Source: Gammaproteobacteria bacterium (lineage in GTDB: Bacteria > Pseudomonadota > Gammaproteobacteria > RBG-16-57-12). From it: a DNA stretch of 64,000 nt. Below the pieces are notes generated by a model, which saw only the letters and a program-made list of their open reading frames with translations, made no database searches and was not told where the DNA came from. The position numbers and the translations under genes were made by a program. Below, piece after piece: positions 1-64,000 of the stretch (positions within the stretch are counted from its first letter, which is position 1; each line of letters begins with the position of its first letter). The stretch spans positions 1,470 to 65,469 of the forward strand of contig JAKIVC010000011.1 in assembly GCA_021647245.1 (NCBI GenBank). Reading direction: 5' to 3'.

Positions 1-111
1 GGGCTTATTCAAGCGCTGTTAGGTCATGCTGAGTTGCAAACCACGATGATTTATACGCATGTGTTGAGGCAGGGTGCGCAGGGGGTAGTGAGTCCGCTGG
101 ATATGCTGTAG
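1..111 (+). CDS. 3' end of an integron-type tyrosine recombinase (IntI-like), partial at window start
   Basis: Frame 1 translates to [36 protein letters not shown]. The [22 protein letters not shown]-terminus closely matches IntI1/IntI4 rather than XerC/D. Stop TAG at 109-111. Confidence 0.6.
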
Positions 112-351
112 GGCCAGTAGTGCATTAAGCCTATCGCTACCTAAAGGTGGCTCCTACGAGGATTTGCGGCGACCACGCTGTTATTAGCCCGCTTGATCGA
201 ATTTATAAAAAAGGGGGCGAATTCAATATTGGGCTTTTGCCTTTACAGTCGGCTGAAGAAAGTTTTTATCGTCTCCCCTGCTCATTAGCATGACCAAGCG
301 CCTGCGCTCTTTACACAGTGTCATGAAATCCCTCGGTTTAGGGTGCGCCCT

Positions 352-1608
352 TTACGCTTTTATCTCTTCCACCCGCTTCATCACGTTATCCAGTGCCCCG
401 CGATTTTGTGCCACCAGCCTCTTGCCCTGCTCTCCCATGGTGTGGCTAAGTGATGGATCGTTAAACAGTTGCCGTAACTCTTTTGCCAGGTGGCGGCTGT
501 TCTCTACTTCTAGGGAGGCTTTTGCTTGTAGCAGCAGGCGGTGAATCTCTGCAAAGTTAAACATGTGGGGGCCAGTGAGCACTGGGATGCCCAATAAGGC
601 GGGCTCTAGCAGGTTATGCCCTCCTGCGGCCACTAGGCTGCCGCCGACAAAGGCGATGTCTGATGCGGCGAAAAAGAGCATCAACTCGCCCATGCTGTCA
701 CCAAGAAAGATTGTCGTTTCGCTTTGGCAGTTGTGTTGTTCACTGCGGCGAACCAAGGTAAAGCCACGTGCCTGACACAGCTTCGCAACTTCATCAAAGC
801 GCTCTGGGTGACGCGGCACCAAGATTAACAGTGTTTCTGGCAGGTGCTGTTGTAGCGTTTCAAACGCATCCAACAGTTGCTCATCTTCCCCTTTGTGGGT
901 GCTTGCGGCGATCCAGACTTTGCGATTAACACCCCATTGGCTACGCAAGGTACGGGCACGTACTTCAAGGTCGGCGGGGGGGGTGAGGTCAAATTTCAAG
1001 CTACCGGTTATATGGGTTTTTGCGGGGTCTGACCCCAGCTTAATCAAGCGCTCCGCATCAATTTTTCCTTGCGCGGCAATCGAGCTGAATTTATTGAGTG
1101 TCGAGCGTGTGAGTGCGCTAAAACGGGCATAGCCTCGGGCTGATCGTTCTGACATACGGGCATTGACCAATAGGCTGGGGATCTTCCGCTGATGGCAGTA
1201 GTGCAGCATATTGGGCCAGATTTCGGTCTCCATGATAATCAGCATCGATGGCTGGATGCGGTTGAGAAAGCGTTTGATGCAGCCGGGTGTGTCGTAGGGC
1301 ACATATCGGTGCTGTATGTTGCCTTTGATGTCGGCCACCCGCTCGGCTCCGGTCGGGGTCATGGTGGTCACCACCAGCGTGTGTTCGGGGTATTGCTTTT
1401 GTAGGCGCGTGATCAATGGTTTTGCCGCTTGCACTTCGCCCACGGAGACCGCATGCAGCCATATTACCGGTGCTTTTATACGCTCGCCAAAACCGAAGCG
1501 TTCGCTCAACCGCTCTCGATAAGCGGGCGATTTTCGCGCGCGCAGATAGAGGCGCAGCAAGATGAGAGGCAGTAGCAGTGTAAAAATAAAGGAGTAGAGA
1601 GGTCGCAT
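352..1608 (-). CDS. waaA: 3-deoxy-D-manno-octulosonic acid (Kdo) transferase
   Basis: 418 aa; N-terminal TM segment then ...RLSERFGF...WLHAVSVGE... typical of KdtA/WaaA (GT30); sits in the LPS core cluster. Confidence 0.9.
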   Translation of the reverse strand: MRPLYSFIFTLLLPLILLRLYLRARKSPAYRERLSERFGFGERIKAPVIWLHAVSVGEVQAAKPLITRLQKQYPEHTLVVTTMTPTGAERVADIKGNIQHRYVPYDTPGCIKRFLNRIQPSMLIIMETEIWPNMLHYCHQRKIPSLLVNARMSERSARGYARFSALTRSTLNKFSSIAAQGKIDAERLIKLGSDPAKTHITGSLKFDLTPPADLEVRARTLRSQWGVNRKVWIAASTHKGEDEQLLDAFETLQQHLPETLLILVPRHPERFDEVAKLCQARGFTLVRRSEQHNCQSETTIFLGDSMGELMLFFAASDIAFVGGSLVAAGGHNLLEPALLGIPVLTGPHMFNFAEIHRLLLQAKASLEVENSRHLAKELRQLFNDPSLSHTMGEQGKRLVAQNRGALDNVMKRVEEIKA

Positions 1609-1616
1609 CTGGTTTG

Positions 1617-3074
1617 TTATTTGTCTTCAGTCGGTTGCTGGCGAATCCGCTCTACAATGGCGCTGGTTGAACACCCTTCTGCAAAGTGCAGCACCTGCAC
1701 TTTACCACCGCTGGCCTGAACGCACTGATGTCCGGCGATCTGTTCGATCTGATAGTCGCCGCCCTTTATGAGTACATCGGGTAAAATTTTGCAGATGAGA
1801 CGTTGCGGGGTCTCTTCTGAAAACGGCACTACCCAATCGACACTGCGCAGGGCGGCCAGTACGGTCATCCGTTGTGCCAGTGGCACAATGGGGCGTTGCT
1901 CACCCTTGAGCCGCGCAACGGAGGCATCATCATTCACTGCCACGATCAGTCGGTCGCCCTGCTGCCTGGCTTTTTCAAGGTACTCTACATGGCCTGCATG
2001 TAGCAGATCAAAACAGCCGTTTGTCATCACGATGCGCTCACCCAGTTCTTTAGCGCGCTGCACGACAGATTGCAGCTCGGCTTCGTTCTGCACACCGGTT
2101 TTGATGCTGTTTTCAACCGGTTCACCTGCCCGAATGGCCGTACCCAGCTCTTTTACTGAGACGGTGGCGGTGCCCAGTTTGCCCACTACGATTCCTGCCG
2201 CCAGATTAGCTAATGCGGTGGCCTCGGCCAATGACTGCCCAGCAGCCAGTGCGGCAGCCAGAGTGGAGATCACGGTATCGCCTGCACCGGTTACGTCATA
2301 GACCTCTCGCGCCAGGGTAGGCAGGTGGAGTGGTGGGTGCCCTTTTTGTAGTAGCGTCATCCCTTTTTCACTGCGGGTGATGAGCAGCGCTTCCAGCTGT
2401 AACGCTTCACGCAGTGCATCGCCTTTGCTCACCACTGCGGCATCATTTTCACAGTGACCAACCACCGCTTCAAATTCGGAGAAGTTGGGTGTTAGCAGGG
2501 TTGCGCCGCTGTATTTCTGCATCGTAGCGCCTTTGGGGTCAATCAGTACCGGCTTACCGGCTGCTCGTGCCGCTTGAATCATCAGCTGAACTTGGTCCAA
2601 CGTCCCTTTGGCATAGTCTGAAAGTACTACTGCATTACAGCCACTCAAACCCTGGGTAAAGCGAGCCAGTAGCGCCGCATTGGCAAACCGGTGCAGCGGT
2701 GCTTCAAAGTCGAGCCGCAGCAGCTGTTGATGTCGACTGAGCACCCGCAATTTGGTGATGGTCTGGATTTTTTCCGAGCGTTCGAAGCGGCAAACCACCC
2801 CCGCCTGTTCAAGCTGTTGTGACATGATGCGACCCGATTCATCGTCACCCGCTAAGCCATCCAACGCGACACCCGCGCCCAGCGCAGCAATGTTGATCGC
2901 TACATTTCCTGCGCCACCGGCTCGGGCATCTAGCTCACTACGCTTGATATTCACCACCGGCACCGGTGCTTCGGGGGAGATACGGGAGGTCGCCCCTTGC
3001 CAGTAGCGGTCTAGCATGAGGTCACCCGCCACCAGAATCTGTGCTTTTTTAAAATCAGGAATAGAGAGGCTCAT
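1617..3074 (-). CDS. hldE: bifunctional D-beta-D-heptose 7-phosphate kinase / D-beta-D-heptose 1-phosphate adenylyltransferase
   Basis: 485 aa; N-terminal ribokinase-like domain plus C-terminal cytidylyltransferase domain ([18 protein letters not shown]). 4-nt overlap with downstream waaA-side neighbour and with gmhA. Confidence 0.92.
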
Positions 3075-3625
3075 ACTTCAATCGACTCGCAAAGCAGATG
3101 TAATATAAGGATATGCATCTCTTGAATGCGTGCGGTGCGCTCAATCGGCACCGTGATCGCGTAATCAACCAGAGGAGCCAGCGCACCGCCGGTTTTACCC
3201 AGTAGGCCGATGGTTTTAATCTGGTTTGCGTTGGCATACTCCACCGCTTTGACCACATTGGCTGAGTTGCCCGAGGTGCTGATCGCCAGTAAAATATCAC
3301 CTGGGTGACTCAAGGCGGCAAGCTGGCGCTCAAATACCGCATCAAAACCGTAGTCATTGCCAATGGAGGTGAGCGCACAACTGTCTGTGGTCAGTGCTAC
3401 GGCAGGATAACCCCGGCGCTCTATCTCAAATCGCCCGGTCAACTCCGCCGCAAAGTGTTGAATATCTGAAGCAGAACCCCCGTTACCACAACCGTAAATG
3501 GTATGCCCGTTCGCCAATCGCTGGCGCATTAACTGGCTCACCTCATGCAAAATGGGGTAGAGTTTTTCTACGCAGCTCAGGGCGGCGCGGTGCTCTTCCA
3601 GACTCGTTTTAAAATCAAAAGCCAT
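3071..3625 (-). CDS. gmhA: phosphoheptose isomerase (SIS domain)
   Basis: 184 aa; CGNGGSA...ISTSGNS SIS motifs; operon with hldE. Confidence 0.88.
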
Positions 3626-3842
3626 CTATTGTTCCCACTGACCCCTCACCCCCGGATAGCCACACGCACACTGCACAAACGATTGATTTAATAGCAAAAC
3701 CAACATCTTACATGTCGACTCGTGTTTCTACCCAGGAATAAGGACTTATATTTTAAGTTATGTACTGATAATCGGGGTGTTATACTAGCACAGTCGTGCC
3801 CGCTCTCTGAGCGAGTTTACATGCTGAGTTTAAATCACCAAG

Positions 3843-4778
3843 ATGCAGAAAAACAGACCTTCAGAGAGATTACCCATCCACCCCAAATATTGGCCCATCT
3901 GGCTGGGTTTGGCGCTGTTACGCCTGCTCAACACACTACCGTTCCGCGTACAGCTGATGCTGGGCAAACAGCTGGGCAATCTGCTCTTCCATGTGGCCAA
4001 AACTCGCCGCCGTGTGGCAGCCACCAACATCAAGCTCTGTTTTCCCGAACTCTCTGATGCAGCAAGGGCCTCCATACTGCGCAAACACTTCCACTCAATG
4101 GGTATTATGCTGTTTGAGTTGGGTTTGAGCTGGTGGGGGGGTGATAAACGCCTGGCTGCATTAACCGAAATTGAAGGGTTGGAGTATCTGGAGAGCGCGA
4201 TAGCGGGTGGAAATGGCGCACTGTTGTTAGGTGCTCACTACACCACGCTCGATATCAGCGGCCACCTGCTCGCCACTCAAACCGATCTCTCCATACGCAG
4301 CATGTATCGCCCCCACGAGAATCCGGTGATCGAATATGTAATGAGAAATGGCCGCGAGAGTTATCTGGAGAGCCTGATCCCCCGTGATGATATTCGTGGG
4401 CTGATCCGCAGCCTCAAACAGAACAAAGCCGTCTGGTATGCGCCGGATCAACACTACGAAGGAAAAGGGTCGGCACTGGTACCCTTCTTCGGCATCCCCA
4501 CCCCCACCAATACCGGTACTTCCCGGATTGCCAAAATGAGCAAGACAGCGGTGATCCCTTTTGTTTCAGTACGCAAAGAGGATGGCAGTGGCTATGCGCT
4601 TAAACTACTGCCACCGCTGGATAATTTCCCAACGGATGATGAGGTGGCGGATGCGGCCCGCATACACCAGCTATTTGAAACGCAGATTCGCAACAACAAG
4701 GCGCAATATTTTTGGGTACATAAGCGCTTCAAACGTAAGCGTATAGCGGGGGAAGATCCCTACCAAAAGTCACCCTGA
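3843..4778 (+). CDS. lpxL: lipid A biosynthesis lauroyl/myristoyl acyltransferase (LpxL/HtrB family)
   Basis: 311 aa; HPKYWPIWLGLALL N-terminus, VWYAPDQHY, and C-terminal ...QYFWVHKRFK match the LpxL/LpxM family. Confidence 0.82.
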   Translation: MQKNRPSERLPIHPKYWPIWLGLALLRLLNTLPFRVQLMLGKQLGNLLFHVAKTRRRVAATNIKLCFPELSDAARASILRKHFHSMGIMLFELGLSWWGGDKRLAALTEIEGLEYLESAIAGGNGALLLGAHYTTLDISGHLLATQTDLSIRSMYRPHENPVIEYVMRNGRESYLESLIPRDDIRGLIRSLKQNKAVWYAPDQHYEGKGSALVPFFGIPTPTNTGTSRIAKMSKTAVIPFVSVRKEDGSGYALKLLPPLDNFPTDDEVADAARIHQLFETQIRNNKAQYFWVHKRFKRKRIAGEDPYQKSP

Positions 4779-4780
4779 TA

Positions 4781-5872
4781 TTAAGCTCTCACCAGTGATT
4801 GATAAACCTTAAAATTCCCCTCGACCATCGCCTCAATTGAGAACTCCGCCTTAACAATTTGCTTACCTTTTTCGCCCCATGCACGGGCCTGCGGCTCATC
4901 GGCTAATAATTTAAGCAGTGCGCTGCGCAACTCTGCAACATCTTGCGGAGCGACTAAAATGCCATTTTCACCATCGCGTACAATTTCGGGAATCCCCCCG
5001 GCGCGGGTCCCTATCAAGGGTACTCCTGCGGCGGCGGCTTGAAGCAGTGAGACACCCAGCCCCTCCATATCAGCTGGGTGAACCACCGCATACAGGTTGG
5101 GCATCACCCGGTGCAGGTCATCACGAAAACCGATCAACCGCACGTGATCACTTAGCCCCTGCTGCTTTATTTGCTGTGTCAGCTCATCGGCCAAAGGACC
5201 CTTACCAAACAGTAACACCTGAATATCGGGATGTTTTTCAATCACCTCTGGCAGTGCTGCAAACAGGTGGCGGTGCCCCTTGCGGTGAATAAGCTGAGCA
5301 ACGACAGCCAACACCCGGCTGTTATGTGGCAGCGCCAATGCCTCTATAAACCACTCACGCTCTGCGGGTTGGTCAAATCGTTCCACATCCACTGCGCTGT
5401 GGACACACAGCACCTTGTCGGCGGGCACGCCTTCACTAATAAGAACCTCGCGAATACCATATGAAATGGTAATCACCTGGTCGTAAAGTGCGTATTTAAG
5501 CCGTGCAATCAGCGGCGATTCCGGGTTATCAACCCGACGTGAACAGATGCTCTTCACTCCCGCCCATCTAGCCGCCAGACCGCCCAGCACATCGGCTCCA
5601 CGGCGACTGTGCAGATGCACCAGGTCGGCCTTTTCTTCCTTAAGCACCCACTTGAGTCGCCGGATAAAACCAAGATCAAGATCACCTTTCATGGGCATCT
5701 CATACACCTTATCCACCACACCCCGCGCTGCCTCGGCAATCGCACTCCCTTTAGGGCAGACCAAGATAGAGCGCACCGGTTTATTGGCCAATCCTCGCAG
5801 CAGATAGTAAACCTGTAGTGCGCCACCATAGAGGTGCATACCCGCCTCAACATGTACAACCGTCATGGTCAC
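4781..5872 (-). CDS. glycosyltransferase family 4 (LPS core glycosyltransferase, WaaG-like)
   Basis: 363 aa; GT4 C-terminal motif EGLGVSLLQAAAAGVPLIGTRAGGIPEIV..GENG; convergent with lpxL, 4-nt overlap with heptosyltransferase gene. Confidence 0.8.
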   Translation of the reverse strand: MTMTVVHVEAGMHLYGGALQVYYLLRGLANKPVRSILVCPKGSAIAEAARGVVDKVYEMPMKGDLDLGFIRRLKWVLKEEKADLVHLHSRRGADVLGGLAARWAGVKSICSRRVDNPESPLIARLKYALYDQVITISYGIREVLISEGVPADKVLCVHSAVDVERFDQPAEREWFIEALALPHNSRVLAVVAQLIHRKGHRHLFAALPEVIEKHPDIQVLLFGKGPLADELTQQIKQQGLSDHVRLIGFRDDLHRVMPNLYAVVHPADMEGLGVSLLQAAAAGVPLIGTRAGGIPEIVRDGENGILVAPQDVAELRSALLKLLADEPQARAWGEKGKQIVKAEFSIEAMVEGNFKVYQSLVRA

Positions 5873-6894
5873 GGGGTTACCTCTCGGATATTTTTCATAA
5901 TCGTATCAACGGTAATTTTTTTCATGCAGCTGAAATCTCCGTCACAAACCGGGTTACGGCGACAAGGGGAGCACTCCATTTTACGGTAAAGCACCCGGGC
6001 ATTCTCACGGCGGGTATCGGTGTAGGGACAGGTGGATCCAAACAGTGCCAGTGTCGGAACATTAAAGGCGATACCCATATGGGTCAGGCCGGTATCAACC
6101 CCCACCAGCAACGCACTCTGTTTAATGATTGCCGCGGTCTGTGTCAGTGATGACTTACCCACTAGGCTGATTATTTTATCATTGGCCGCTTGAATAGGCG
6201 CTGCCGCCACCACATCACCCGGCCCGCCCAGCATAATTACCGGCACCCCTCGCTGCGCCATTATCTGCTGTGCCAACTCGGGCCAGCGTGAGGCCACCCA
6301 GTGCTTTTGTGGGCGAGTGGTAAAAGGGCAGATTACGGCATATTCGCCCTTGCCACGAAACTCTGCGGCATAGGCTTCATCCTCGTCACTGAGAGCGATA
6401 TCCATGGAAAAATCACCCACATCCAGCTTCATCTCCAGTGCAAGATGATAATATTCGGAGCCGATGCGAGGGTCATTCCCTTGGCGGGAAATCACTTGAG
6501 TCATAAAGCGAGCACTCGCCTCCTTGGAACCCAGACCAATACGCACCGGTGCGCCCGACCAGAGTGCCCAGATGCCACTTTTAAGCAACCCTTGCAGATC
6601 AATCGCCAGGTCAAAATTTTTCGCCTTAAGGCGTTTACGCAGCAGCCCCAACGCCCTGAGCAGGGTGAGATATTTACGCTGCTTCCACAGCTGCTTCCAC
6701 TCACTCTTTGGCCAGATCACCAGCTCATCAATATCCGGGTTATTTTTCAATAGCGGTGCCGCCGCAGGCTCCACCAGCCAGCTGATATTGGCATCGGGAT
6801 AACGGCGGCGCAGCGCCTTAATCAGGGGCGATGAGAAGACCACATCACCAATGGCGCTAAGACGAATAATCAAGATATTTTGGGGTTGGGTCAT
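5869..6894 (-). CDS. ADP-heptose:LPS heptosyltransferase (GT9, WaaC/WaaF family)
   Basis: 341 aa; ILIIRLSAIGDVVFSSPLIKAL N-terminus and ...GVDTGLTHMGIAFNVPTLALFG match GT9 heptosyltransferases; Cys-rich C-terminal tail (CSPCRRNPVCDGDFSC). Confidence 0.85.
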   Translation of the reverse strand: MTQPQNILIIRLSAIGDVVFSSPLIKALRRRYPDANISWLVEPAAAPLLKNNPDIDELVIWPKSEWKQLWKQRKYLTLLRALGLLRKRLKAKNFDLAIDLQGLLKSGIWALWSGAPVRIGLGSKEASARFMTQVISRQGNDPRIGSEYYHLALEMKLDVGDFSMDIALSDEDEAYAAEFRGKGEYAVICPFTTRPQKHWVASRWPELAQQIMAQRGVPVIMLGGPGDVVAAAPIQAANDKIISLVGKSSLTQTAAIIKQSALLVGVDTGLTHMGIAFNVPTLALFGSTCPYTDTRRENARVLYRKMECSPCRRNPVCDGDFSCMKKITVDTIMKNIREVTP

Positions 6895-7047
6895 GGTCTG
6901 CTTATCTCAGCCAACAGCCGCCAGCTAGCGGAAGTGAAAAAAGTTATGCGATTGTATCAGGCAAAAGGTGGGGAGAGTAATCGATATGATACCCCAACCC
7001 CAAATAACGACTCAGCCCCAATCCTCAGGTAGAAAGACGTCCGGGCG

Positions 7048-8871
7048 TTAGGGCTCAGCTAAAAACCGCAACGGATCGATCAGCGTAGGTGGCCGCACCC
7101 CACTCCCTTCAATAAACAGTTTGTGCCAGATAGAAAACTGCAACAGCGCATAAATATTTTTAGTCACATCACCCTTCTGTTGCTGGCGTTTCAATAACTT
7201 CTCAACGCCACGCCGCTGCATCCACTCGGCAATGGCCGGGCTTTCGAGTAACGCCATGCCAACCTTACCTAAATAATCACTTGCCAACCAGTCGCCCACT
7301 GGCACACTAAACCCTCGTTTCTTTTGCCAGAAATGCTCACTGGGAAGGTGGCGGCTCGCCCATTTTTTCAGAAACATCTTACCCTGTTTGCCCTCTATTT
7401 TCAGGCCATCCGGCAGTGACAATCCAAACTCGATCACACGATGATCAACAAATGGCAGCCGCCCCTCCAAACCCCAGCTCATTAACATACGATCCGCTTT
7501 AACCAACAGATTATCGGGCAGTGCAGTGGTAATATCCACATATTGACGACGCTGCAAATCACTCCACTCAGTCGGTGCCTCCTGCCAGGCGGTAATAATG
7601 GGGGCACGCCACTGATCAGCTCGTTGTAGCAGTTTTTCTGAGAAGAGTTGTTTTGGCAAACCACCGCGGAAATTACCCCCGGTACGGAAGCCGCCCGAAC
7701 CGGGGTAGAGCCTGTTTTTCAACAGGCTCTCTAACTTCCCTGGACGATAGCGACCATAGCCTGCAAAGGCTTCATCTCCCCCTTCACCCGAGAAAACCAC
7801 TTTCAAATCCTGTGCGGCCTCTTCAGCCAGTAGCGAGGTGGGGAGATTGGCAAAATCACGCATCAGATCATCTGCCGCCCAGGTACTGTAAACCAGACGC
7901 TGCAACATCGACTCAGCCGTCGGACGGATAATGGTGTGTTGGCTATTGAAGTGTTTAGCAATGCTCTCTGCCGTAGAGAGTTCATCGCCGACACTGGAGT
8001 TGCAAAAGCCCAGCGAGAAGGTTCGAATGGGTTCAGCTTTGTAACGACTTAGCAGTGCTAATAGGGTTGTTGAGTCCACCCCGCCTGATAGGAACAGTCC
8101 AAACGGCACATCCGCACGCATATGCTGCGTCATCACTGTTTCCATCAGTGAATCAAATTCAGACTCTGCCTCAGCATAGCTGATGTCACGCGGCTCGACA
8201 CCCAGCGCCGACCAGTAACGCAGGCGGTCAACTACCCGCCCCTGCTCTACCGTCACACACTCACCGGGCAACAGCTGCTCAATACCCGAGAATAGCGTCT
8301 CCCGACCACTGGCGTTCTGATTTTGTAGAAACTGGATTAATGCCGAGGGATTTATTGACGGCTTTTCAGCCAGTGCCGGTAACAGAGCCTTAATCTCTGA
8401 AGCGAAGCAAACCCCTTCCGAGGTCTCTGCTATAAACAGCGGTTTCATACCAAGGCGATCACGCGCTAAAATCAAACGCTGCTTTTTACGATCAAACAGT
8501 GCAAAGGCAAACATGCCACCAATATGCTCAAGAAAAGTATCACCGTATACCGCATAGGCGTGCAGAATGGTTTCACAGTCAGAGTGGGTTTGAAATTGAC
8601 GGCCTTGATCTTCAAGCTCTTTGCGCAACTCAAGGTGATTATAGATCTCACCATTGGCCACCAAAATCAGGCCATACTGCTCATCAATAAAGGGTTGATC
8701 ACCACCCGCGAGGTCGATAATTGAGAGACGGGTGTGAGCTAGACCCAAAGAGCCGTCACAGTAAACATCTTGGTGGTCTGGGCCTCGATGAGCCAAAGAT
8801 GAAATAGCGGCCTGCAATCGTTCGCCATCAACGGGAAGAACCGCGTTATACAAGCCCATAATTCCGCACAT
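7048..8871 (-). CDS. asparagine synthetase (glutamine-hydrolysing) family amidotransferase in glycan cluster
   Basis: N-terminal MCGIMGLY (class II amidotransferase Cys nucleophile), SGGVDS PP-loop motif; start taken at the MCGI Met (track ORF begins 4 codons upstream). Confidence 0.85.
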   Translation of the reverse strand: MCGIMGLYNAVLPVDGERLQAAISSLAHRGPDHQDVYCDGSLGLAHTRLSIIDLAGGDQPFIDEQYGLILVANGEIYNHLELRKELEDQGRQFQTHSDCETILHAYAVYGDTFLEHIGGMFAFALFDRKKQRLILARDRLGMKPLFIAETSEGVCFASEIKALLPALAEKPSINPSALIQFLQNQNASGRETLFSGIEQLLPGECVTVEQGRVVDRLRYWSALGVEPRDISYAEAESEFDSLMETVMTQHMRADVPFGLFLSGGVDSTTLLALLSRYKAEPIRTFSLGFCNSSVGDELSTAESIAKHFNSQHTIIRPTAESMLQRLVYSTWAADDLMRDFANLPTSLLAEEAAQDLKVVFSGEGGDEAFAGYGRYRPGKLESLLKNRLYPGSGGFRTGGNFRGGLPKQLFSEKLLQRADQWRAPIITAWQEAPTEWSDLQRRQYVDITTALPDNLLVKADRMLMSWGLEGRLPFVDHRVIEFGLSLPDGLKIEGKQGKMFLKKWASRHLPSEHFWQKKRGFSVPVGDWLASDYLGKVGMALLESPAIAEWMQRRGVEKLLKRQQQKGDVTKNIYALLQFSIWHKLFIEGSGVRPPTLIDPLRFLAEP

Positions 8872-9349
8872 ATTGTCTAACATCCAACAGTAAGATTAAA
8901 TTTCAGATCCCAGTATACGTTAAATCAACGCCATTAACCGCCCAGCTAACATTCGATGTTTGTCAAGATAGTTGTCCAGCACTATGCTGATTCTCCTCTA
9001 ATTCCAGGCCCTTTTTTACCCTAATCTTTTGGATTCAACCACACTTCACCTGCATCAAGGTTGCTATTTAATGTATACTAAAAATCAATAATTAATTGTC
9101 CAGTCGATACTCCTCCCTGACCATGCGTGTAGCTGGATGATACTGTTAGAGGCCTTTGCAGCAGAAGGGTGTGCGAAAAAAATAGATAAAACTTAACTGA
9201 TTGAGGCGAAAAGCGCAGGGAGTAGCGAGCTACTCACAATATTTTCAACGAAAATCAGGTCTGTTTTAACCTTTTTTTATCCTTGCATCCTCTCGTGCAA
9301 AGGCCTTTGTTAGTGTTAGGTCAATAATTTCCGGATACCACCCTTTTTC

Positions 9350-10462
9350 ATGACAACACATCAAAAGCCCAAAGTGACTATTTTCATCTCTTTTTCTGGT
9401 GAAGGTGGTGTCGAACGAATGATCAGCAACCTGATTCATGAGTTTATTCGCTTGGGGCACCCTGTCGAGCTGCTGCTCATAAAAGCTCGCGGGGAGCATC
9501 TAAAGCACCTGCCGAAAGAGGTTAACATCGTTAAACTTGGCTCTAATCACAGTGCCATGACACTACTACCCTTAGTGCGTTATCTGCAAAAAGAACAACC
9601 AAAATGTATATTGGTTGCAAAGCATCGTGCCATTGTAATTGCAGTTATCGCTCGCATGCTGGCGGGTGTTAACACTCGAATTGTGGGCCGTTTAGGTACC
9701 AACCTATCTCGAGCTTTAGAAGGAAAAAGCGCGCTAAGAAAATGGCTTTGGCACGCCCCTATGCGTAAAATTTATCCGAAAGTTGATATGATTATTCCTG
9801 TCTCAAAAGGAGTATTGGACGATATAACCTCTATCACAAAACTGAGTTCTGAAAAATTACGGGTAATTTGCAATCCGGTAATCACTCCTGAAACGGATCG
9901 ATTAGCACAACAATCAATCAGCCACCCTTGGTTTTCAAAAGGGCAGCCTCCCGTGATTCTTGCTGCTGGGCGATTCACCCTCCAAAAAGACTTTATCACT
10001 CTCATTAAGGCATTTGCCGAGGTTCGTCAGCAACGTGCCTGCCGCTTAGTACTGCTCGGCCACGGCGCACTTCGAAGTGAATACGAAGCACTTGCGACAA
10101 CACTAGGTGTTGATAAAGAGCTATCCATGCCAGGGTTTTCCAATAACCCATACCCTTACATGAAACAAGCCTCACTATTTGTACTTTCCTCTGCATGGGA
10201 AGGGTCACCCAATGTGCTCTCTGAGGCACTAGCACAAGGCACACCTGTTGTTGCCACCGACTGCCCCAGTGGACCAAGTGAAGTTTTGCAAGGTGGTAAA
10301 ATTGCCCCGCTGATTCCTGTTAGTGATGTAAAAGAGATGGCCAAAGCGATTATTAAAACCCTAGACAATCCGCCGCCAGCCGAGTCACTTCGTGCAGCTG
10401 TACAAGAATATACCGTAAAGATCAGCGCACAACGCTATCTTGAGGCTCTAGGCATTCATTGA
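9350..10462 (+). CDS. glycosyltransferase family 4
   Basis: 370 aa; GT4-like fold motifs (SSAWEGSPNVLSEALAQGTPVVATDCPSGPSEVL); divergent from the asnB-like operon across a 466-nt AT-rich intergenic region. Confidence 0.8.
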   Translation: MTTHQKPKVTIFISFSGEGGVERMISNLIHEFIRLGHPVELLLIKARGEHLKHLPKEVNIVKLGSNHSAMTLLPLVRYLQKEQPKCILVAKHRAIVIAVIARMLAGVNTRIVGRLGTNLSRALEGKSALRKWLWHAPMRKIYPKVDMIIPVSKGVLDDITSITKLSSEKLRVICNPVITPETDRLAQQSISHPWFSKGQPPVILAAGRFTLQKDFITLIKAFAEVRQQRACRLVLLGHGALRSEYEALATTLGVDKELSMPGFSNNPYPYMKQASLFVLSSAWEGSPNVLSEALAQGTPVVATDCPSGPSEVLQGGKIAPLIPVSDVKEMAKAIIKTLDNPPPAESLRAAVQEYTVKISAQRYLEALGIH

Positions 10463-10511
10463 ACAAGTTCGATGTTAAAATAAACCATAAGCTGATTTAA
10501 GTAGGCAACTG

Positions 10512-11165
10512 ATGCTGTTATCCCATCGCTATCAATTTCTTTTTGTTCATATCGCCAAAACAGGGGGCACCAGCGTCCGTGCAGCACTGGTTAGAAAAGC
10601 AATGCTTGACCCATACCGGTTACCCATGTGGTGTTGCAGCAAGTTGAGCCACCTTACGAGACATAAACTAGCCAGCAAACTTCCCCGACACTCAAAAATC
10701 ATCGCGGCAAAAGAGATGCTGCCAAAAGAGTTTTTTGATAGTTTATTTAAATTCGGATTTGTACGAAATCCTTGGGATTTACAGGTCAGTTCGTTTCACC
10801 ATATCAAACGAGAGCGCCCTCAATACCTTTTTGGCCACGATAACTTCAAAGATTTCTTGAAGTTCAAATTTGACCCAAAGCGCCCCTATCAGTACCACAT
10901 AGATACCTCTATTGAGCTACAAAGTGACTATCTAGTTGATCTGCACGGAAATATTATTGTCGATTATATTGGCCGCTACGAAAACTTTCATAATGATTTT
11001 TCTCACGTTTGCGAAAAGATAAAAATTAAATGCGCTCTACCAGAAAAGCGTATTTCAACAGACCGAACGAAGGATTTTCGTAACTACTACGATGATGAAT
11101 CTGTTGAGCTGGTCGCTAGGCATTTCAAGCGAGATATCGAGCTGTTGGACTATTGCTTTGAGTAG
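10512..11165 (+). CDS. sulfotransferase family 2 (carbohydrate sulfotransferase-like)
   Basis: 217 aa; 5'-PSB-like motif FVHIAKTGGTS and 3'-PB-like motif VRNPWDLQVSSFHH; AT-rich codon usage. Confidence 0.65.
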   Translation: MLLSHRYQFLFVHIAKTGGTSVRAALVRKAMLDPYRLPMWCCSKLSHLTRHKLASKLPRHSKIIAAKEMLPKEFFDSLFKFGFVRNPWDLQVSSFHHIKRERPQYLFGHDNFKDFLKFKFDPKRPYQYHIDTSIELQSDYLVDLHGNIIVDYIGRYENFHNDFSHVCEKIKIKCALPEKRISTDRTKDFRNYYDDESVELVARHFKRDIELLDYCFE

Positions 11166-11236
11166 CAAACACCGGCCTCACATTATAAAAAACCATATAT
11201 CCAACTCCTACAATCATCACAAACTAGGCTAACACA

Positions 11237-12241
11237 TTGAAAAGTCTTTATATTGCCAGATCTCCCCTACAATTATTCAATTGTATCGAGGCACGCAATC
11301 GTTTCTCTGGAGATGATGAAAATATTCTTGTGGCGGCATATAAAAATGATACAGATAAAAACCTACTGCACCAACTGATTGATAAAAACGATTGGAACCA
11401 AGTTTATCTACATTCAATTAAAGCCAATGCAGACCAATACTCACTCATCATAAAACTATTTGTGCAGCACTCTAAAGTAGACACTTTATACATTGGCGAT
11501 TATACAAGCTCAATCAACTTTTATATTAACATTACAAGGCCAAAAAAAATCGTAATGGTTGATGATGGTATCGCAACCTTAAAAATAGTGGCGATGATAA
11601 ACTCCGGCTCTTTACATAAAACAAAGAAACACTTGAAAAGCAAAATGAGTGTGCCAACAATTATTGTTAGAGCAATTTGTCAGACATCTCCTAAATATCT
11701 ATATAGGTCTGACTTTTTCACTATGTATAACTTACAAGGACTTGGTCTTTCAGATAGAACCATCACGAACGACTACAGAATGTTCAAAAAAAACATTACA
11801 GGCTTGTCTGACGAAAAAACCTGTTTTTTTATTGGCACCAGCATGGAGGATTTATTGATCAGTAAAGCCTGCTACGAAAAATATTTTAAAATTCTTGCTG
11901 CTTATTTTGATAAAGAGAAATGGGTTTATGTTTTACATAGAAAAGAGTGTGCCGAGTACGTTGCACTCGTCGCAAAAAAATTTGGCATTCCTATTGTTCG
12001 CTTTAATAACATCATAGAGTCGGAGTTTTTTATTCAGAAAATTACACCCACCTCTATATCATCATTCTGCTCTTCTGCGTTGGATACAATAGAGGCTATA
12101 TATAACCCAAAAATCAAACTTCTGAAATTTGATGAAAATGACCTCATACCTACCAAAAAAGAAGCTCTTCGCAACTACTATAAATACCAAGCCAACAGAG
12201 GGATCAACGTTATCCATTTCAATGAGTACACCAAGAAGTGA
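11237..12241 (+). CDS. hypothetical protein, AT-rich island; possible glycosyl/nonulosonic-acid transferase
   Basis: 334 aa ORF with apparent TTG start; no motif I can name with certainty; context between sulfotransferase and pse operon. Confidence 0.4.
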   Translation: MKSLYIARSPLQLFNCIEARNRFSGDDENILVAAYKNDTDKNLLHQLIDKNDWNQVYLHSIKANADQYSLIIKLFVQHSKVDTLYIGDYTSSINFYINITRPKKIVMVDDGIATLKIVAMINSGSLHKTKKHLKSKMSVPTIIVRAICQTSPKYLYRSDFFTMYNLQGLGLSDRTITNDYRMFKKNITGLSDEKTCFFIGTSMEDLLISKACYEKYFKILAAYFDKEKWVYVLHRKECAEYVALVAKKFGIPIVRFNNIIESEFFIQKITPTSISSFCSSALDTIEAIYNPKIKLLKFDENDLIPTKKEALRNYYKYQANRGINVIHFNEYTKK

Positions 12242-12250
12242 CTCTATGCA

Positions 12251-13852
12251 TCAACCTAGCTTAAGCATATTGATATAGCTTATCCAATCCTGCAGATAAC
12301 TTTTCGAATGCAATCCATACATTTTCATAAATTGATCAATGGCTTTTGAACGCTCACCTTTACCACTCTCTTTATCCAGATGGTGCAACTCTATTTTTGA
12401 GGTAAACCATACCTTACTCGACTGCAACGATTGATAAACTTTAGATGCCTCTGGGCGTATTTGATAGTCACAAGGATCGGAAACTATTCGAAATTCAATA
12501 CCATTGGCGACGCATTCAGAAAGCCCTGTTGCGTTTGGATTAGTAAAAAATACCCATTCATATTCAGGCATAACCTCAACCAAGGAACCTGTTTGACCAC
12601 TACAGACAACCACAGCACCTTTAAGTTGATCAGGTATGGCTGCCTCATAATCTGAAAAGGGATTCCTAGGGTGCGCGCGCAATGTAATTTCATAGCCCAC
12701 ATCAACGAGTGATTCAAGCATCATTAAAGAGCGGTGTAAAGCTTGCTGCTGCTGCGTAACTCTAGGGCTCTGGATACTGTAAGCAAGTGTTGGCATGATA
12801 TGGGGCAAAACAACCAACACTGTTTTGCTTTTGGACTGTAAAAAGTGGCTTTTCGTCACGGAGAGTAGATCACCCAAGCGCTTTCGTGAAAGCCTAACTG
12901 AAGGTAGTGGATGGTCATTGTCTGAAAATTTATACCCCCAGGTTATATAGTAATCAAAGATTTCTCGTTCAGTTCGTTCCAACCAGGTTGGGTCGGTCTG
13001 CCCATAAAACCCACCATGCTGACTACCAATAAGGGGGATATTTCTTGCCTTCAAAATGGCAAGCAGTATCGCCTGCACTGGCTTATGTTGAAATTCGATA
13101 CCACAAATTAAAGCCTTCAGCCCACGAGCATGTTGCTTTGCATTTAGATAGCCGCTGGAAAACTGTTCGAGGAAGTAGGTAGGCATAAACAAAACTGAGC
13201 TCAGCAACAACTTATACTTCTTTTCAGGTAACTGCTTAGCGCCCATATGATCGGATAGCGAATTCAACATGGTCAAACGCATTTCAGAGTCTATTTCTAC
13301 GGGGGCATGGCTGCTTTTCTGTATTTTTACAAATTTAATATTACCCCTGAGCCGGCACTTTAAGATCATTCGCTCAATCGCAGTAAACGATAGACTGACA
13401 CCCACTTGCCTTTTATCGCACTCATCACTCAGCAACTCACTCAACGTAGCCATGTCAACGCGGGCCACTTCCTTGATCTCTGATGTGAGTATTGATGAAA
13501 TAGAGGCGTGTACATCATTGGATTTAGATAACCCATATATTAAACGGTGCACTTTTCCGTTAAATTCTGTTTCCGATAATCCATTAATATTATTAAAGGC
13601 AAACTGTTCATCAGTATGATCATTTATGACTGGCTCTAAATAACTACCATTGGCATAGATGTAAACATATAAATTGTAAAATGGTCGCAACAAAAATGAA
13701 AAATCAATGACATCCCCATGAAGCTCTGAGAGATGCTTACCCATAATCGATGACAGTAACGTCACCAAAGACTCAGGATTCAGCTCTAGAGACCCCGAAC
13801 TGCCAGTAGACTCATCTCCCAAAGTCTTTTGGAGGTTTTCAATAAAACTCAT
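12251..13852 (-). CDS. hypothetical transferase-like protein (contains R-x-HP-R-N-P sialyltransferase-like motif)
   Basis: 533 aa; ...ITLRAHPRNPFSDYE... resembles the HP motif of bacterial sialyl/nonulosonic-acid transferases; first gene of the minus-strand pse operon; AT-rich. Confidence 0.45.
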   Translation of the reverse strand: MSFIENLQKTLGDESTGSSGSLELNPESLVTLLSSIMGKHLSELHGDVIDFSFLLRPFYNLYVYIYANGSYLEPVINDHTDEQFAFNNINGLSETEFNGKVHRLIYGLSKSNDVHASISSILTSEIKEVARVDMATLSELLSDECDKRQVGVSLSFTAIERMILKCRLRGNIKFVKIQKSSHAPVEIDSEMRLTMLNSLSDHMGAKQLPEKKYKLLLSSVLFMPTYFLEQFSSGYLNAKQHARGLKALICGIEFQHKPVQAILLAILKARNIPLIGSQHGGFYGQTDPTWLERTEREIFDYYITWGYKFSDNDHPLPSVRLSRKRLGDLLSVTKSHFLQSKSKTVLVVLPHIMPTLAYSIQSPRVTQQQQALHRSLMMLESLVDVGYEITLRAHPRNPFSDYEAAIPDQLKGAVVVCSGQTGSLVEVMPEYEWVFFTNPNATGLSECVANGIEFRIVSDPCDYQIRPEASKVYQSLQSSKVWFTSKIELHHLDKESGKGERSKAIDQFMKMYGLHSKSYLQDWISYINMLKLG

Positions 13853-14110
13853 GGCTACTCCTGGCGAATATTATCTACTTGTTATTCAAGGATTTTAGAC
13901 TGCTCTAATCCCCAGATAGAGATGCAAAATAATGTGTAAAATATTGTTTTCACCGTGAAATCAAAAATAGGAGTCGCACCCATAGAAGTTGACCTCATTT
14001 ATTTCGAAGTGAGGACGTACAGCCGCTCTACTATGGCAACTATTGAAAGATTTACTTGATGGATAGTCACGACTAACTTCACTCATGAGCTGAGTGAAAA
14101 AAACATCGGA

Positions 14111-15178
14111 CTAATTGCTTCCCTTCATGTTATCAACACTCATCCAGCAAAGAGCCGTGCCACGCTTAATATCCATAGTTGCCTGCTTACCCAAAATCGC
14201 TTCAAAATATTTAGGCTTTAAACCAAATCCAGGACGTATGATACGAATATTTTCCTCGCTAAAATTCTCACCTTGCTCGATATCTTTCACTACATATATT
14301 GAACGACGAAACTTAAGGTTTTGCTCCTCAACCGGTTTCCGCTCATAACTAGCGATGCCTAATGCCTGCCATGCCATATAACTATCGGTGCAAAGCTGTT
14401 TTAGCTCTTGAGGCTCCAAGGAGAACTCAGAATCTGGCCCCTTATCTTTCCTGCTCAACGTCACGTGTTTTTCAATTACGCAGGCACCTAAAGCAACACT
14501 AGAAACAGAGACTACCGTTCCAAGAGTGTGATCTGAGAGGCCCGTTATAACATCAAATTTTTCAGCAAGATCAGGAATTGTAAGTAAATTTGACTGCTCT
14601 ACTGGAGCAGGGTAGCCACTAATACAGTGCAATAAAACCAGCTGCTGGCAACCATTATTACGAGCACACTCTACCGCCTCTTTTATCTCTTGAAAGTCGG
14701 CCATCCCCGTTGAAATAATCATCGGTTTGCCTGTTTGGGCTACCCGTTTTATTAAGGGTAAATCTATCGCTTCAAATGAGGCGATTTTATATGCTGGAGC
14801 ATCGAGTTCTTCCAATAAATCAACTGCGCTTGCATCAAAGGGGGAGCTAAAAATGGTAATACCGAGCTCTTTCGCTTTATCAAACATCGTTTTATGCCAT
14901 TCAAATGGAGTATGTGCCCAATCATAAAGCTGGTAGAGGTTGTAGCCATCCCATAAACCACCACGAATTTGAAACTCTTCACTATCACAGTCAATTGTCA
15001 TGGTATCCGCTGTATACGTCTGTATTTTTATGGCATCCGCACCCATCTTCTTGGCCATTTCGATGGTTTTTAACGCTCTTTGAATATCGCCATTATGATT
15101 TGCTGAAAGCTCAGCAATTATATAGGGAGGATGTTGCTTACCAATTTTCCGCCCATCAATAGTGATTATTTTTGACAT
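14111..15178 (-). CDS. pseI: pseudaminic acid synthase (NeuB family)
   Basis: IIAELSANHNGD..AKKMGADAIKIQTY..KIASFE..GLSDHT plus C-terminal SAF domain; start taken at the MSKIIT ATG (track start is GTG 4 codons upstream). Confidence 0.88.
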   Translation of the reverse strand: MSKIITIDGRKIGKQHPPYIIAELSANHNGDIQRALKTIEMAKKMGADAIKIQTYTADTMTIDCDSEEFQIRGGLWDGYNLYQLYDWAHTPFEWHKTMFDKAKELGITIFSSPFDASAVDLLEELDAPAYKIASFEAIDLPLIKRVAQTGKPMIISTGMADFQEIKEAVECARNNGCQQLVLLHCISGYPAPVEQSNLLTIPDLAEKFDVITGLSDHTLGTVVSVSSVALGACVIEKHVTLSRKDKGPDSEFSLEPQELKQLCTDSYMAWQALGIASYERKPVEEQNLKFRRSIYVVKDIEQGENFSEENIRIIRPGFGLKPKYFEAILGKQATMDIKRGTALCWMSVDNMKGSN

Positions 15179-15213
15179 AGTACTACCCACAAAAAACCCA
15201 TAAAAAACAAACG

Positions 15214-16734
15214 CTAAATACCATTAGAGCCGTCTGAATAAGAATAATATTTCCCATTCGACTGTTTATAACCCAATTTTTCAAACAACGCCCGTGATGA
15301 CTCATTTTCTTCATGCACTTCAGCAACAATAGTGATCGATGGGTAGCGTTGGCGTAATTTTGTTAACGCTGCTGTACCAACACCTCGACCATAATAATCG
15401 GAGGAGATTAATATCGAAACCTCATACTCACTATCTATCGACAGCTTATCCAAACGTAGAACCCCAACCGGGACCCCTTCAAGCATTATGATCAAATAGG
15501 GGTCTGGTGATGATACCCGCTTAAGAAACCAGCTCTCATGATGCTCATAAGCGGGCACTTCTGTATTTCGCGAGTATCGACGTGCACCATGCTCACTTTG
15601 CCATTTATATATCAGTTCAATATCGGACTGGGTAACAATACGTAATATGACACGCTTGTTCAAAGCAATATAATCTGCCACTCGTCCGGCGCCGCGTCCA
15701 TCGCAAATCTGGCTAGCGGCAGTGCTTAAGCCCATCAAATGATCCTCTGCATACGCCAGTGCATCTAAAATACTTTCGCTTTTAAGCTGCCTTCCTTCAC
15801 CAATAAAAATGACTGCGCCGAGCGTTGAAAGCTCTTCAGCAACTAGATGTTGATTTTCAGCCGTTTGAATTAAAATAGTCGGCAGCCCAAGGCAGCATCT
15901 CTCCCAGCTCGTGGTACCAGCTGCCCCTATGGCCAAATCAGCCTTAGCCATTAAATGAGCCATATTATTAACAGACGATAGTAGCTCTACACCAAAGTTG
16001 TATTGAGCGAGCTTTTCCTGCAAAGAGTGGTAATGTGGTGCCCCAGCACCCAATACAACGGTCACCTGCCACGCCTGATCAATGGCCATGGCTAATGCAT
16101 CCAATATTTTTTCTGAGATATTGTCTAGATCCATCCCTCCCATCGTCAGCAAAATATTCGAAACTCCATGCCGCTGACAGCGAGCCTCTAAAGCCTTTTT
16201 ACGCAGAGCGGGAAACTCTTGTCTCAAAAGGCTGAACTGACTTCCTAGCAATATCTCAGTATCACCACGCTCAAGCCAATGGAGGTAATTAACAGCATTG
16301 CGGCCAACGGTTTGATCCAGTAGCAAGTCGCACTGGTGAGGCCGGTTTGCCAAGTCATCAATTACCAGGATAGACTCGACATGCTGTGCCATGCTCGCCT
16401 CCCAACGTGCATCAATACCGTAATGGTCGACTATCAACCAGTCCAATTTAGCAGTACTCTTCACTATTCTCTGGCACAACTCAGCGTCTTTTTGCCAGGG
16501 TACGCCAAGCCAAGAATTTGTATGGTCAACGGCAACATCCTCTTGCTGCCTAGGCAGCAGTGTAATGTGGTGACCCTGTTCTTTTATTAACCCGGCAAGG
16601 TGCCCTTTAATATCAGCACTCATAAATAGAATATCGTGACCACGCCCCTTCAACTCAGCAGCAAGTGCCAGACACCGCATCACATGGCCACTGCCGATGC
16701 TAACAGAGCTATCAGCGCGTATCGCAATATTCAC
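15214..16734 (-). CDS. pseG: fused UDP-2,4-diacetamido-2,4,6-trideoxy-beta-L-altropyranose hydrolase (PseG) / GNAT N-acetyltransferase (PseH-like)
   Basis: 506 aa; N-terminus MNIAIRADSSVSIGSGHVMRCLALA is PseG-like (GT28-fold hydrolase). The C-terminal ~150 aa (acetyl-CoA binding region ...YGRGVGTAAL...) is GNAT-fold. Confidence 0.78.
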   Translation of the reverse strand: MNIAIRADSSVSIGSGHVMRCLALAAELKGRGHDILFMSADIKGHLAGLIKEQGHHITLLPRQQEDVAVDHTNSWLGVPWQKDAELCQRIVKSTAKLDWLIVDHYGIDARWEASMAQHVESILVIDDLANRPHQCDLLLDQTVGRNAVNYLHWLERGDTEILLGSQFSLLRQEFPALRKKALEARCQRHGVSNILLTMGGMDLDNISEKILDALAMAIDQAWQVTVVLGAGAPHYHSLQEKLAQYNFGVELLSSVNNMAHLMAKADLAIGAAGTTSWERCCLGLPTILIQTAENQHLVAEELSTLGAVIFIGEGRQLKSESILDALAYAEDHLMGLSTAASQICDGRGAGRVADYIALNKRVILRIVTQSDIELIYKWQSEHGARRYSRNTEVPAYEHHESWFLKRVSSPDPYLIIMLEGVPVGVLRLDKLSIDSEYEVSILISSDYYGRGVGTAALTKLRQRYPSITIVAEVHEENESSRALFEKLGYKQSNGKYYSYSDGSNGI

Positions 16735-17431
16735 TACGAGCCCTCACCGTGCTCAAGCCAAGCTCGATACATAAGCTCAGCACGCAACCAATCTTCCGGC
16801 GTATCAATGTCTTGCACCAAATGCCTTGGTAGAATAATAGGGAGTGAGTGGGTTGCAAACATGGTTCTGTCATTCAAAAAAGCCTGAGCACGTCCCCAGT
16901 AGAACTGCCCAGCATCATGATAAGCCTCTTCTAGGTCTTGAGAGCGCTGTAACATTGTTTCAGGGAAAATCGCCTCAACGCCTCCATTACTACAAATACG
17001 AATGGAGCGTTGAATGGGGAAGGCAAAACTGGTGACAGAAAATGAAAATATTTTATTGCTGTCATTTAACGCTTGGTACGACTGCTTAAGATACTCCGAC
17101 TGCACAAAGGGAGCTGTGGCATAAAGGCAGCAGGCATACTCAACTTGAGTGAGGCTGTTTTCAAACCACTGTATAGCATGTTTAACAACCGCATTAGTGC
17201 CCGTATAGTCATCAGAAATCTCTTTGGGGCGAATAAAGGGTATCTCTGCTCCATACTTTTGTGCAACCGTCGCAATCTCTTCATCATCGGTCGAGACAAC
17301 GATTTTGTCGAACAATCCTGTCTCTTGAGCCACCTCAATTGAATAGGCAATAATGGGCTTTCCACAAAAGCTTTTAATATTTTTTCGAGGAATCCGCTTA
17401 CTGCCGCCACGAGCGGGAATGACTGCAATAT

Positions 17432-17435
<4 letters not shown>
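16734..17435 (-). CDS. pseF: pseudaminic acid cytidylyltransferase (CMP-Pse synthetase)
   Basis: 233 aa; MNIAVIPARGGSKRIPRKNI acylneuraminate cytidylyltransferase motif. Confidence 0.88.
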
Positions 17436-19596
<2,161 letters not shown>

Positions 19597-19622
19597 CTAC
19601 GACCGTAAGCATTAAATTTCAT

Positions 19623-19838
19623 CTACTCAGATTTCATCTGGTACTCCGCCCCACAATAAGGACACTTACCCTGGCCATCCTTCATTTTAATGTAGACGCG
19701 TGGGTGTGAGCTCCAGAGGCTCATGCCATTCATTGGACAGTGCAGTGGCAGCTCATCTTTGCTCACCGTATATTTATTCTCTTTATTGGGTAATACCTCG
19801 CCCACTTCTGGGCCAAGTTGTGAAATTCCGGATGTCAT
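19623..19838 (-). CDS. small zinc-finger protein (zf-CHCC-like; C-x-H...C-x-x-C)
   Basis: 71 aa; LHCPMNG....CPYCGAEY; strong GGAGG Shine-Dalgarno 5 nt upstream of ATG. Confidence 0.5.
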   Translation of the reverse strand: MTSGISQLGPEVGEVLPNKENKYTVSKDELPLHCPMNGMSLWSSHPRVYIKMKDGQGKCPYCGAEYQMKSE

Positions 19839-19903
19839 GTTGCCTCCCGTTGTCTCTGTTTTTTATCTGTTTTCGGCACCCCACAACGGGGTGCCTGTCT
19901 TGC

Positions 19904-20830
19904 TTAAACCAGTGTTAGCCAATCACTACGGCTTTGGTCGCGACCATGTACAATATCAAAGTACATGGTTTGCAGTTTTTCAGTGATCGGACCACGGCTT
20001 CCGGCTCCAATTGTCCGACCATCCAGTTCACGAATAGGCGTTACTTCTGCGGCCGTACCGGTGAAGAAGCACTCGTCGGCCACATAAACTTCATCACGGG
20101 TGATGCGTTTTTCCCGGACTTCAATGCCCAGCTCTTCACAAAGTGACATGATGGTTCCACGGGTGATGCCATCCAGTGCCGAGGTTAACTCGGGTGTATA
20201 GACGATACCATCACGAATCATGAAGAAATTCTCTCCACTTCCTTCTGCCACAAAACCATCAACATCCAGTAGCAGTGCTTCATCATAGCCATCTCGCAGC
20301 GCTTCGCTCAGTGCCAGCATCGAGTTCATGTAGTTGCCATTGGCTTTCGCTTTGCACATGGTGATGTTGACGTGGTGACGGGTAAAGGAGGATGTTTTAA
20401 TGCGAATGCCCCGCTCCAGCGCCTCTTTTCCTAAATAGGCGCCCCACGACCAGGCCGCTATCATCACATGTGCTTTCAGGTTATCTGCTCGCAGACCCAT
20501 TCCTTCTGAGCCAAAAAAGACCATTGGCCGAATATAGGCCGAATCAAGGTTGTTCTCTTTTACTGCGGCAATGGTCGCTTTGTTGAGAGTCTCTTTGTCA
20601 TATGGCATCGGCATATTCAAAATATGTGCTGAGCGAAAAAGACGATCTGTATGCTCTTGCAGGCGAAAAATAGCAGCACCTTTGTCGGTGTGATATGCGC
20701 GTACCCCTTCAAAAACACCCATGCCATAATGCAGCGTGTGAGTCAGTACGTGTACTTTGGCATCACGCCACGGCACCATCACGCCATCTAACCAGATGAC
20801 CCCATCTCGATCATCCATACCCATACTCAT
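19904..20830 (-). CDS. ilvE: branched-chain amino acid aminotransferase
   Basis: VIWLDGVMVPWRDAKVHVLTHTLHYGMGVFEGVRAY matches IlvE; start chosen at the ATG with GAGGAG SD 7 nt upstream (track start is TTG further upstream). Confidence 0.92.
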   Translation of the reverse strand: MSMGMDDRDGVIWLDGVMVPWRDAKVHVLTHTLHYGMGVFEGVRAYHTDKGAAIFRLQEHTDRLFRSAHILNMPMPYDKETLNKATIAAVKENNLDSAYIRPMVFFGSEGMGLRADNLKAHVMIAAWSWGAYLGKEALERGIRIKTSSFTRHHVNITMCKAKANGNYMNSMLALSEALRDGYDEALLLDVDGFVAEGSGENFFMIRDGIVYTPELTSALDGITRGTIMSLCEELGIEVREKRITRDEVYVADECFFTGTAAEVTPIRELDGRTIGAGSRGPITEKLQTMYFDIVHGRDQSRSDWLTLV

Positions 20831-20866
20831 ACTGCGGCTCCTCAAATCTAATAAATTCTATAACGG

Positions 20867-23740
20867 CTACTCAGCAACGATAACTTGCTGCCAGATTCTA
20901 GATACCGCTTGGCGATAGTCCAAATGCTCGTCTTCATCGGCTAGTGCTGGCTGCTCCTGCAAGGAGAGGCGGTGCCCTTCTGCGCGATAACAGCGATAAG
21001 CATCACACAATAACTCAACATCATGAGTTGATAGCAGGTCCTGCTCTGCAAACATCTTCAAAATTCGGATGTTGTCAGTAAAACGACACAACTCAGGATA
21101 TTCAGCCGACCAAGCCAGAACCCCGTATTGCACCATAAATTCGATGTCAGCGATACCTCCTTGCCCCTGTTTCAGGTCAAATTTACCGACTATTTTATTT
21201 GCCAGTGCCTCGCGCATCTTGCCACGCATCTCACGCACTTCACGTTGCAATAGGCGGGTTTCCCGTGGCTGACAGAGAATAGCCGCTCGAATCGCTTCAA
21301 ATTTGGCTTGTACGACGTCATCACCCACCACCACACGGGCACGCACTAAGGCCTGGTGCTCCCATGTCCACGCTCTGCTTTTCTGGTAGTCAGCAAAGGC
21401 TTTGACGCTACTCACCAATAGACCCGAGGCACCGCTGGGGCGCAGCCGCATATCGGCATCATAGAGCACTCCTGAGGGGGTATGGGCGGTCATCATATGG
21501 ATGATGCGCTGCCCCAGGCGTGCAAAAAAAACAGTGTTATCGATAGGCTTTTCACCACAGGTTTCACCTGCTGAGCCCGCATGTAGAAAGACCAGATCCA
21601 GATCAGAGCTATACCCCAATTCATGACCACCCAGCTTTCCATAGGCGACAATCGCAAAGGCGAGGTCACACGCCTTATCATCAATGCAGCAGACGGGGCT
21701 ACCGTGACGAGCCACCATATAGGACCACGCCACTTCTGAAATCTGCTCTAGCAGTAACTCGGCAATCCAGGTCAGGTGGTCACTCACTTTCATCAACGGC
21801 AAGGCATTACTGAGGTCAGCTGCGGCCACCCGCAACACATTGGTTTGTTTGAAGTGACGCAGCTGCTCCATCACCGCCTCCAGGTCACCCTCATCAATCG
21901 CCGCCAGGCGCTGTTTTAACTCGGCCTCTAAGCCCGCCCTATCGGGTGGTGAGTAGAGGCTTCTGGGGTCAAGCAGCTCGTCCAGTAGCATGGGATATTT
22001 TTGTAACAACCGGCCAATCCAGCTGCTCCCTGAAAAGAGGTAGACCAGTTGAGAGAGCGCCAGTGGGTTTTCAATCAGCAGTGCTACATAGGCTGAGCGA
22101 CGCGCAATCGTCTCCATCAAGCCCATCACCCGCTCCAAGGTTACACTACAGTTATCCAGTATTGCGATGGCCGCTAGTAACAGCGGCATCAGTTGGTCCA
22201 TGCGATCACGGGCGATATGACTCAAGGTCTGCATCGATCTTGAGTGTCGCAACCCTTTCAGCTGCACCCAAACAGCGGCTGGATCCTCAAAGCCTGCTTT
22301 TTCGAGTGATGCCGCCACCTCGTCATCAAACTCATCAGATAGCCATAAAGCGGCCAAACCATCAGCGTCATCATATCCTTTTTGGGGGGCGCTAATAATC
22401 TGTTCAAAATGACCTTGCACCTTGTCCCGGTGCTGCTGCAATACGGCTTGATAGCGATACCAACTGGAAAACCCCATGCCGATAGCCAGTCGCAGCTTTC
22501 CCTCATCATCTGTTGGCAAGTCGTGGGTCTGCTGGTCTCGCCACTGCTGGAGACGGTGCTCGCTGTTACGCAAAAAAAGATAGGCCTCTTTAAGCTCATT
22601 CACCACGTAGTCAGGTAGACAGTTCTGCTCAACCAGCTGCTCGAGAATGTAGAGGATTTCACGACGCTGTAACTCTCTACAGCGGCCACCACGAATCAGC
22701 TGAAAGACCTGACCGATAAACTCCACCTCACGAATCCCTCCGGGGCCAAGTTTGACATTGTCTTGTCTGCCCTTGCGCTTCACCTCCTGCATAATCATGC
22801 GTTTCATCTCACGCAGTGCATCAAATACGCCATAGTCGATGTAGCGGCGATAGACAAAAGGCCTCAACAATCCCATTAGCACTTCACCTGCCGCTTGATC
22901 CCCCGCACAGACTCGGGCTTTAATCATTGCGTAGCGCTCCCACTCTCGGCCATGTATCTGGTAATACTGCTCCATGCCGTTGAATGAGCTAACCAGTGGC
23001 CCACTCTCTCCAAAGGGTCGCAGGCGCATATCTACACGAAAAACCTGGCCGTCTTCAGTGGTGTTATCCAGCGCCTGCACTACTTTTTGCCCCAGTCGAC
23101 GGAAAAACTCTTCATTGCTGATAACACGCTTTTCACCATCAGTTTCGCCCTGCTCAGGATAAGCAAAAACAAGATCCACATCGGATGAGTAATTAAGTTC
23201 GCGGGCCCCCAGCTTCCCCATCCCCAAAATCACCAGCTGCTGTGGCTCGCCTTGGGGATTACGCGGCGTGCCGTGGCTCTCAACAAGCCAGCCATAATGA
23301 AGCGCCAATGCCAGTTGAAGTGAGCTGTCAGCCAGATCAGAGAGGTCATTTGTGGTCTCAACCAGATCGGCCACACCCACCAGATCGCGCCATGCAATAC
23401 GGACCATTTCGCGTCGTCGCTGCGTTCTCAGTAGGCGATTTAAACCCACTTCATCGTCAATCAATGGCGGCTGTGCCCGCAGTAGCCCGAGCATTTTCCC
23501 TTTATCATAAGTCGTATCAAGATCACCACTCTCAAGCAGTGACTCCATCATCAGCGGATAGCGCAACGCCGCATTCTGTACGAACTCACTACAACCCCAG
23601 ACCAAAAAGAGTTGCCGCTTAAGTTCTGGCGGGCTAAATAGAGAGTCTTGCCGCCCCGCCTGTTGGAGCTTTTCACAGTAGAGCACCCATTGTGCATCCA
23701 AACTTTCGTGCCATGATGAAGGAAGTGGAAGATGGGACAT
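20867..23740 (-). CDS. glnE: bifunctional glutamine synthetase adenylyltransferase/adenylyl-removing enzyme
   Basis: 957 aa; two nucleotidyltransferase domains (GKLGGHELGYSSDLDLVF / GMGKLGARELNYSSDVDLVF). Confidence 0.93.
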   Translation of the reverse strand: MSHLPLPSSWHESLDAQWVLYCEKLQQAGRQDSLFSPPELKRQLFLVWGCSEFVQNAALRYPLMMESLLESGDLDTTYDKGKMLGLLRAQPPLIDDEVGLNRLLRTQRRREMVRIAWRDLVGVADLVETTNDLSDLADSSLQLALALHYGWLVESHGTPRNPQGEPQQLVILGMGKLGARELNYSSDVDLVFAYPEQGETDGEKRVISNEEFFRRLGQKVVQALDNTTEDGQVFRVDMRLRPFGESGPLVSSFNGMEQYYQIHGREWERYAMIKARVCAGDQAAGEVLMGLLRPFVYRRYIDYGVFDALREMKRMIMQEVKRKGRQDNVKLGPGGIREVEFIGQVFQLIRGGRCRELQRREILYILEQLVEQNCLPDYVVNELKEAYLFLRNSEHRLQQWRDQQTHDLPTDDEGKLRLAIGMGFSSWYRYQAVLQQHRDKVQGHFEQIISAPQKGYDDADGLAALWLSDEFDDEVAASLEKAGFEDPAAVWVQLKGLRHSRSMQTLSHIARDRMDQLMPLLLAAIAILDNCSVTLERVMGLMETIARRSAYVALLIENPLALSQLVYLFSGSSWIGRLLQKYPMLLDELLDPRSLYSPPDRAGLEAELKQRLAAIDEGDLEAVMEQLRHFKQTNVLRVAAADLSNALPLMKVSDHLTWIAELLLEQISEVAWSYMVARHGSPVCCIDDKACDLAFAIVAYGKLGGHELGYSSDLDLVFLHAGSAGETCGEKPIDNTVFFARLGQRIIHMMTAHTPSGVLYDADMRLRPSGASGLLVSSVKAFADYQKSRAWTWEHQALVRARVVVGDDVVQAKFEAIRAAILCQPRETRLLQREVREMRGKMREALANKIVGKFDLKQGQGGIADIEFMVQYGVLAWSAEYPELCRFTDNIRILKMFAEQDLLSTHDVELLCDAYRCYRAEGHRLSLQEQPALADEDEHLDYRQAVSRIWQQVIVAE

Positions 23741-23878
23741 TAAGCGACCTTAATTGGTTTTATATTGGGATTCAGTGTAGCAAGCTGTGCCGGCCAATTC
23801 ATTAAAGCTCTCTGAGGGCACACCGATAAAACTTTCAGACAAGTCATTGTGACAACGGGCACAGAAGGGCTACAACTT

Positions 23879-25057
23879 ATGGATATAAAGGATTACCTGC
23901 GCATCATGGTGAAATATGATGCCTCCGACCTCTATCTCACCACGGGTGCACCACCCAGTGCAAAAATCCAGGGTGAGATCAAACCACTCAGCAAAGATAC
24001 AATACCACCTGGCTCAGTTAAAGATGTCGCCTACAAAATAATGAGTGCGGAACAAATCGCCGAATTCGAAACCACACCCGAGATGAACCTAGCAATTTCT
24101 GAACCGGGTGTCGGCCGTTTCCGGGTTAATATTTTCCAACAGCGCAACCAGGTTGCAATGGTGATTCGTAATATCAAGATTGAGATTCCTGAGATGGAAA
24201 CACTGGGACTGCCCGATACTCTTAAAGATATCATTATGCAGAAGCACGGGCTGGTTCTCTTTGTGGGTGGCACCGGTTCAGGAAAGTCCACCTCCCTCGC
24301 CTCACTTATCGATTATCGCAACAGCAACAGCTCAGGCCACATCATCACCATTGAGGACCCGATTGAATTTGTCCATCGCCATAAAAAATCGATCGTCAAT
24401 CAGCGTGAAGTCGGTGTTGATACCGCCAGTTATGCAGATGCGCTTAAAAACACCCTTCGCCAGGCACCTGATGTCATCCTGATTGGCGAGATCCGCGACC
24501 GGGAAACCATGGAGCACGCACTCTCTTTTGCAGAGACGGGCCACTTGGCAATCTCCACCTTGCACGCCAATAACTCAAACCAGGCGCTGGACCGAATCAT
24601 CAACTTCTTCCCCGAAGATCGGCATAAGCAGCTGTTAATGGACCTATCACTCAATATACGGGCATTTGTCTCACAACGGCTGATACCGACACTGGATGGC
24701 AAACGCTGCGCGGCTATCGAGATTTTGCTGGGTACGCCGTTGATTCAGGACATGATATTGAAAGGGCAGGTTAAGGAGATAAAGGAGGTGATGGAGAAGT
24801 CAGAAAACCTCGGCATGCGTACATTTGATTCGGCCCTCTACCACCTCTACAAGGCAGGCAGAATCACCCTGAATGAAGCATTAAAGAATGCCGATTCAGA
24901 AAACAACCTTCGCCTGCGTATTTCACTCTCTGAAGGTGATGTCTCGACACTTGCCGACGACAGTGCCTTAAAAATGAAAGGTGAGGACGATGCGCCACAA
25001 TCAATAAAACCATCGAGACCCAAAATGCCCGCTGGCGGGCTCTCTATAGATGACTAA
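23879..25057 (+). CDS. pilU: type IV pilus retraction ATPase PilU (PilT family)
   Basis: Near-collinear with PilU: LRIMVKYDASDLYLTTGAPP, Walker A GGTGSGKSTSLASL, Walker B ILIGEIRD; start at ATG with AAGGG SD (track start is GTG 10 codons upstream). Confidence 0.8.
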   Translation: MDIKDYLRIMVKYDASDLYLTTGAPPSAKIQGEIKPLSKDTIPPGSVKDVAYKIMSAEQIAEFETTPEMNLAISEPGVGRFRVNIFQQRNQVAMVIRNIKIEIPEMETLGLPDTLKDIIMQKHGLVLFVGGTGSGKSTSLASLIDYRNSNSSGHIITIEDPIEFVHRHKKSIVNQREVGVDTASYADALKNTLRQAPDVILIGEIRDRETMEHALSFAETGHLAISTLHANNSNQALDRIINFFPEDRHKQLLMDLSLNIRAFVSQRLIPTLDGKRCAAIEILLGTPLIQDMILKGQVKEIKEVMEKSENLGMRTFDSALYHLYKAGRITLNEALKNADSENNLRLRISLSEGDVSTLADDSALKMKGEDDAPQSIKPSRPKMPAGGLSIDD

Positions 25058-25087
25058 TAAAAAGGCCATGGAGATCCATGGCCTTTT
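25058..25087. terminator. bidirectional rho-independent terminator between pilU (+) and hemE (-)
   Basis: aaaaa-GGCCATGG-agatc-CCATGGCC-ttttt: perfect 8-bp GC-rich stem flanked by an A-run and a T-run. Confidence 0.8.
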
Positions 25088-25112
25088 TCATTTCCAGAGA
25101 GTGCGAACGACA

Positions 25113-26177
25113 TTACTTGTGGTATTTAGCACTCAACTCATGAACTGCATTAACAAAAGCACCCGCATGTTCAGGGTCTACATGCTGGTGGATACCGTGT
25201 CCCAGGTTGAAAATATGACCTGAACCTTCGCCATAACCTTCTAGGATAGTCGCCACTTCTTGGCGAATACGCTCAGGAGAAGCGTAGAGTGTTGATGGAT
25301 CCATATTACCCTGCAGGGCAACTTTATCACCCACCCGCGCACGGGCATCTGCAATATCAATGGTCCAGTCCAGCCCCAGCGCATCACAACCAGTGTCAGC
25401 CATCGCTTCAAGCCACTGGCCACCGCCTTTCGTGAACAGTATAACCGGCACTTTACGACCATCTTTCTCTCGAATCAGGCCATCAATAATCTGCTGCATA
25501 TAACGCAGTGAAAACTCTTTGTAATCACGCGGTGTCAGGCAACCACCCCAAGTATCAAATATTTGCACCGCTTGTGCACCCGCTTCGATCTGGGCATTCA
25601 GGTAAGAGGTGACTGATTTTGCAGTTGTCTCCAGCAGTTTGTGCATGAGATCCGGGCGATCAAACATCATTCCCTTCACCTTGGCATAATCTTTGGTGCC
25701 CCCCCCTTCAACCATGTAAACCGCCAGTGTCCACGGGCTACCGGAGAAACCGATCAAGGGAACACGGCCATTCAGCTCGCGGCGAATAGTGCGCACAGCA
25801 TTCATTACATACTGCAACTCACCTTCAGGGTCAGGCACAAATAGTTTGTTAACATCCGCCTCAGTGCGTACCGGATTATCAAAAACCGGCCCTTCACCCG
25901 CTTCAAAACGTAATCCGAGACCCATGGCATCAGGGATGGTCAAGATATCTGAAAAGAGAATTGCCGCATCCAATGGATAACGTTCAAGCGGCTGAATAGT
26001 CACTTCACATGCCAGATCTGCATTCTTACAAAGATCCATAAAGCTCCCAGCCTGAGCACGCGTTGCCTTATACTCTGGCAAATAACGACCCGCTTGGCGC
26101 ATCATCCAGACCGGCGTGACATCAACAGGCTCTTTCAGCAAGGCACGTAAAAAACGATCATTCTTCAATTCAGACAT
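25113..26177 (-). CDS. hemE: uroporphyrinogen decarboxylase
   Basis: 354 aa; [15 protein letters not shown] signature. Confidence 0.93.
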
Positions 26178-26257
26178 CTAACTTCCTTTCCCCAATATAG
26201 TTTTTTTATGGCCCAGGCGATTATGCGAGAGTCGGTCGTATAATTGTAAAAGAGGCT

Positions 26258-27682
<1,425 letters not shown>

Positions 27683-27706
27683 TCATTAATCTTGTAATGG
27701 CGGCAC

Positions 27707-30700
27707 TTAAGCCGCTGCTTTTTGCAGATCTTCCAGCAGTGATGCCAGCTCTGCAGCCTTCGGCTTAACCAGCCAGAACTTGCCCACCATGCCGGCAAAG
27801 TTATCCAAAATAGCTTGGCCCCGCGCACTACCGGTCTCATTCACAAACTCTTCAATCACGGTGTACAGGTGGTTTCGATAAGCCTCCATCGATTCTGTAC
27901 CCACACGGTGTATATCGATTAGCTCATGGTTATAACGATCGACAAAGCTGTTATCTTCATCCAGCACGTAGGCAAAACCACCCGTCATACCTGCACCAAA
28001 ATTAACACCACTCTGCCCTAGGATGGTTAACATGCCGCCGGTCATATACTCTGCGCCATGGTCACCAATTCCTTCAACAACGGCATAGGCACCTGAGTTA
28101 CGCACCGCAAAACGTTCACCGGCAAGGCCCGCCGCCAGCAACTTACCACCGGTTGCGCCGTACAGGCAGGTGTTACCAATAATCGTTGTTTCGTGGCTGT
28201 TAAAGCGGCTCCCTTTGGGAGGATAGACAACCAGCTTGCCGCCTGCCATGCCCTTGCCAACATAGTCGTTGGCATCGCCCTCAAGGTACATCTCTAGGCC
28301 GCCGGCATTCCATACCCCGAACGACTGCCCTGCCGTACCGGTAAGGCGTAGTGTGATCGGTGCATCCGACATACCCAAATTACTATGCCTGATGGCAATT
28401 TCACCTGAAAGGCGTGCCCCTATAGAGCGGTCGGTATTTTTTACGCAATAGCTAAACTCACCACCGAGTTTATTTTCAATTGCCGAGAGTGCATCGGCAA
28501 CCATTTTTTCTGCGGTTTCACCCTTATCGAAAGGCTCATTTTTGGGTTCTACACAGTACTGGGGCTTATCGTCATCAACCGTTACCAACAGGGGTGTCAA
28601 ATCCAGGCGCGCCTGTTTTGCAGTTTCACCTTTAATCACCTCTAGCAGATCTACTCGACCAATGAGCTCTGATAGCTGCGAAACACCTAGCGAGGCCATA
28701 ATTTGACGCACATCTTCGGCAATAAAACGGAAGTAGTTCATCACCTTCTCTACTGTTCCGGTGTAGTACTCTTTACGCAGAATATTATCCTGAGTTGCAA
28801 TACCCGTGGCACAATTATTGAGATGGCAGATACGCAGATATTTGCAGCCCATCGCAACCATAGGGCCGGTACCAAAACCAAAGCTCTCTGCACCCAGAAT
28901 GGCCGCTTTAATCACGTCAAGACCGGTTTTCAGCCCGCCATCGGTCTGCACTCTGACCTTCTCTCGCAGATTATTAGCGCGCAGCGTCTGGTGAGTCTCT
29001 GCCAGACCCAGCTCCCACGGGCCGCCACAATATTTAACCGACGTAAGGGGTGATGCGCCGGTGCCGCCGTCAAAACCGGAGATGGTGATCAGATCAGCAT
29101 AAGCCTTGGCAACACCGGCAGCAATGGTGCCCACGCCCGCCTCGGCAACCAGTTTTACTGAGATCAATGCCTCGGGGTTAATCTGCTTCAAGTCATAAAT
29201 AAGCTGTGACAAATCTTCAATGGAATAGATGTCATGATGCGGCGGGGGTGAGATCAGGCCAACGCCCGGCTTACAGTAGCGCAGCGTCGCGATCAGATCA
29301 TTCACCTTATGACCAGGCAACTGTCCACCCTCCCCCGGCTTAGCGCCCTGTGCCACCTTGATCTGTAACACTTCAGCACTGCGCAAGTAGGCGGGGGTTA
29401 CACCAAATCGACCCGATGCAATCTGTTTTATTTTGGAGCGTTTGATGGTGCCGTAACGAACAGAATCCTCACCACCTTCGCCAGAATTTGAGCGGGCACC
29501 CAGGCGATTCATCGCCTCGGCCAGTGTCTCATGCGCCTCTGGCGACAGTGCGCCCAGCGACATGGCAGCCGAGTCGAAACGCTTATAGATCTCTTCAGCC
29601 GCCTCAACCTCTTCAAGCGGAATCGCGCTGGCCTCTTTCAGTTGCAGCATGTCACGCAGTGAGATAGGCGCACGATTATTCACCAGCTCCGCGTGTTTTT
29701 TCCAATCAGCATAGTCGCCACTTTCCACCGCACTCTGCATGGTCTTAATAACATCAGGGTTATAAGCGTGATCTTCGCCGCCATGTACATACTTCAGCAG
29801 GCCACCCTGAGACATCGCCTTGCGCGGATTCCAAGCCATCTTGTGCAGTATGGCATTATCGCCATCAAGGTCTGAAAAGTTTGAACCTTGAATGCGCGCA
29901 ACCGTTCCTTTAAAGCAGAGATCGACCACCTCGCGGTTCAGACCAACCGCTTCAAAGAGCTGCGCGCCACGATAGGAACCGATGGTTGAGATACCCATTT
30001 TCGAGATGATTTTGTAGAGCCCCTTGCCAATACCCTTGCGGTAGTTACGCTCGACATCCGCCGGATCGAAACCGGCAATCACCCCCTGCTTAACCATATC
30101 GCATAATGTTTCGTATGCAAGATAGGGGTAAACAGCCGTTGCGCCGTAGCCGATGAGAACCGCAAAGCCGTGTGGGTCACGGGCGGATGCGGTCTCAACC
30201 ACAATATTGGCATCACAACGCAAGCCTTCATCAATCAAACGGTGGTGTACCGCACCGGTGGCGAGTGCGGCATGAACCGGCCGCTTATCTTTACTGATGC
30301 CCCGATCAGAAAGGACCACTACGACCTTGCCCGCGCTGACTGCGGCGACGGCTTCATCACAAATATCGATTACCGCCTGTTTCAACTCACCCTGGCGATT
30401 CAGATCGATACGCACATGTGCATAGTTCTCTTCACGCATGTTGAGCAGCTGCTGATATTTGTTATGGGATAACACTGGGGAGTCAACCAACAGGCGATCC
30501 GCATGTTCTGCGGTCTCCTCAAACATATTGAGTTCACGGCCAAGGCAGGTCTCCAGCGACATCACCACCGCTTCTCGAATAGGATCGATGGGGGGGTTGG
30601 TTACCTGGGCAAATTGCTGACGAAAGTAGTCATAGGGTGAGCGGACTTGGCGCGACAACACCGCCAACGGTGTGTCATCTCCCATGGAACCCACCGCTTC

Positions 30701-32176
30701 CTGCCCGCTCTCGGCAAGTACGCGCAGCACCTGCTCCCGCTCTTCATAGCTGACTTGGAATTGCTTCTCATAAACACTCAATTCTTCATCACTCAGCGAA
30801 CGAACCCCAGAGTTTTCACCACTCAATTTTGACTTAAGGTGTTTTGCATTTTCCGACATCCACGCCTTGTAAGGGTGGCGTGACTTCAGCATATCATCCA
30901 CATCTTGTGGCAACAGAAGCTCACCGGTCTCCGTATCAACCGCCAGCATTTCACCCGGCTTCAAACGCCCTTTTGCGACCACATCTTCAGGCGCATAGTC
31001 ATAAACACCGATCTCAGATGCCAAGGTAATATGACGATCTTTGGTGATCACATAACGGGCCGGGCGCAAGCCATTGCGATCCAGCGTACACGCGGCGTAA
31101 CGGCCATCGGTTAACACAATACCTGCCGGGCCATCCCACGGCTCCATATGCATTGAGCTGTATTCATAAAAAGCGCGCAGATCAGGGTCCATATTAGTTA
31201 CGTTTTGCCATGCGGGTGGCACCAGCAGACGCATGGCACGAAAGATATCCATCCCGCCCGCCAGCAGTGCTTCGAGCATATTATCCATGCTGTTTGAATC
31301 GGAACCACTCAGGCTGACCAGTGGGCGTATATCCTCCATCGACAGCAGAGGTGTCTCAAATTTATGCCCACGAGCCAGTGACCAGAAGCGATTCCCCTGC
31401 ACCGTATTGATCTCGCCATTGTGTGCCAGATAACGGAAAGGCTGAGCCAAACGCCACTGCGGCCAAGTATTGGTCGAGAAGCGCTGATGAAAGACGGCCG
31501 TTGAAGTGGCCAGGCTCTGCTCATTCAGGTCTTTATAAAAGACCGGAAGATTTTCGGGCAGCACCAACCCCTTAAATGAGATAACCCGTGATGAGAGGGT
31601 TGGAATATAAAAAACCGGATCGTTAGCCTCCAGTGCTTTTTCCGTTCGGCGGCGTGCAATATAGAGGTGGCGTTCAAACGCAGCATCCGTCATATCGGCG
31701 GGTGCATTCACAAAAATTTGCTCAATCTGCGGCATGCTTTGCAGTGACTCTTCACCACAAGCACTCGCATCCGTTGGCACAACCCGCCAACCCGCAACCA
31801 CTAAGCCCTCCTTAGATATTTCACTCTCCAGCTGCACCCGCGCCGTATTCGCCAAGCCACTCTCTTGACTCATAAACACCATGCCCACCGCATAGAGATC
31901 GGTCAACTCATAACCCAGCTCAGCCGCTGCCGTACGCAGAAAGGCATCTGGCTTGCGCAGTAAAAGGCCGCAACCATCACCCGATTTACCGTCTGCGGCA
32001 ACCGCTCCACGGTGGGTCAAACGTGCCAACGCCTCAATCGAGGTCTTAACAACCCAGTGGCTTGGTTTGTTGTCCATTTGCGCAATCAGGCCAAAACCAC
32101 AGTTATCTTTTTCAAATTGACTGCGGTAAAGACCGTTTTCGTTTGGCTGCCTATTCATATCTGGAATTCTCTGCAC
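27707..32176 (-). CDS. gltB: glutamate synthase (NADPH) large subunit
   Basis: 1489 aa; N-terminal amidotransferase Cys ([10 protein letters not shown]), FMN and GXGXXG domains; start may be the ATG at 32158. Confidence 0.95.
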
Positions 32177-32412
32177 CGTGCTGTTTTTCTTGGTCTACGT
32201 CCAGACAGAAGCCAATGACAGGCAAACCATCCACACGACAAAAGGGTTCGAGATTATACATTCGCAAGCCAATACATTCAATTACTAAGAAAGCCCCACT
32301 ATCGCCCATCACCACTAGTTTGCGAATTTGTGTGATTTACGGGCTAGTGAATCAAAGGTGCTTAAGCTATTATCCACCCCTCTTGTACGCTTATAATTCA
32401 CGAGTCATCACC

Positions 32413-33735
32413 ATGCCCACCACTCCAAAAATAGGCTTCATCAGCCTTGGCTGCCCCAAAGCGACGGTTGATACCGAGCAGATCCTCACCCAACTGCGCG
32501 CCGAAGGTTATGAGTTAACCGCACAGTATGATGATTCTGAGCTGGTAATTGTTAACACCTGCGGCTTTATCGACAGCGCGGTTGATGAGTCACTGGATGC
32601 CATTGGTGAGGCACTCCGTGAAAATGGCAAGGTTATTGTTACCGGTTGCCTTGGCGCCAAAGAGGGTGTGGTTGAGACTCATCACCCACAAGTATTGGCC
32701 GTCACTGGCCCGCACGCTTTGCAGGAGGTGATGGCGCTTGTTCACCACCACATCCCCAAACCCCATGACCCATATATGGACTTGGTTCCAGCTGCGGGCC
32801 TTAAGCTGACGCCCAGCCATTACGCCTATCTGAAAATATCCGAAGGGTGTAATCACAGCTGCCGTTTCTGCATTATTCCCGACCTGCGTGGAAAGCTGGT
32901 GAGCCGCCCGATTGGTGACGTGTTAGAAGAGGCTGAAAACCTTGCCAAGGCCGGTGTGAAAGAGCTGCTAGTGATCTCACAAGATACCAGCGCTTACGGT
33001 GTTGATGTGAAATATCGCACAGGATTCTGGGGGGGCCGCCCGGTAAAAACCCACATTCAAGCGCTGGCTGAAGCACTGGGCAAGCTGGGAATTTGGATTC
33101 GTATGCACTATGTTTATCCCTACCCTAGCGTCGACAATCTGATCCCACTTATGGCGGAAGGTAAAATCCTCCCCTACCTGGACATTCCCTTCCAACACGC
33201 AAGCCCTGCGGTTCTAAAGCAGATGCGCCGCCCTGGAAACATCGAAAACACCTTTGAACGTATTCAGCAGTGGCGCAGCATCTGCCCGGATATCGCCATT
33301 CGTTCAACTTTCATTACCGGATTCCCCGGCGAAACCGAGCAAGACTTTGAGATGTTGTTACAGTTTTTAAGCGATGCCAAGCTCGACCGTGTGGGCTGCT
33401 TCCCTTATTCAGCCATTGAAGGAGCCAAGGCAAATGAGCTGCCAAAGCAAATTGATGAGGAGCTGAAAATCGAACGCGCTGAACGCTTAATGGATCTGCA
33501 AGCAGCCATTAGCGCAGATAAACTCGCCGCTAAAGTGGGTGCTCAAATGACGGTATTAGTGGACAATATTGATGCAGACGGCATGGTGATTGCGCGCTCC
33601 TATGCGGATGCCCCCGAAATTGATGGTGAAGTGCTAATCGAACAGGCCGAGGGAGTGGAGGTGGGCGACTTTGTCGATGTTGAAATCACCCACTCCAGCG
33701 AACACGACCTCTGGGGTAAAATGGTCAGCCGCTAA
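32413..33735 (+). CDS. rimO: ribosomal protein S12 methylthiotransferase
   Basis: [20 protein letters not shown]... MTTase N domain, radical [15 protein letters not shown] domain; the track ORF starting at 32062 is an in-frame upstream artefact. Confidence 0.92.
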
Positions 33736-33870
33736 CCCGGATACGTTGCAAAGTGGCACCGCAAATCACTTACGAATGCGTATCGTGAGATTAATATGTC
33801 GGAATAATTTAGAAAACCTCTTCGGCTTGGGATAGAATCGCCAAACATTGATTTTAATTGGGAGAGTGTC

Positions 33871-33975
33871 ATGGGTAGTAGTTATATGGGCGTGTCAATG
33901 GCTCTGGGGATTCTTATCGGAATCGCCGCCATCCTGTTTGTCATATTAAAAGGCGGACCACCAAAAGATAAATAG
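33871..33975 (+). CDS. candidate small single-TM protein (34 aa)
   Basis: ATG preceded by GGAGAG SD at -10; sequence MGSSYMGVSMALGILIGIAAILFVILKGGPPKDK; plausible -35 TAGAAA/-10 TAGAAT promoter about 35 nt upstream; weak hairpin immediately after stop. Confidence 0.3.
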   Translation: MGSSYMGVSMALGILIGIAAILFVILKGGPPKDK

Positions 33976-34096
33976 CGGGTTTAACCCGCCTGGCACAAGG
34001 CTTCTTCAGAATCGCCAAGGCTGGCTATTTTATATTGAACAAGGATGGGGGTTGTAGTTTAAACAGTGGCTTGGTAGTATTCCCGCCATCGTTATT

Positions 34097-34173
34097 TAGT
34101 CGCGTAGCTCAGTTGGTTAGAGCACCACCTTGACATGGTGGGGGTCGGTGGTTCGAATCCACTCGCGACTACC
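34097..34173 (+). tRNA. tRNA-Val (anticodon GAC)
   Basis: AGTCGCG acceptor stem pairs with CGCGACT; D-arm GCTCAGTTGGTTAGAGC; anticodon loop TTGACAT; T-arm GGTGGTTCGAATCCAC; 3' CCA encoded. Confidence 0.88.
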
Positions 34174-34187
34174 AAAATATTTCAAAA

Positions 34188-34222
34188 AACGCCGATCTGG
34201 AGAAATCTGATCGGCGTTTTTT
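34188..34222 (+). terminator. rho-independent terminator downstream of tRNA-Val
   Basis: ACGCCGATC-(11-nt loop)-GATCGGCGT followed by TTTTTTT. Confidence 0.8.
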
Positions 34223-34402
34223 TATGCAAGAAAATTTTTAATCACTCATGGGATTAGCTGTTAATATATTTCACCTGAGACTCGAAGAGTCAGGCTGTCG
34301 AAGCTACCACATTTATTTTTAATAAAAACAACACCCCTTAGCCTGGTTTCATCCAGAACGCTCATCCGAACTTAATCAGCGTTTCCTTAGTAAAGAGTAA
34401 TC

Positions 34403-36619
34403 ATGGTATCAAGAGCAACCTCAGAACTTGGCATTGATGGCAAGCATCCCTTTGACCTGGAGGGGTGGCTTGCACACGTCCATAATGGTCGTAATACATC
34501 GGAGATGGCATCCATTCGCCGCGCTTATGAGGTAGCTGATAATGCACATAGCGGGCAAACACGCGCATCCGGCATCCCCTACATTTTGCACTGTGTTGCG
34601 GTGGCCGATATTTTGGCTGACTTGCGGATGGACAGTAATACCATCATTGCCGCACTGCTGCACGACACCATCGAAGACACGGCCATAACACTGAACGACC
34701 TGCACGAGCAGTTTGGTGAAGATGTCGCCACCCTGGTCGCTTCAGTCACTAAAATGCGCCGCCTGCCCGGTTGGCGCAATGATGAACCCCTGCCCGATAA
34801 ACAGCACCTCTACGCCGAGAATCTCCGAAAAATGGTCTTGGCGATGGCTGAAGATGTGCGGGTTGTGTTGATCAAACTGGCAGACCGTACTCATAACATG
34901 CGCACCCTGGGCGCGCTCTCAAAAGAGCGCCGCCAACGTATCGCCCGCGAAACACTCGAGATTGTAGCGCCCCTGGCCAACCGCCTGGGAATTTGGCAGG
35001 TCAAGTGGGAGCTGGAAGATCTTGCTTTAAAATATCTTGACCCTGAGAGCTATCACTACATCGCTTCCAAACTTGATGAACGGCGTATTGAGCGCTTGGA
35101 ATATATCGATACTTTTGTAAATACCCTGAAGGAGCACTTGGCGCAAGCGGGCATCAAGGCGATGGTAAAAGGCCGTCCCAAACACCTCTACAGCATCTGG
35201 CGCAAGATGACGCGCAAGCAGTTGGAGTTTGAAAACATCTTTGATGTGCGTGCTGTGCGTGTAGTGGTAGAGGAGGTTTCACAATGCTATAGCGCACTAG
35301 GCATTGTGCATAGTCTCTGGTCTTATGTGCCGGGTGAGTTTGATGACTATATCGCCACGCCAAAAGGGAATAACTACCGCTCGCTGCACACAGCAGTAAT
35401 GGGCTCTGAGGGTAAAACGGTTGAGGTACAAATTCGCACTCAGGATATGGATCATCATGCTGAGTATGGCGTGGCCGCCCATTGGCGCTACAAAGAGGGC
35501 GGTAAGTTTGAAGAGGGGTTTAACGAAAAAGTAGCTTGGTTAAGGCAGGTACTGGAGTGGAAAGAAGAGGCGATTGATGCCAGTGATTTCATCGATCAGT
35601 TCAAATCAGATGTGCTCAGTGACCGGGTTTATGTATTGACTCCCAAGGGGCGGATATTAGATCTTCCACAAGGCGCTACCCCGATTGATTTCGCCTATGC
35701 CATCCATACCGATGTGGGACACGGCTGTCGAGGTGCTGAGGTGAACGGGCGCATCGTGAGCCTAGGCCATCAACTGCAAAATGGTGAGCAGGTCAAAATC
35801 CTCAATGTTAAAAATGGCTCACCTACCCGAGACTGGCTTAACCCCCACCTTGGTTACATCAAGACATCGCGAGCGCGCTCACGTATTTTGCAATGGTTTA
35901 AGCACCAGGACTTTGACAAAAATGTGCTGGAGGGACGCAAGCTGTTGGAGCGGGAGCTGGGTCGGCTCAATGTTGGCGGCACCAATTTAGAGAAGCTGGC
36001 CAAGCGGATGAAGTTTGAACAGCTGGATAGCTTTATGGCTGCCATTGCCCGTGGCGATATAAAAATGGGTAGCGTTATGAATGTATTGCAGGCGTCGCTG
36101 CACGAACATAGCGACTCCTTAAGGGATAATTTCCAACAGAAAAGCACCCCGCGAAAAAGTAGCTCCGGCGATATATTGATCCATGGCGTTGGAGATCTAC
36201 TGACTCACATGGCCAACTGCTGCAAACCCGTGCCCGGCGATCCCATTGTCGGCTATATCACCCAAGGGCGCGGCGTGACCGTCCACCGCCGTAGCTGTAG
36301 CAATGCGATGCAACTGCGCAGTGAAAACAGTGTGCGATTGATTGAAGTGGGTTGGGAGGGTGAGGCGAGCAGCACTTATCCTGTGGACATTAAGGTGATT
36401 GCATTTGATCGTACCGGGCTGCTGCGTGATGTGCTCTCAGTGCTCACCCATGACAGTGTCAATATTCTCGCTTCAAAATCGCACACCAACCCCGACAACC
36501 TGCAAGTCGACATGATGTTAACTATCGAAATCAACAGCTTAGACCAGTTGAGTCGGGTATTAACTAAAATAAGCCAGCTCCCCAATGTTCAAGAAGCGAT
36601 ACGCAACAAAGGGAAGTAG
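34403..36619 (+). CDS. relA: RelA/SpoT-family (p)ppGpp synthetase/hydrolase, long RSH
   Basis: 738 aa; HD domain with intact HDTIEDT and RASGIPYILHCVAVA; synthetase domain RelA-like (RPKHLYSIWRKM, DVRAVRVVV, acidic EFDD); TGS and ACT C-terminal domains. Confidence 0.85.
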   Translation: MVSRATSELGIDGKHPFDLEGWLAHVHNGRNTSEMASIRRAYEVADNAHSGQTRASGIPYILHCVAVADILADLRMDSNTIIAALLHDTIEDTAITLNDLHEQFGEDVATLVASVTKMRRLPGWRNDEPLPDKQHLYAENLRKMVLAMAEDVRVVLIKLADRTHNMRTLGALSKERRQRIARETLEIVAPLANRLGIWQVKWELEDLALKYLDPESYHYIASKLDERRIERLEYIDTFVNTLKEHLAQAGIKAMVKGRPKHLYSIWRKMTRKQLEFENIFDVRAVRVVVEEVSQCYSALGIVHSLWSYVPGEFDDYIATPKGNNYRSLHTAVMGSEGKTVEVQIRTQDMDHHAEYGVAAHWRYKEGGKFEEGFNEKVAWLRQVLEWKEEAIDASDFIDQFKSDVLSDRVYVLTPKGRILDLPQGATPIDFAYAIHTDVGHGCRGAEVNGRIVSLGHQLQNGEQVKILNVKNGSPTRDWLNPHLGYIKTSRARSRILQWFKHQDFDKNVLEGRKLLERELGRLNVGGTNLEKLAKRMKFEQLDSFMAAIARGDIKMGSVMNVLQASLHEHSDSLRDNFQQKSTPRKSSSGDILIHGVGDLLTHMANCCKPVPGDPIVGYITQGRGVTVHRRSCSNAMQLRSENSVRLIEVGWEGEASSTYPVDIKVIAFDRTGLLRDVLSVLTHDSVNILASKSHTNPDNLQVDMMLTIEINSLDQLSRVLTKISQLPNVQEAIRNKGK

Positions 36620-36656
36620 TTCATAACTTAATGAAATCACCCAGCTATAAATCGGG

Positions 36657-37118
36657 CTAAAAGAGATAGCGTCCGCCGCTAGCGATAGCCGTCGTGATAA
36701 GCCCCAATATCAGATTGACCAACACCCCAATGCGAATCCAGTTGAGATGTTTAGCAGCCTTTTTGTAATCCTCATCCATCAAGGCAAGGCGCAACTGAAT
36801 ATAGGGAACAAAAAAGACTGCCAGGAAGATTAAAATCATCAAAATCCCCAGCAGCGTCATAATATGCACGTGAAGGCCAATGGACAACATATCCGGAAAC
36901 AGATTAAACACCATCCAGAAGCCCGTTACCGGCAGCATGATGATCGCCACCCAGACCCAGGTGAAAAACTTAGCCAGCGTTTGCCCCCACAAGGGGAGGC
37001 GCTGTGAGGGTTCCAACGTGGCATTGGCCGCAGGGCGCAGGGCAACATAGGCGAAAAACATGCCGCCAACCCAAAGGGTCGCAGCAAGAATATGCATTAT
37101 TTTGGCAAATGCGATCAT
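36657..37118 (-). CDS. CopD/DUF2269-like integral membrane protein
   Basis: 153 aa, four predicted TM helices; N-terminus MIAFAKIMHILAATLWVGGMFF resembles the CopD-like small membrane protein family. Confidence 0.5.
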   Translation of the reverse strand: MIAFAKIMHILAATLWVGGMFFAYVALRPAANATLEPSQRLPLWGQTLAKFFTWVWVAIIMLPVTGFWMVFNLFPDMLSIGLHVHIMTLLGILMILIFLAVFFVPYIQLRLALMDEDYKKAAKHLNWIRIGVLVNLILGLITTAIASGGRYLF

Positions 37119-37183
37119 TTAAATCATTCTCTTCAAAATTTAAGTGGCTGATTGAGACCTTTGCACGAGCAGATACAAAGAGA

Positions 37184-38017
37184 TCACTGATTAAGTGGCT
37201 TCAAAACGACCTCTGCGCCAGCCGCATTTAGCCTAAGCCAGCTACCAATACGAGAAAGCAGCCACCCTTCAGCAGCCCAAAAGTTATTATTGGCGCTGCC
37301 CACTCTCTCCTGTCGATAATGAGACCTTTGCGCCCGTATCGCTACCGCTTTACGTTCACGTGCATGTTGCTGTGTGTCGTCTGATTCCCGGCTACCCAGT
37401 ATATCAAGTATAGGGAGGGCTGTTTTTAGTTGTAACAGTTTTCTAGGTAAATAGGTCGTGGCTAATCCCTCGTGAATACGGAAACGTATGGCAATAAAAG
37501 CCTTAATATAAACAGCATGCCTTGGCGCCAACTCACCCGATAAGAAGTGGCTAATCGCCGTCGCTCCCAGGCCATGACCCATTAAGACAATATTGTAGAT
37601 GCCAATGCCCGTAAAATACTCTACGGCGGCAACAATACGAGCCGTTGCCTGGTCAATGACCTTCTGCTGATTTATAGCCGACAACACCACATCATTACTC
37701 AGCAGTGGCAGCTGAACTGACACCGTAGGCCAACCACTTTTAGGCAGACCATAGCGCAGTGGTGAAATCACCTCAGGCCAGTCTGGGTGGGCATCCATAT
37801 CGTGCAAGAGAATAACCCCACCCCTCTTCTCCACCTCAGGGTGCTCAACTTTTAAGCTCAAAAAGCGCCCGCTATTATCGTTTAACCATAGCGCCTCATG
37901 ACCACCAATACGCTCAACTAACTCCGTAGCCACTAACCGCTCACGCGCTTGATCTAGCGCCTCAGCCACACTGATTGGCAAGAGACAGATAATAAACAGT
38001 AGTGGGCATAGCCGCAT
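37184..38017 (-). CDS. secreted alpha/beta-hydrolase-fold protein (DUF3530-like)
   Basis: 277 aa with signal peptide; GHGLGA nucleophile-elbow-like motif. Confidence 0.5.
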   Translation of the reverse strand: MRLCPLLFIICLLPISVAEALDQARERLVATELVERIGGHEALWLNDNSGRFLSLKVEHPEVEKRGGVILLHDMDAHPDWPEVISPLRYGLPKSGWPTVSVQLPLLSNDVVLSAINQQKVIDQATARIVAAVEYFTGIGIYNIVLMGHGLGATAISHFLSGELAPRHAVYIKAFIAIRFRIHEGLATTYLPRKLLQLKTALPILDILGSRESDDTQQHARERKAVAIRAQRSHYRQERVGSANNNFWAAEGWLLSRIGSWLRLNAAGAEVVLKPLNQ

Positions 38018-38224
38018 ATGGATCCTTCCTGTAACTGGCCGTTATGTTTTGTGAGACAGCACGCAAGCCTGTGATAATATAGACGTTATTATCTGCATCA
38101 ACAGATCAAGCCGAATCAACTACCCACTGCGCATAATTTATGGATTATTCAAAGAGGCCGATATTTAGACTAGCGTCCCTCTATTTTAATCGTATTTCTC
38201 AGGACAGATACTATTTTAAACTTT

Positions 38225-39097
38225 ATGGCCACTACAGATAATACTTTGCTCAAGCGCCTCTGCGTTGGCACTGCTCTTATCTGCCTGCTTTTACTGCCAC
38301 CCCTCTCTTTTGCTATGGAGCCAGAAGGAGATTCGGTAGAAGCGTTGGTAGAAGAGGAGCCAATCCCCTTCGCTTCGTTGCCCTATGCGGCTCGCATGGA
38401 ACTGAATGAAGTACTGCTGACAATCTGGGAGTCTGCCAAACAAGAGGGCAATTTAATGAATGCCCGGCGCACACTACTCGCTTACCTGCGAAGCCCTGAA
38501 GGGAAGCATGAAACAGAAAATGGCTTTCTCGCAAACTCCTATCTATTTCATGTGCTGTTGGCGCGTGTTGGGCTATTAGAGCCCATGATGAACCAACTGG
38601 GGGATGGCAAAAACAAAGGTTTGCACTGGTTTTCCCATGGTCTGTTACGCATTTATGAAAAAAAATCAGCTCAAGCTTCCAGTAGTTTTGCCAAGGGTGT
38701 TTTTAGCGCATTGCAGTTAGGTGAGGCAGACTATAAGCGACTGACAGATGCCGATATCGATGTAAAGTATTTCCCCAGCATGACCTCTTATAGCAATGCC
38801 GCTTTTATTGCGGGGCGATTTTATAAAATGTCTTACTGGGAACAACAAAAAATCCTCAATATAGCTATTGCGGAGAAAGTGACAACCATAGAGATCATCC
38901 CCGCTGACCTGGTGACCCCCAGCAGTGAGAGTTACCAACTTCAAGCGCTTTACTACAACCTAGGTGCTTACTTGGTGCTTGAGGAGTATAACGACACCTA
39001 TGCGGTAAAAGAGTTTTTCAACGATCCGGATGACCTCTATAACATCCTGCGGGAGCGTTTTGGCTATGATGCTCGTGAGATCTTTAAACGTCGATAA
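38225..39097 (+). CDS. hypothetical secreted protein
   Basis: 290 aa; N-terminal signal peptide (LICLLLLPPLSFAMEP); no recognisable motif. Confidence 0.45.
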   Translation: MATTDNTLLKRLCVGTALICLLLLPPLSFAMEPEGDSVEALVEEEPIPFASLPYAARMELNEVLLTIWESAKQEGNLMNARRTLLAYLRSPEGKHETENGFLANSYLFHVLLARVGLLEPMMNQLGDGKNKGLHWFSHGLLRIYEKKSAQASSSFAKGVFSALQLGEADYKRLTDADIDVKYFPSMTSYSNAAFIAGRFYKMSYWEQQKILNIAIAEKVTTIEIIPADLVTPSSESYQLQALYYNLGAYLVLEEYNDTYAVKEFFNDPDDLYNILRERFGYDAREIFKRR

Positions 39098-39156
39098 TCG
39101 CCTGGCGCCGCCAATGAAAGATGGCCGATTTAAAAGACGAACAGCATAAAAAAAGC

Positions 39157-39185
39157 CCTCATAATGAGGGCTTTTTACCTTGATA
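39157..39185. terminator. bidirectional terminator between hypothetical gene (+) and tRNA-Thr (-)
   Basis: aaaaaaa-GCCCTCA-taa-TGAGGGC-ttttt. Confidence 0.75.
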
Positions 39186-39201
39186 TACAAGGTATTTTGT
39201 G

Positions 39202-39277
<76 letters not shown>

Positions 39278-39316
39278 GACGTGGTGCATAATACTCAAAA
39301 GCCGTTTTAATTACAA

Positions 39317-39958
39317 TCAATTACACGGATTATTTTCATATTTAAGCAAAGAAAATTGTTCATCCATTATTTCTGATATTTTTTCATTTTGCGACGCAGA
39401 GAGCGGCCCTAAATTGACACTGTAAATGTGGTGCGTCTTATAGCGCGGAGCGATTAACACCGTAATGTCTTTGGTTGAAAACCACGCCACTCGGTCAAGT
39501 GCGGCGGCATGCTGTGTATATAGACCCAGTGAAATACTGTTCTTATTTCTACCCGCCTCGATGACATACAGGTCGTTAACTCCCAAAGCAACCAACTCTC
39601 GCTGTATTTCTCTGGCTTTCCCTATTGTCTCTTGCGCGGGCACATAGACCCAGTAGCTCTCAGCCTCCTCAACCTGTTGATGGTCACTTGCAAATGGTAG
39701 CCCCAATACCGTTAGCTGCTCGACCAACTGATCAAATATTGGCGTTTCTACTAATCCCTTGATCTCATAACAGTCTGTTATCTCTTCGACCGGAGCCACC
39801 ACGGGCAGACCAAGGCGCTCGGAAGCGAGTTCAAGTAGAGGCTTGTCCACGGCGTAATCCGTACTAACATCGTTCCCGGCAACCTCAACCACACCTTGTT
39901 GATAGAGGTAAAAAACCAGACCATTCAGCACAATTAATATGGCAATGAAAACCTTCAT
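39317..39958 (-). CDS. SPOR-domain membrane protein (cell-division associated)
   Basis: 213 aa; N-terminal TM helix, C-terminal SPOR-like region (WVYVPAQETIGKAREIQRELVALGVNDLYVIE...ISLGLY). Confidence 0.5.
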   Translation of the reverse strand: MKVFIAILIVLNGLVFYLYQQGVVEVAGNDVSTDYAVDKPLLELASERLGLPVVAPVEEITDCYEIKGLVETPIFDQLVEQLTVLGLPFASDHQQVEEAESYWVYVPAQETIGKAREIQRELVALGVNDLYVIEAGRNKNSISLGLYTQHAAALDRVAWFSTKDITVLIAPRYKTHHIYSVNLGPLSASQNEKISEIMDEQFSLLKYENNPCN

Positions 39959-39985
39959 TCAACCCTCATTTGTAAACAGATAAGA

Positions 39986-40744
39986 CTACACTTCGCTCAT
40001 CTGGCGGCTAACACACAATAAACCATTCAGAACCAGGTTTGCATCATATTCAAAAGTCTTATCAAGCAGAGGAATCAGCGTAGGCGCATCGCCACCGGTA
40101 ATAAAAAACCGCGTATCGCGACCCGTACCCACTACTATATCGCTACAGACTCGATCAAGCATGGAGACCGCCGTGTATAGCGTGCCACCCATCACAGCCC
40201 CCTCAGTATCTCTAGCAAGAAGGCTGACCTCAGCCGGCAACTCATCTTTCAGACGAATACCGCGAGTACCCTTAACCAGTGCATTACGCATCAAAGACAA
40301 ACCGGGGGTGATCAGACCACCCAGGTGCTGACCATCACCGCCCACCACATCAATCGTAATAGCACTTCCGCAATCGATTACACAGGCCGGCACACCAAGA
40401 CGCCCTTCATCCGTTGCAGCAATCATCGCCAACCATCGATCAACGCCCAGCCGCTCTGGATTAACATAGCCATTAAGCAGCTTCCCCTGTTGTTTGGCTG
40501 TCTTGACCACCAAAACCTCACTCTGCCAACGCGCTTCTGCCCAGCAACTAAACATTTTAACAACACGAGGCGAGGCGACAGATGAGACCGCGATAATCAT
40601 CTGCTTTTCAACAGAGTACAACATCGCATCTAACTGTGACTCAAGCTCTTTAGAGACATACTCTGCCTCACCCATTGATGTAAACTCATCACCATTGATA
40701 ACAGCCCATTTAATTCGACTATTACCAATATCTACTAACAACAT
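39986..40744 (-). CDS. coaX: type III pantothenate kinase
   Basis: 252 aa; MLLVDIGNSRIKWAV N-terminus, Bvg accessory factor/CoaX family. Confidence 0.9.
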   Translation of the reverse strand: MLLVDIGNSRIKWAVINGDEFTSMGEAEYVSKELESQLDAMLYSVEKQMIIAVSSVASPRVVKMFSCWAEARWQSEVLVVKTAKQQGKLLNGYVNPERLGVDRWLAMIAATDEGRLGVPACVIDCGSAITIDVVGGDGQHLGGLITPGLSLMRNALVKGTRGIRLKDELPAEVSLLARDTEGAVMGGTLYTAVSMLDRVCSDIVVGTGRDTRFFITGGDAPTLIPLLDKTFEYDANLVLNGLLCVSRQMSEV

Positions 40745-41736
40745 AAATCACCACTATTTTCAGCAAGGCGCAAACTGACCTCACCACTATGAATTCGACG
40801 AATTTTACCCTGACTCAATAACAGTAATGCACCACTCTCATCAATCCCTTGCGCTATACCGCCTACTGTATCGCTGACACCGTGAATAACCACCTCTTTT
40901 CCCAACATCACATCAAGCTCATTCCAACGTTGAATCAGCTGACTCAAGCCACTCTGTGCATAATTCAAGAGCGCCTGATTGATTGACCTTAACAATAGTA
41001 TGGAGAGTTCATTGCGAGAGATATCCGAACCACCCTTTAACTCAACCAAATCAGTCCATGGCTGTGTAATCGCACCGGATTCACTAAACCCCTTCATATC
41101 AACATTAATACCCACACCAATCACCACACAACCAGAGCCACAGGGATCACCCGACATTTCCAAAAGAATACCCGCCACTTTCCTGTCACCGCAAAGAAGG
41201 TCATTTGGCCACTTAAGCCCTATACCCAAAACACTCATTTTTTCAAGTGCATCAACGACAGCGATACCGATCGCCAGACTGAGTCCGCCAATCCCATGAG
41301 GAGTATCCTCATAACGCCAAAGCAGCGAACAGTAAATGTTTTTTGCAAAAGGCGAGACCCACTGTCGGCCTCGTCGACCCCGCCCGGCACTCTGAAATTC
41401 GGAAAAAACAACCGAGCCACTCGGCTCACCCTTATGTGCCAGCTGCCATAAGTAACGATTTGTTGAGTCAATCGAGGGGAGAACCTTCACCCGACTGATC
41501 AAATGAGACCCTTGCATGCCATTAAGAATTCTCTTCTGATCTAACAACTCAACCGAATCGGCAAGTCTATACCCTTTACCAGGTAGTGAATAGATATCAA
41601 CACCATAAACACCCAACATTTGAATATGCTTCCAGATAGCCGTCCGGCTGAGCGCTAGCTCACGCGCAAGCTGACTGCCCGAATAAAACCGATCGACTGA
41701 GAGTTGTTTCAGTATGTAAAGAGCCGCATCATGCAT
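40735..41736 (-). CDS. birA: bifunctional biotin--[acetyl-CoA-carboxylase] ligase / bio operon repressor
   Basis: N-terminal HTH (LSGSQLARELALSRTAIWKHIQML), central BPL domain (GRGRRGRQW); start set at the MHDAAL ATG (track ORF begins further upstream). Confidence 0.88.
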   Translation of the reverse strand: MHDAALYILKQLSVDRFYSGSQLARELALSRTAIWKHIQMLGVYGVDIYSLPGKGYRLADSVELLDQKRILNGMQGSHLISRVKVLPSIDSTNRYLWQLAHKGEPSGSVVFSEFQSAGRGRRGRQWVSPFAKNIYCSLLWRYEDTPHGIGGLSLAIGIAVVDALEKMSVLGIGLKWPNDLLCGDRKVAGILLEMSGDPCGSGCVVIGVGINVDMKGFSESGAITQPWTDLVELKGGSDISRNELSILLLRSINQALLNYAQSGLSQLIQRWNELDVMLGKEVVIHGVSDTVGGIAQGIDESGALLLLSQGKIRRIHSGEVSLRLAENSGDLCC

Positions 41737-41787
41737 TACAAGATTATCTAAGATATAAAACCGCCATTCTACCATTCATTATGGGGA

Positions 41788-42189
41788 TTAAACTGCAATA
41801 ACAGAGGAAAACCACGAATGATAATCGTGAGAGAGTGCAACACCCACAATATATAGAAAAATAAGCAGCGACAAAGTGATAAAAAACAACTTCAACCTAA
41901 AAGTCCGTGCCGCATGAAGAGTGTAACCGGCAGCAGCAATATAGAGCAGCATGGCAACCAGTTTGGCCGTTAACCAACCATCAACAAACGGATATTGACC
42001 AAGCAGAGGAAGCATAGCAATCGCAGAAAGTAATAGCAGAGTCTCAACCATGTGCGGTGGATATTTAAGCCACGCTAAAGAGAGCTTTTCAGGATCACGA
42101 AGCAAGAAATATGAACGAAGACAAAAACCGGACAGTGATAAAACAACACAACTAATGTGTATGTATTTAATTATTTCGTAAGCAGCCAT
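41788..42189 (-). CDS. SirB2-family small membrane protein
   Basis: 133 aa, 4 TM helices; resembles SirB2/invasion-gene-expression up-regulator family. Confidence 0.5.
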   Translation of the reverse strand: MAAYEIIKYIHISCVVLSLSGFCLRSYFLLRDPEKLSLAWLKYPPHMVETLLLLSAIAMLPLLGQYPFVDGWLTAKLVAMLLYIAAAGYTLHAARTFRLKLFFITLSLLIFLYIVGVALSHDYHSWFSSVIAV

Positions 42190-42245
42190 GAGCTGATTAT
42201 CTCTGATTAATCACACAAATAGAACCACCACACCTTGCACAAGGC

Positions 42246-42277
42246 AAAAAAAGACCCTATCCAGATTGGATAGGGTC
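42246..42277 (-). terminator. rho-independent terminator ending the eCIS operon
   Basis: Forward aaaaaaa-GACCCTATCC-agatt-GGATAGGGTC; on the minus strand the perfect 10-bp stem is followed by a T-run, directly after the last eCIS gene. Confidence 0.8.
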
Positions 42278-42322
42278 TAAATACGCTTTAGCCGGACAGC
42301 TACACAATATAATTTAAAGCGA

Positions 42323-43699
42323 TCACTGCCATTGTGGATTGATAACTCGCCGATAATCTTGGGGGACCGTAATATTGCCACTGGCACCGCTGTTAATCAG
42401 CGCCAGCGGAGCATAACGATCACCATGGGACAGCGCTTTCTGTGCAGCAGGCCCATCCACACCTTGTGGCCACTCCACATCACCGGTCGCGGTACGTGCC
42501 GCAATCCACCACCAGTCACCAGACTGATACCAGTAGGACGCTGGCTCTGTCTCTTCGCCTTTCATAAGCGGGGGCTTGGGGAACTTAACCTCGACACCAT
42601 CCTCCAGCTCAATCCACTCATCCTGTACAATCGGAATCGTACCATGAGCACATTTAGCCGAGTGGTCCCAACGACGCAGCAAAGGTTTTTTTAGTGGATA
42701 AACCGACAACGCCCTTCCCATTGAAGGTGTACCGGAGAGCGTCACCTCCAAGGTGTCGGAATCAACCTCAACCACCTTGAGCAGGTTTTCCGCCTTGCGC
42801 TGCAGCTCATAAATATCATCTATCACCTCAATCCAATCGCCGACTTTTAGGCCGAAGTGTTGATCCCGCCCGAGATGCGCCAAGGTCACCGTATCACCGC
42901 TCAGCGCCCGAACCGGAAAAATCACCGAGCCATTTTCTCGGGACCATTTGAATGTAGCACCCCCACTCCCCTCACCACTGTGGTGAATCTCCACACGGTA
43001 GAGTTGGTTTTCAACACCTCGATAGCGATTTTCCGGCGCGGTAATACAGGGTTTACCTGCTTCAGAGGCTTTTTTTGCCTGTGCCTGTAGCAGCCCGTCG
43101 CCCTGTTTTATGATCTCTTTTCCCTTCAGCAGCGTTATAAAACTTTCGTAATCTTGCTTGAGGTCTTGCGCAGAACCACTCGTCGCCTCCGCCTCCTTTG
43201 CCGGCAATTCCAACAACCTCACCTGCCACACTGTTTTTAAACGGGTAGCTGTATCAGGCCCCGCTAAAGCAACCTCTCGAATATCATCATCTTCATCAGC
43301 GGTCATATGCCGCCACCAGAGATGCAGGTAAACCAAGTACGCCTTCCCATGCGCTATCTTTTCGCTGTCATCAGGAAAATAGTCCTCCTGTTGCGTAAAA
43401 AGGCAGTCATCACTATTTTGGCACAAGGCCCCCCGCACATAGTAGCGCCCCCGTTTGATGGTGAAATCGTGTGTCACGGTGGAACCACTGACATCATCTG
43501 TCTCTGGTTCAATTTTAAAGCTCTCGCCCGGCCCGCCATGCTCACCTATCAGATCTTCAGCCAAATTTTGCAGATTCAACCACTGTGTGATGGCCTGTTC
43601 ATTCCAGTCGGCGTCTAGCTGCACCCTGCCCTGCTGCATCAACAGCAGGGAGTACTGTTTTCGTTGATCATAGGTAATACGTGAAAAATCGCCTTTCAT
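42323..43699 (-). CDS. conserved eCIS/tail-associated protein of unknown function (terminal gene of operon)
   Basis: 458 aa; N-terminus MKGDFSRITYDQRKQYSLLLMQQGRVQLDADWNEQ; occupies the position where a fibre/receptor-binding protein (Afp13/gpH) would be expected. Confidence 0.55.
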   Translation of the reverse strand: MKGDFSRITYDQRKQYSLLLMQQGRVQLDADWNEQAITQWLNLQNLAEDLIGEHGGPGESFKIEPETDDVSGSTVTHDFTIKRGRYYVRGALCQNSDDCLFTQQEDYFPDDSEKIAHGKAYLVYLHLWWRHMTADEDDDIREVALAGPDTATRLKTVWQVRLLELPAKEAEATSGSAQDLKQDYESFITLLKGKEIIKQGDGLLQAQAKKASEAGKPCITAPENRYRGVENQLYRVEIHHSGEGSGGATFKWSRENGSVIFPVRALSGDTVTLAHLGRDQHFGLKVGDWIEVIDDIYELQRKAENLLKVVEVDSDTLEVTLSGTPSMGRALSVYPLKKPLLRRWDHSAKCAHGTIPIVQDEWIELEDGVEVKFPKPPLMKGEETEPASYWYQSGDWWWIAARTATGDVEWPQGVDGPAAQKALSHGDRYAPLALINSGASGNITVPQDYRRVINPQWQ

Positions 43700-43708
43700 A
43701 ACGCTCTC

Positions 43709-45997
43709 CTAACTGGCGTGGATAATACCGGCATCTGCCCCGGCGGGTATGTACTCTTCAAGGCGGGCAGTTAAATTAGCCTGCCGTTGCGGCTGAAAAA
43801 GATCGTGAAACGAACCCATTTCCGACTCATCATCAGCACCCGATTTAATCTCTTGTGCACAACTATCCGATAGTTGGCAATAGCCCGGAACACCATAACG
43901 CACACTGTTAAATTGTGGACGAACCCGCAATCGCTCCGGTTGTTTTGCACTCTCTAACGCCACAGCGGTGGGCAGAGGCAAGTTGTCATCCGCTGCCTGT
44001 TTACGGATGGCACTTTCAACAAATTGATCAACCAGATCGGGCTGGCAACGGTACCGCCGGGGCGTACGTGACTCCGGAGTGACATAACTGAATCGCAGAC
44101 ACCCCTGCTGGCGTCTGGCAACAGTGATCCGGCCATTAAAGATGCAGTTTTCAGCCAACTCAATGGCGTGCGTCTGTATCTCTCCAAATACGGTGCTGCG
44201 TACCATCGTCAGGGTAGCGTGGGCAACCGGACAACCGGGCATGCCCAGCACCTCCAGCTCCGGGTCGGTGGCATCCAGAATGGTGTCACTGATGCAGATT
44301 CTAATTGGATCCAAACGAACCTCACCACCCAGGCTTTGACAGTGGGGTGGTTGCACATTTTCATTTGCACTCTCATCTTCACCCGCTGATTGACCGGGGC
44401 TCTCCACTGGCACTGCAACAGCCGGATCAACCTGAATAGCCCCTAAAATAGAGTGTTCGATCTTCACGCAAACATTGGCGGCAAAAATCTCCAGGCTGGG
44501 CTCAGTGGCGCGGTGTGGCTCACAACCGCCACCCAAACTCCATCCGGGAACCAGCGTTGAGTGACGCAGGGTCAATGCGGCCAGCTCACCGGCAATATGC
44601 AGGCCACGGCCCGTCACCAGTATGCCATCGAGGGTAAAGCGGCTCCCCGCGCTACCGGTGATGGTCATGGAGTCCGGCCGGTCGGTCTGCCAATCCAGCA
44701 GTCGAATCACCGGGCGCTTACGATTAGCGGCCCGCAGTTGCAAGCTCTGCTGCCCTTCATTGAATTCGACATTGATCGGTTCAACGTAGACACCACTGTC
44801 CATAATTTCGATAACTGCGTGTTTTTTATTGTCTTTTTGCCACTGCTGTAGCGCAGAATTAATGGTCTTGAGTTTCTCATTCTCACCCACCGGATAGTGT
44901 ATAAATTGGGAAGGTTGTGACAGCGTTCGCGCATATTCGCCCCCTCCCAGGTCAGCACTAAAGCCGTAGTGGTAACTGACCCACACACCATTTTTTGGCC
45001 AGAGACGAGAGGGGAAGGCGACCCGCCCCAATACTGGATCAACTGCAACCGCTCCGCGACGCGGAAGGTAGGACCAGTCGCTCAGGTCAGCAGGAATAAT
45101 CTGCTCAGGCAACACCGCCCTGCGTTCGATTTTCTTCCCTTTTTTTACCCCGACCCAAATTTGCAAGCTGCTGTTATCGCCATAGAGTTGCTCTTTTTTT
45201 TCTGAGAATAGACGCCGCCTGATAGGAACCGGCAGATTGAACTCATCGGCAATGTGGGTGGGGTCAGCCTCCGGATCAGGATTTATGTAGAGCGGACTAT
45301 CATTGCCCAATACACTAAAGGTGTAACAGTGTGGCCCCTGCGCTTCAAAACAGTAGGCGGGTGTTTGTGTAACAGCATAAGCACGCAGCCGCCAGACAAA
45401 CAGGCCAACACTCGGAATGTTGTAACGACCGTTGGTACGACGAGAGTTGATACAACGCAGATCGACACGATGCGCCACCTGATCGAACGGAGTGTCAATC
45501 AGATCCAATGCCGAACCTCGGCGCAGATCCACGGTTTTTCCACGCTCAAGGCGAAGGTGGTTAACCGCCTGGGTACAACCCAGCAACGCGTAATACTCCA
45601 CTGCCCGGCTGGGCCATCCAGCTACATCATTGGCCAGCAACTCCAGCAACGCCAGTGTCCCTTTACGGCGGCGATAACGAAGGGTGTTGGCCACCTCCCG
45701 GCGTGGAATCAATATATTGTTGCGCTGTCGCCCCTGCGCGGTACCCACCATCGACGGCTCCCCCGCCTCATGCACCGGTTCATAGCCGATAAGGTCACCA
45801 ATATACGGTACTACCCAATCTTCACAGCTCTCGATAAACCAGTTTTCGTAAAGCTGACTAATATCCTCTTCAACCAAGTTGACCTGTTCGGAAATAACCC
45901 GTAGCAACGCCTTCAGTGGCTCACCCTGTTCGGCATCGCGCATGCGATAAATAACCGGCAGAAGTTCATAGAGGCGATCCTGTTTCAACTCACTCAT
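43709..45997 (-). CDS. P2 gpI-like baseplate wedge protein (Afp12/Pvc12-like) with long beta-helix-like C-terminal extension
   Basis: 762 aa; N-terminus DRLYELLPVIYRMRD...ENWFIESCEDWVVPYIGDLIGY matches the tail_P2_I family; C-terminal region has parallel-beta-helix-like repeats. Confidence 0.72.
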   Translation of the reverse strand: MSELKQDRLYELLPVIYRMRDAEQGEPLKALLRVISEQVNLVEEDISQLYENWFIESCEDWVVPYIGDLIGYEPVHEAGEPSMVGTAQGRQRNNILIPRREVANTLRYRRRKGTLALLELLANDVAGWPSRAVEYYALLGCTQAVNHLRLERGKTVDLRRGSALDLIDTPFDQVAHRVDLRCINSRRTNGRYNIPSVGLFVWRLRAYAVTQTPAYCFEAQGPHCYTFSVLGNDSPLYINPDPEADPTHIADEFNLPVPIRRRLFSEKKEQLYGDNSSLQIWVGVKKGKKIERRAVLPEQIIPADLSDWSYLPRRGAVAVDPVLGRVAFPSRLWPKNGVWVSYHYGFSADLGGGEYARTLSQPSQFIHYPVGENEKLKTINSALQQWQKDNKKHAVIEIMDSGVYVEPINVEFNEGQQSLQLRAANRKRPVIRLLDWQTDRPDSMTITGSAGSRFTLDGILVTGRGLHIAGELAALTLRHSTLVPGWSLGGGCEPHRATEPSLEIFAANVCVKIEHSILGAIQVDPAVAVPVESPGQSAGEDESANENVQPPHCQSLGGEVRLDPIRICISDTILDATDPELEVLGMPGCPVAHATLTMVRSTVFGEIQTHAIELAENCIFNGRITVARRQQGCLRFSYVTPESRTPRRYRCQPDLVDQFVESAIRKQAADDNLPLPTAVALESAKQPERLRVRPQFNSVRYGVPGYCQLSDSCAQEIKSGADDESEMGSFHDLFQPQRQANLTARLEEYIPAGADAGIIHAS

Positions 45998-46006
45998 AAT
46001 CTATCC

Positions 46007-48979
46007 TCACTTGATCTGGTTCAGAATCAGCGTTTCAGGTACATCCGCTGTCAGGAATGCAAGCTGAGCAGGGCGTATTGCCCCCTTTTCAATATCCGCC
46101 AAATTCACCCTTATTCTCGATCTAGGCCGACCCAACTCTTCAGTCATGCCAATTAACATCTGGATGTGATTGGCAATTTCATCAGGCGTCAATAGCCGAC
46201 GTTCGCCCTGCTCAAATTCATCCACCTGCTTCTCTGGAATGCCACCAAAGCTATCCATATCCACATAAGCAACACCGGGCACCGCCTGTATCACACTCAT
46301 CACTTCGCTTAACACGACATCTTGCCCAAGCTCACGCTGCTCAAAGCTAAAGGTATCCAGCAGGGTTGCGCGCACGTTGACCACCACAGACTCCCATTGA
46401 TAGTCGGCTTGAACCTTCACATTAGCGCTGATCACGATAAACATCAGTTCGCGTACCGCCAGTTGTAGTGGTTGGTAGGGGTCGCCAAAGTCATGCAACG
46501 CACGTCGCAGGTTGATGAATAGGTCCGAGTTTTCATCAATGGGAATATCATCAGCGCCTGCAATAGTGACATGTACCAACTGCTGTCGACCATTGGTGAT
46601 CTCGACAGCATCGGATTTACCGATGCCCGCATAGAGACGGGAGAAATCTTTGTAATCCCGCACTGATACCAGACGGTCCAGTGCCATCACCGCCAACGGT
46701 GCGCTTTTGCGTGCCTGGTCGCGGCTCTCTCGATCTGCCCCACCGGATGCGCGCAACGGATTGATTACTCCCGTGACACCCAACGGCTTGCTTGCCAACA
46801 GAGAGATTTGTTCGGCTTTAACATTGCCGCCTTTGCCCATGCCATTGCGGTACTCAGCTCTGATGTTCTCAATACCGGTGGGCAGACGAGCACCCTCCTT
46901 ACCGTTGCCAAAGATAATCGATGTTTTGCTGTCATTATCAGTTTTGGTCATAAAGCGGCGTTCGTTCGGAGAGAGAGCAGCCAACGAGTCTGATTCGTGC
47001 CACTCGATATCATTAACAAACAGATTCAAGGTACTCTCGACACCGCTTGGATTGGGTGCCGACAAGTGGGTAAGCGGTGACTGTTTCAACTCGAATGATT
47101 GCAACGCCTTGCTGCCATCACCACTGCCCAGCACCTCCTTGCGCGTTTCACCGTGAGTCGCCTTAACAACATTGCAATGAATAACCACCGTGTCACGCTT
47201 AAAACAGTAGGCGAGCTTGTCAGCCAGTTTAATAAAGGTATGGTTGCTCTCTCCAAGGCGGGGAGGTCGCTGCTTTTGGTATTGGCTTAAACCTATAGAC
47301 TCCCTTCTAACATCCTGAGTTACCGACGAGAGCATTGCCAGTTCGCTGAATCTGACGCCACTTGTCCCTTCTATCTCACGCTCGCCGGAAACAATCACCC
47401 AGCGGCCCGCTTCCAGTCCGTCATAAAACTCGTCCAGCTCCAGCAACTCATCACTCCCCCCACAAACCGGGCTTTCGATCGGCTCTTCGGCCAGTTCAAG
47501 CTCTTCGGGTTGAAGATAAACCGTCGTGCCACGGATCACATTAAAATCATCACCCTGTGGTGACGACGGGACATCGAGATGATCGTTGATCGTTATCCAG
47601 CGCTCACCCGTCAGCTCAATTTGAGTTGTCGGTGCTGTCACACCATATTTTGATCTAGAGAGAGCAGCATCAACTTCATTCACCTTAGCAATCATCGTCT
47701 TTTTATCGGTTAAGCGACTCGTAGCGGGCGTTTCGACAACAACCCAGCTATCGCGCAAAACACCATCATATCGGGCGTCTAGGTAGACTCTATTCTCCTC
47801 CTCATGAGGGGTGTTACGATCATTGGTTGCTAGCTCCTCAATCACGGGCCAATCACCGATTATTTCAATTTCACCCCCTTCTTTTATTTTGGTACGCTTG
47901 GGTGCATTATGTCCAAACAGCGACGCTTCCACCCGCAAAGCATATACTTTAATATTATTATCAAGCGATGCTTTTGAGTTTGCGGCTGCGGTTGCTAGGG
48001 TGTCACGCAGAGCGGGGGAAAAGCGCTTCACTACACGGTAGCCCGCCTCGCCTTTCACTTTAAATTGATCACCAAGCTGTCGCCTTAATCGCAGTGAATT
48101 GGCCGGCTGCAACGAAGGCGGAGTGGTGAGCTGTTTGATTAGTCGAGTCTGAAAGCTCTCCTTCTTCACAACATCCAAACCCACCTTGCTCGCCACTGCA
48201 CTCTGGCCATCAACTACTGTAGTCTCCGTTTGCAGGGTAACCTGTGTCCGATCAAGCAATAGATCCGTAGCAACCTCTTTCACGCGATAAAAAACTGGCT
48301 TTCCCCCTCCAAGGCCTATCAGTAGCGGGTCGTTTGGTTTCAAATTTGTATTGATACCGTTGAGGTAAACGTGTTCACCTTGAGTCAGCACCTCCCAGCT
48401 CTGCGGCTGCGTCATCCTCGGTTTAAGATTGTTCCATTTCGCCCGCGCCCTAAGATCTTCACGGGTCTCAAACGACTGCGGCAACTCATCGGGCCCGGGG
48501 ATGCTTTGTACTCTGCTTCCTGCCGGGATGGTAATCTCTTCCGTACTGCTTTCATCAACGGTATAGGCAAGAAAAACAGAGGAACTGACCCCGGGGCGCA
48601 ATGAGTAACCCACCAACTGTGCCAGCTCCAGAACCGAGCGCCGTTCCGTGGCGGTGCGTAAATACCCCTCGTTGACAATGCGCTCTTGGTAGAAGGTCAG
48701 CACATCGGCCACCGTCGCCCAGCCATCCAGCAATGCGATGGATGGATCATCACTGTTGCGTGTTGTCAGCCCCGCCAACTGTGGATAATCACTGCTGGAG
48801 AGCCGGGCGATCATAGTTTCCAGGAAACTTGAATGGCTACCAATACGGTACTTGAGTTGGGGCAAGCCTGGCCGGTTGGCGGTTGACAAGGGTGTTAAGG
48901 GTTCAACACCGTCACAACAACCACAGGCGTTGCTATCAGCCGCCTCTGGAGAACAACAGTCACAGCACTCGGCTTTCAT
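46007..48979 (-). CDS. baseplate J-like protein, paralog 2, with Cys-rich N-terminal extension
   Basis: 990 aa; LPQLKYRIGSHSSFLETMIARLS and LLDGWATVADVLTFYQERIVNEGYLRTATERRSVLELAQLVGYSLRPG are hallmark baseplate-J (Afp11-family) segments; N-terminus MKAECCDCCSPEAADSNACGCCDG. Confidence 0.72.
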   Translation of the reverse strand: MKAECCDCCSPEAADSNACGCCDGVEPLTPLSTANRPGLPQLKYRIGSHSSFLETMIARLSSSDYPQLAGLTTRNSDDPSIALLDGWATVADVLTFYQERIVNEGYLRTATERRSVLELAQLVGYSLRPGVSSSVFLAYTVDESSTEEITIPAGSRVQSIPGPDELPQSFETREDLRARAKWNNLKPRMTQPQSWEVLTQGEHVYLNGINTNLKPNDPLLIGLGGGKPVFYRVKEVATDLLLDRTQVTLQTETTVVDGQSAVASKVGLDVVKKESFQTRLIKQLTTPPSLQPANSLRLRRQLGDQFKVKGEAGYRVVKRFSPALRDTLATAAANSKASLDNNIKVYALRVEASLFGHNAPKRTKIKEGGEIEIIGDWPVIEELATNDRNTPHEEENRVYLDARYDGVLRDSWVVVETPATSRLTDKKTMIAKVNEVDAALSRSKYGVTAPTTQIELTGERWITINDHLDVPSSPQGDDFNVIRGTTVYLQPEELELAEEPIESPVCGGSDELLELDEFYDGLEAGRWVIVSGEREIEGTSGVRFSELAMLSSVTQDVRRESIGLSQYQKQRPPRLGESNHTFIKLADKLAYCFKRDTVVIHCNVVKATHGETRKEVLGSGDGSKALQSFELKQSPLTHLSAPNPSGVESTLNLFVNDIEWHESDSLAALSPNERRFMTKTDNDSKTSIIFGNGKEGARLPTGIENIRAEYRNGMGKGGNVKAEQISLLASKPLGVTGVINPLRASGGADRESRDQARKSAPLAVMALDRLVSVRDYKDFSRLYAGIGKSDAVEITNGRQQLVHVTIAGADDIPIDENSDLFINLRRALHDFGDPYQPLQLAVRELMFIVISANVKVQADYQWESVVVNVRATLLDTFSFEQRELGQDVVLSEVMSVIQAVPGVAYVDMDSFGGIPEKQVDEFEQGERRLLTPDEIANHIQMLIGMTEELGRPRSRIRVNLADIEKGAIRPAQLAFLTADVPETLILNQIK

Positions 48980-51561
48980 CTTCCACCTCGCATATCCAGT
49001 GTCAGTTTACCGTTTTCGGGAAAACCAGGATCATTGTCCAGCCGGGCGATCTCAAATGGGCCCAGCGGTAATACACCACTCTCTATTTCCCGGTTGGGCG
49101 GCTCATTCAAACGTTGCAGCTTTATCACCCGCACACTCTCCACCCCCGTTACCGCTTGGGCAGTGGCAACCAGCTGACTCAGATAGAGATCATCACCAAA
49201 GGTCAGATTATCAACATGAAAAAAACCACCTTGGCCGCCAGCCAGCATTCGATTACTGAAAAGGCCCAACAGCTCCATTTTGACATGACCCCGCAGATAG
49301 CCCGGCGATACACAAATACTCAGTTCAATATCGAGGGGAACACGGCGAGCGGGTTTAACCACCAGGTCGTGGCCGATACGACGGTAACGGTGCAGGCGTT
49401 TGCTGATGGCATCCAGCAGCGCCGCATCCGCCTCTTCTTCACCGTAAGGATCAACAGCCACCAGCACTTCATACCAGCTCCCTGTCCAGCGCAGTCGTGC
49501 TGCCGCACGCTGTACTTTACCCCTGAATTCACGCTGTACAATTGCCGCGTAGTCATCGGCGATAATAGCCCGTTGTAGTTTTTTGCGAAACGTATGCGGG
49601 GCGAATAATTTGACTTCACTGATCGGTTCAGGCGCAACACCGCCTTGTGCAGCAAAAGGGTTGCGCACCTGTATCGAGACACCACTCAACTGCGTGTTTC
49701 GCATGACAAGATGTGAAATGGCACCACTGCCAACATTTCCAGCTACTCCAGCGCCAATGCGGTAAACCGCTTGAAATGCAGTTCCAGCATCCGGTTGCCG
49801 CCCCAACCCACCCTTACCAAAGCGGAGTTGGGCATATCCATCGTTATCAATTTCTACAATAAAATGTCGGTCACCGGCATCACTACCCAGCAGGTCACCT
49901 TGGGGCGACCAAGCGACATCACCAGTCATCGCATAACTTGCAGTGAGTGTTATTTGTGGCAAGGCTCGCCGCACATCCTGCTTGAGCAAATGCAAGGCGG
50001 GCAGGTCATCCACCAGCGGCTCACTGAATGTCAGTGCGGCATATCCCAAGCGGGGTGAGTAGTGTTTTGGTATCGCTATCGAATCTGCCAAAACCCCAGC
50101 GCCTTGGCAACACTCAATGAGCTTTTCCGTCGGCACTTTACCAAGATCTTCATCCACGGTTTTACCGTGATCCACCAGAATTACATTGCCACAGGCGATG
50201 CTGATATTATGCAGAAGCTCACAAGCGGGCGGAGGCCCAAGTGCGGAAAGGCAGAGTGGAAAAGGTAAAGCATCTTCTTCTGCCCAGCTAATTTCGACCA
50301 CTGGCTCTTCGTTAAGCGGGTCAACACCCGTCTCAACCGCTATCAACCGCACCGCATGACGGTGGTTGGGATCAACATCACCCGGATGGCCGGTTTTTGG
50401 CCCCATAACCTCTTCAAAAATCAGCACATCACCCACCTTCAGGTGAAGTTTTGGTACTGTGGATTCCGCCACTCCTAACGCTCTCTGCACAACATCACCC
50501 GTCCCCTTATCAACAGATTCACAGGATTCCTGCGGCGGCATCTGCTCTGTTACCAGCACCCCTCTCAGGGTGGCACGGGTGGTTCCTCGCGGCAGACAAC
50601 ACTCATCATCACCCCAGGTGTAGAAGCCGATTCGGCTGTGATCACGGTAAAACTGAACCTGCTCTCTGCTCTGCCGGGCCATCGGCTCAAAGATTTCATA
50701 GGCACTCGATGGTATCTGGTGCAACTCATCCTCAAGCAACACGCTTTTACTGTTTGGCAACACCTTATGGAGATTGGTCACGAAATAAATTTTGCTGCTG
50801 GGCAGCGAAAAATCACCATCACTCTCAATGCAGAGCCAAGTACGGGCATTACACCCTTCATGCATCGGGTAATCCACTAGGCGCGCATGGCGACGAACGG
50901 AAATTCGTTTACGAGCGGTGTCAAGGTAGGCCTCGGTGGCCACTGCATCTTGGTAGTAGCTGAGGTGATCACCAACGTAGGCCAGCACCTCCACCAGCGC
51001 CATGCCGATATCGGGCACATGGCGTTCATTCCATTGCGGCATCACCAGCGCCAGGCGATCCAGAATCAGTTGACGAAGGCTGGTGTAATCTTTGGCGAGG
51101 TAGTTGATGTCCGGCTCTTCTTTCGGATCCGGTGGGCAAATAGCGACTTGTTTGCAATCAAGATCACTGGGGCAGCCTGCCTTGAAGTTGAAGGTAATTT
51201 GGTCATAGCGTGGATCAAAATCGGAGTGGGGTTGCCACTCCCCTACCTCACTTTTTTCAACCACCCGCAAAGTATAGGCAGAGAAGTCACCCGGCTTATC
51301 AACCTCCACTTCCATGTAGTCGTCAAACTCAATCTGGCTAAAGGTGTGCAGCCGCACCATCTTGACACTGACATCCCGAATACGCCGCCCACCCTCAATG
51401 CGTATATTTCCGATCTCCAGTTCAAGCGGCGCTTTACCCAGAAAATAGACGGTCAGTGTGAGCTGATCGTGGCTGACCTCCAGGTAGTCGATTCCGTTCA
51501 ACTGACGGTGCTGGCGCACCCGTTCACGCCGTTGCACATTGTGACAAATCAGAGCACTCAT
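48976..51561 (-). CDS. baseplate J-like protein (Afp11/Pvc11, gp6-like)
   Basis: 861 aa; N-terminal NGIDYLEV motif and MALVEVLAYVGDHLSYYQDAVATEAYLDTARKR... J-like core. Confidence 0.78.
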   Translation of the reverse strand: MSALICHNVQRRERVRQHRQLNGIDYLEVSHDQLTLTVYFLGKAPLELEIGNIRIEGGRRIRDVSVKMVRLHTFSQIEFDDYMEVEVDKPGDFSAYTLRVVEKSEVGEWQPHSDFDPRYDQITFNFKAGCPSDLDCKQVAICPPDPKEEPDINYLAKDYTSLRQLILDRLALVMPQWNERHVPDIGMALVEVLAYVGDHLSYYQDAVATEAYLDTARKRISVRRHARLVDYPMHEGCNARTWLCIESDGDFSLPSSKIYFVTNLHKVLPNSKSVLLEDELHQIPSSAYEIFEPMARQSREQVQFYRDHSRIGFYTWGDDECCLPRGTTRATLRGVLVTEQMPPQESCESVDKGTGDVVQRALGVAESTVPKLHLKVGDVLIFEEVMGPKTGHPGDVDPNHRHAVRLIAVETGVDPLNEEPVVEISWAEEDALPFPLCLSALGPPPACELLHNISIACGNVILVDHGKTVDEDLGKVPTEKLIECCQGAGVLADSIAIPKHYSPRLGYAALTFSEPLVDDLPALHLLKQDVRRALPQITLTASYAMTGDVAWSPQGDLLGSDAGDRHFIVEIDNDGYAQLRFGKGGLGRQPDAGTAFQAVYRIGAGVAGNVGSGAISHLVMRNTQLSGVSIQVRNPFAAQGGVAPEPISEVKLFAPHTFRKKLQRAIIADDYAAIVQREFRGKVQRAAARLRWTGSWYEVLVAVDPYGEEEADAALLDAISKRLHRYRRIGHDLVVKPARRVPLDIELSICVSPGYLRGHVKMELLGLFSNRMLAGGQGGFFHVDNLTFGDDLYLSQLVATAQAVTGVESVRVIKLQRLNEPPNREIESGVLPLGPFEIARLDNDPGFPENGKLTLDMRGGR

Positions 51562-51938
51562 GACCCTACCCTCCGAACAAAAGTTGCCGTGTGCGCTTCT
51601 CCGCTGCGCCGCACCCGGTAGCTGATCTCGACACGCAGTTCCGCATCGTCGTTCACCACATCCAGCGCCTGCACTTCGATCACATCACCCAACCACTGCT
51701 GCAAACCGGCCTGCACAGTAAACTGCAACGTCGAGGCCAGCTCCGGGCTATTGGGAGCAAAGATCAGTTGCCGCAGGCCACTGCCGAAGTCAGGACGGTT
51801 GACCCGCTCACCTACATGGGTAAACAAAAACTGCTCGATCATGTCGCGAATATGGCCGTTATCATCCGTATTTGCGGTATGACCCCGGTTATCAAACTGA
51901 AAAGGAAAGTCGATATTCATCATGTCCTCACGTTGCAC
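51558..51938 (-). CDS. GPW/gp25-family baseplate wedge protein
   Basis: 126 aa; IRDMIEQFLFTHVGERVNRPDFGSGLRQLIFAPN matches the gp25/GPW lysozyme-like family. Confidence 0.85.
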   Translation of the reverse strand: MQREDMMNIDFPFQFDNRGHTANTDDNGHIRDMIEQFLFTHVGERVNRPDFGSGLRQLIFAPNSPELASTLQFTVQAGLQQWLGDVIEVQALDVVNDDAELRVEISYRVRRSGEAHTATFVRRVGS

Positions 51939-52251
51939 TCACTCGGGTTTGGGTTGCGACGATTGCCAACGGTGTTCCGGTTGGTGTGCAGATCGCTTGG
52001 CTACTTTGAACCAGTAGCGGCTGGCCGTTGGATGTGACCCGGGTGGTGCCACTCAACCACTGCGCTGTCACACAGGGGCCATTGGCCACCGTAGGTGGTG
52101 GAAAAGTACAACCTGCCACCACATAAGGCGAACTCATCAACACAGTGGGCTGACCACTGAGTGTGACCCGAGGATTAGGTACTGTGGCTGTCGCCTGTCC
52201 AGCGTGTGAACAGAGCACTTGAGCGCCAACATGGAGTAAAAAACCGGGCAT
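51928..52251 (-). CDS. PAAR-like spike-tip protein (DUF4280-like)
   Basis: 107 aa; MPGFLLHVGAQVLCSHAG...GCTFPP..GPCVTAQW...QAICTPTG; sits immediately downstream of the spike gene. Confidence 0.6.
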   Translation of the reverse strand: MPGFLLHVGAQVLCSHAGQATATVPNPRVTLSGQPTVLMSSPYVVAGCTFPPPTVANGPCVTAQWLSGTTRVTSNGQPLLVQSSQAICTPTGTPLAIVATQTRVSAT

Positions 52252-52259
52252 ATACCCCC

Positions 52260-52793
52260 CTAAGTGACGACTAACGCGCCGTTGTTGATAGTGACCGTTG
52301 GCCCACTCATGATGAGACTGGCCCCCTTACCATTTTGAATATAAATACCAGTGTCATTGACGATAATTGATGCACCGGAAGCGCTCTTCAACATCAAGCC
52401 ACCGGTTGGTCCCGGCAGGTCACTGATCACAAAGCTGTTCTGCCCTGCTGTCTGCAGCACAATGTTGGGCGATACGGGCAGACCAGCGTGAGCCAGTGGA
52501 GGAACATCGGAAGAGCCACCCCACCGACACCCAACCCAAATCGGATAGTCCGGATCACCCTGTTCAAACTCTACCCAGATAGCCGCCCCTATCGGTGGCA
52601 CCATATAGACGCCCATCGGTGGCCCGGTGGGGCCGGCAAGTGGCACACACGGCTCAGCCCAGGTGGAGGGAATCAACCCCAGCACATCGGGGATAGTCAG
52701 CATCAACCGCCCCCGTGTTTCAGGGTCAACATTATTCAACACGGTGGCGCGGTATTTGCCGAAAAAACGCCCTGTTTCATTCGATTCGCTCAT
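52260..52793 (-). CDS. phage baseplate assembly protein V / gp5-like central spike (Afp8 C-domain analog)
   Basis: 177 aa; FFGKYRATVLNNVDPETRGRLMLTIPDVLG...TWAEPCVPLAGP is the gp5 OB-fold signature; C-terminal beta-helical repeat (ASGASIIVNDTGIYIQNGKGASLIMSGPTVTIN). Confidence 0.8.
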   Translation of the reverse strand: MSESNETGRFFGKYRATVLNNVDPETRGRLMLTIPDVLGLIPSTWAEPCVPLAGPTGPPMGVYMVPPIGAAIWVEFEQGDPDYPIWVGCRWGGSSDVPPLAHAGLPVSPNIVLQTAGQNSFVISDLPGPTGGLMLKSASGASIIVNDTGIYIQNGKGASLIMSGPTVTINNGALVVT

Positions 52794-53920
52794 GGCAGAA
52801 CAACCGGTGTATTGGAGATCAACCCATCGCGGGAGAGTGTGAAGTTCTGTTTGTATTCACCTTTTTTGATGTTATGGGTTACGCTGTCGACGTAGTAGAG
52901 TCCGTCATAGGAGATGCCTGCGCCCCGCACACCAACCACCGTCTGGGCACTCAACAACTGGCCATACTGCATAACATTCAGCGAGCCACTGCCACTGATA
53001 GCAGTCGCATTGTTCATCATGAAGCTCAGAATATCTCTTGCTGCCTCATCCGGTTGAAGCCGCGCCCCACCATTGTGCATCCCAATCTTTGCCGGTGGGG
53101 TTGGTCGTAGCCCCAATGGCGGTTTGGTTGCATTGATATTGGGCACGGGTATCGGAATAGGGACTCTTCGGGTGATGGGATCCAAAATGGTGAAGATGCT
53201 GATTTTTTTTGCCATTCCATCCAGTGAAAAACTCAATGATTCAACATTGGTGTGCGCATCCATATTGATACTTAACGCGCGTTGCGGGACAGGCACACTG
53301 ATATCTGGGCCAAAGTAGGCAATACTCTGACCCGGCAATGGGCCGGGCTGTATATAAAACAGATAGCCATTGCGGCTCGCCAAGCTTTTTATATAGGCCA
53401 AATCAGTTGTATTGACCTGGCTTTCGGTTCTAGCTGCAGGGTTTTGAACAGTAGAAACAAGCGGTGGAATAATAAGCGGCACCACACCCAGTGCCGCGTA
53501 TGGTGCTAAGGCGACCGCCACCTTGGCCACATCGGGCATCGCAGGATAGGGAACAACTTTTTCTACCAAATCCATGGCGATACTCAGGTCCTCTCCGGTA
53601 ATCGTCAATTTTGACTGTCCCGATTCACTGCTCGGTTGCAGCTCGTGACGGGTGATAAAACCATCCATAATCACATTCGGGATGCCATTGACGGTGACCA
53701 TAATGATGACCCGTGTCACGATGGGGTCAAAATAACCTGCGGGGAGCAGTGCAAGCTGTATCGCAGAGGTTTTACCCACACTAAAGGTCAATTGAAAACC
53801 GCTACGCGCCCGGGAAGAGCTGGTGACCTGCACACTCTGCAACGCTTCAATAACCGGCAGTGGTGCCGGCACCGGCACCGCTGGCCCGATCAGAAGCGTC
53901 AGAATATTACCCAGTAACAT
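52790..53920 (-). CDS. gpD/gp27-like baseplate hub protein
   Basis: 376 aa; C-terminal ...ISYDGLYYVDSVTHNIKKGEYKQNFTLSR typical of P2 late-control-D / VgrG N-domain (gp27-like) family. Confidence 0.72.
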   Translation of the reverse strand: MLLGNILTLLIGPAVPVPAPLPVIEALQSVQVTSSSRARSGFQLTFSVGKTSAIQLALLPAGYFDPIVTRVIIMVTVNGIPNVIMDGFITRHELQPSSESGQSKLTITGEDLSIAMDLVEKVVPYPAMPDVAKVAVALAPYAALGVVPLIIPPLVSTVQNPAARTESQVNTTDLAYIKSLASRNGYLFYIQPGPLPGQSIAYFGPDISVPVPQRALSINMDAHTNVESLSFSLDGMAKKISIFTILDPITRRVPIPIPVPNINATKPPLGLRPTPPAKIGMHNGGARLQPDEAARDILSFMMNNATAISGSGSLNVMQYGQLLSAQTVVGVRGAGISYDGLYYVDSVTHNIKKGEYKQNFTLSRDGLISNTPVVLP

Positions 53921-54236
53921 TGGGAATCTCCGGAATACCTTCGGGCAGAGTGATCCGCAACCGGCGGCCGATTTCGTCCGTCAACTCAGCGGGAAGCATC
54001 GCACCGTTGGCATCACAAATTCGCCAGAACTGCAGTGGGTCATTCAGATAGAGTGCAGTGAGGTTATCCAGCCGATCGCCTTCAGTGACAAGGTGCTCTT
54101 GTAACAGCGAAAAGTGCTCTGGTGCAGCGATAAAACGGCGCTTGAGATGGATAACCTCCTGGCCATCTGCTGCTTTAAAACGTGCCGTCTCTGTGTTGTA
54201 GTAACGACTGGTAGGAGGGAATAACAGATTACGCAT
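53907..54236 (-). CDS. LysM-like tail protein X (P2 gpX / pyocin PA0627 analog)
   Basis: 109 aa; ...HLVTEGDRLDNLTALYLNDPLQFWRICDANGAMLPAELTDEIGRRLRITLPE follows the gpX LysM pattern (H.V..GD.LD.I...Y.......I...N........LP.G..L.IP). Confidence 0.55.
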   Translation of the reverse strand: MRNLLFPPTSRYYNTETARFKAADGQEVIHLKRRFIAAPEHFSLLQEHLVTEGDRLDNLTALYLNDPLQFWRICDANGAMLPAELTDEIGRRLRITLPEGIPEIPNVTG

Positions 54237-54239
54237 AGC

Positions 54240-63554: not shown

Positions 63555-64000
63555 GACCCACCATCCCGAGATAGAGCTGCCGACGCACTGGCGTGAGGCT
63601 TAATATATCCTCCTCTCTCCAACCATAAGCAGTCGCGAGCCGGTGTACAGTGCGAAGCGTGCGTTCCGCCCAAGTGTTGATCTCAACCCACAAAAAACTA
63701 GCAATATCAAACAGCACCTCCCACTGGTGGGAACATTCAGGGCACGTCAGTGCGGTACGAATTTCAGCTTGTGGGTCCAGCTTTTCAAGCTGCTGGCTTA
63801 ATGCCTCAAACACATGTTGTGGCAGTTCAGTTAAATCACACCCTTTTCCAGCACGGTCAGCGGAAACAATACAGCGTTCGATGAGTGCGGTAGCGGCGCT
63901 GCTGCTATCCCCTGTTGCTGCCATAACAGTGGCAATATCCACGCTGGTGAGCAGGCGAAAGTGGAGCTGGTAGTCATCCACCGCTAACTGAAACTCCGCC
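63550..64000 (-). CDS. hypothetical eCIS-operon protein, 5' end outside window (partial)
   Basis: Open frame continues to the window edge with no stop; in-window part ...LTCPECSHQWEV...; stop overlaps next gene start. Confidence 0.4.
   Translation of the reverse strand, partial: AEFQLAVDDYQLHFRLLTSVDIATVMAATGDSSSAATALIERCIVSADRAGKGCDLTELPQHVFEALSQQLEKLDPQAEIRTALTCPECSHQWEVLFDIASFLWVEINTWAERTLRTVHRLATAYGWREEDILSLTPVRRQLYLGMVGR

Follow-up and report, generated by a model that had tools for sequence, protein, structure and literature searches.

A probable 3′ relic of a chromosomal integron-integrase gene next to waaA in an uncultured gammaproteobacterium

[quoted passage not shown] 2008, PMC2426708). 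For these pseudogenes, or "pseudo-integrons", of bacterial chromosomes, decay is described as rapid and recurrent; most of those described keep most of the gene, interrupted by frameshifts or stops, and often cassettes as well (PMC2426708). Truncated delta-intI1 genes on resistance plasmids have an identifiable IS at the junction. Two of them, H1 and H14, which were among the top plasmid tblastn matches examined, keep the C-terminal 78 residues, lack an annotated integrase and adjoin an IS91-family or IS26 transposase gene.

Here we analyzed a stretch of 64,000 nucleotides from an uncultured gammaproteobacterium (in the following called the window), whose first 111 nt on the plus strand encode, in frame 1, 36 residues followed by TAG. 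We conclude that, very probably, positions 7-111 are all that is left of a chromosomal integron-integrase gene, a 3′ relic of 34 codons with the stop that is no longer functional, and that the locus has no integron. The relic lies between waaA, encoding a Kdo-transferase, and, in near-identical genomes, a divergently oriented gene for an Ig-like surface protein. The features of this region are the following.

1-6, plus strand: bases GGGCTT at the junction, read as G-L in the frame of the stub; identical to the spacer in the near-identical assemblies L001 and L002 and not IntI-derived
7-108, plus strand: integrase stub, a 34-codon 3′ remnant of an integron-integrase gene (profile, tblastn and PDB matches; dN/dS; GC3)
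109-111, plus strand: original TAG stop of the integrase gene (from translation; similarity to other IntI genes at the DNA level goes no further than this codon)
112-351, no strand: non-coding spacer from the stub to the convergent 3′ end of waaA, without a recognisable RNA family, terminator or IntI-flank homology
352-1608, minus strand: waaA, convergent with the stub

The stub shares with the IntI family (TIGR02249; IntI1; VchIntIA/IntI4, PDB 2a3v) the last 34 residues, which align end to end with the C-terminus, including the LLGH histidine, the IYTH tyrosine and the tail after THVL (G-x-x-GV-x-SPLD). It lacks about 90% of the protein, however, and no attI or attC lies nearby in L001 and L002; it is a derivative and not a working member. 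Like the described intI pseudogenes, it is chromosomal, follows a major deletion and is present in one lineage but not its sister, but only 34 codons are left and there are no cassettes. The plasmid delta-intI1 remnants preserve the same part of the gene; the stub differs only in the absence of an IS at its junction and in its host, an uncultured gammaproteobacterium. With XerC and XerD it has the tyrosine-recombinase box II motif (LLGH...TT.IYTH) in common, but their region after THV is unrelated to the tail of the stub.

Family assignment of the tail

The preliminary description had read all 36 residues as the end of an integrase that resembled IntI more than XerC/D. The family resemblance was confirmed and is much stronger than chance would give. 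In the NCBIfam scan, TIGR02249 ("integron integrase") matched the tail with 47.8 bits (E 1.2e-12), residues 3-36 aligning with positions 282-315 of the 315 in the profile, and the IntI1 equivalog NF011946 followed with 30.9 bits. The best Xer-type model reached 28.8 bits with an alignment ending at residue 22-29 of 36, and the Xer equivalogs TIGR02224 and TIGR02225 scored 26.8-26.9 bits and finished at residue 24-27 of 36; the final 7-14 residues were covered by IntI models alone. Among PDB chains compared by sequence, VchIntIA (2a3v) was the best match (residues 287-319 of 320, E 7e-8), against E 2e-3 for XerD (1a0p). By tblastn the tail is 64.7% identical to IntI1 residues 297-330 and 91% identical to IntI tails of Thioglobus-type contigs.

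The curated TIGR02249 cut-off of 265 bits was missed by the window fragment (47.8 bits) and by the whole 60-codon frame of L001 (46.2 bits). Longer relatives, however, exceed it. Five C-terminal halves of 182-196 amino acids (P0016, P0017, P0020, P0022 and P0031), found via the stub in L090, whose tail is 91% identical to that of the window, scored 273-302 bits and aligned unbroken over TIGR02249 positions 121-315, including the region of the additional domain, which is passed over by Xer models. Since the closest longer relatives clear this threshold although they are only half-length, the tail derives from a true integron integrase and not from a Xer or phage integrase. A XerC/XerD-like or phage-type tyrosine recombinase as its source is scarcely credible: the LLGH...Y motif is common to all tyrosine recombinases, and Pfam returned generic Phage_integrase only, below threshold, but the IntI models are 19 bits ahead and alone extend over the final 12 residues, VchIntIA leads the PDB matches by four to five orders of magnitude in E-value, and the relatives of the stub clear the IntI cut-off. 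We ruled out this identity on the IntI profile, PDB and relatives' scores.

The stub corresponds to IntI1 residues 297-330 or VchIntIA residues 287-319. The catalytic set R-K-H-R-H-Y is incomplete, with only the last H (in LLGH) and the Y (in IYTH), two of six, retained; the missing residues are R146, K171, H277 and R280 in IntI1 numbering. The IntI additional domain (about IntI1 residues 190-220) is absent, as homology begins at IntI1 residue 297. Reduced to the second histidine and the nucleophilic tyrosine, and without the DNA-binding N-terminal domain, the additional domain and most catalytic residues, the stub is unable to recombine DNA.

The homology boundary and the DNA upstream

DNA similarity to other intI genes runs from window position 7 to the stop codon, and HMM homology likewise starts at 7. 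The residues before [IV]Q.LLGH are R-T in 113 of 114 IntI relatives, H-T in one and G-L in none, and ahead of R-T these 114 have an invariant G-x-D-I. None of the six in-frame residues upstream of the stub in L001 matches the invariant G-x-D-I-R-T. The L001-type junction, from spacer into stub, reads …GGAGGAACCGG|GGGCTTATTCAAG…, whereas an open IntI frame across the boundary would read …GAYATHCGNACN|ATTCAAGCG…. The boundary at 6|7 is sharp, and the window carries the junction itself. The IntI-derived part is thus 34 codons (7-108) and not 36, the first two codons, G-L, lying outside it. Since bases 1-6 encode G-L and are identical to the L001/L002 spacer, the body of the gene appears to be gone even from the window alone, and these bases argue against an intact intI in the window's own strain.

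The DNA further upstream was read from L001 and L002, standing in for the window's own genome, which we infer continues in the same way. An exact search for the WaaA protein (352-1608, minus strand) led to them and to L003, and L091 came from the same kind of look-up with HldE and WaaA as queries. Compared with window positions 1-3000, L001 (NCBI MAG GCA_021648105.1, contig JAKITL010000020.1, 46 kb) is 99.93% identical, L002 (Logan, SRR32233990) 100% and L003 (Logan, SRR32233993) 99.87%. L001 and L002 extend past window position 1, where 743 bp are identical between both. Their integrase frame spans 60 codons from stop to stop; its upstream stop is a TGA (L001 11683-11681) that precedes the window start by 24 codons, and the ORF from the first start codon (TTG) has 41 codons. 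An intact intI at this site would require about 296 further codons (~890 bp). The spacer upstream of position 1 is instead 282 bp long and AT-rich (~40% G+C); beyond it lie the divergent Ig-like/Big_1 (DUF5011) surface-protein gene, then priA, argS and a SPOR-domain gene.

We scanned every stop-to-stop piece on the stub strand of the 282-bp spacer against NCBIfam and detected IntI in residues 27-60 of the tail frame only. In gapped tblastn, 44 residues further upstream added just 0.8 bit (49.7 versus 48.9), and full-length IntI1 searched by tblastn against L001 and L002 matched the tail alone and nothing else over 10 kb of upstream sequence. A degraded, frameshifted continuation ("PLRSRYY" resembling HxLRHSFAT and, in another frame, "YDPDITI" resembling YDIRT) was considered and attributed to chance, as the HMM search in all frames returned nothing and tblastn gained only that 0.8 bit. 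No IS, inverted repeat or transposase was found at the stub junction in L001 and L002.

A genuine IntI with an attI site and a cassette array upstream, as proposed in the preliminary description, was not borne out: the frame is stopped 24 codons upstream, and the search for the intI body, additional domain, attI and a family of attC-type repeats in L001 and L002 found none of them, with no IntI within 10 kb. The attI site and Pc promoter belong next to the intI 5′ end, which is absent here, the divergent Ig-like gene beginning 282 bp upstream of position 1. A repeat search of the 10 kb upstream in L001 found no attC-like repeat family, its only repeats being 36-nt units and a 243-bp duplication within the Ig-like gene and one MITE-like element, and that stretch is occupied by long genes with housekeeping roles. 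The absence of attC rests on this gene content and repeat search and not on the attC pattern scan (RYYYAAC...GTTRRRY plus folding), whose 0 candidates upstream carry no weight because it missed its sole positive control (class 1, L087). Very probably there is no integron at this locus, so that the waa/pse glycan locus would not lie beside an active gene-capture platform.

The scan that failed its control also marked, on both strands, a 100-nt palindrome with RYYYAAC/GTTRRRY-like ends at window 61413-61512. This isolated site falls within a long ORF (61230-62456, minus strand) and is probably a chance occurrence. Around the stub, a promoter and terminator scan gave no signal above shuffled controls. 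Rfam searches of the window and L001 returned nothing relevant near the stub and two tRNAs only:

34098-34174, plus strand: tRNA-Val(GAC)
39202-39277, minus strand: tRNA-Thr(TGT)

Synteny, assembly breaks and the glycan locus

A sister lineage (L093-L095), 80.6% identical over hldE-waaA, lacks the stub. Its similarity to the window does not extend past waaA, beyond which it has genes for a hypothetical protein of 193 aa, an EAL response regulator and a PAS histidine kinase. Because sister-lineage homology ends with waaA and different genes lie beyond, the stub is placed by this comparison at a synteny breakpoint downstream of waaA.

Compared with five relatives, the 34 codons have an intact frame, a saturated pS of 0.61-0.79 and a pN of 0.09-0.13, giving a dN/dS of 0.06-0.11 in the four computable comparisons; the stub DNA is 71-77% identical to its closest relatives. 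Low dN/dS, saturated synonymous sites and an intact frame would mean that the sequence diverged almost entirely as part of a working gene and was truncated comparatively recently. This suggests a recent truncation of a long-resident gene, with 34 codons being too few for firm claims on age or selection. The GC3 of the stub (0.59) falls within the range of waaA, hldE and lpxL (0.52-0.61), compared with 0.29-0.50 for the relatives' tails; such a host-like value may weakly favor long residence over recent import.

The assembled sequence of L003 breaks off exactly at window position 7, only 6 bp from where the window itself starts. These two ends resemble a branch in an assembly graph, which may reflect either a variant in a co-existing strain or another copy of the 105 bp. 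The Ig-like/Big_1/DUF5011 gene itself (L001 11891-15202) encodes 1,103 amino acids (1,099 in P0135), including ~20 tandem 12-residue Asp/Asn-rich repeats of calcium-binding type (L001 14099-14877). The probable MAG of the window (WaaA MCF6218015.1) has, before PriA, an Ig-like protein of 947 aa (MCF6217745.1, P0136), which differs from P0135 in its N-terminus and is 97% identical to it after residue ~192. The P0136-type N-terminus also occurs in the MAG of L001 on another contig (L096 10001-10451), downstream of mutL-argG-DUF1841-nth; tblastn with IntI1 and four lineage-specific IntI fragments found no IntI sequence near this nth-linked variant. The waaA-linked and nth-linked variants may represent either paralogues or alleles of different strains. 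Hence the DNA upstream of the stub may be strain-variable, its arrangement differing between strains, or two paralogous genes may have confused the assemblers.

The suggestion that the glycan locus neighbors a recombination hotspot can be kept in a weak form that is independent of integrons, resting on the synteny breakpoint and the assembly breaks; its integron basis has to be dropped. With L003 stopping at the boundary, the window beginning only 6 bp ahead of it and two N-terminal variants of the Ig-like gene occurring in two contexts, the boundary at 6|7 could also be a live polymorphism, some co-existing strains keeping an intact intI or integron here or sharing its last 105 bp elsewhere. 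We consider this unlikely; if true, it would provide a natural before/after pair for integron loss beside an LPS core locus.

Between the Ig-like gene and priA lies a MITE-like element of 156 bp (L001 15286-15441), whose terminal inverted repeats measure 23 nt (CCTAATCCCCAGATAGAAACCCG) and are 96% complementary. A copy with 85% identity is present at an unrelated intergenic spot of the sister lineage (L093 14989-15146), and the terminal repeat has no copy in the window.

The window also carries a Pfam-confirmed gene set of the pseudaminic-acid type (14111-19587, minus strand) with neighbors, as follows.

10512-11165: sulfotransferase near this set (Pfam)
11237-12241 and 12251-13852: proteins near this set without a Pfam match in the scan
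14111-15190, minus strand: NeuB-family synthase (Pfam)
15214-16734, minus strand: fused Glyco_tran_28_C and GNAT protein (Pfam)
16734-17435, minus strand: CMP-sugar cytidylyltransferase (Pfam)
17432-18589, minus strand: DegT aminotransferase (Pfam)
18586-19587, minus strand: Polysacc_synt_2 dehydratase (Pfam)

The independent Logan contigs L002 and L003 both start at exactly the same window position, ~9014, between an asnB-like gene (7048-8883) and a GT4 gene (9350-10462), and this common start suggests strain-level variation in the outer glycan locus. In the sister lineage (L093), the glycosyltransferase and aminotransferase genes that follow the asnB-like gene form another set.

In a WaaA search of genome contigs, the best identity was 53% among the matches listed (at least 80 loci), and the species of the window was not among these, which provided no informative synteny. 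Five distant gammaproteobacterial loci (L025 39-230, L031 4508-4705, L045 3334-4023, L058 3352-4044 and L077 5435-5632) have a tyrosine-recombinase gene ~6 kb upstream of waaA. Their products are 54-62% identical to the C-terminal region of IntI1, the match ending before the IntI tail. We considered them as kin of the stub and judged them unrelated, given that they have no IntI tail and lie on the opposite side of waaA.

Related stubs and competing explanations

A protein search with the 60-residue frame yielded six proteins only, all short (43-79 aa), with tails 65-91% identical; one is annotated as an integron integrase, from an uncultured Candidatus Thioglobus. No full-length protein with this tail was present among 5.8 billion clusters, an exact 41-mer from the stub was absent from JGI metagenome contigs, and megablast of window 1-2500 against plasmids gave no match. 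A second search, with a 112-residue relative as the query, returned thousands of IntI fragments, among which those of Thiomicrorhabdus genomes measure 117-194 aa. We located stubs at several other loci:

L085 8001-8135: stub of 33 codons upstream of an ATP_bind_3-family gene, the stub's stop overlapping the start of the downstream gene
L089 31-357: longer, internally deleted stub at the same locus as L085
L086 1954-2079: stub of 41 codons upstream of dapF-DUF484-xerC
L088 2645-2728: stub of 27 codons at the same locus as L086
L090: stub of 110 codons

These Thioglobus/Thiomicrorhabdus-type stubs (L085, L086, L088-L090; P0018, P0024, P0031) belong to the same IntI clade as that of the window, with tails 85-91% identical, and show the same type of 5′ truncation among housekeeping genes. 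They differ from it in their loci (upstream of an ATP_bind_3-family gene, dapF-xerC, dsrC and murD), lower G+C and other breakpoints, and are independent events, not orthologous relics of the window stub. The homology of four independent stubs ends within a zone of 15 codons. The pairs at the same locus, L085/L089 and L086/L088, differ in length, a pattern read here from sequence comparison as stepwise 5′-to-3′ erosion. The idea that the breakpoints mark a hotspot or a selected unit was dropped, because of these differing pairs and the many longer stubs.

For the window we propose that a deletion or rearrangement took the first ~296 codons of intI and with them any cassettes, Pc promoter or attI site that lay past the 5′ end of the gene. 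The truncation would be evolutionarily recent, and the gene, long resident in the lineage, would have decayed where it stood instead of being brought in as a fragment. The breakpoint may fit either an integron formerly present here or a fragment brought by rearrangement. That the stub arrived as a fragment with flanking DNA, through rearrangement or illegitimate recombination, and is a dead relic of an integron that never stood beside waaA, is possible, though we regard it as doubtful. It would agree with the sister lineage, which at 80.6% identity over hldE-waaA has no trace of intI and loses homology at the end of waaA, and with the closest tails (91% amino-acid identity) being in a different group, on Thioglobus- and Thiomicrorhabdus-type contigs. 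A recent import, however, fits poorly with a GC3 of 0.59, equal to that of host genes and not the 0.29-0.50 of the relatives, and with relatives that are only 71-77% identical in DNA and saturated at synonymous sites; with 34 codons neither point is decisive.

A complete, functional intI with attI and cassettes upstream in the window's own genome is very unlikely. It could draw on the IntI-type tail, the intact frame and the strong signature of purifying selection, and on L003, whose end at the homology boundary is compatible with a co-existing variant, the upstream DNA being known from L001 and L002 alone. Yet positions 1-6 encode G-L in place of the R-T of 113 of 114 relatives and equal the non-IntI spacer of L001 and L002, the truncated form is present in L002, which is 100% identical over 3 kb, and neither the protein clusters nor the JGI metagenomes returned the full-length protein or the 41-mer. 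Splitting of intI by an insertion, for example of the Ig-like gene segment, with the 5′ part still further upstream, is likewise highly improbable. The stub does lie at a synteny breakpoint after which the sister lineage has entirely different genes, and the Ig-like gene is strain-variable with the 156-bp MITE-like element just past it; but tblastn with IntI1 and four lineage-specific fragments found no other piece in the 10 kb upstream in L001 or in L096, and the flanking priA, argS and SPOR-domain genes are housekeeping genes, not island cargo. Selection might also have preserved the 3′ end of intI, as a small ORF (41 codons, starting at TTG) or a regulatory element; this would explain the recurrent stubs of 27-41 codons at several unrelated loci, and we give it hardly any probability. 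The shared 15-codon zone of the four independent stubs and the overlap of the L085 stop with the next gene's start speak for it. Against it, stub lengths at the same locus differ (L089 longer than L085, L086 longer than L088), as fits stepwise erosion, longer stubs of 110-194 aa are also common and shorter ones would go undetected, and the window stub faces the 3′ end of waaA, so that it supplies no promoter or RBS, with no signal above shuffled controls.

A non-functional relic at a locus without an integron therefore remains our preferred reading. It illustrates that a C-terminal IntI match at the edge of a window or contig does not by itself amount to an integron. Decayed intI genes are already well documented, and the window stub is an ordinary gene relic of this kind. 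It is a record of an integron integrase formerly carried by the lineage or a donor, and a further piece of evidence for the frequent decay of intI genes and their erosion from the 5′ side.

Follow-up and report, generated by a model that had tools for sequence, protein, structure and literature searches.

A 64,000-nucleotide stretch of contig JAKIVC010000011.1 from a gammaproteobacterial assembly (hereafter the window) carries an LPS-core and pseudaminic-acid (Pse) locus, which is of an ordinary, readily annotated kind and no new type of system. We consider it probable, though well short of certain, that this is a hypervariable LPS (core/outer-core) glycan locus built in two layers and anchored beside zf-CHCC-ilvE-glnE. 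The first layer (9350-11165) would comprise a conserved GT4 glycosyltransferase and a PAPS-dependent family-2 sulfotransferase, the latter most likely O-sulfating an LPS-core sugar, possibly one added by the GT4 enzyme. The second (11166-19622) would be strain-specific cargo, made up of the CMP-pseudaminic-acid pathway and two putatively soluble enzymes of GT-B type. The 334-aa member of this couple (orf334) probably moves Pse from CMP-Pse to lipid A-core on the cytoplasmic face, a place of assembly that we propose because no flippase, polymerase or ligase gene lies nearby (Wzx, Wzy and WaaL genes were all lacking in 1-26 kb), and its 533-aa partner (orf533) probably attaches a second nonulosonate or plays an assisting part. 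A single glycan bearing both Pse and sulfate is plausible on this reading. The locus and its relatives also point to two families suitable for experimental testing, the GT38/GT52-like clade to which orf334 is assigned and the LIC12162 family of orf533.

The sulfotransferase and its GT4 partner

Judged from its sequence, the 217-aa product of the plus-strand gene at 10512..11165 is a genuine Sulfotransfer_2 (PF03567) enzyme of the PAPS type with its PAPS-binding motifs intact. An HMM search placed it in this family, as proposed by an initial annotation made from the DNA alone, with E = 1.1e-12 and 49.1 bits (gathering threshold 22), and the match was full length, residues 3-214 covering profile positions 5-251 of 252. 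Both motifs quoted in that annotation are present (HIAKTGGTS, residues 13-21; RNPWDLQVSS, residues 85-94). Testing for the 5'-PSB (K-x-G-[ST]-[ST]) and 3'-PB (R-x-P-x-D-x-x-V-S) signatures recovered K16-T-G-G-T-S21 and R85-N-P-W-D-L-Q-V-S93, which are invariant in 13 homologues, and RNPxDxxVS aligned with cytosolic sulfotransferase structures (RNPSDVAVS of 7r0o, E = 1e-6). The protein shares these motifs and the PAPS-type fold with the PF03567 carbohydrate sulfotransferases. To call it uncommon, as had been done, is misleading for a large and highly conserved family of >2000 clusters (62-84% identity), the best 120 matches listed being 64-83% identical. Sulfotransferase genes are contained in marine CPS clusters (PMC11641403, PMC11766843), and in both conservation and distribution the ~220-aa family goes well beyond such strain-specific CPS enzymes. 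In Sinorhizobium meliloti, LPS is sulfated by a dedicated sulfotransferase (PMC12445080); we liken this enzyme, LpsS, to the 217-aa protein by its described function.

The GT4 gene, GT4b (9350..10462, plus strand; Pfam Glycos_transf_1 and Glyco_transf_4), ends 49 bp ahead of the sulfotransferase start, and to its left lies an AsnB-like glutamine amidotransferase gene (7048..8883, minus strand; Pfam Asn_synthase, GATase_7 and GATase_6). The GT4-sulfotransferase pair is conserved across related Gammaproteobacteria. Of 60 metagenomic sulfotransferase loci whose flanks were long enough, 13 had a GT4b orthologue immediately upstream in the same orientation. AsnB-like orthologues accompany the sulfotransferase as well, lying directly downstream of it in Fontimonas (L016) and close by in loci L019, L021-23, L034 and L078. 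In Fontimonas the sulfotransferase lies within a glnE-...-GT9-ilvE LPS core cluster, adjoining GT4 and AsnB-like genes, whilst in L030, L057 and L098 heptosyltransferase and GT4 genes come after it, joined in L098 by waaA.

The sulfotransferase could instead have a conserved housekeeping role on an acceptor other than LPS (a lipid, small molecule or protein), and its proximity to glycan genes would then simply reflect an ancestral position by ilvE/glnE, a site at which LPS genes gather as well; we regard this as rather unlikely. Consistent with such a role, some three in four loci lack a neighbouring glycosyltransferase gene, the contexts being MBL-fold, DUF2189 and xerC genes in Chromatiaceae and adk, tRNA synthetase and fpg genes elsewhere; the level of conservation given above (62-84%) would be unusual for variable surface-glycan enzymes; and a SulP sulfate permease gene adjoins the sulfotransferase of the relative L001 on the opposite strand. 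De novo neighbour clustering found no recurrent PAPS-synthesis or other sulfur genes beside the sulfotransferase, this one permease being all that turned up. The commonest single neighbour is the GT4 gene itself (top cluster, 18 of 85 loci), directly upstream and on the same strand, with its closest family members ending a median of 46 bp ahead of the sulfotransferase, and GT-rich LPS core clusters surround the sulfotransferase in L096 as well as in Fontimonas, L030, L057 and L098, all of which counts against a non-LPS acceptor.

If the sulfotransferase does sulfate the LPS core, this would be a widespread envelope modification, so far undescribed for these bacteria, with a bearing on outer-membrane charge, cation binding and interactions with phages and antimicrobial peptides. 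In Pseudomonas, whose homologous locus is glnE-ilvE-waa, WaaP adjoins WaaG and serves core phosphorylation; the 26 kb examined here contain no gene for a WaaP-like kinase. A bolder proposal, which we put forward as speculative and improbable, is that GT4 and sulfotransferase constitute a widespread and as yet undescribed system by which Chromatiales-like Gammaproteobacteria O-sulfate the LPS core, providing the negative charge that comes from core phosphate elsewhere, and that orf334-type proteins are the first GT38/GT52-like LOS pseudaminyltransferases.

Borders and composition of the variable region

Alignment with L001 by blastn showed collinearity over window positions 10512-11143 and 19642-29260, with 11166-19622 lacking in that relative. 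The indel is 11166-19622 and the sulfotransferase lies outside it as a backbone gene, which on the strength of this synteny we reject as part of the insert. The ~8.4 kb of variable cargo holds orf334, orf533, pseI, pseG-H, pseF, pseC and pseB. On the right the slot is anchored by a 71-aa zf-CHCC ORF (19623..19838, minus strand), which shares 83% identity with L001's PF10276 gene and is followed by ilvE and glnE; the pseB start is 36 bp past its stop.

The initial annotation had described the sulfotransferase, orf334 and orf533 genes as one AT-rich insert at 10470-13860. All three ORFs were found with the lengths and TTG start it gave, and all are lower in GC (0.416, 0.346 and 0.414, respectively) than the waa and housekeeping genes (0.50-0.56), the profile across the locus being uneven, with a lowest 1-kb value of 0.351 in the region against 0.514 +/- 0.026 outside. 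The low-GC tract nevertheless spans ~8.7-19.8 kb, taking in GT4b and the entire set of pse genes, and the single insert gives way to a conserved GT4-sulfotransferase pair, which relatives retain even where pse genes are absent. In L001 and L002 the sulfotransferase (83% amino acid identity) occupies the corresponding place in the chromosome, where pse genes are lacking and the spacer is just 300 bp, and L020, L021 and L024 retain GT4b and sulfotransferase beside unrelated cargo. The slot that follows is empty in L001, and is filled by a GT2 gene in L020, an Acyl_transf_3 gene in L024 and a GT4 gene with a WecB epimerase gene in L021.

These arrangements count against the view that a single AT-rich cassette, gained horizontally, introduced the sulfotransferase along with the two transferases and the pse genes, and that the sulfotransferase is specific to the Pse glycan. 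So too does the presence of pseI-like genes in only 2 of 80 sulfotransferase loci, most of the family being without pse genes. Low GC throughout these genes relative to their flanks would fit a cassette, but the sulfotransferase is also low in L001 (0.45 against 0.50 in the flanks), the sole island-free relative checked. We judge a single cassette unlikely, and retain it at this lower probability because of two observations. Firstly, the L004/L006/L019 lineage has the same order, AsnB-GT4b-sulfotransferase-orf334-orf533-pseI (73-88% amino acid identity), next to a different left flank (tilS, purE, purK), suggesting that these genes may be transferred together. Secondly, GT4b and the sulfotransferase have diverged further between close relatives (71% nucleotide identity) than the backbone (84-88%).

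No meaningful direct or inverted repeats were found in the island flanks, no tRNA gene occurred within 14 kb of the island and no integrase was present among the annotated genes in or adjoining it. Promoter-like (27 versus 26.3 in shuffles) and terminator-like sites (12 versus 10.9) were not in excess.

The pseudaminic-acid pathway and its candidate transferases

The pse genes, all on the minus strand in what appears to be an operon, scored above the NCBIfam equivalog cut-offs for five enzymes: pseudaminic acid synthase PseI (14111..15190; TIGR03586, 528 bits versus a cut-off of 340), PseG (15214..16734; TIGR03590, 298 versus 153), CMP-pseudaminic acid synthetase PseF (16734..17435; TIGR03584, 356 versus 206), the aminotransferase PseC (17432..18589; TIGR03588, 557 versus 424) and the inverting 4,6-dehydratase PseB (18586..19587; TIGR03589, 545 versus 408). 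With waa genes flanking the region, these matches bear out the earlier assignment of an LPS/pseudaminic-acid locus. For the PseH step there is only a PseH-like GNAT domain fused to PseG, which reached 31 bits on TIGR03585 against a cut-off of 93; a PseG-GNAT fusion of ~507 aa also occurs in L007 and L011.

Only a handful of enzymes are known to link pseudaminic or legionaminic acid to glycans (PMC5420450, PMC7439481). The Tannerella enzyme Tanf_01245, a TagB-like GT-B protein, has D/E-D/E-G and HP motifs and adjoins a pse operon (PMC5420450), and, like the Maf/PseE flagellin enzymes, it uses CMP-activated Pse. Both, however, belong to sequence families other than those of orf334 and orf533, and their acceptors are proteins.

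The plus-strand gene orf334 (11237..12241), whose TTG start is kept in a 77%-identical orthologue, encodes a candidate GT-B, GT38/GT52-like CMP-nonulosonate transferase. Its predicted fold is GT-B, with a polysialyltransferase as the nearest solved structure, and the predicted model matches both GT38 polysialyltransferase, whose fold it would share (PF07388; Mannheimia haemolytica SiaD, PDB 5WC6/5WCN) although orf334 is shorter at 334 aa, and the GT52 LOS sialyltransferase NST/Lst of Neisseria (PDB 2YK4). The PF07388 HMM itself gave no match to orf334 even at E <= 10, and the protein fell below every Pfam threshold. Among 50 sampled members of the extended family, 22 did match PF07388 (best 1.8e-14) and 28 missed, and hhalign related orf334 to the PF07388-positive neighbours at E = 1e-7. 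The orf334-family clade is large, with 2233 representative clusters at E <= 1e-3. NCBI names the protein 'alpha-2,8-polysialyltransferase family protein' and orf533 carries a PF27859 match, so that neither is an orphan as first described.

The D/E-D/E-G and HP motifs are given as marks of bacterial sialyltransferases in Freiberger 2007, as cited in PMC5420450. In orf334 the former corresponds to DDG, with D109 and G111 invariant and D110 nearly so; at the latter, H234 is invariant and followed by R235 instead of P, giving H-R-x-E (family consensus P-H-R-x-E) in place of the HP of bacterial sialyltransferases. Genes of the orf334 type adjoin pse genes here and in L004-L008, L011 and L019, in all cases within LPS-core clusters. 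This linkage to pse genes, as opposed to neu genes, makes CMP-Pse the presumed donor, and the sequence gives no sign of polymerising activity. The initial annotation had put forward orf533 as the only pseudaminyltransferase candidate. We keep it as a second candidate and favour orf334 because of its predicted GT38/GT52 fold and its motifs, the evidence for a nonulosonate transferase being stronger there. It is quite improbable that orf334 and/or orf533 transfer Kdo or another CMP- or CDP-linked unit, or that Pse is destined for flagellin or another protein, as Pse is the sole nonulosonate pathway encoded at the locus, orf533 ends the presumed pse operon with orf334 converging on it, waa genes flank the region with no maf or flagellin genes near, and orf334 homologues directly follow pseI in L007 and L011.

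As far as its sequence indicates, orf533 (12251..13852, minus strand), directly downstream of pseI, is a divergent member of the LIC12162 family (PF27859/TIGR04331-like) and looks GT-B-like. In line with the earlier suggestion of a TIGR04331-like protein, residues 149-485 aligned to the LIC12162 model TIGR04331 at E = 4.6e-17, the score of 62 bits lying below the NCBIfam trusted cut-off of 225 and the N-terminal ~150 residues having no match to the model; precomputed PF27859 'LIC12162' annotation is attached to orf533 and all 5 relatives. Compared with PDB sequences, neither orf334 nor orf533 gave anything significant, whether as single sequences or as the profiles A1, A2, A5 and A6, nor did hhalign relate the LIC12162 alignments significantly to the orf334 family, its PF07388-like neighbours or a Capsule_synth protein. 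The top non-significant alignment (A6-A5) sets RAHPRN on PHRxE and NATGLSE on SSALDT, which we did not count as evidence.

We know of no LIC12162-family member with demonstrated activity. The family occurs in Leptospira and in other O-antigen/nonulosonate loci, a gene context that orf533 shares: neuB-, pseF- or pseC-like genes lay within a few kb in 4 of 4 genomic orf533 homologues. Close relatives are rare, only 6 being found in 5.8 billion proteins, and when genome contigs were searched with the LIC12162 alignment just 4 loci came up, all of them distant. The R-x-HP-R-N-P motif noted at the outset is present as LRAHPRNP (residues 391-398), and orf533 has QHGGxYGQ, R-x-H and (N)ATGxxE motifs in common with Pelagibacter members of ~590 aa.

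A variable segment beside a conserved sulfotransferase gene

The three open reading frames that the initial annotation had placed in an AT-rich insert at 10470-13860 were recovered: a sulfotransferase gene (10512-11165, +, 217 aa; MCF6218023.1), orf334 (11237-12241, +, 334 aa, TTG start; MCF6218024.1) and orf533 (12251-13852, -, 533 aa; MCF6218025.1), with all the quoted peptides found in their products. To their left lie waaA, hldE, gmhA, lpxL, a GT4 gene, and heptosyltransferase and AsnB-like amidotransferase genes, followed by a further GT4 gene, GT4b (9350-10462, +), and to their right pseI, a pseG-GNAT fusion, pseF, pseC and pseB, beyond which come a small zf-CHCC gene, ilvE, glnE, a pilT-like gene and hemE. 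GC content was not uniform. Numerically, the three genes (0.416, 0.346 and 0.414, respectively) fall below their flanks (0.50-0.56 for waaA, hldE, gmhA, lpxL, heptosyltransferase, ilvE and glnE), with a minimum in 1-kb windows of 0.351 at 11.5 kb against 0.514 ± 0.026 outside the region, but the low-GC tract is far wider than proposed, spanning ~8.7-19.8 kb and taking in GT4b (0.463) and all pse genes (0.41-0.465).

Comparison with L001, a relative's locus (GCA_022712945.1), relocated the insert boundaries. There, a sulfotransferase 83% identical to that of the window is followed immediately by zf-CHCC, ilvE, glnE, pilT and hemE, and pse genes are absent. Alignment by blastn matched L001 10001-10632 to window 10512-11143 (75.6%) and L001 10972-20653 to window 19642-29260 (78.8%), such that a ~300-bp spacer in L001 is replaced by 11166-19622 in the window, leaving the sulfotransferase outside. 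By this collinearity with a pse-free locus, the sulfotransferase is a backbone gene, and the indel takes in the pse operon together with orf334 and orf533. The L001 sulfotransferase is likewise GC-poor (0.45 versus 0.50 in its flanks). What separates the sulfotransferase and zf-CHCC genes differs among close relatives: the slot is empty in L001 and holds a GT2 gene in L020, an Acyl_transf_3 gene in L024, and a GT4 gene with a UDP-GlcNAc 2-epimerase gene in L021. Flanking repeats and tRNA genes were not found at the island edges, nor an integrase among the annotated genes. The zf-CHCC gene (PF10276-like, 71 aa, 19623-19838, -), between pseB and ilvE, forms the right edge of the slot. Only 36 bp separate its stop from the pseB start, and the pse operon may thus be transcribed by read-through from ilvE/zf-CHCC.

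Sulfotransferase family and neighbourhood

Assignment of the 217-aa protein to the family-2 sulfotransferases was confirmed by a full-length PF03567 match (49 bits, cut-off 22). Relatives formed 2079 clusters at E<=1e-3, the best 120 of which share 64-83% identity, with Allochromatium, Marichromatium, Thiobaca, Thioflavicoccus and Fontimonas among those listed. KTGGTS (5'-PSB) and RNPWDLQVSS (3'-PB) are invariant in 13 homologues, and a search with a family profile hit structures of cytosolic sulfotransferases (7r0o, E=1e-6), the alignment taking in RNPxDxxVS. This strikingly conserved and widespread family is part of the value of the locus.

Neighbourhoods were sampled at 80 metagenomic sulfotransferase loci, of which 60 had enough flank for upstream comparison. 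A GT4b orthologue lies directly upstream on the same strand in 13/60 loci and zf-CHCC downstream in 11/56, whilst three loci run on into heptosyltransferase-GT4, one of them (L098) continuing into waaA. Unbiased neighbour clustering also ranked GT4b first (18/85 loci). The Fontimonas gene sits within a glnE-GT4-Glf-DUF5672-GT4-ST-AsnB-GT4x4-GT9-ilvE cluster. A Chromatiaceae-type context (MBL-fold or DUF2189), lacking glycan genes, accounts for 19/56 loci. These neighbourhoods support the view that the sulfotransferase serves a glycan (LPS core) independently of pseudaminic acid (Pse). They do not prove it, since in most of the family no glycan gene lies next to the sulfotransferase gene. Although ilvE of L024 is 96% identical to that of the window at the amino acid level, the GT4b-sulfotransferase segment (L024 6851-8614, window 9363-11125) retains only 71% nucleotide identity, against 84-88% in the adjacent backbone. 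The pair itself thus appears to lie in a recombining glycan locus, and its divergence suggests allelic replacement or diversifying selection acting on the pair. In L001, the gene immediately 5' of the sulfotransferase, on the other strand (8247-9779, -), encodes a SulP-family sulfate permease; no such gene recurred beside the sulfotransferase at the 85 loci.

Candidate pseudaminic acid transferases

Pse transferases are scarce, and the locus provides testable candidates. A word-indexed search returned only 10 relatives of orf334, and neither it nor these has a significant Pfam match; its NCBI product name is polysialyltransferase-family protein. Profile search of 1.84 billion representatives, by contrast, found 2233 relatives at E<=1e-3 (248 at E<=1e-30); among 50 sampled, 22 matched PF07388, the GT38 polysialyltransferase family, and six GT52. 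Aligned by hhalign with PF07388-positive genes adjoining its homologues, orf334 matched over its full length (94% probability, E=1e-7), pairing DDG with PDG, HRKE with HPRD and CSSALDT with CSTALLT. Work cited in PMC5420450 established D/E-D/E-G and HP as motifs of bacterial sialyltransferases. Residues E18, A19, D109, G111, N178, G200, H234 and E261 are invariant (50/50), and the TTG start is kept in the orthologue. The family occurs in LPS-core clusters (waaA, lpxK, GT9, hldE, gmhA) in five independent contexts, four with a whole or partial pseB-C-F-GH-I operon. Every member seen adjoins a second CMP-sugar-transferase-like gene of another family, LIC12162, PF07388 or Capsule_synth (L007 8964-11014; L011 5101-9552; L009 4744-7062; window 11237-13852). 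L011 has a Wzy_C gene as well as two PF07388 genes. On its profile matches, motifs and contexts, orf334 ranks as the best candidate Pse transferase.

For orf533, the suggested TIGR04331-like (LIC12162) affiliation proved correct: residues 149-485 score 62 bits (cut-off 225), and a precomputed PF27859 'LIC12162' match exists. Only six close relatives were found. Genomes yielded four more distant homologues, three from Pelagibacteraceae and one from Oligoflexia. Each lies no more than a few kb from neuB/pseI-, pseF- or pseC-like genes, and QHGGxYGQ, R-x-H and (N)ATGxxE are conserved in them, but not the proline of the proposed HP motif, Pelagibacter proteins having RLHE. Profile-profile comparison of orf533/LIC12162 with sialyltransferases gave nothing significant. 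One paper notes a member of this known family beside neu genes (PMC6679464), and a role for orf533 in nonulosonate transfer is putative. The initial annotation was largely right in its observation; its interpretation stood for the sulfotransferase family and LIC12162, but not for the insert boundaries or for the 'orphan' status of orf334 and orf533, and it passed over orf334, the stronger transferase candidate.

Glycan assembly and other features of the window

PseI, PseG, PseF, PseC and PseB all exceed NCBIfam equivalog cut-offs, whereas for PseH the only counterpart is the GNAT domain at the PseG C-terminus (15214-16734, -; 31 bits versus a cut-off of 93). The ~507-aa fusion recurs in the unrelated pse-LPS loci L007 (6337-7860) and L011 (2452-3975), so this domain probably supplies the PseH step. 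Flippase, polymerase and ligase genes were not found at positions 1-26 kb in the window, which fits assembly of the glycan directly on lipid A-core. A single glycan bearing both Pse and sulfate is plausible. Sulfotransferases in bacterial polysaccharide clusters (PMC11641403, PMC11766843), sulfation of LPS by LpsS (PMC12445080) and nonulosonate-decorated LOS loci (bioRxiv 10.1101/254235) are, like the sialyltransferase motifs, already documented, and the locus is thus of known kinds.

The AsnB-like amidotransferase gene (7048-8883, -) recurs near the GT4-sulfotransferase pair in Fontimonas (L016 8668-10485), L019, L021-23, L034 and L078, and amidation of a uronic or ulosonic acid in the same glycan is a possible function of its product. 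It diverges from GT4b across a 466-bp intergenic region (8884-9349, GC about 0.42-0.43), probably the promoter region of the GT4b-sulfotransferase-orf334 unit; consensus scans were uninformative. Elsewhere, the minus strand at 42323-63673 carries a phage-tail-like/extracellular contractile injection system cluster, encoding DUF6519, Baseplate_J, a Phage_base_V spike, a subtilase with two P-domains, Pvc16_N and an AAA ATPase with a winged-helix domain, along with several large ORFs lacking a Pfam match.
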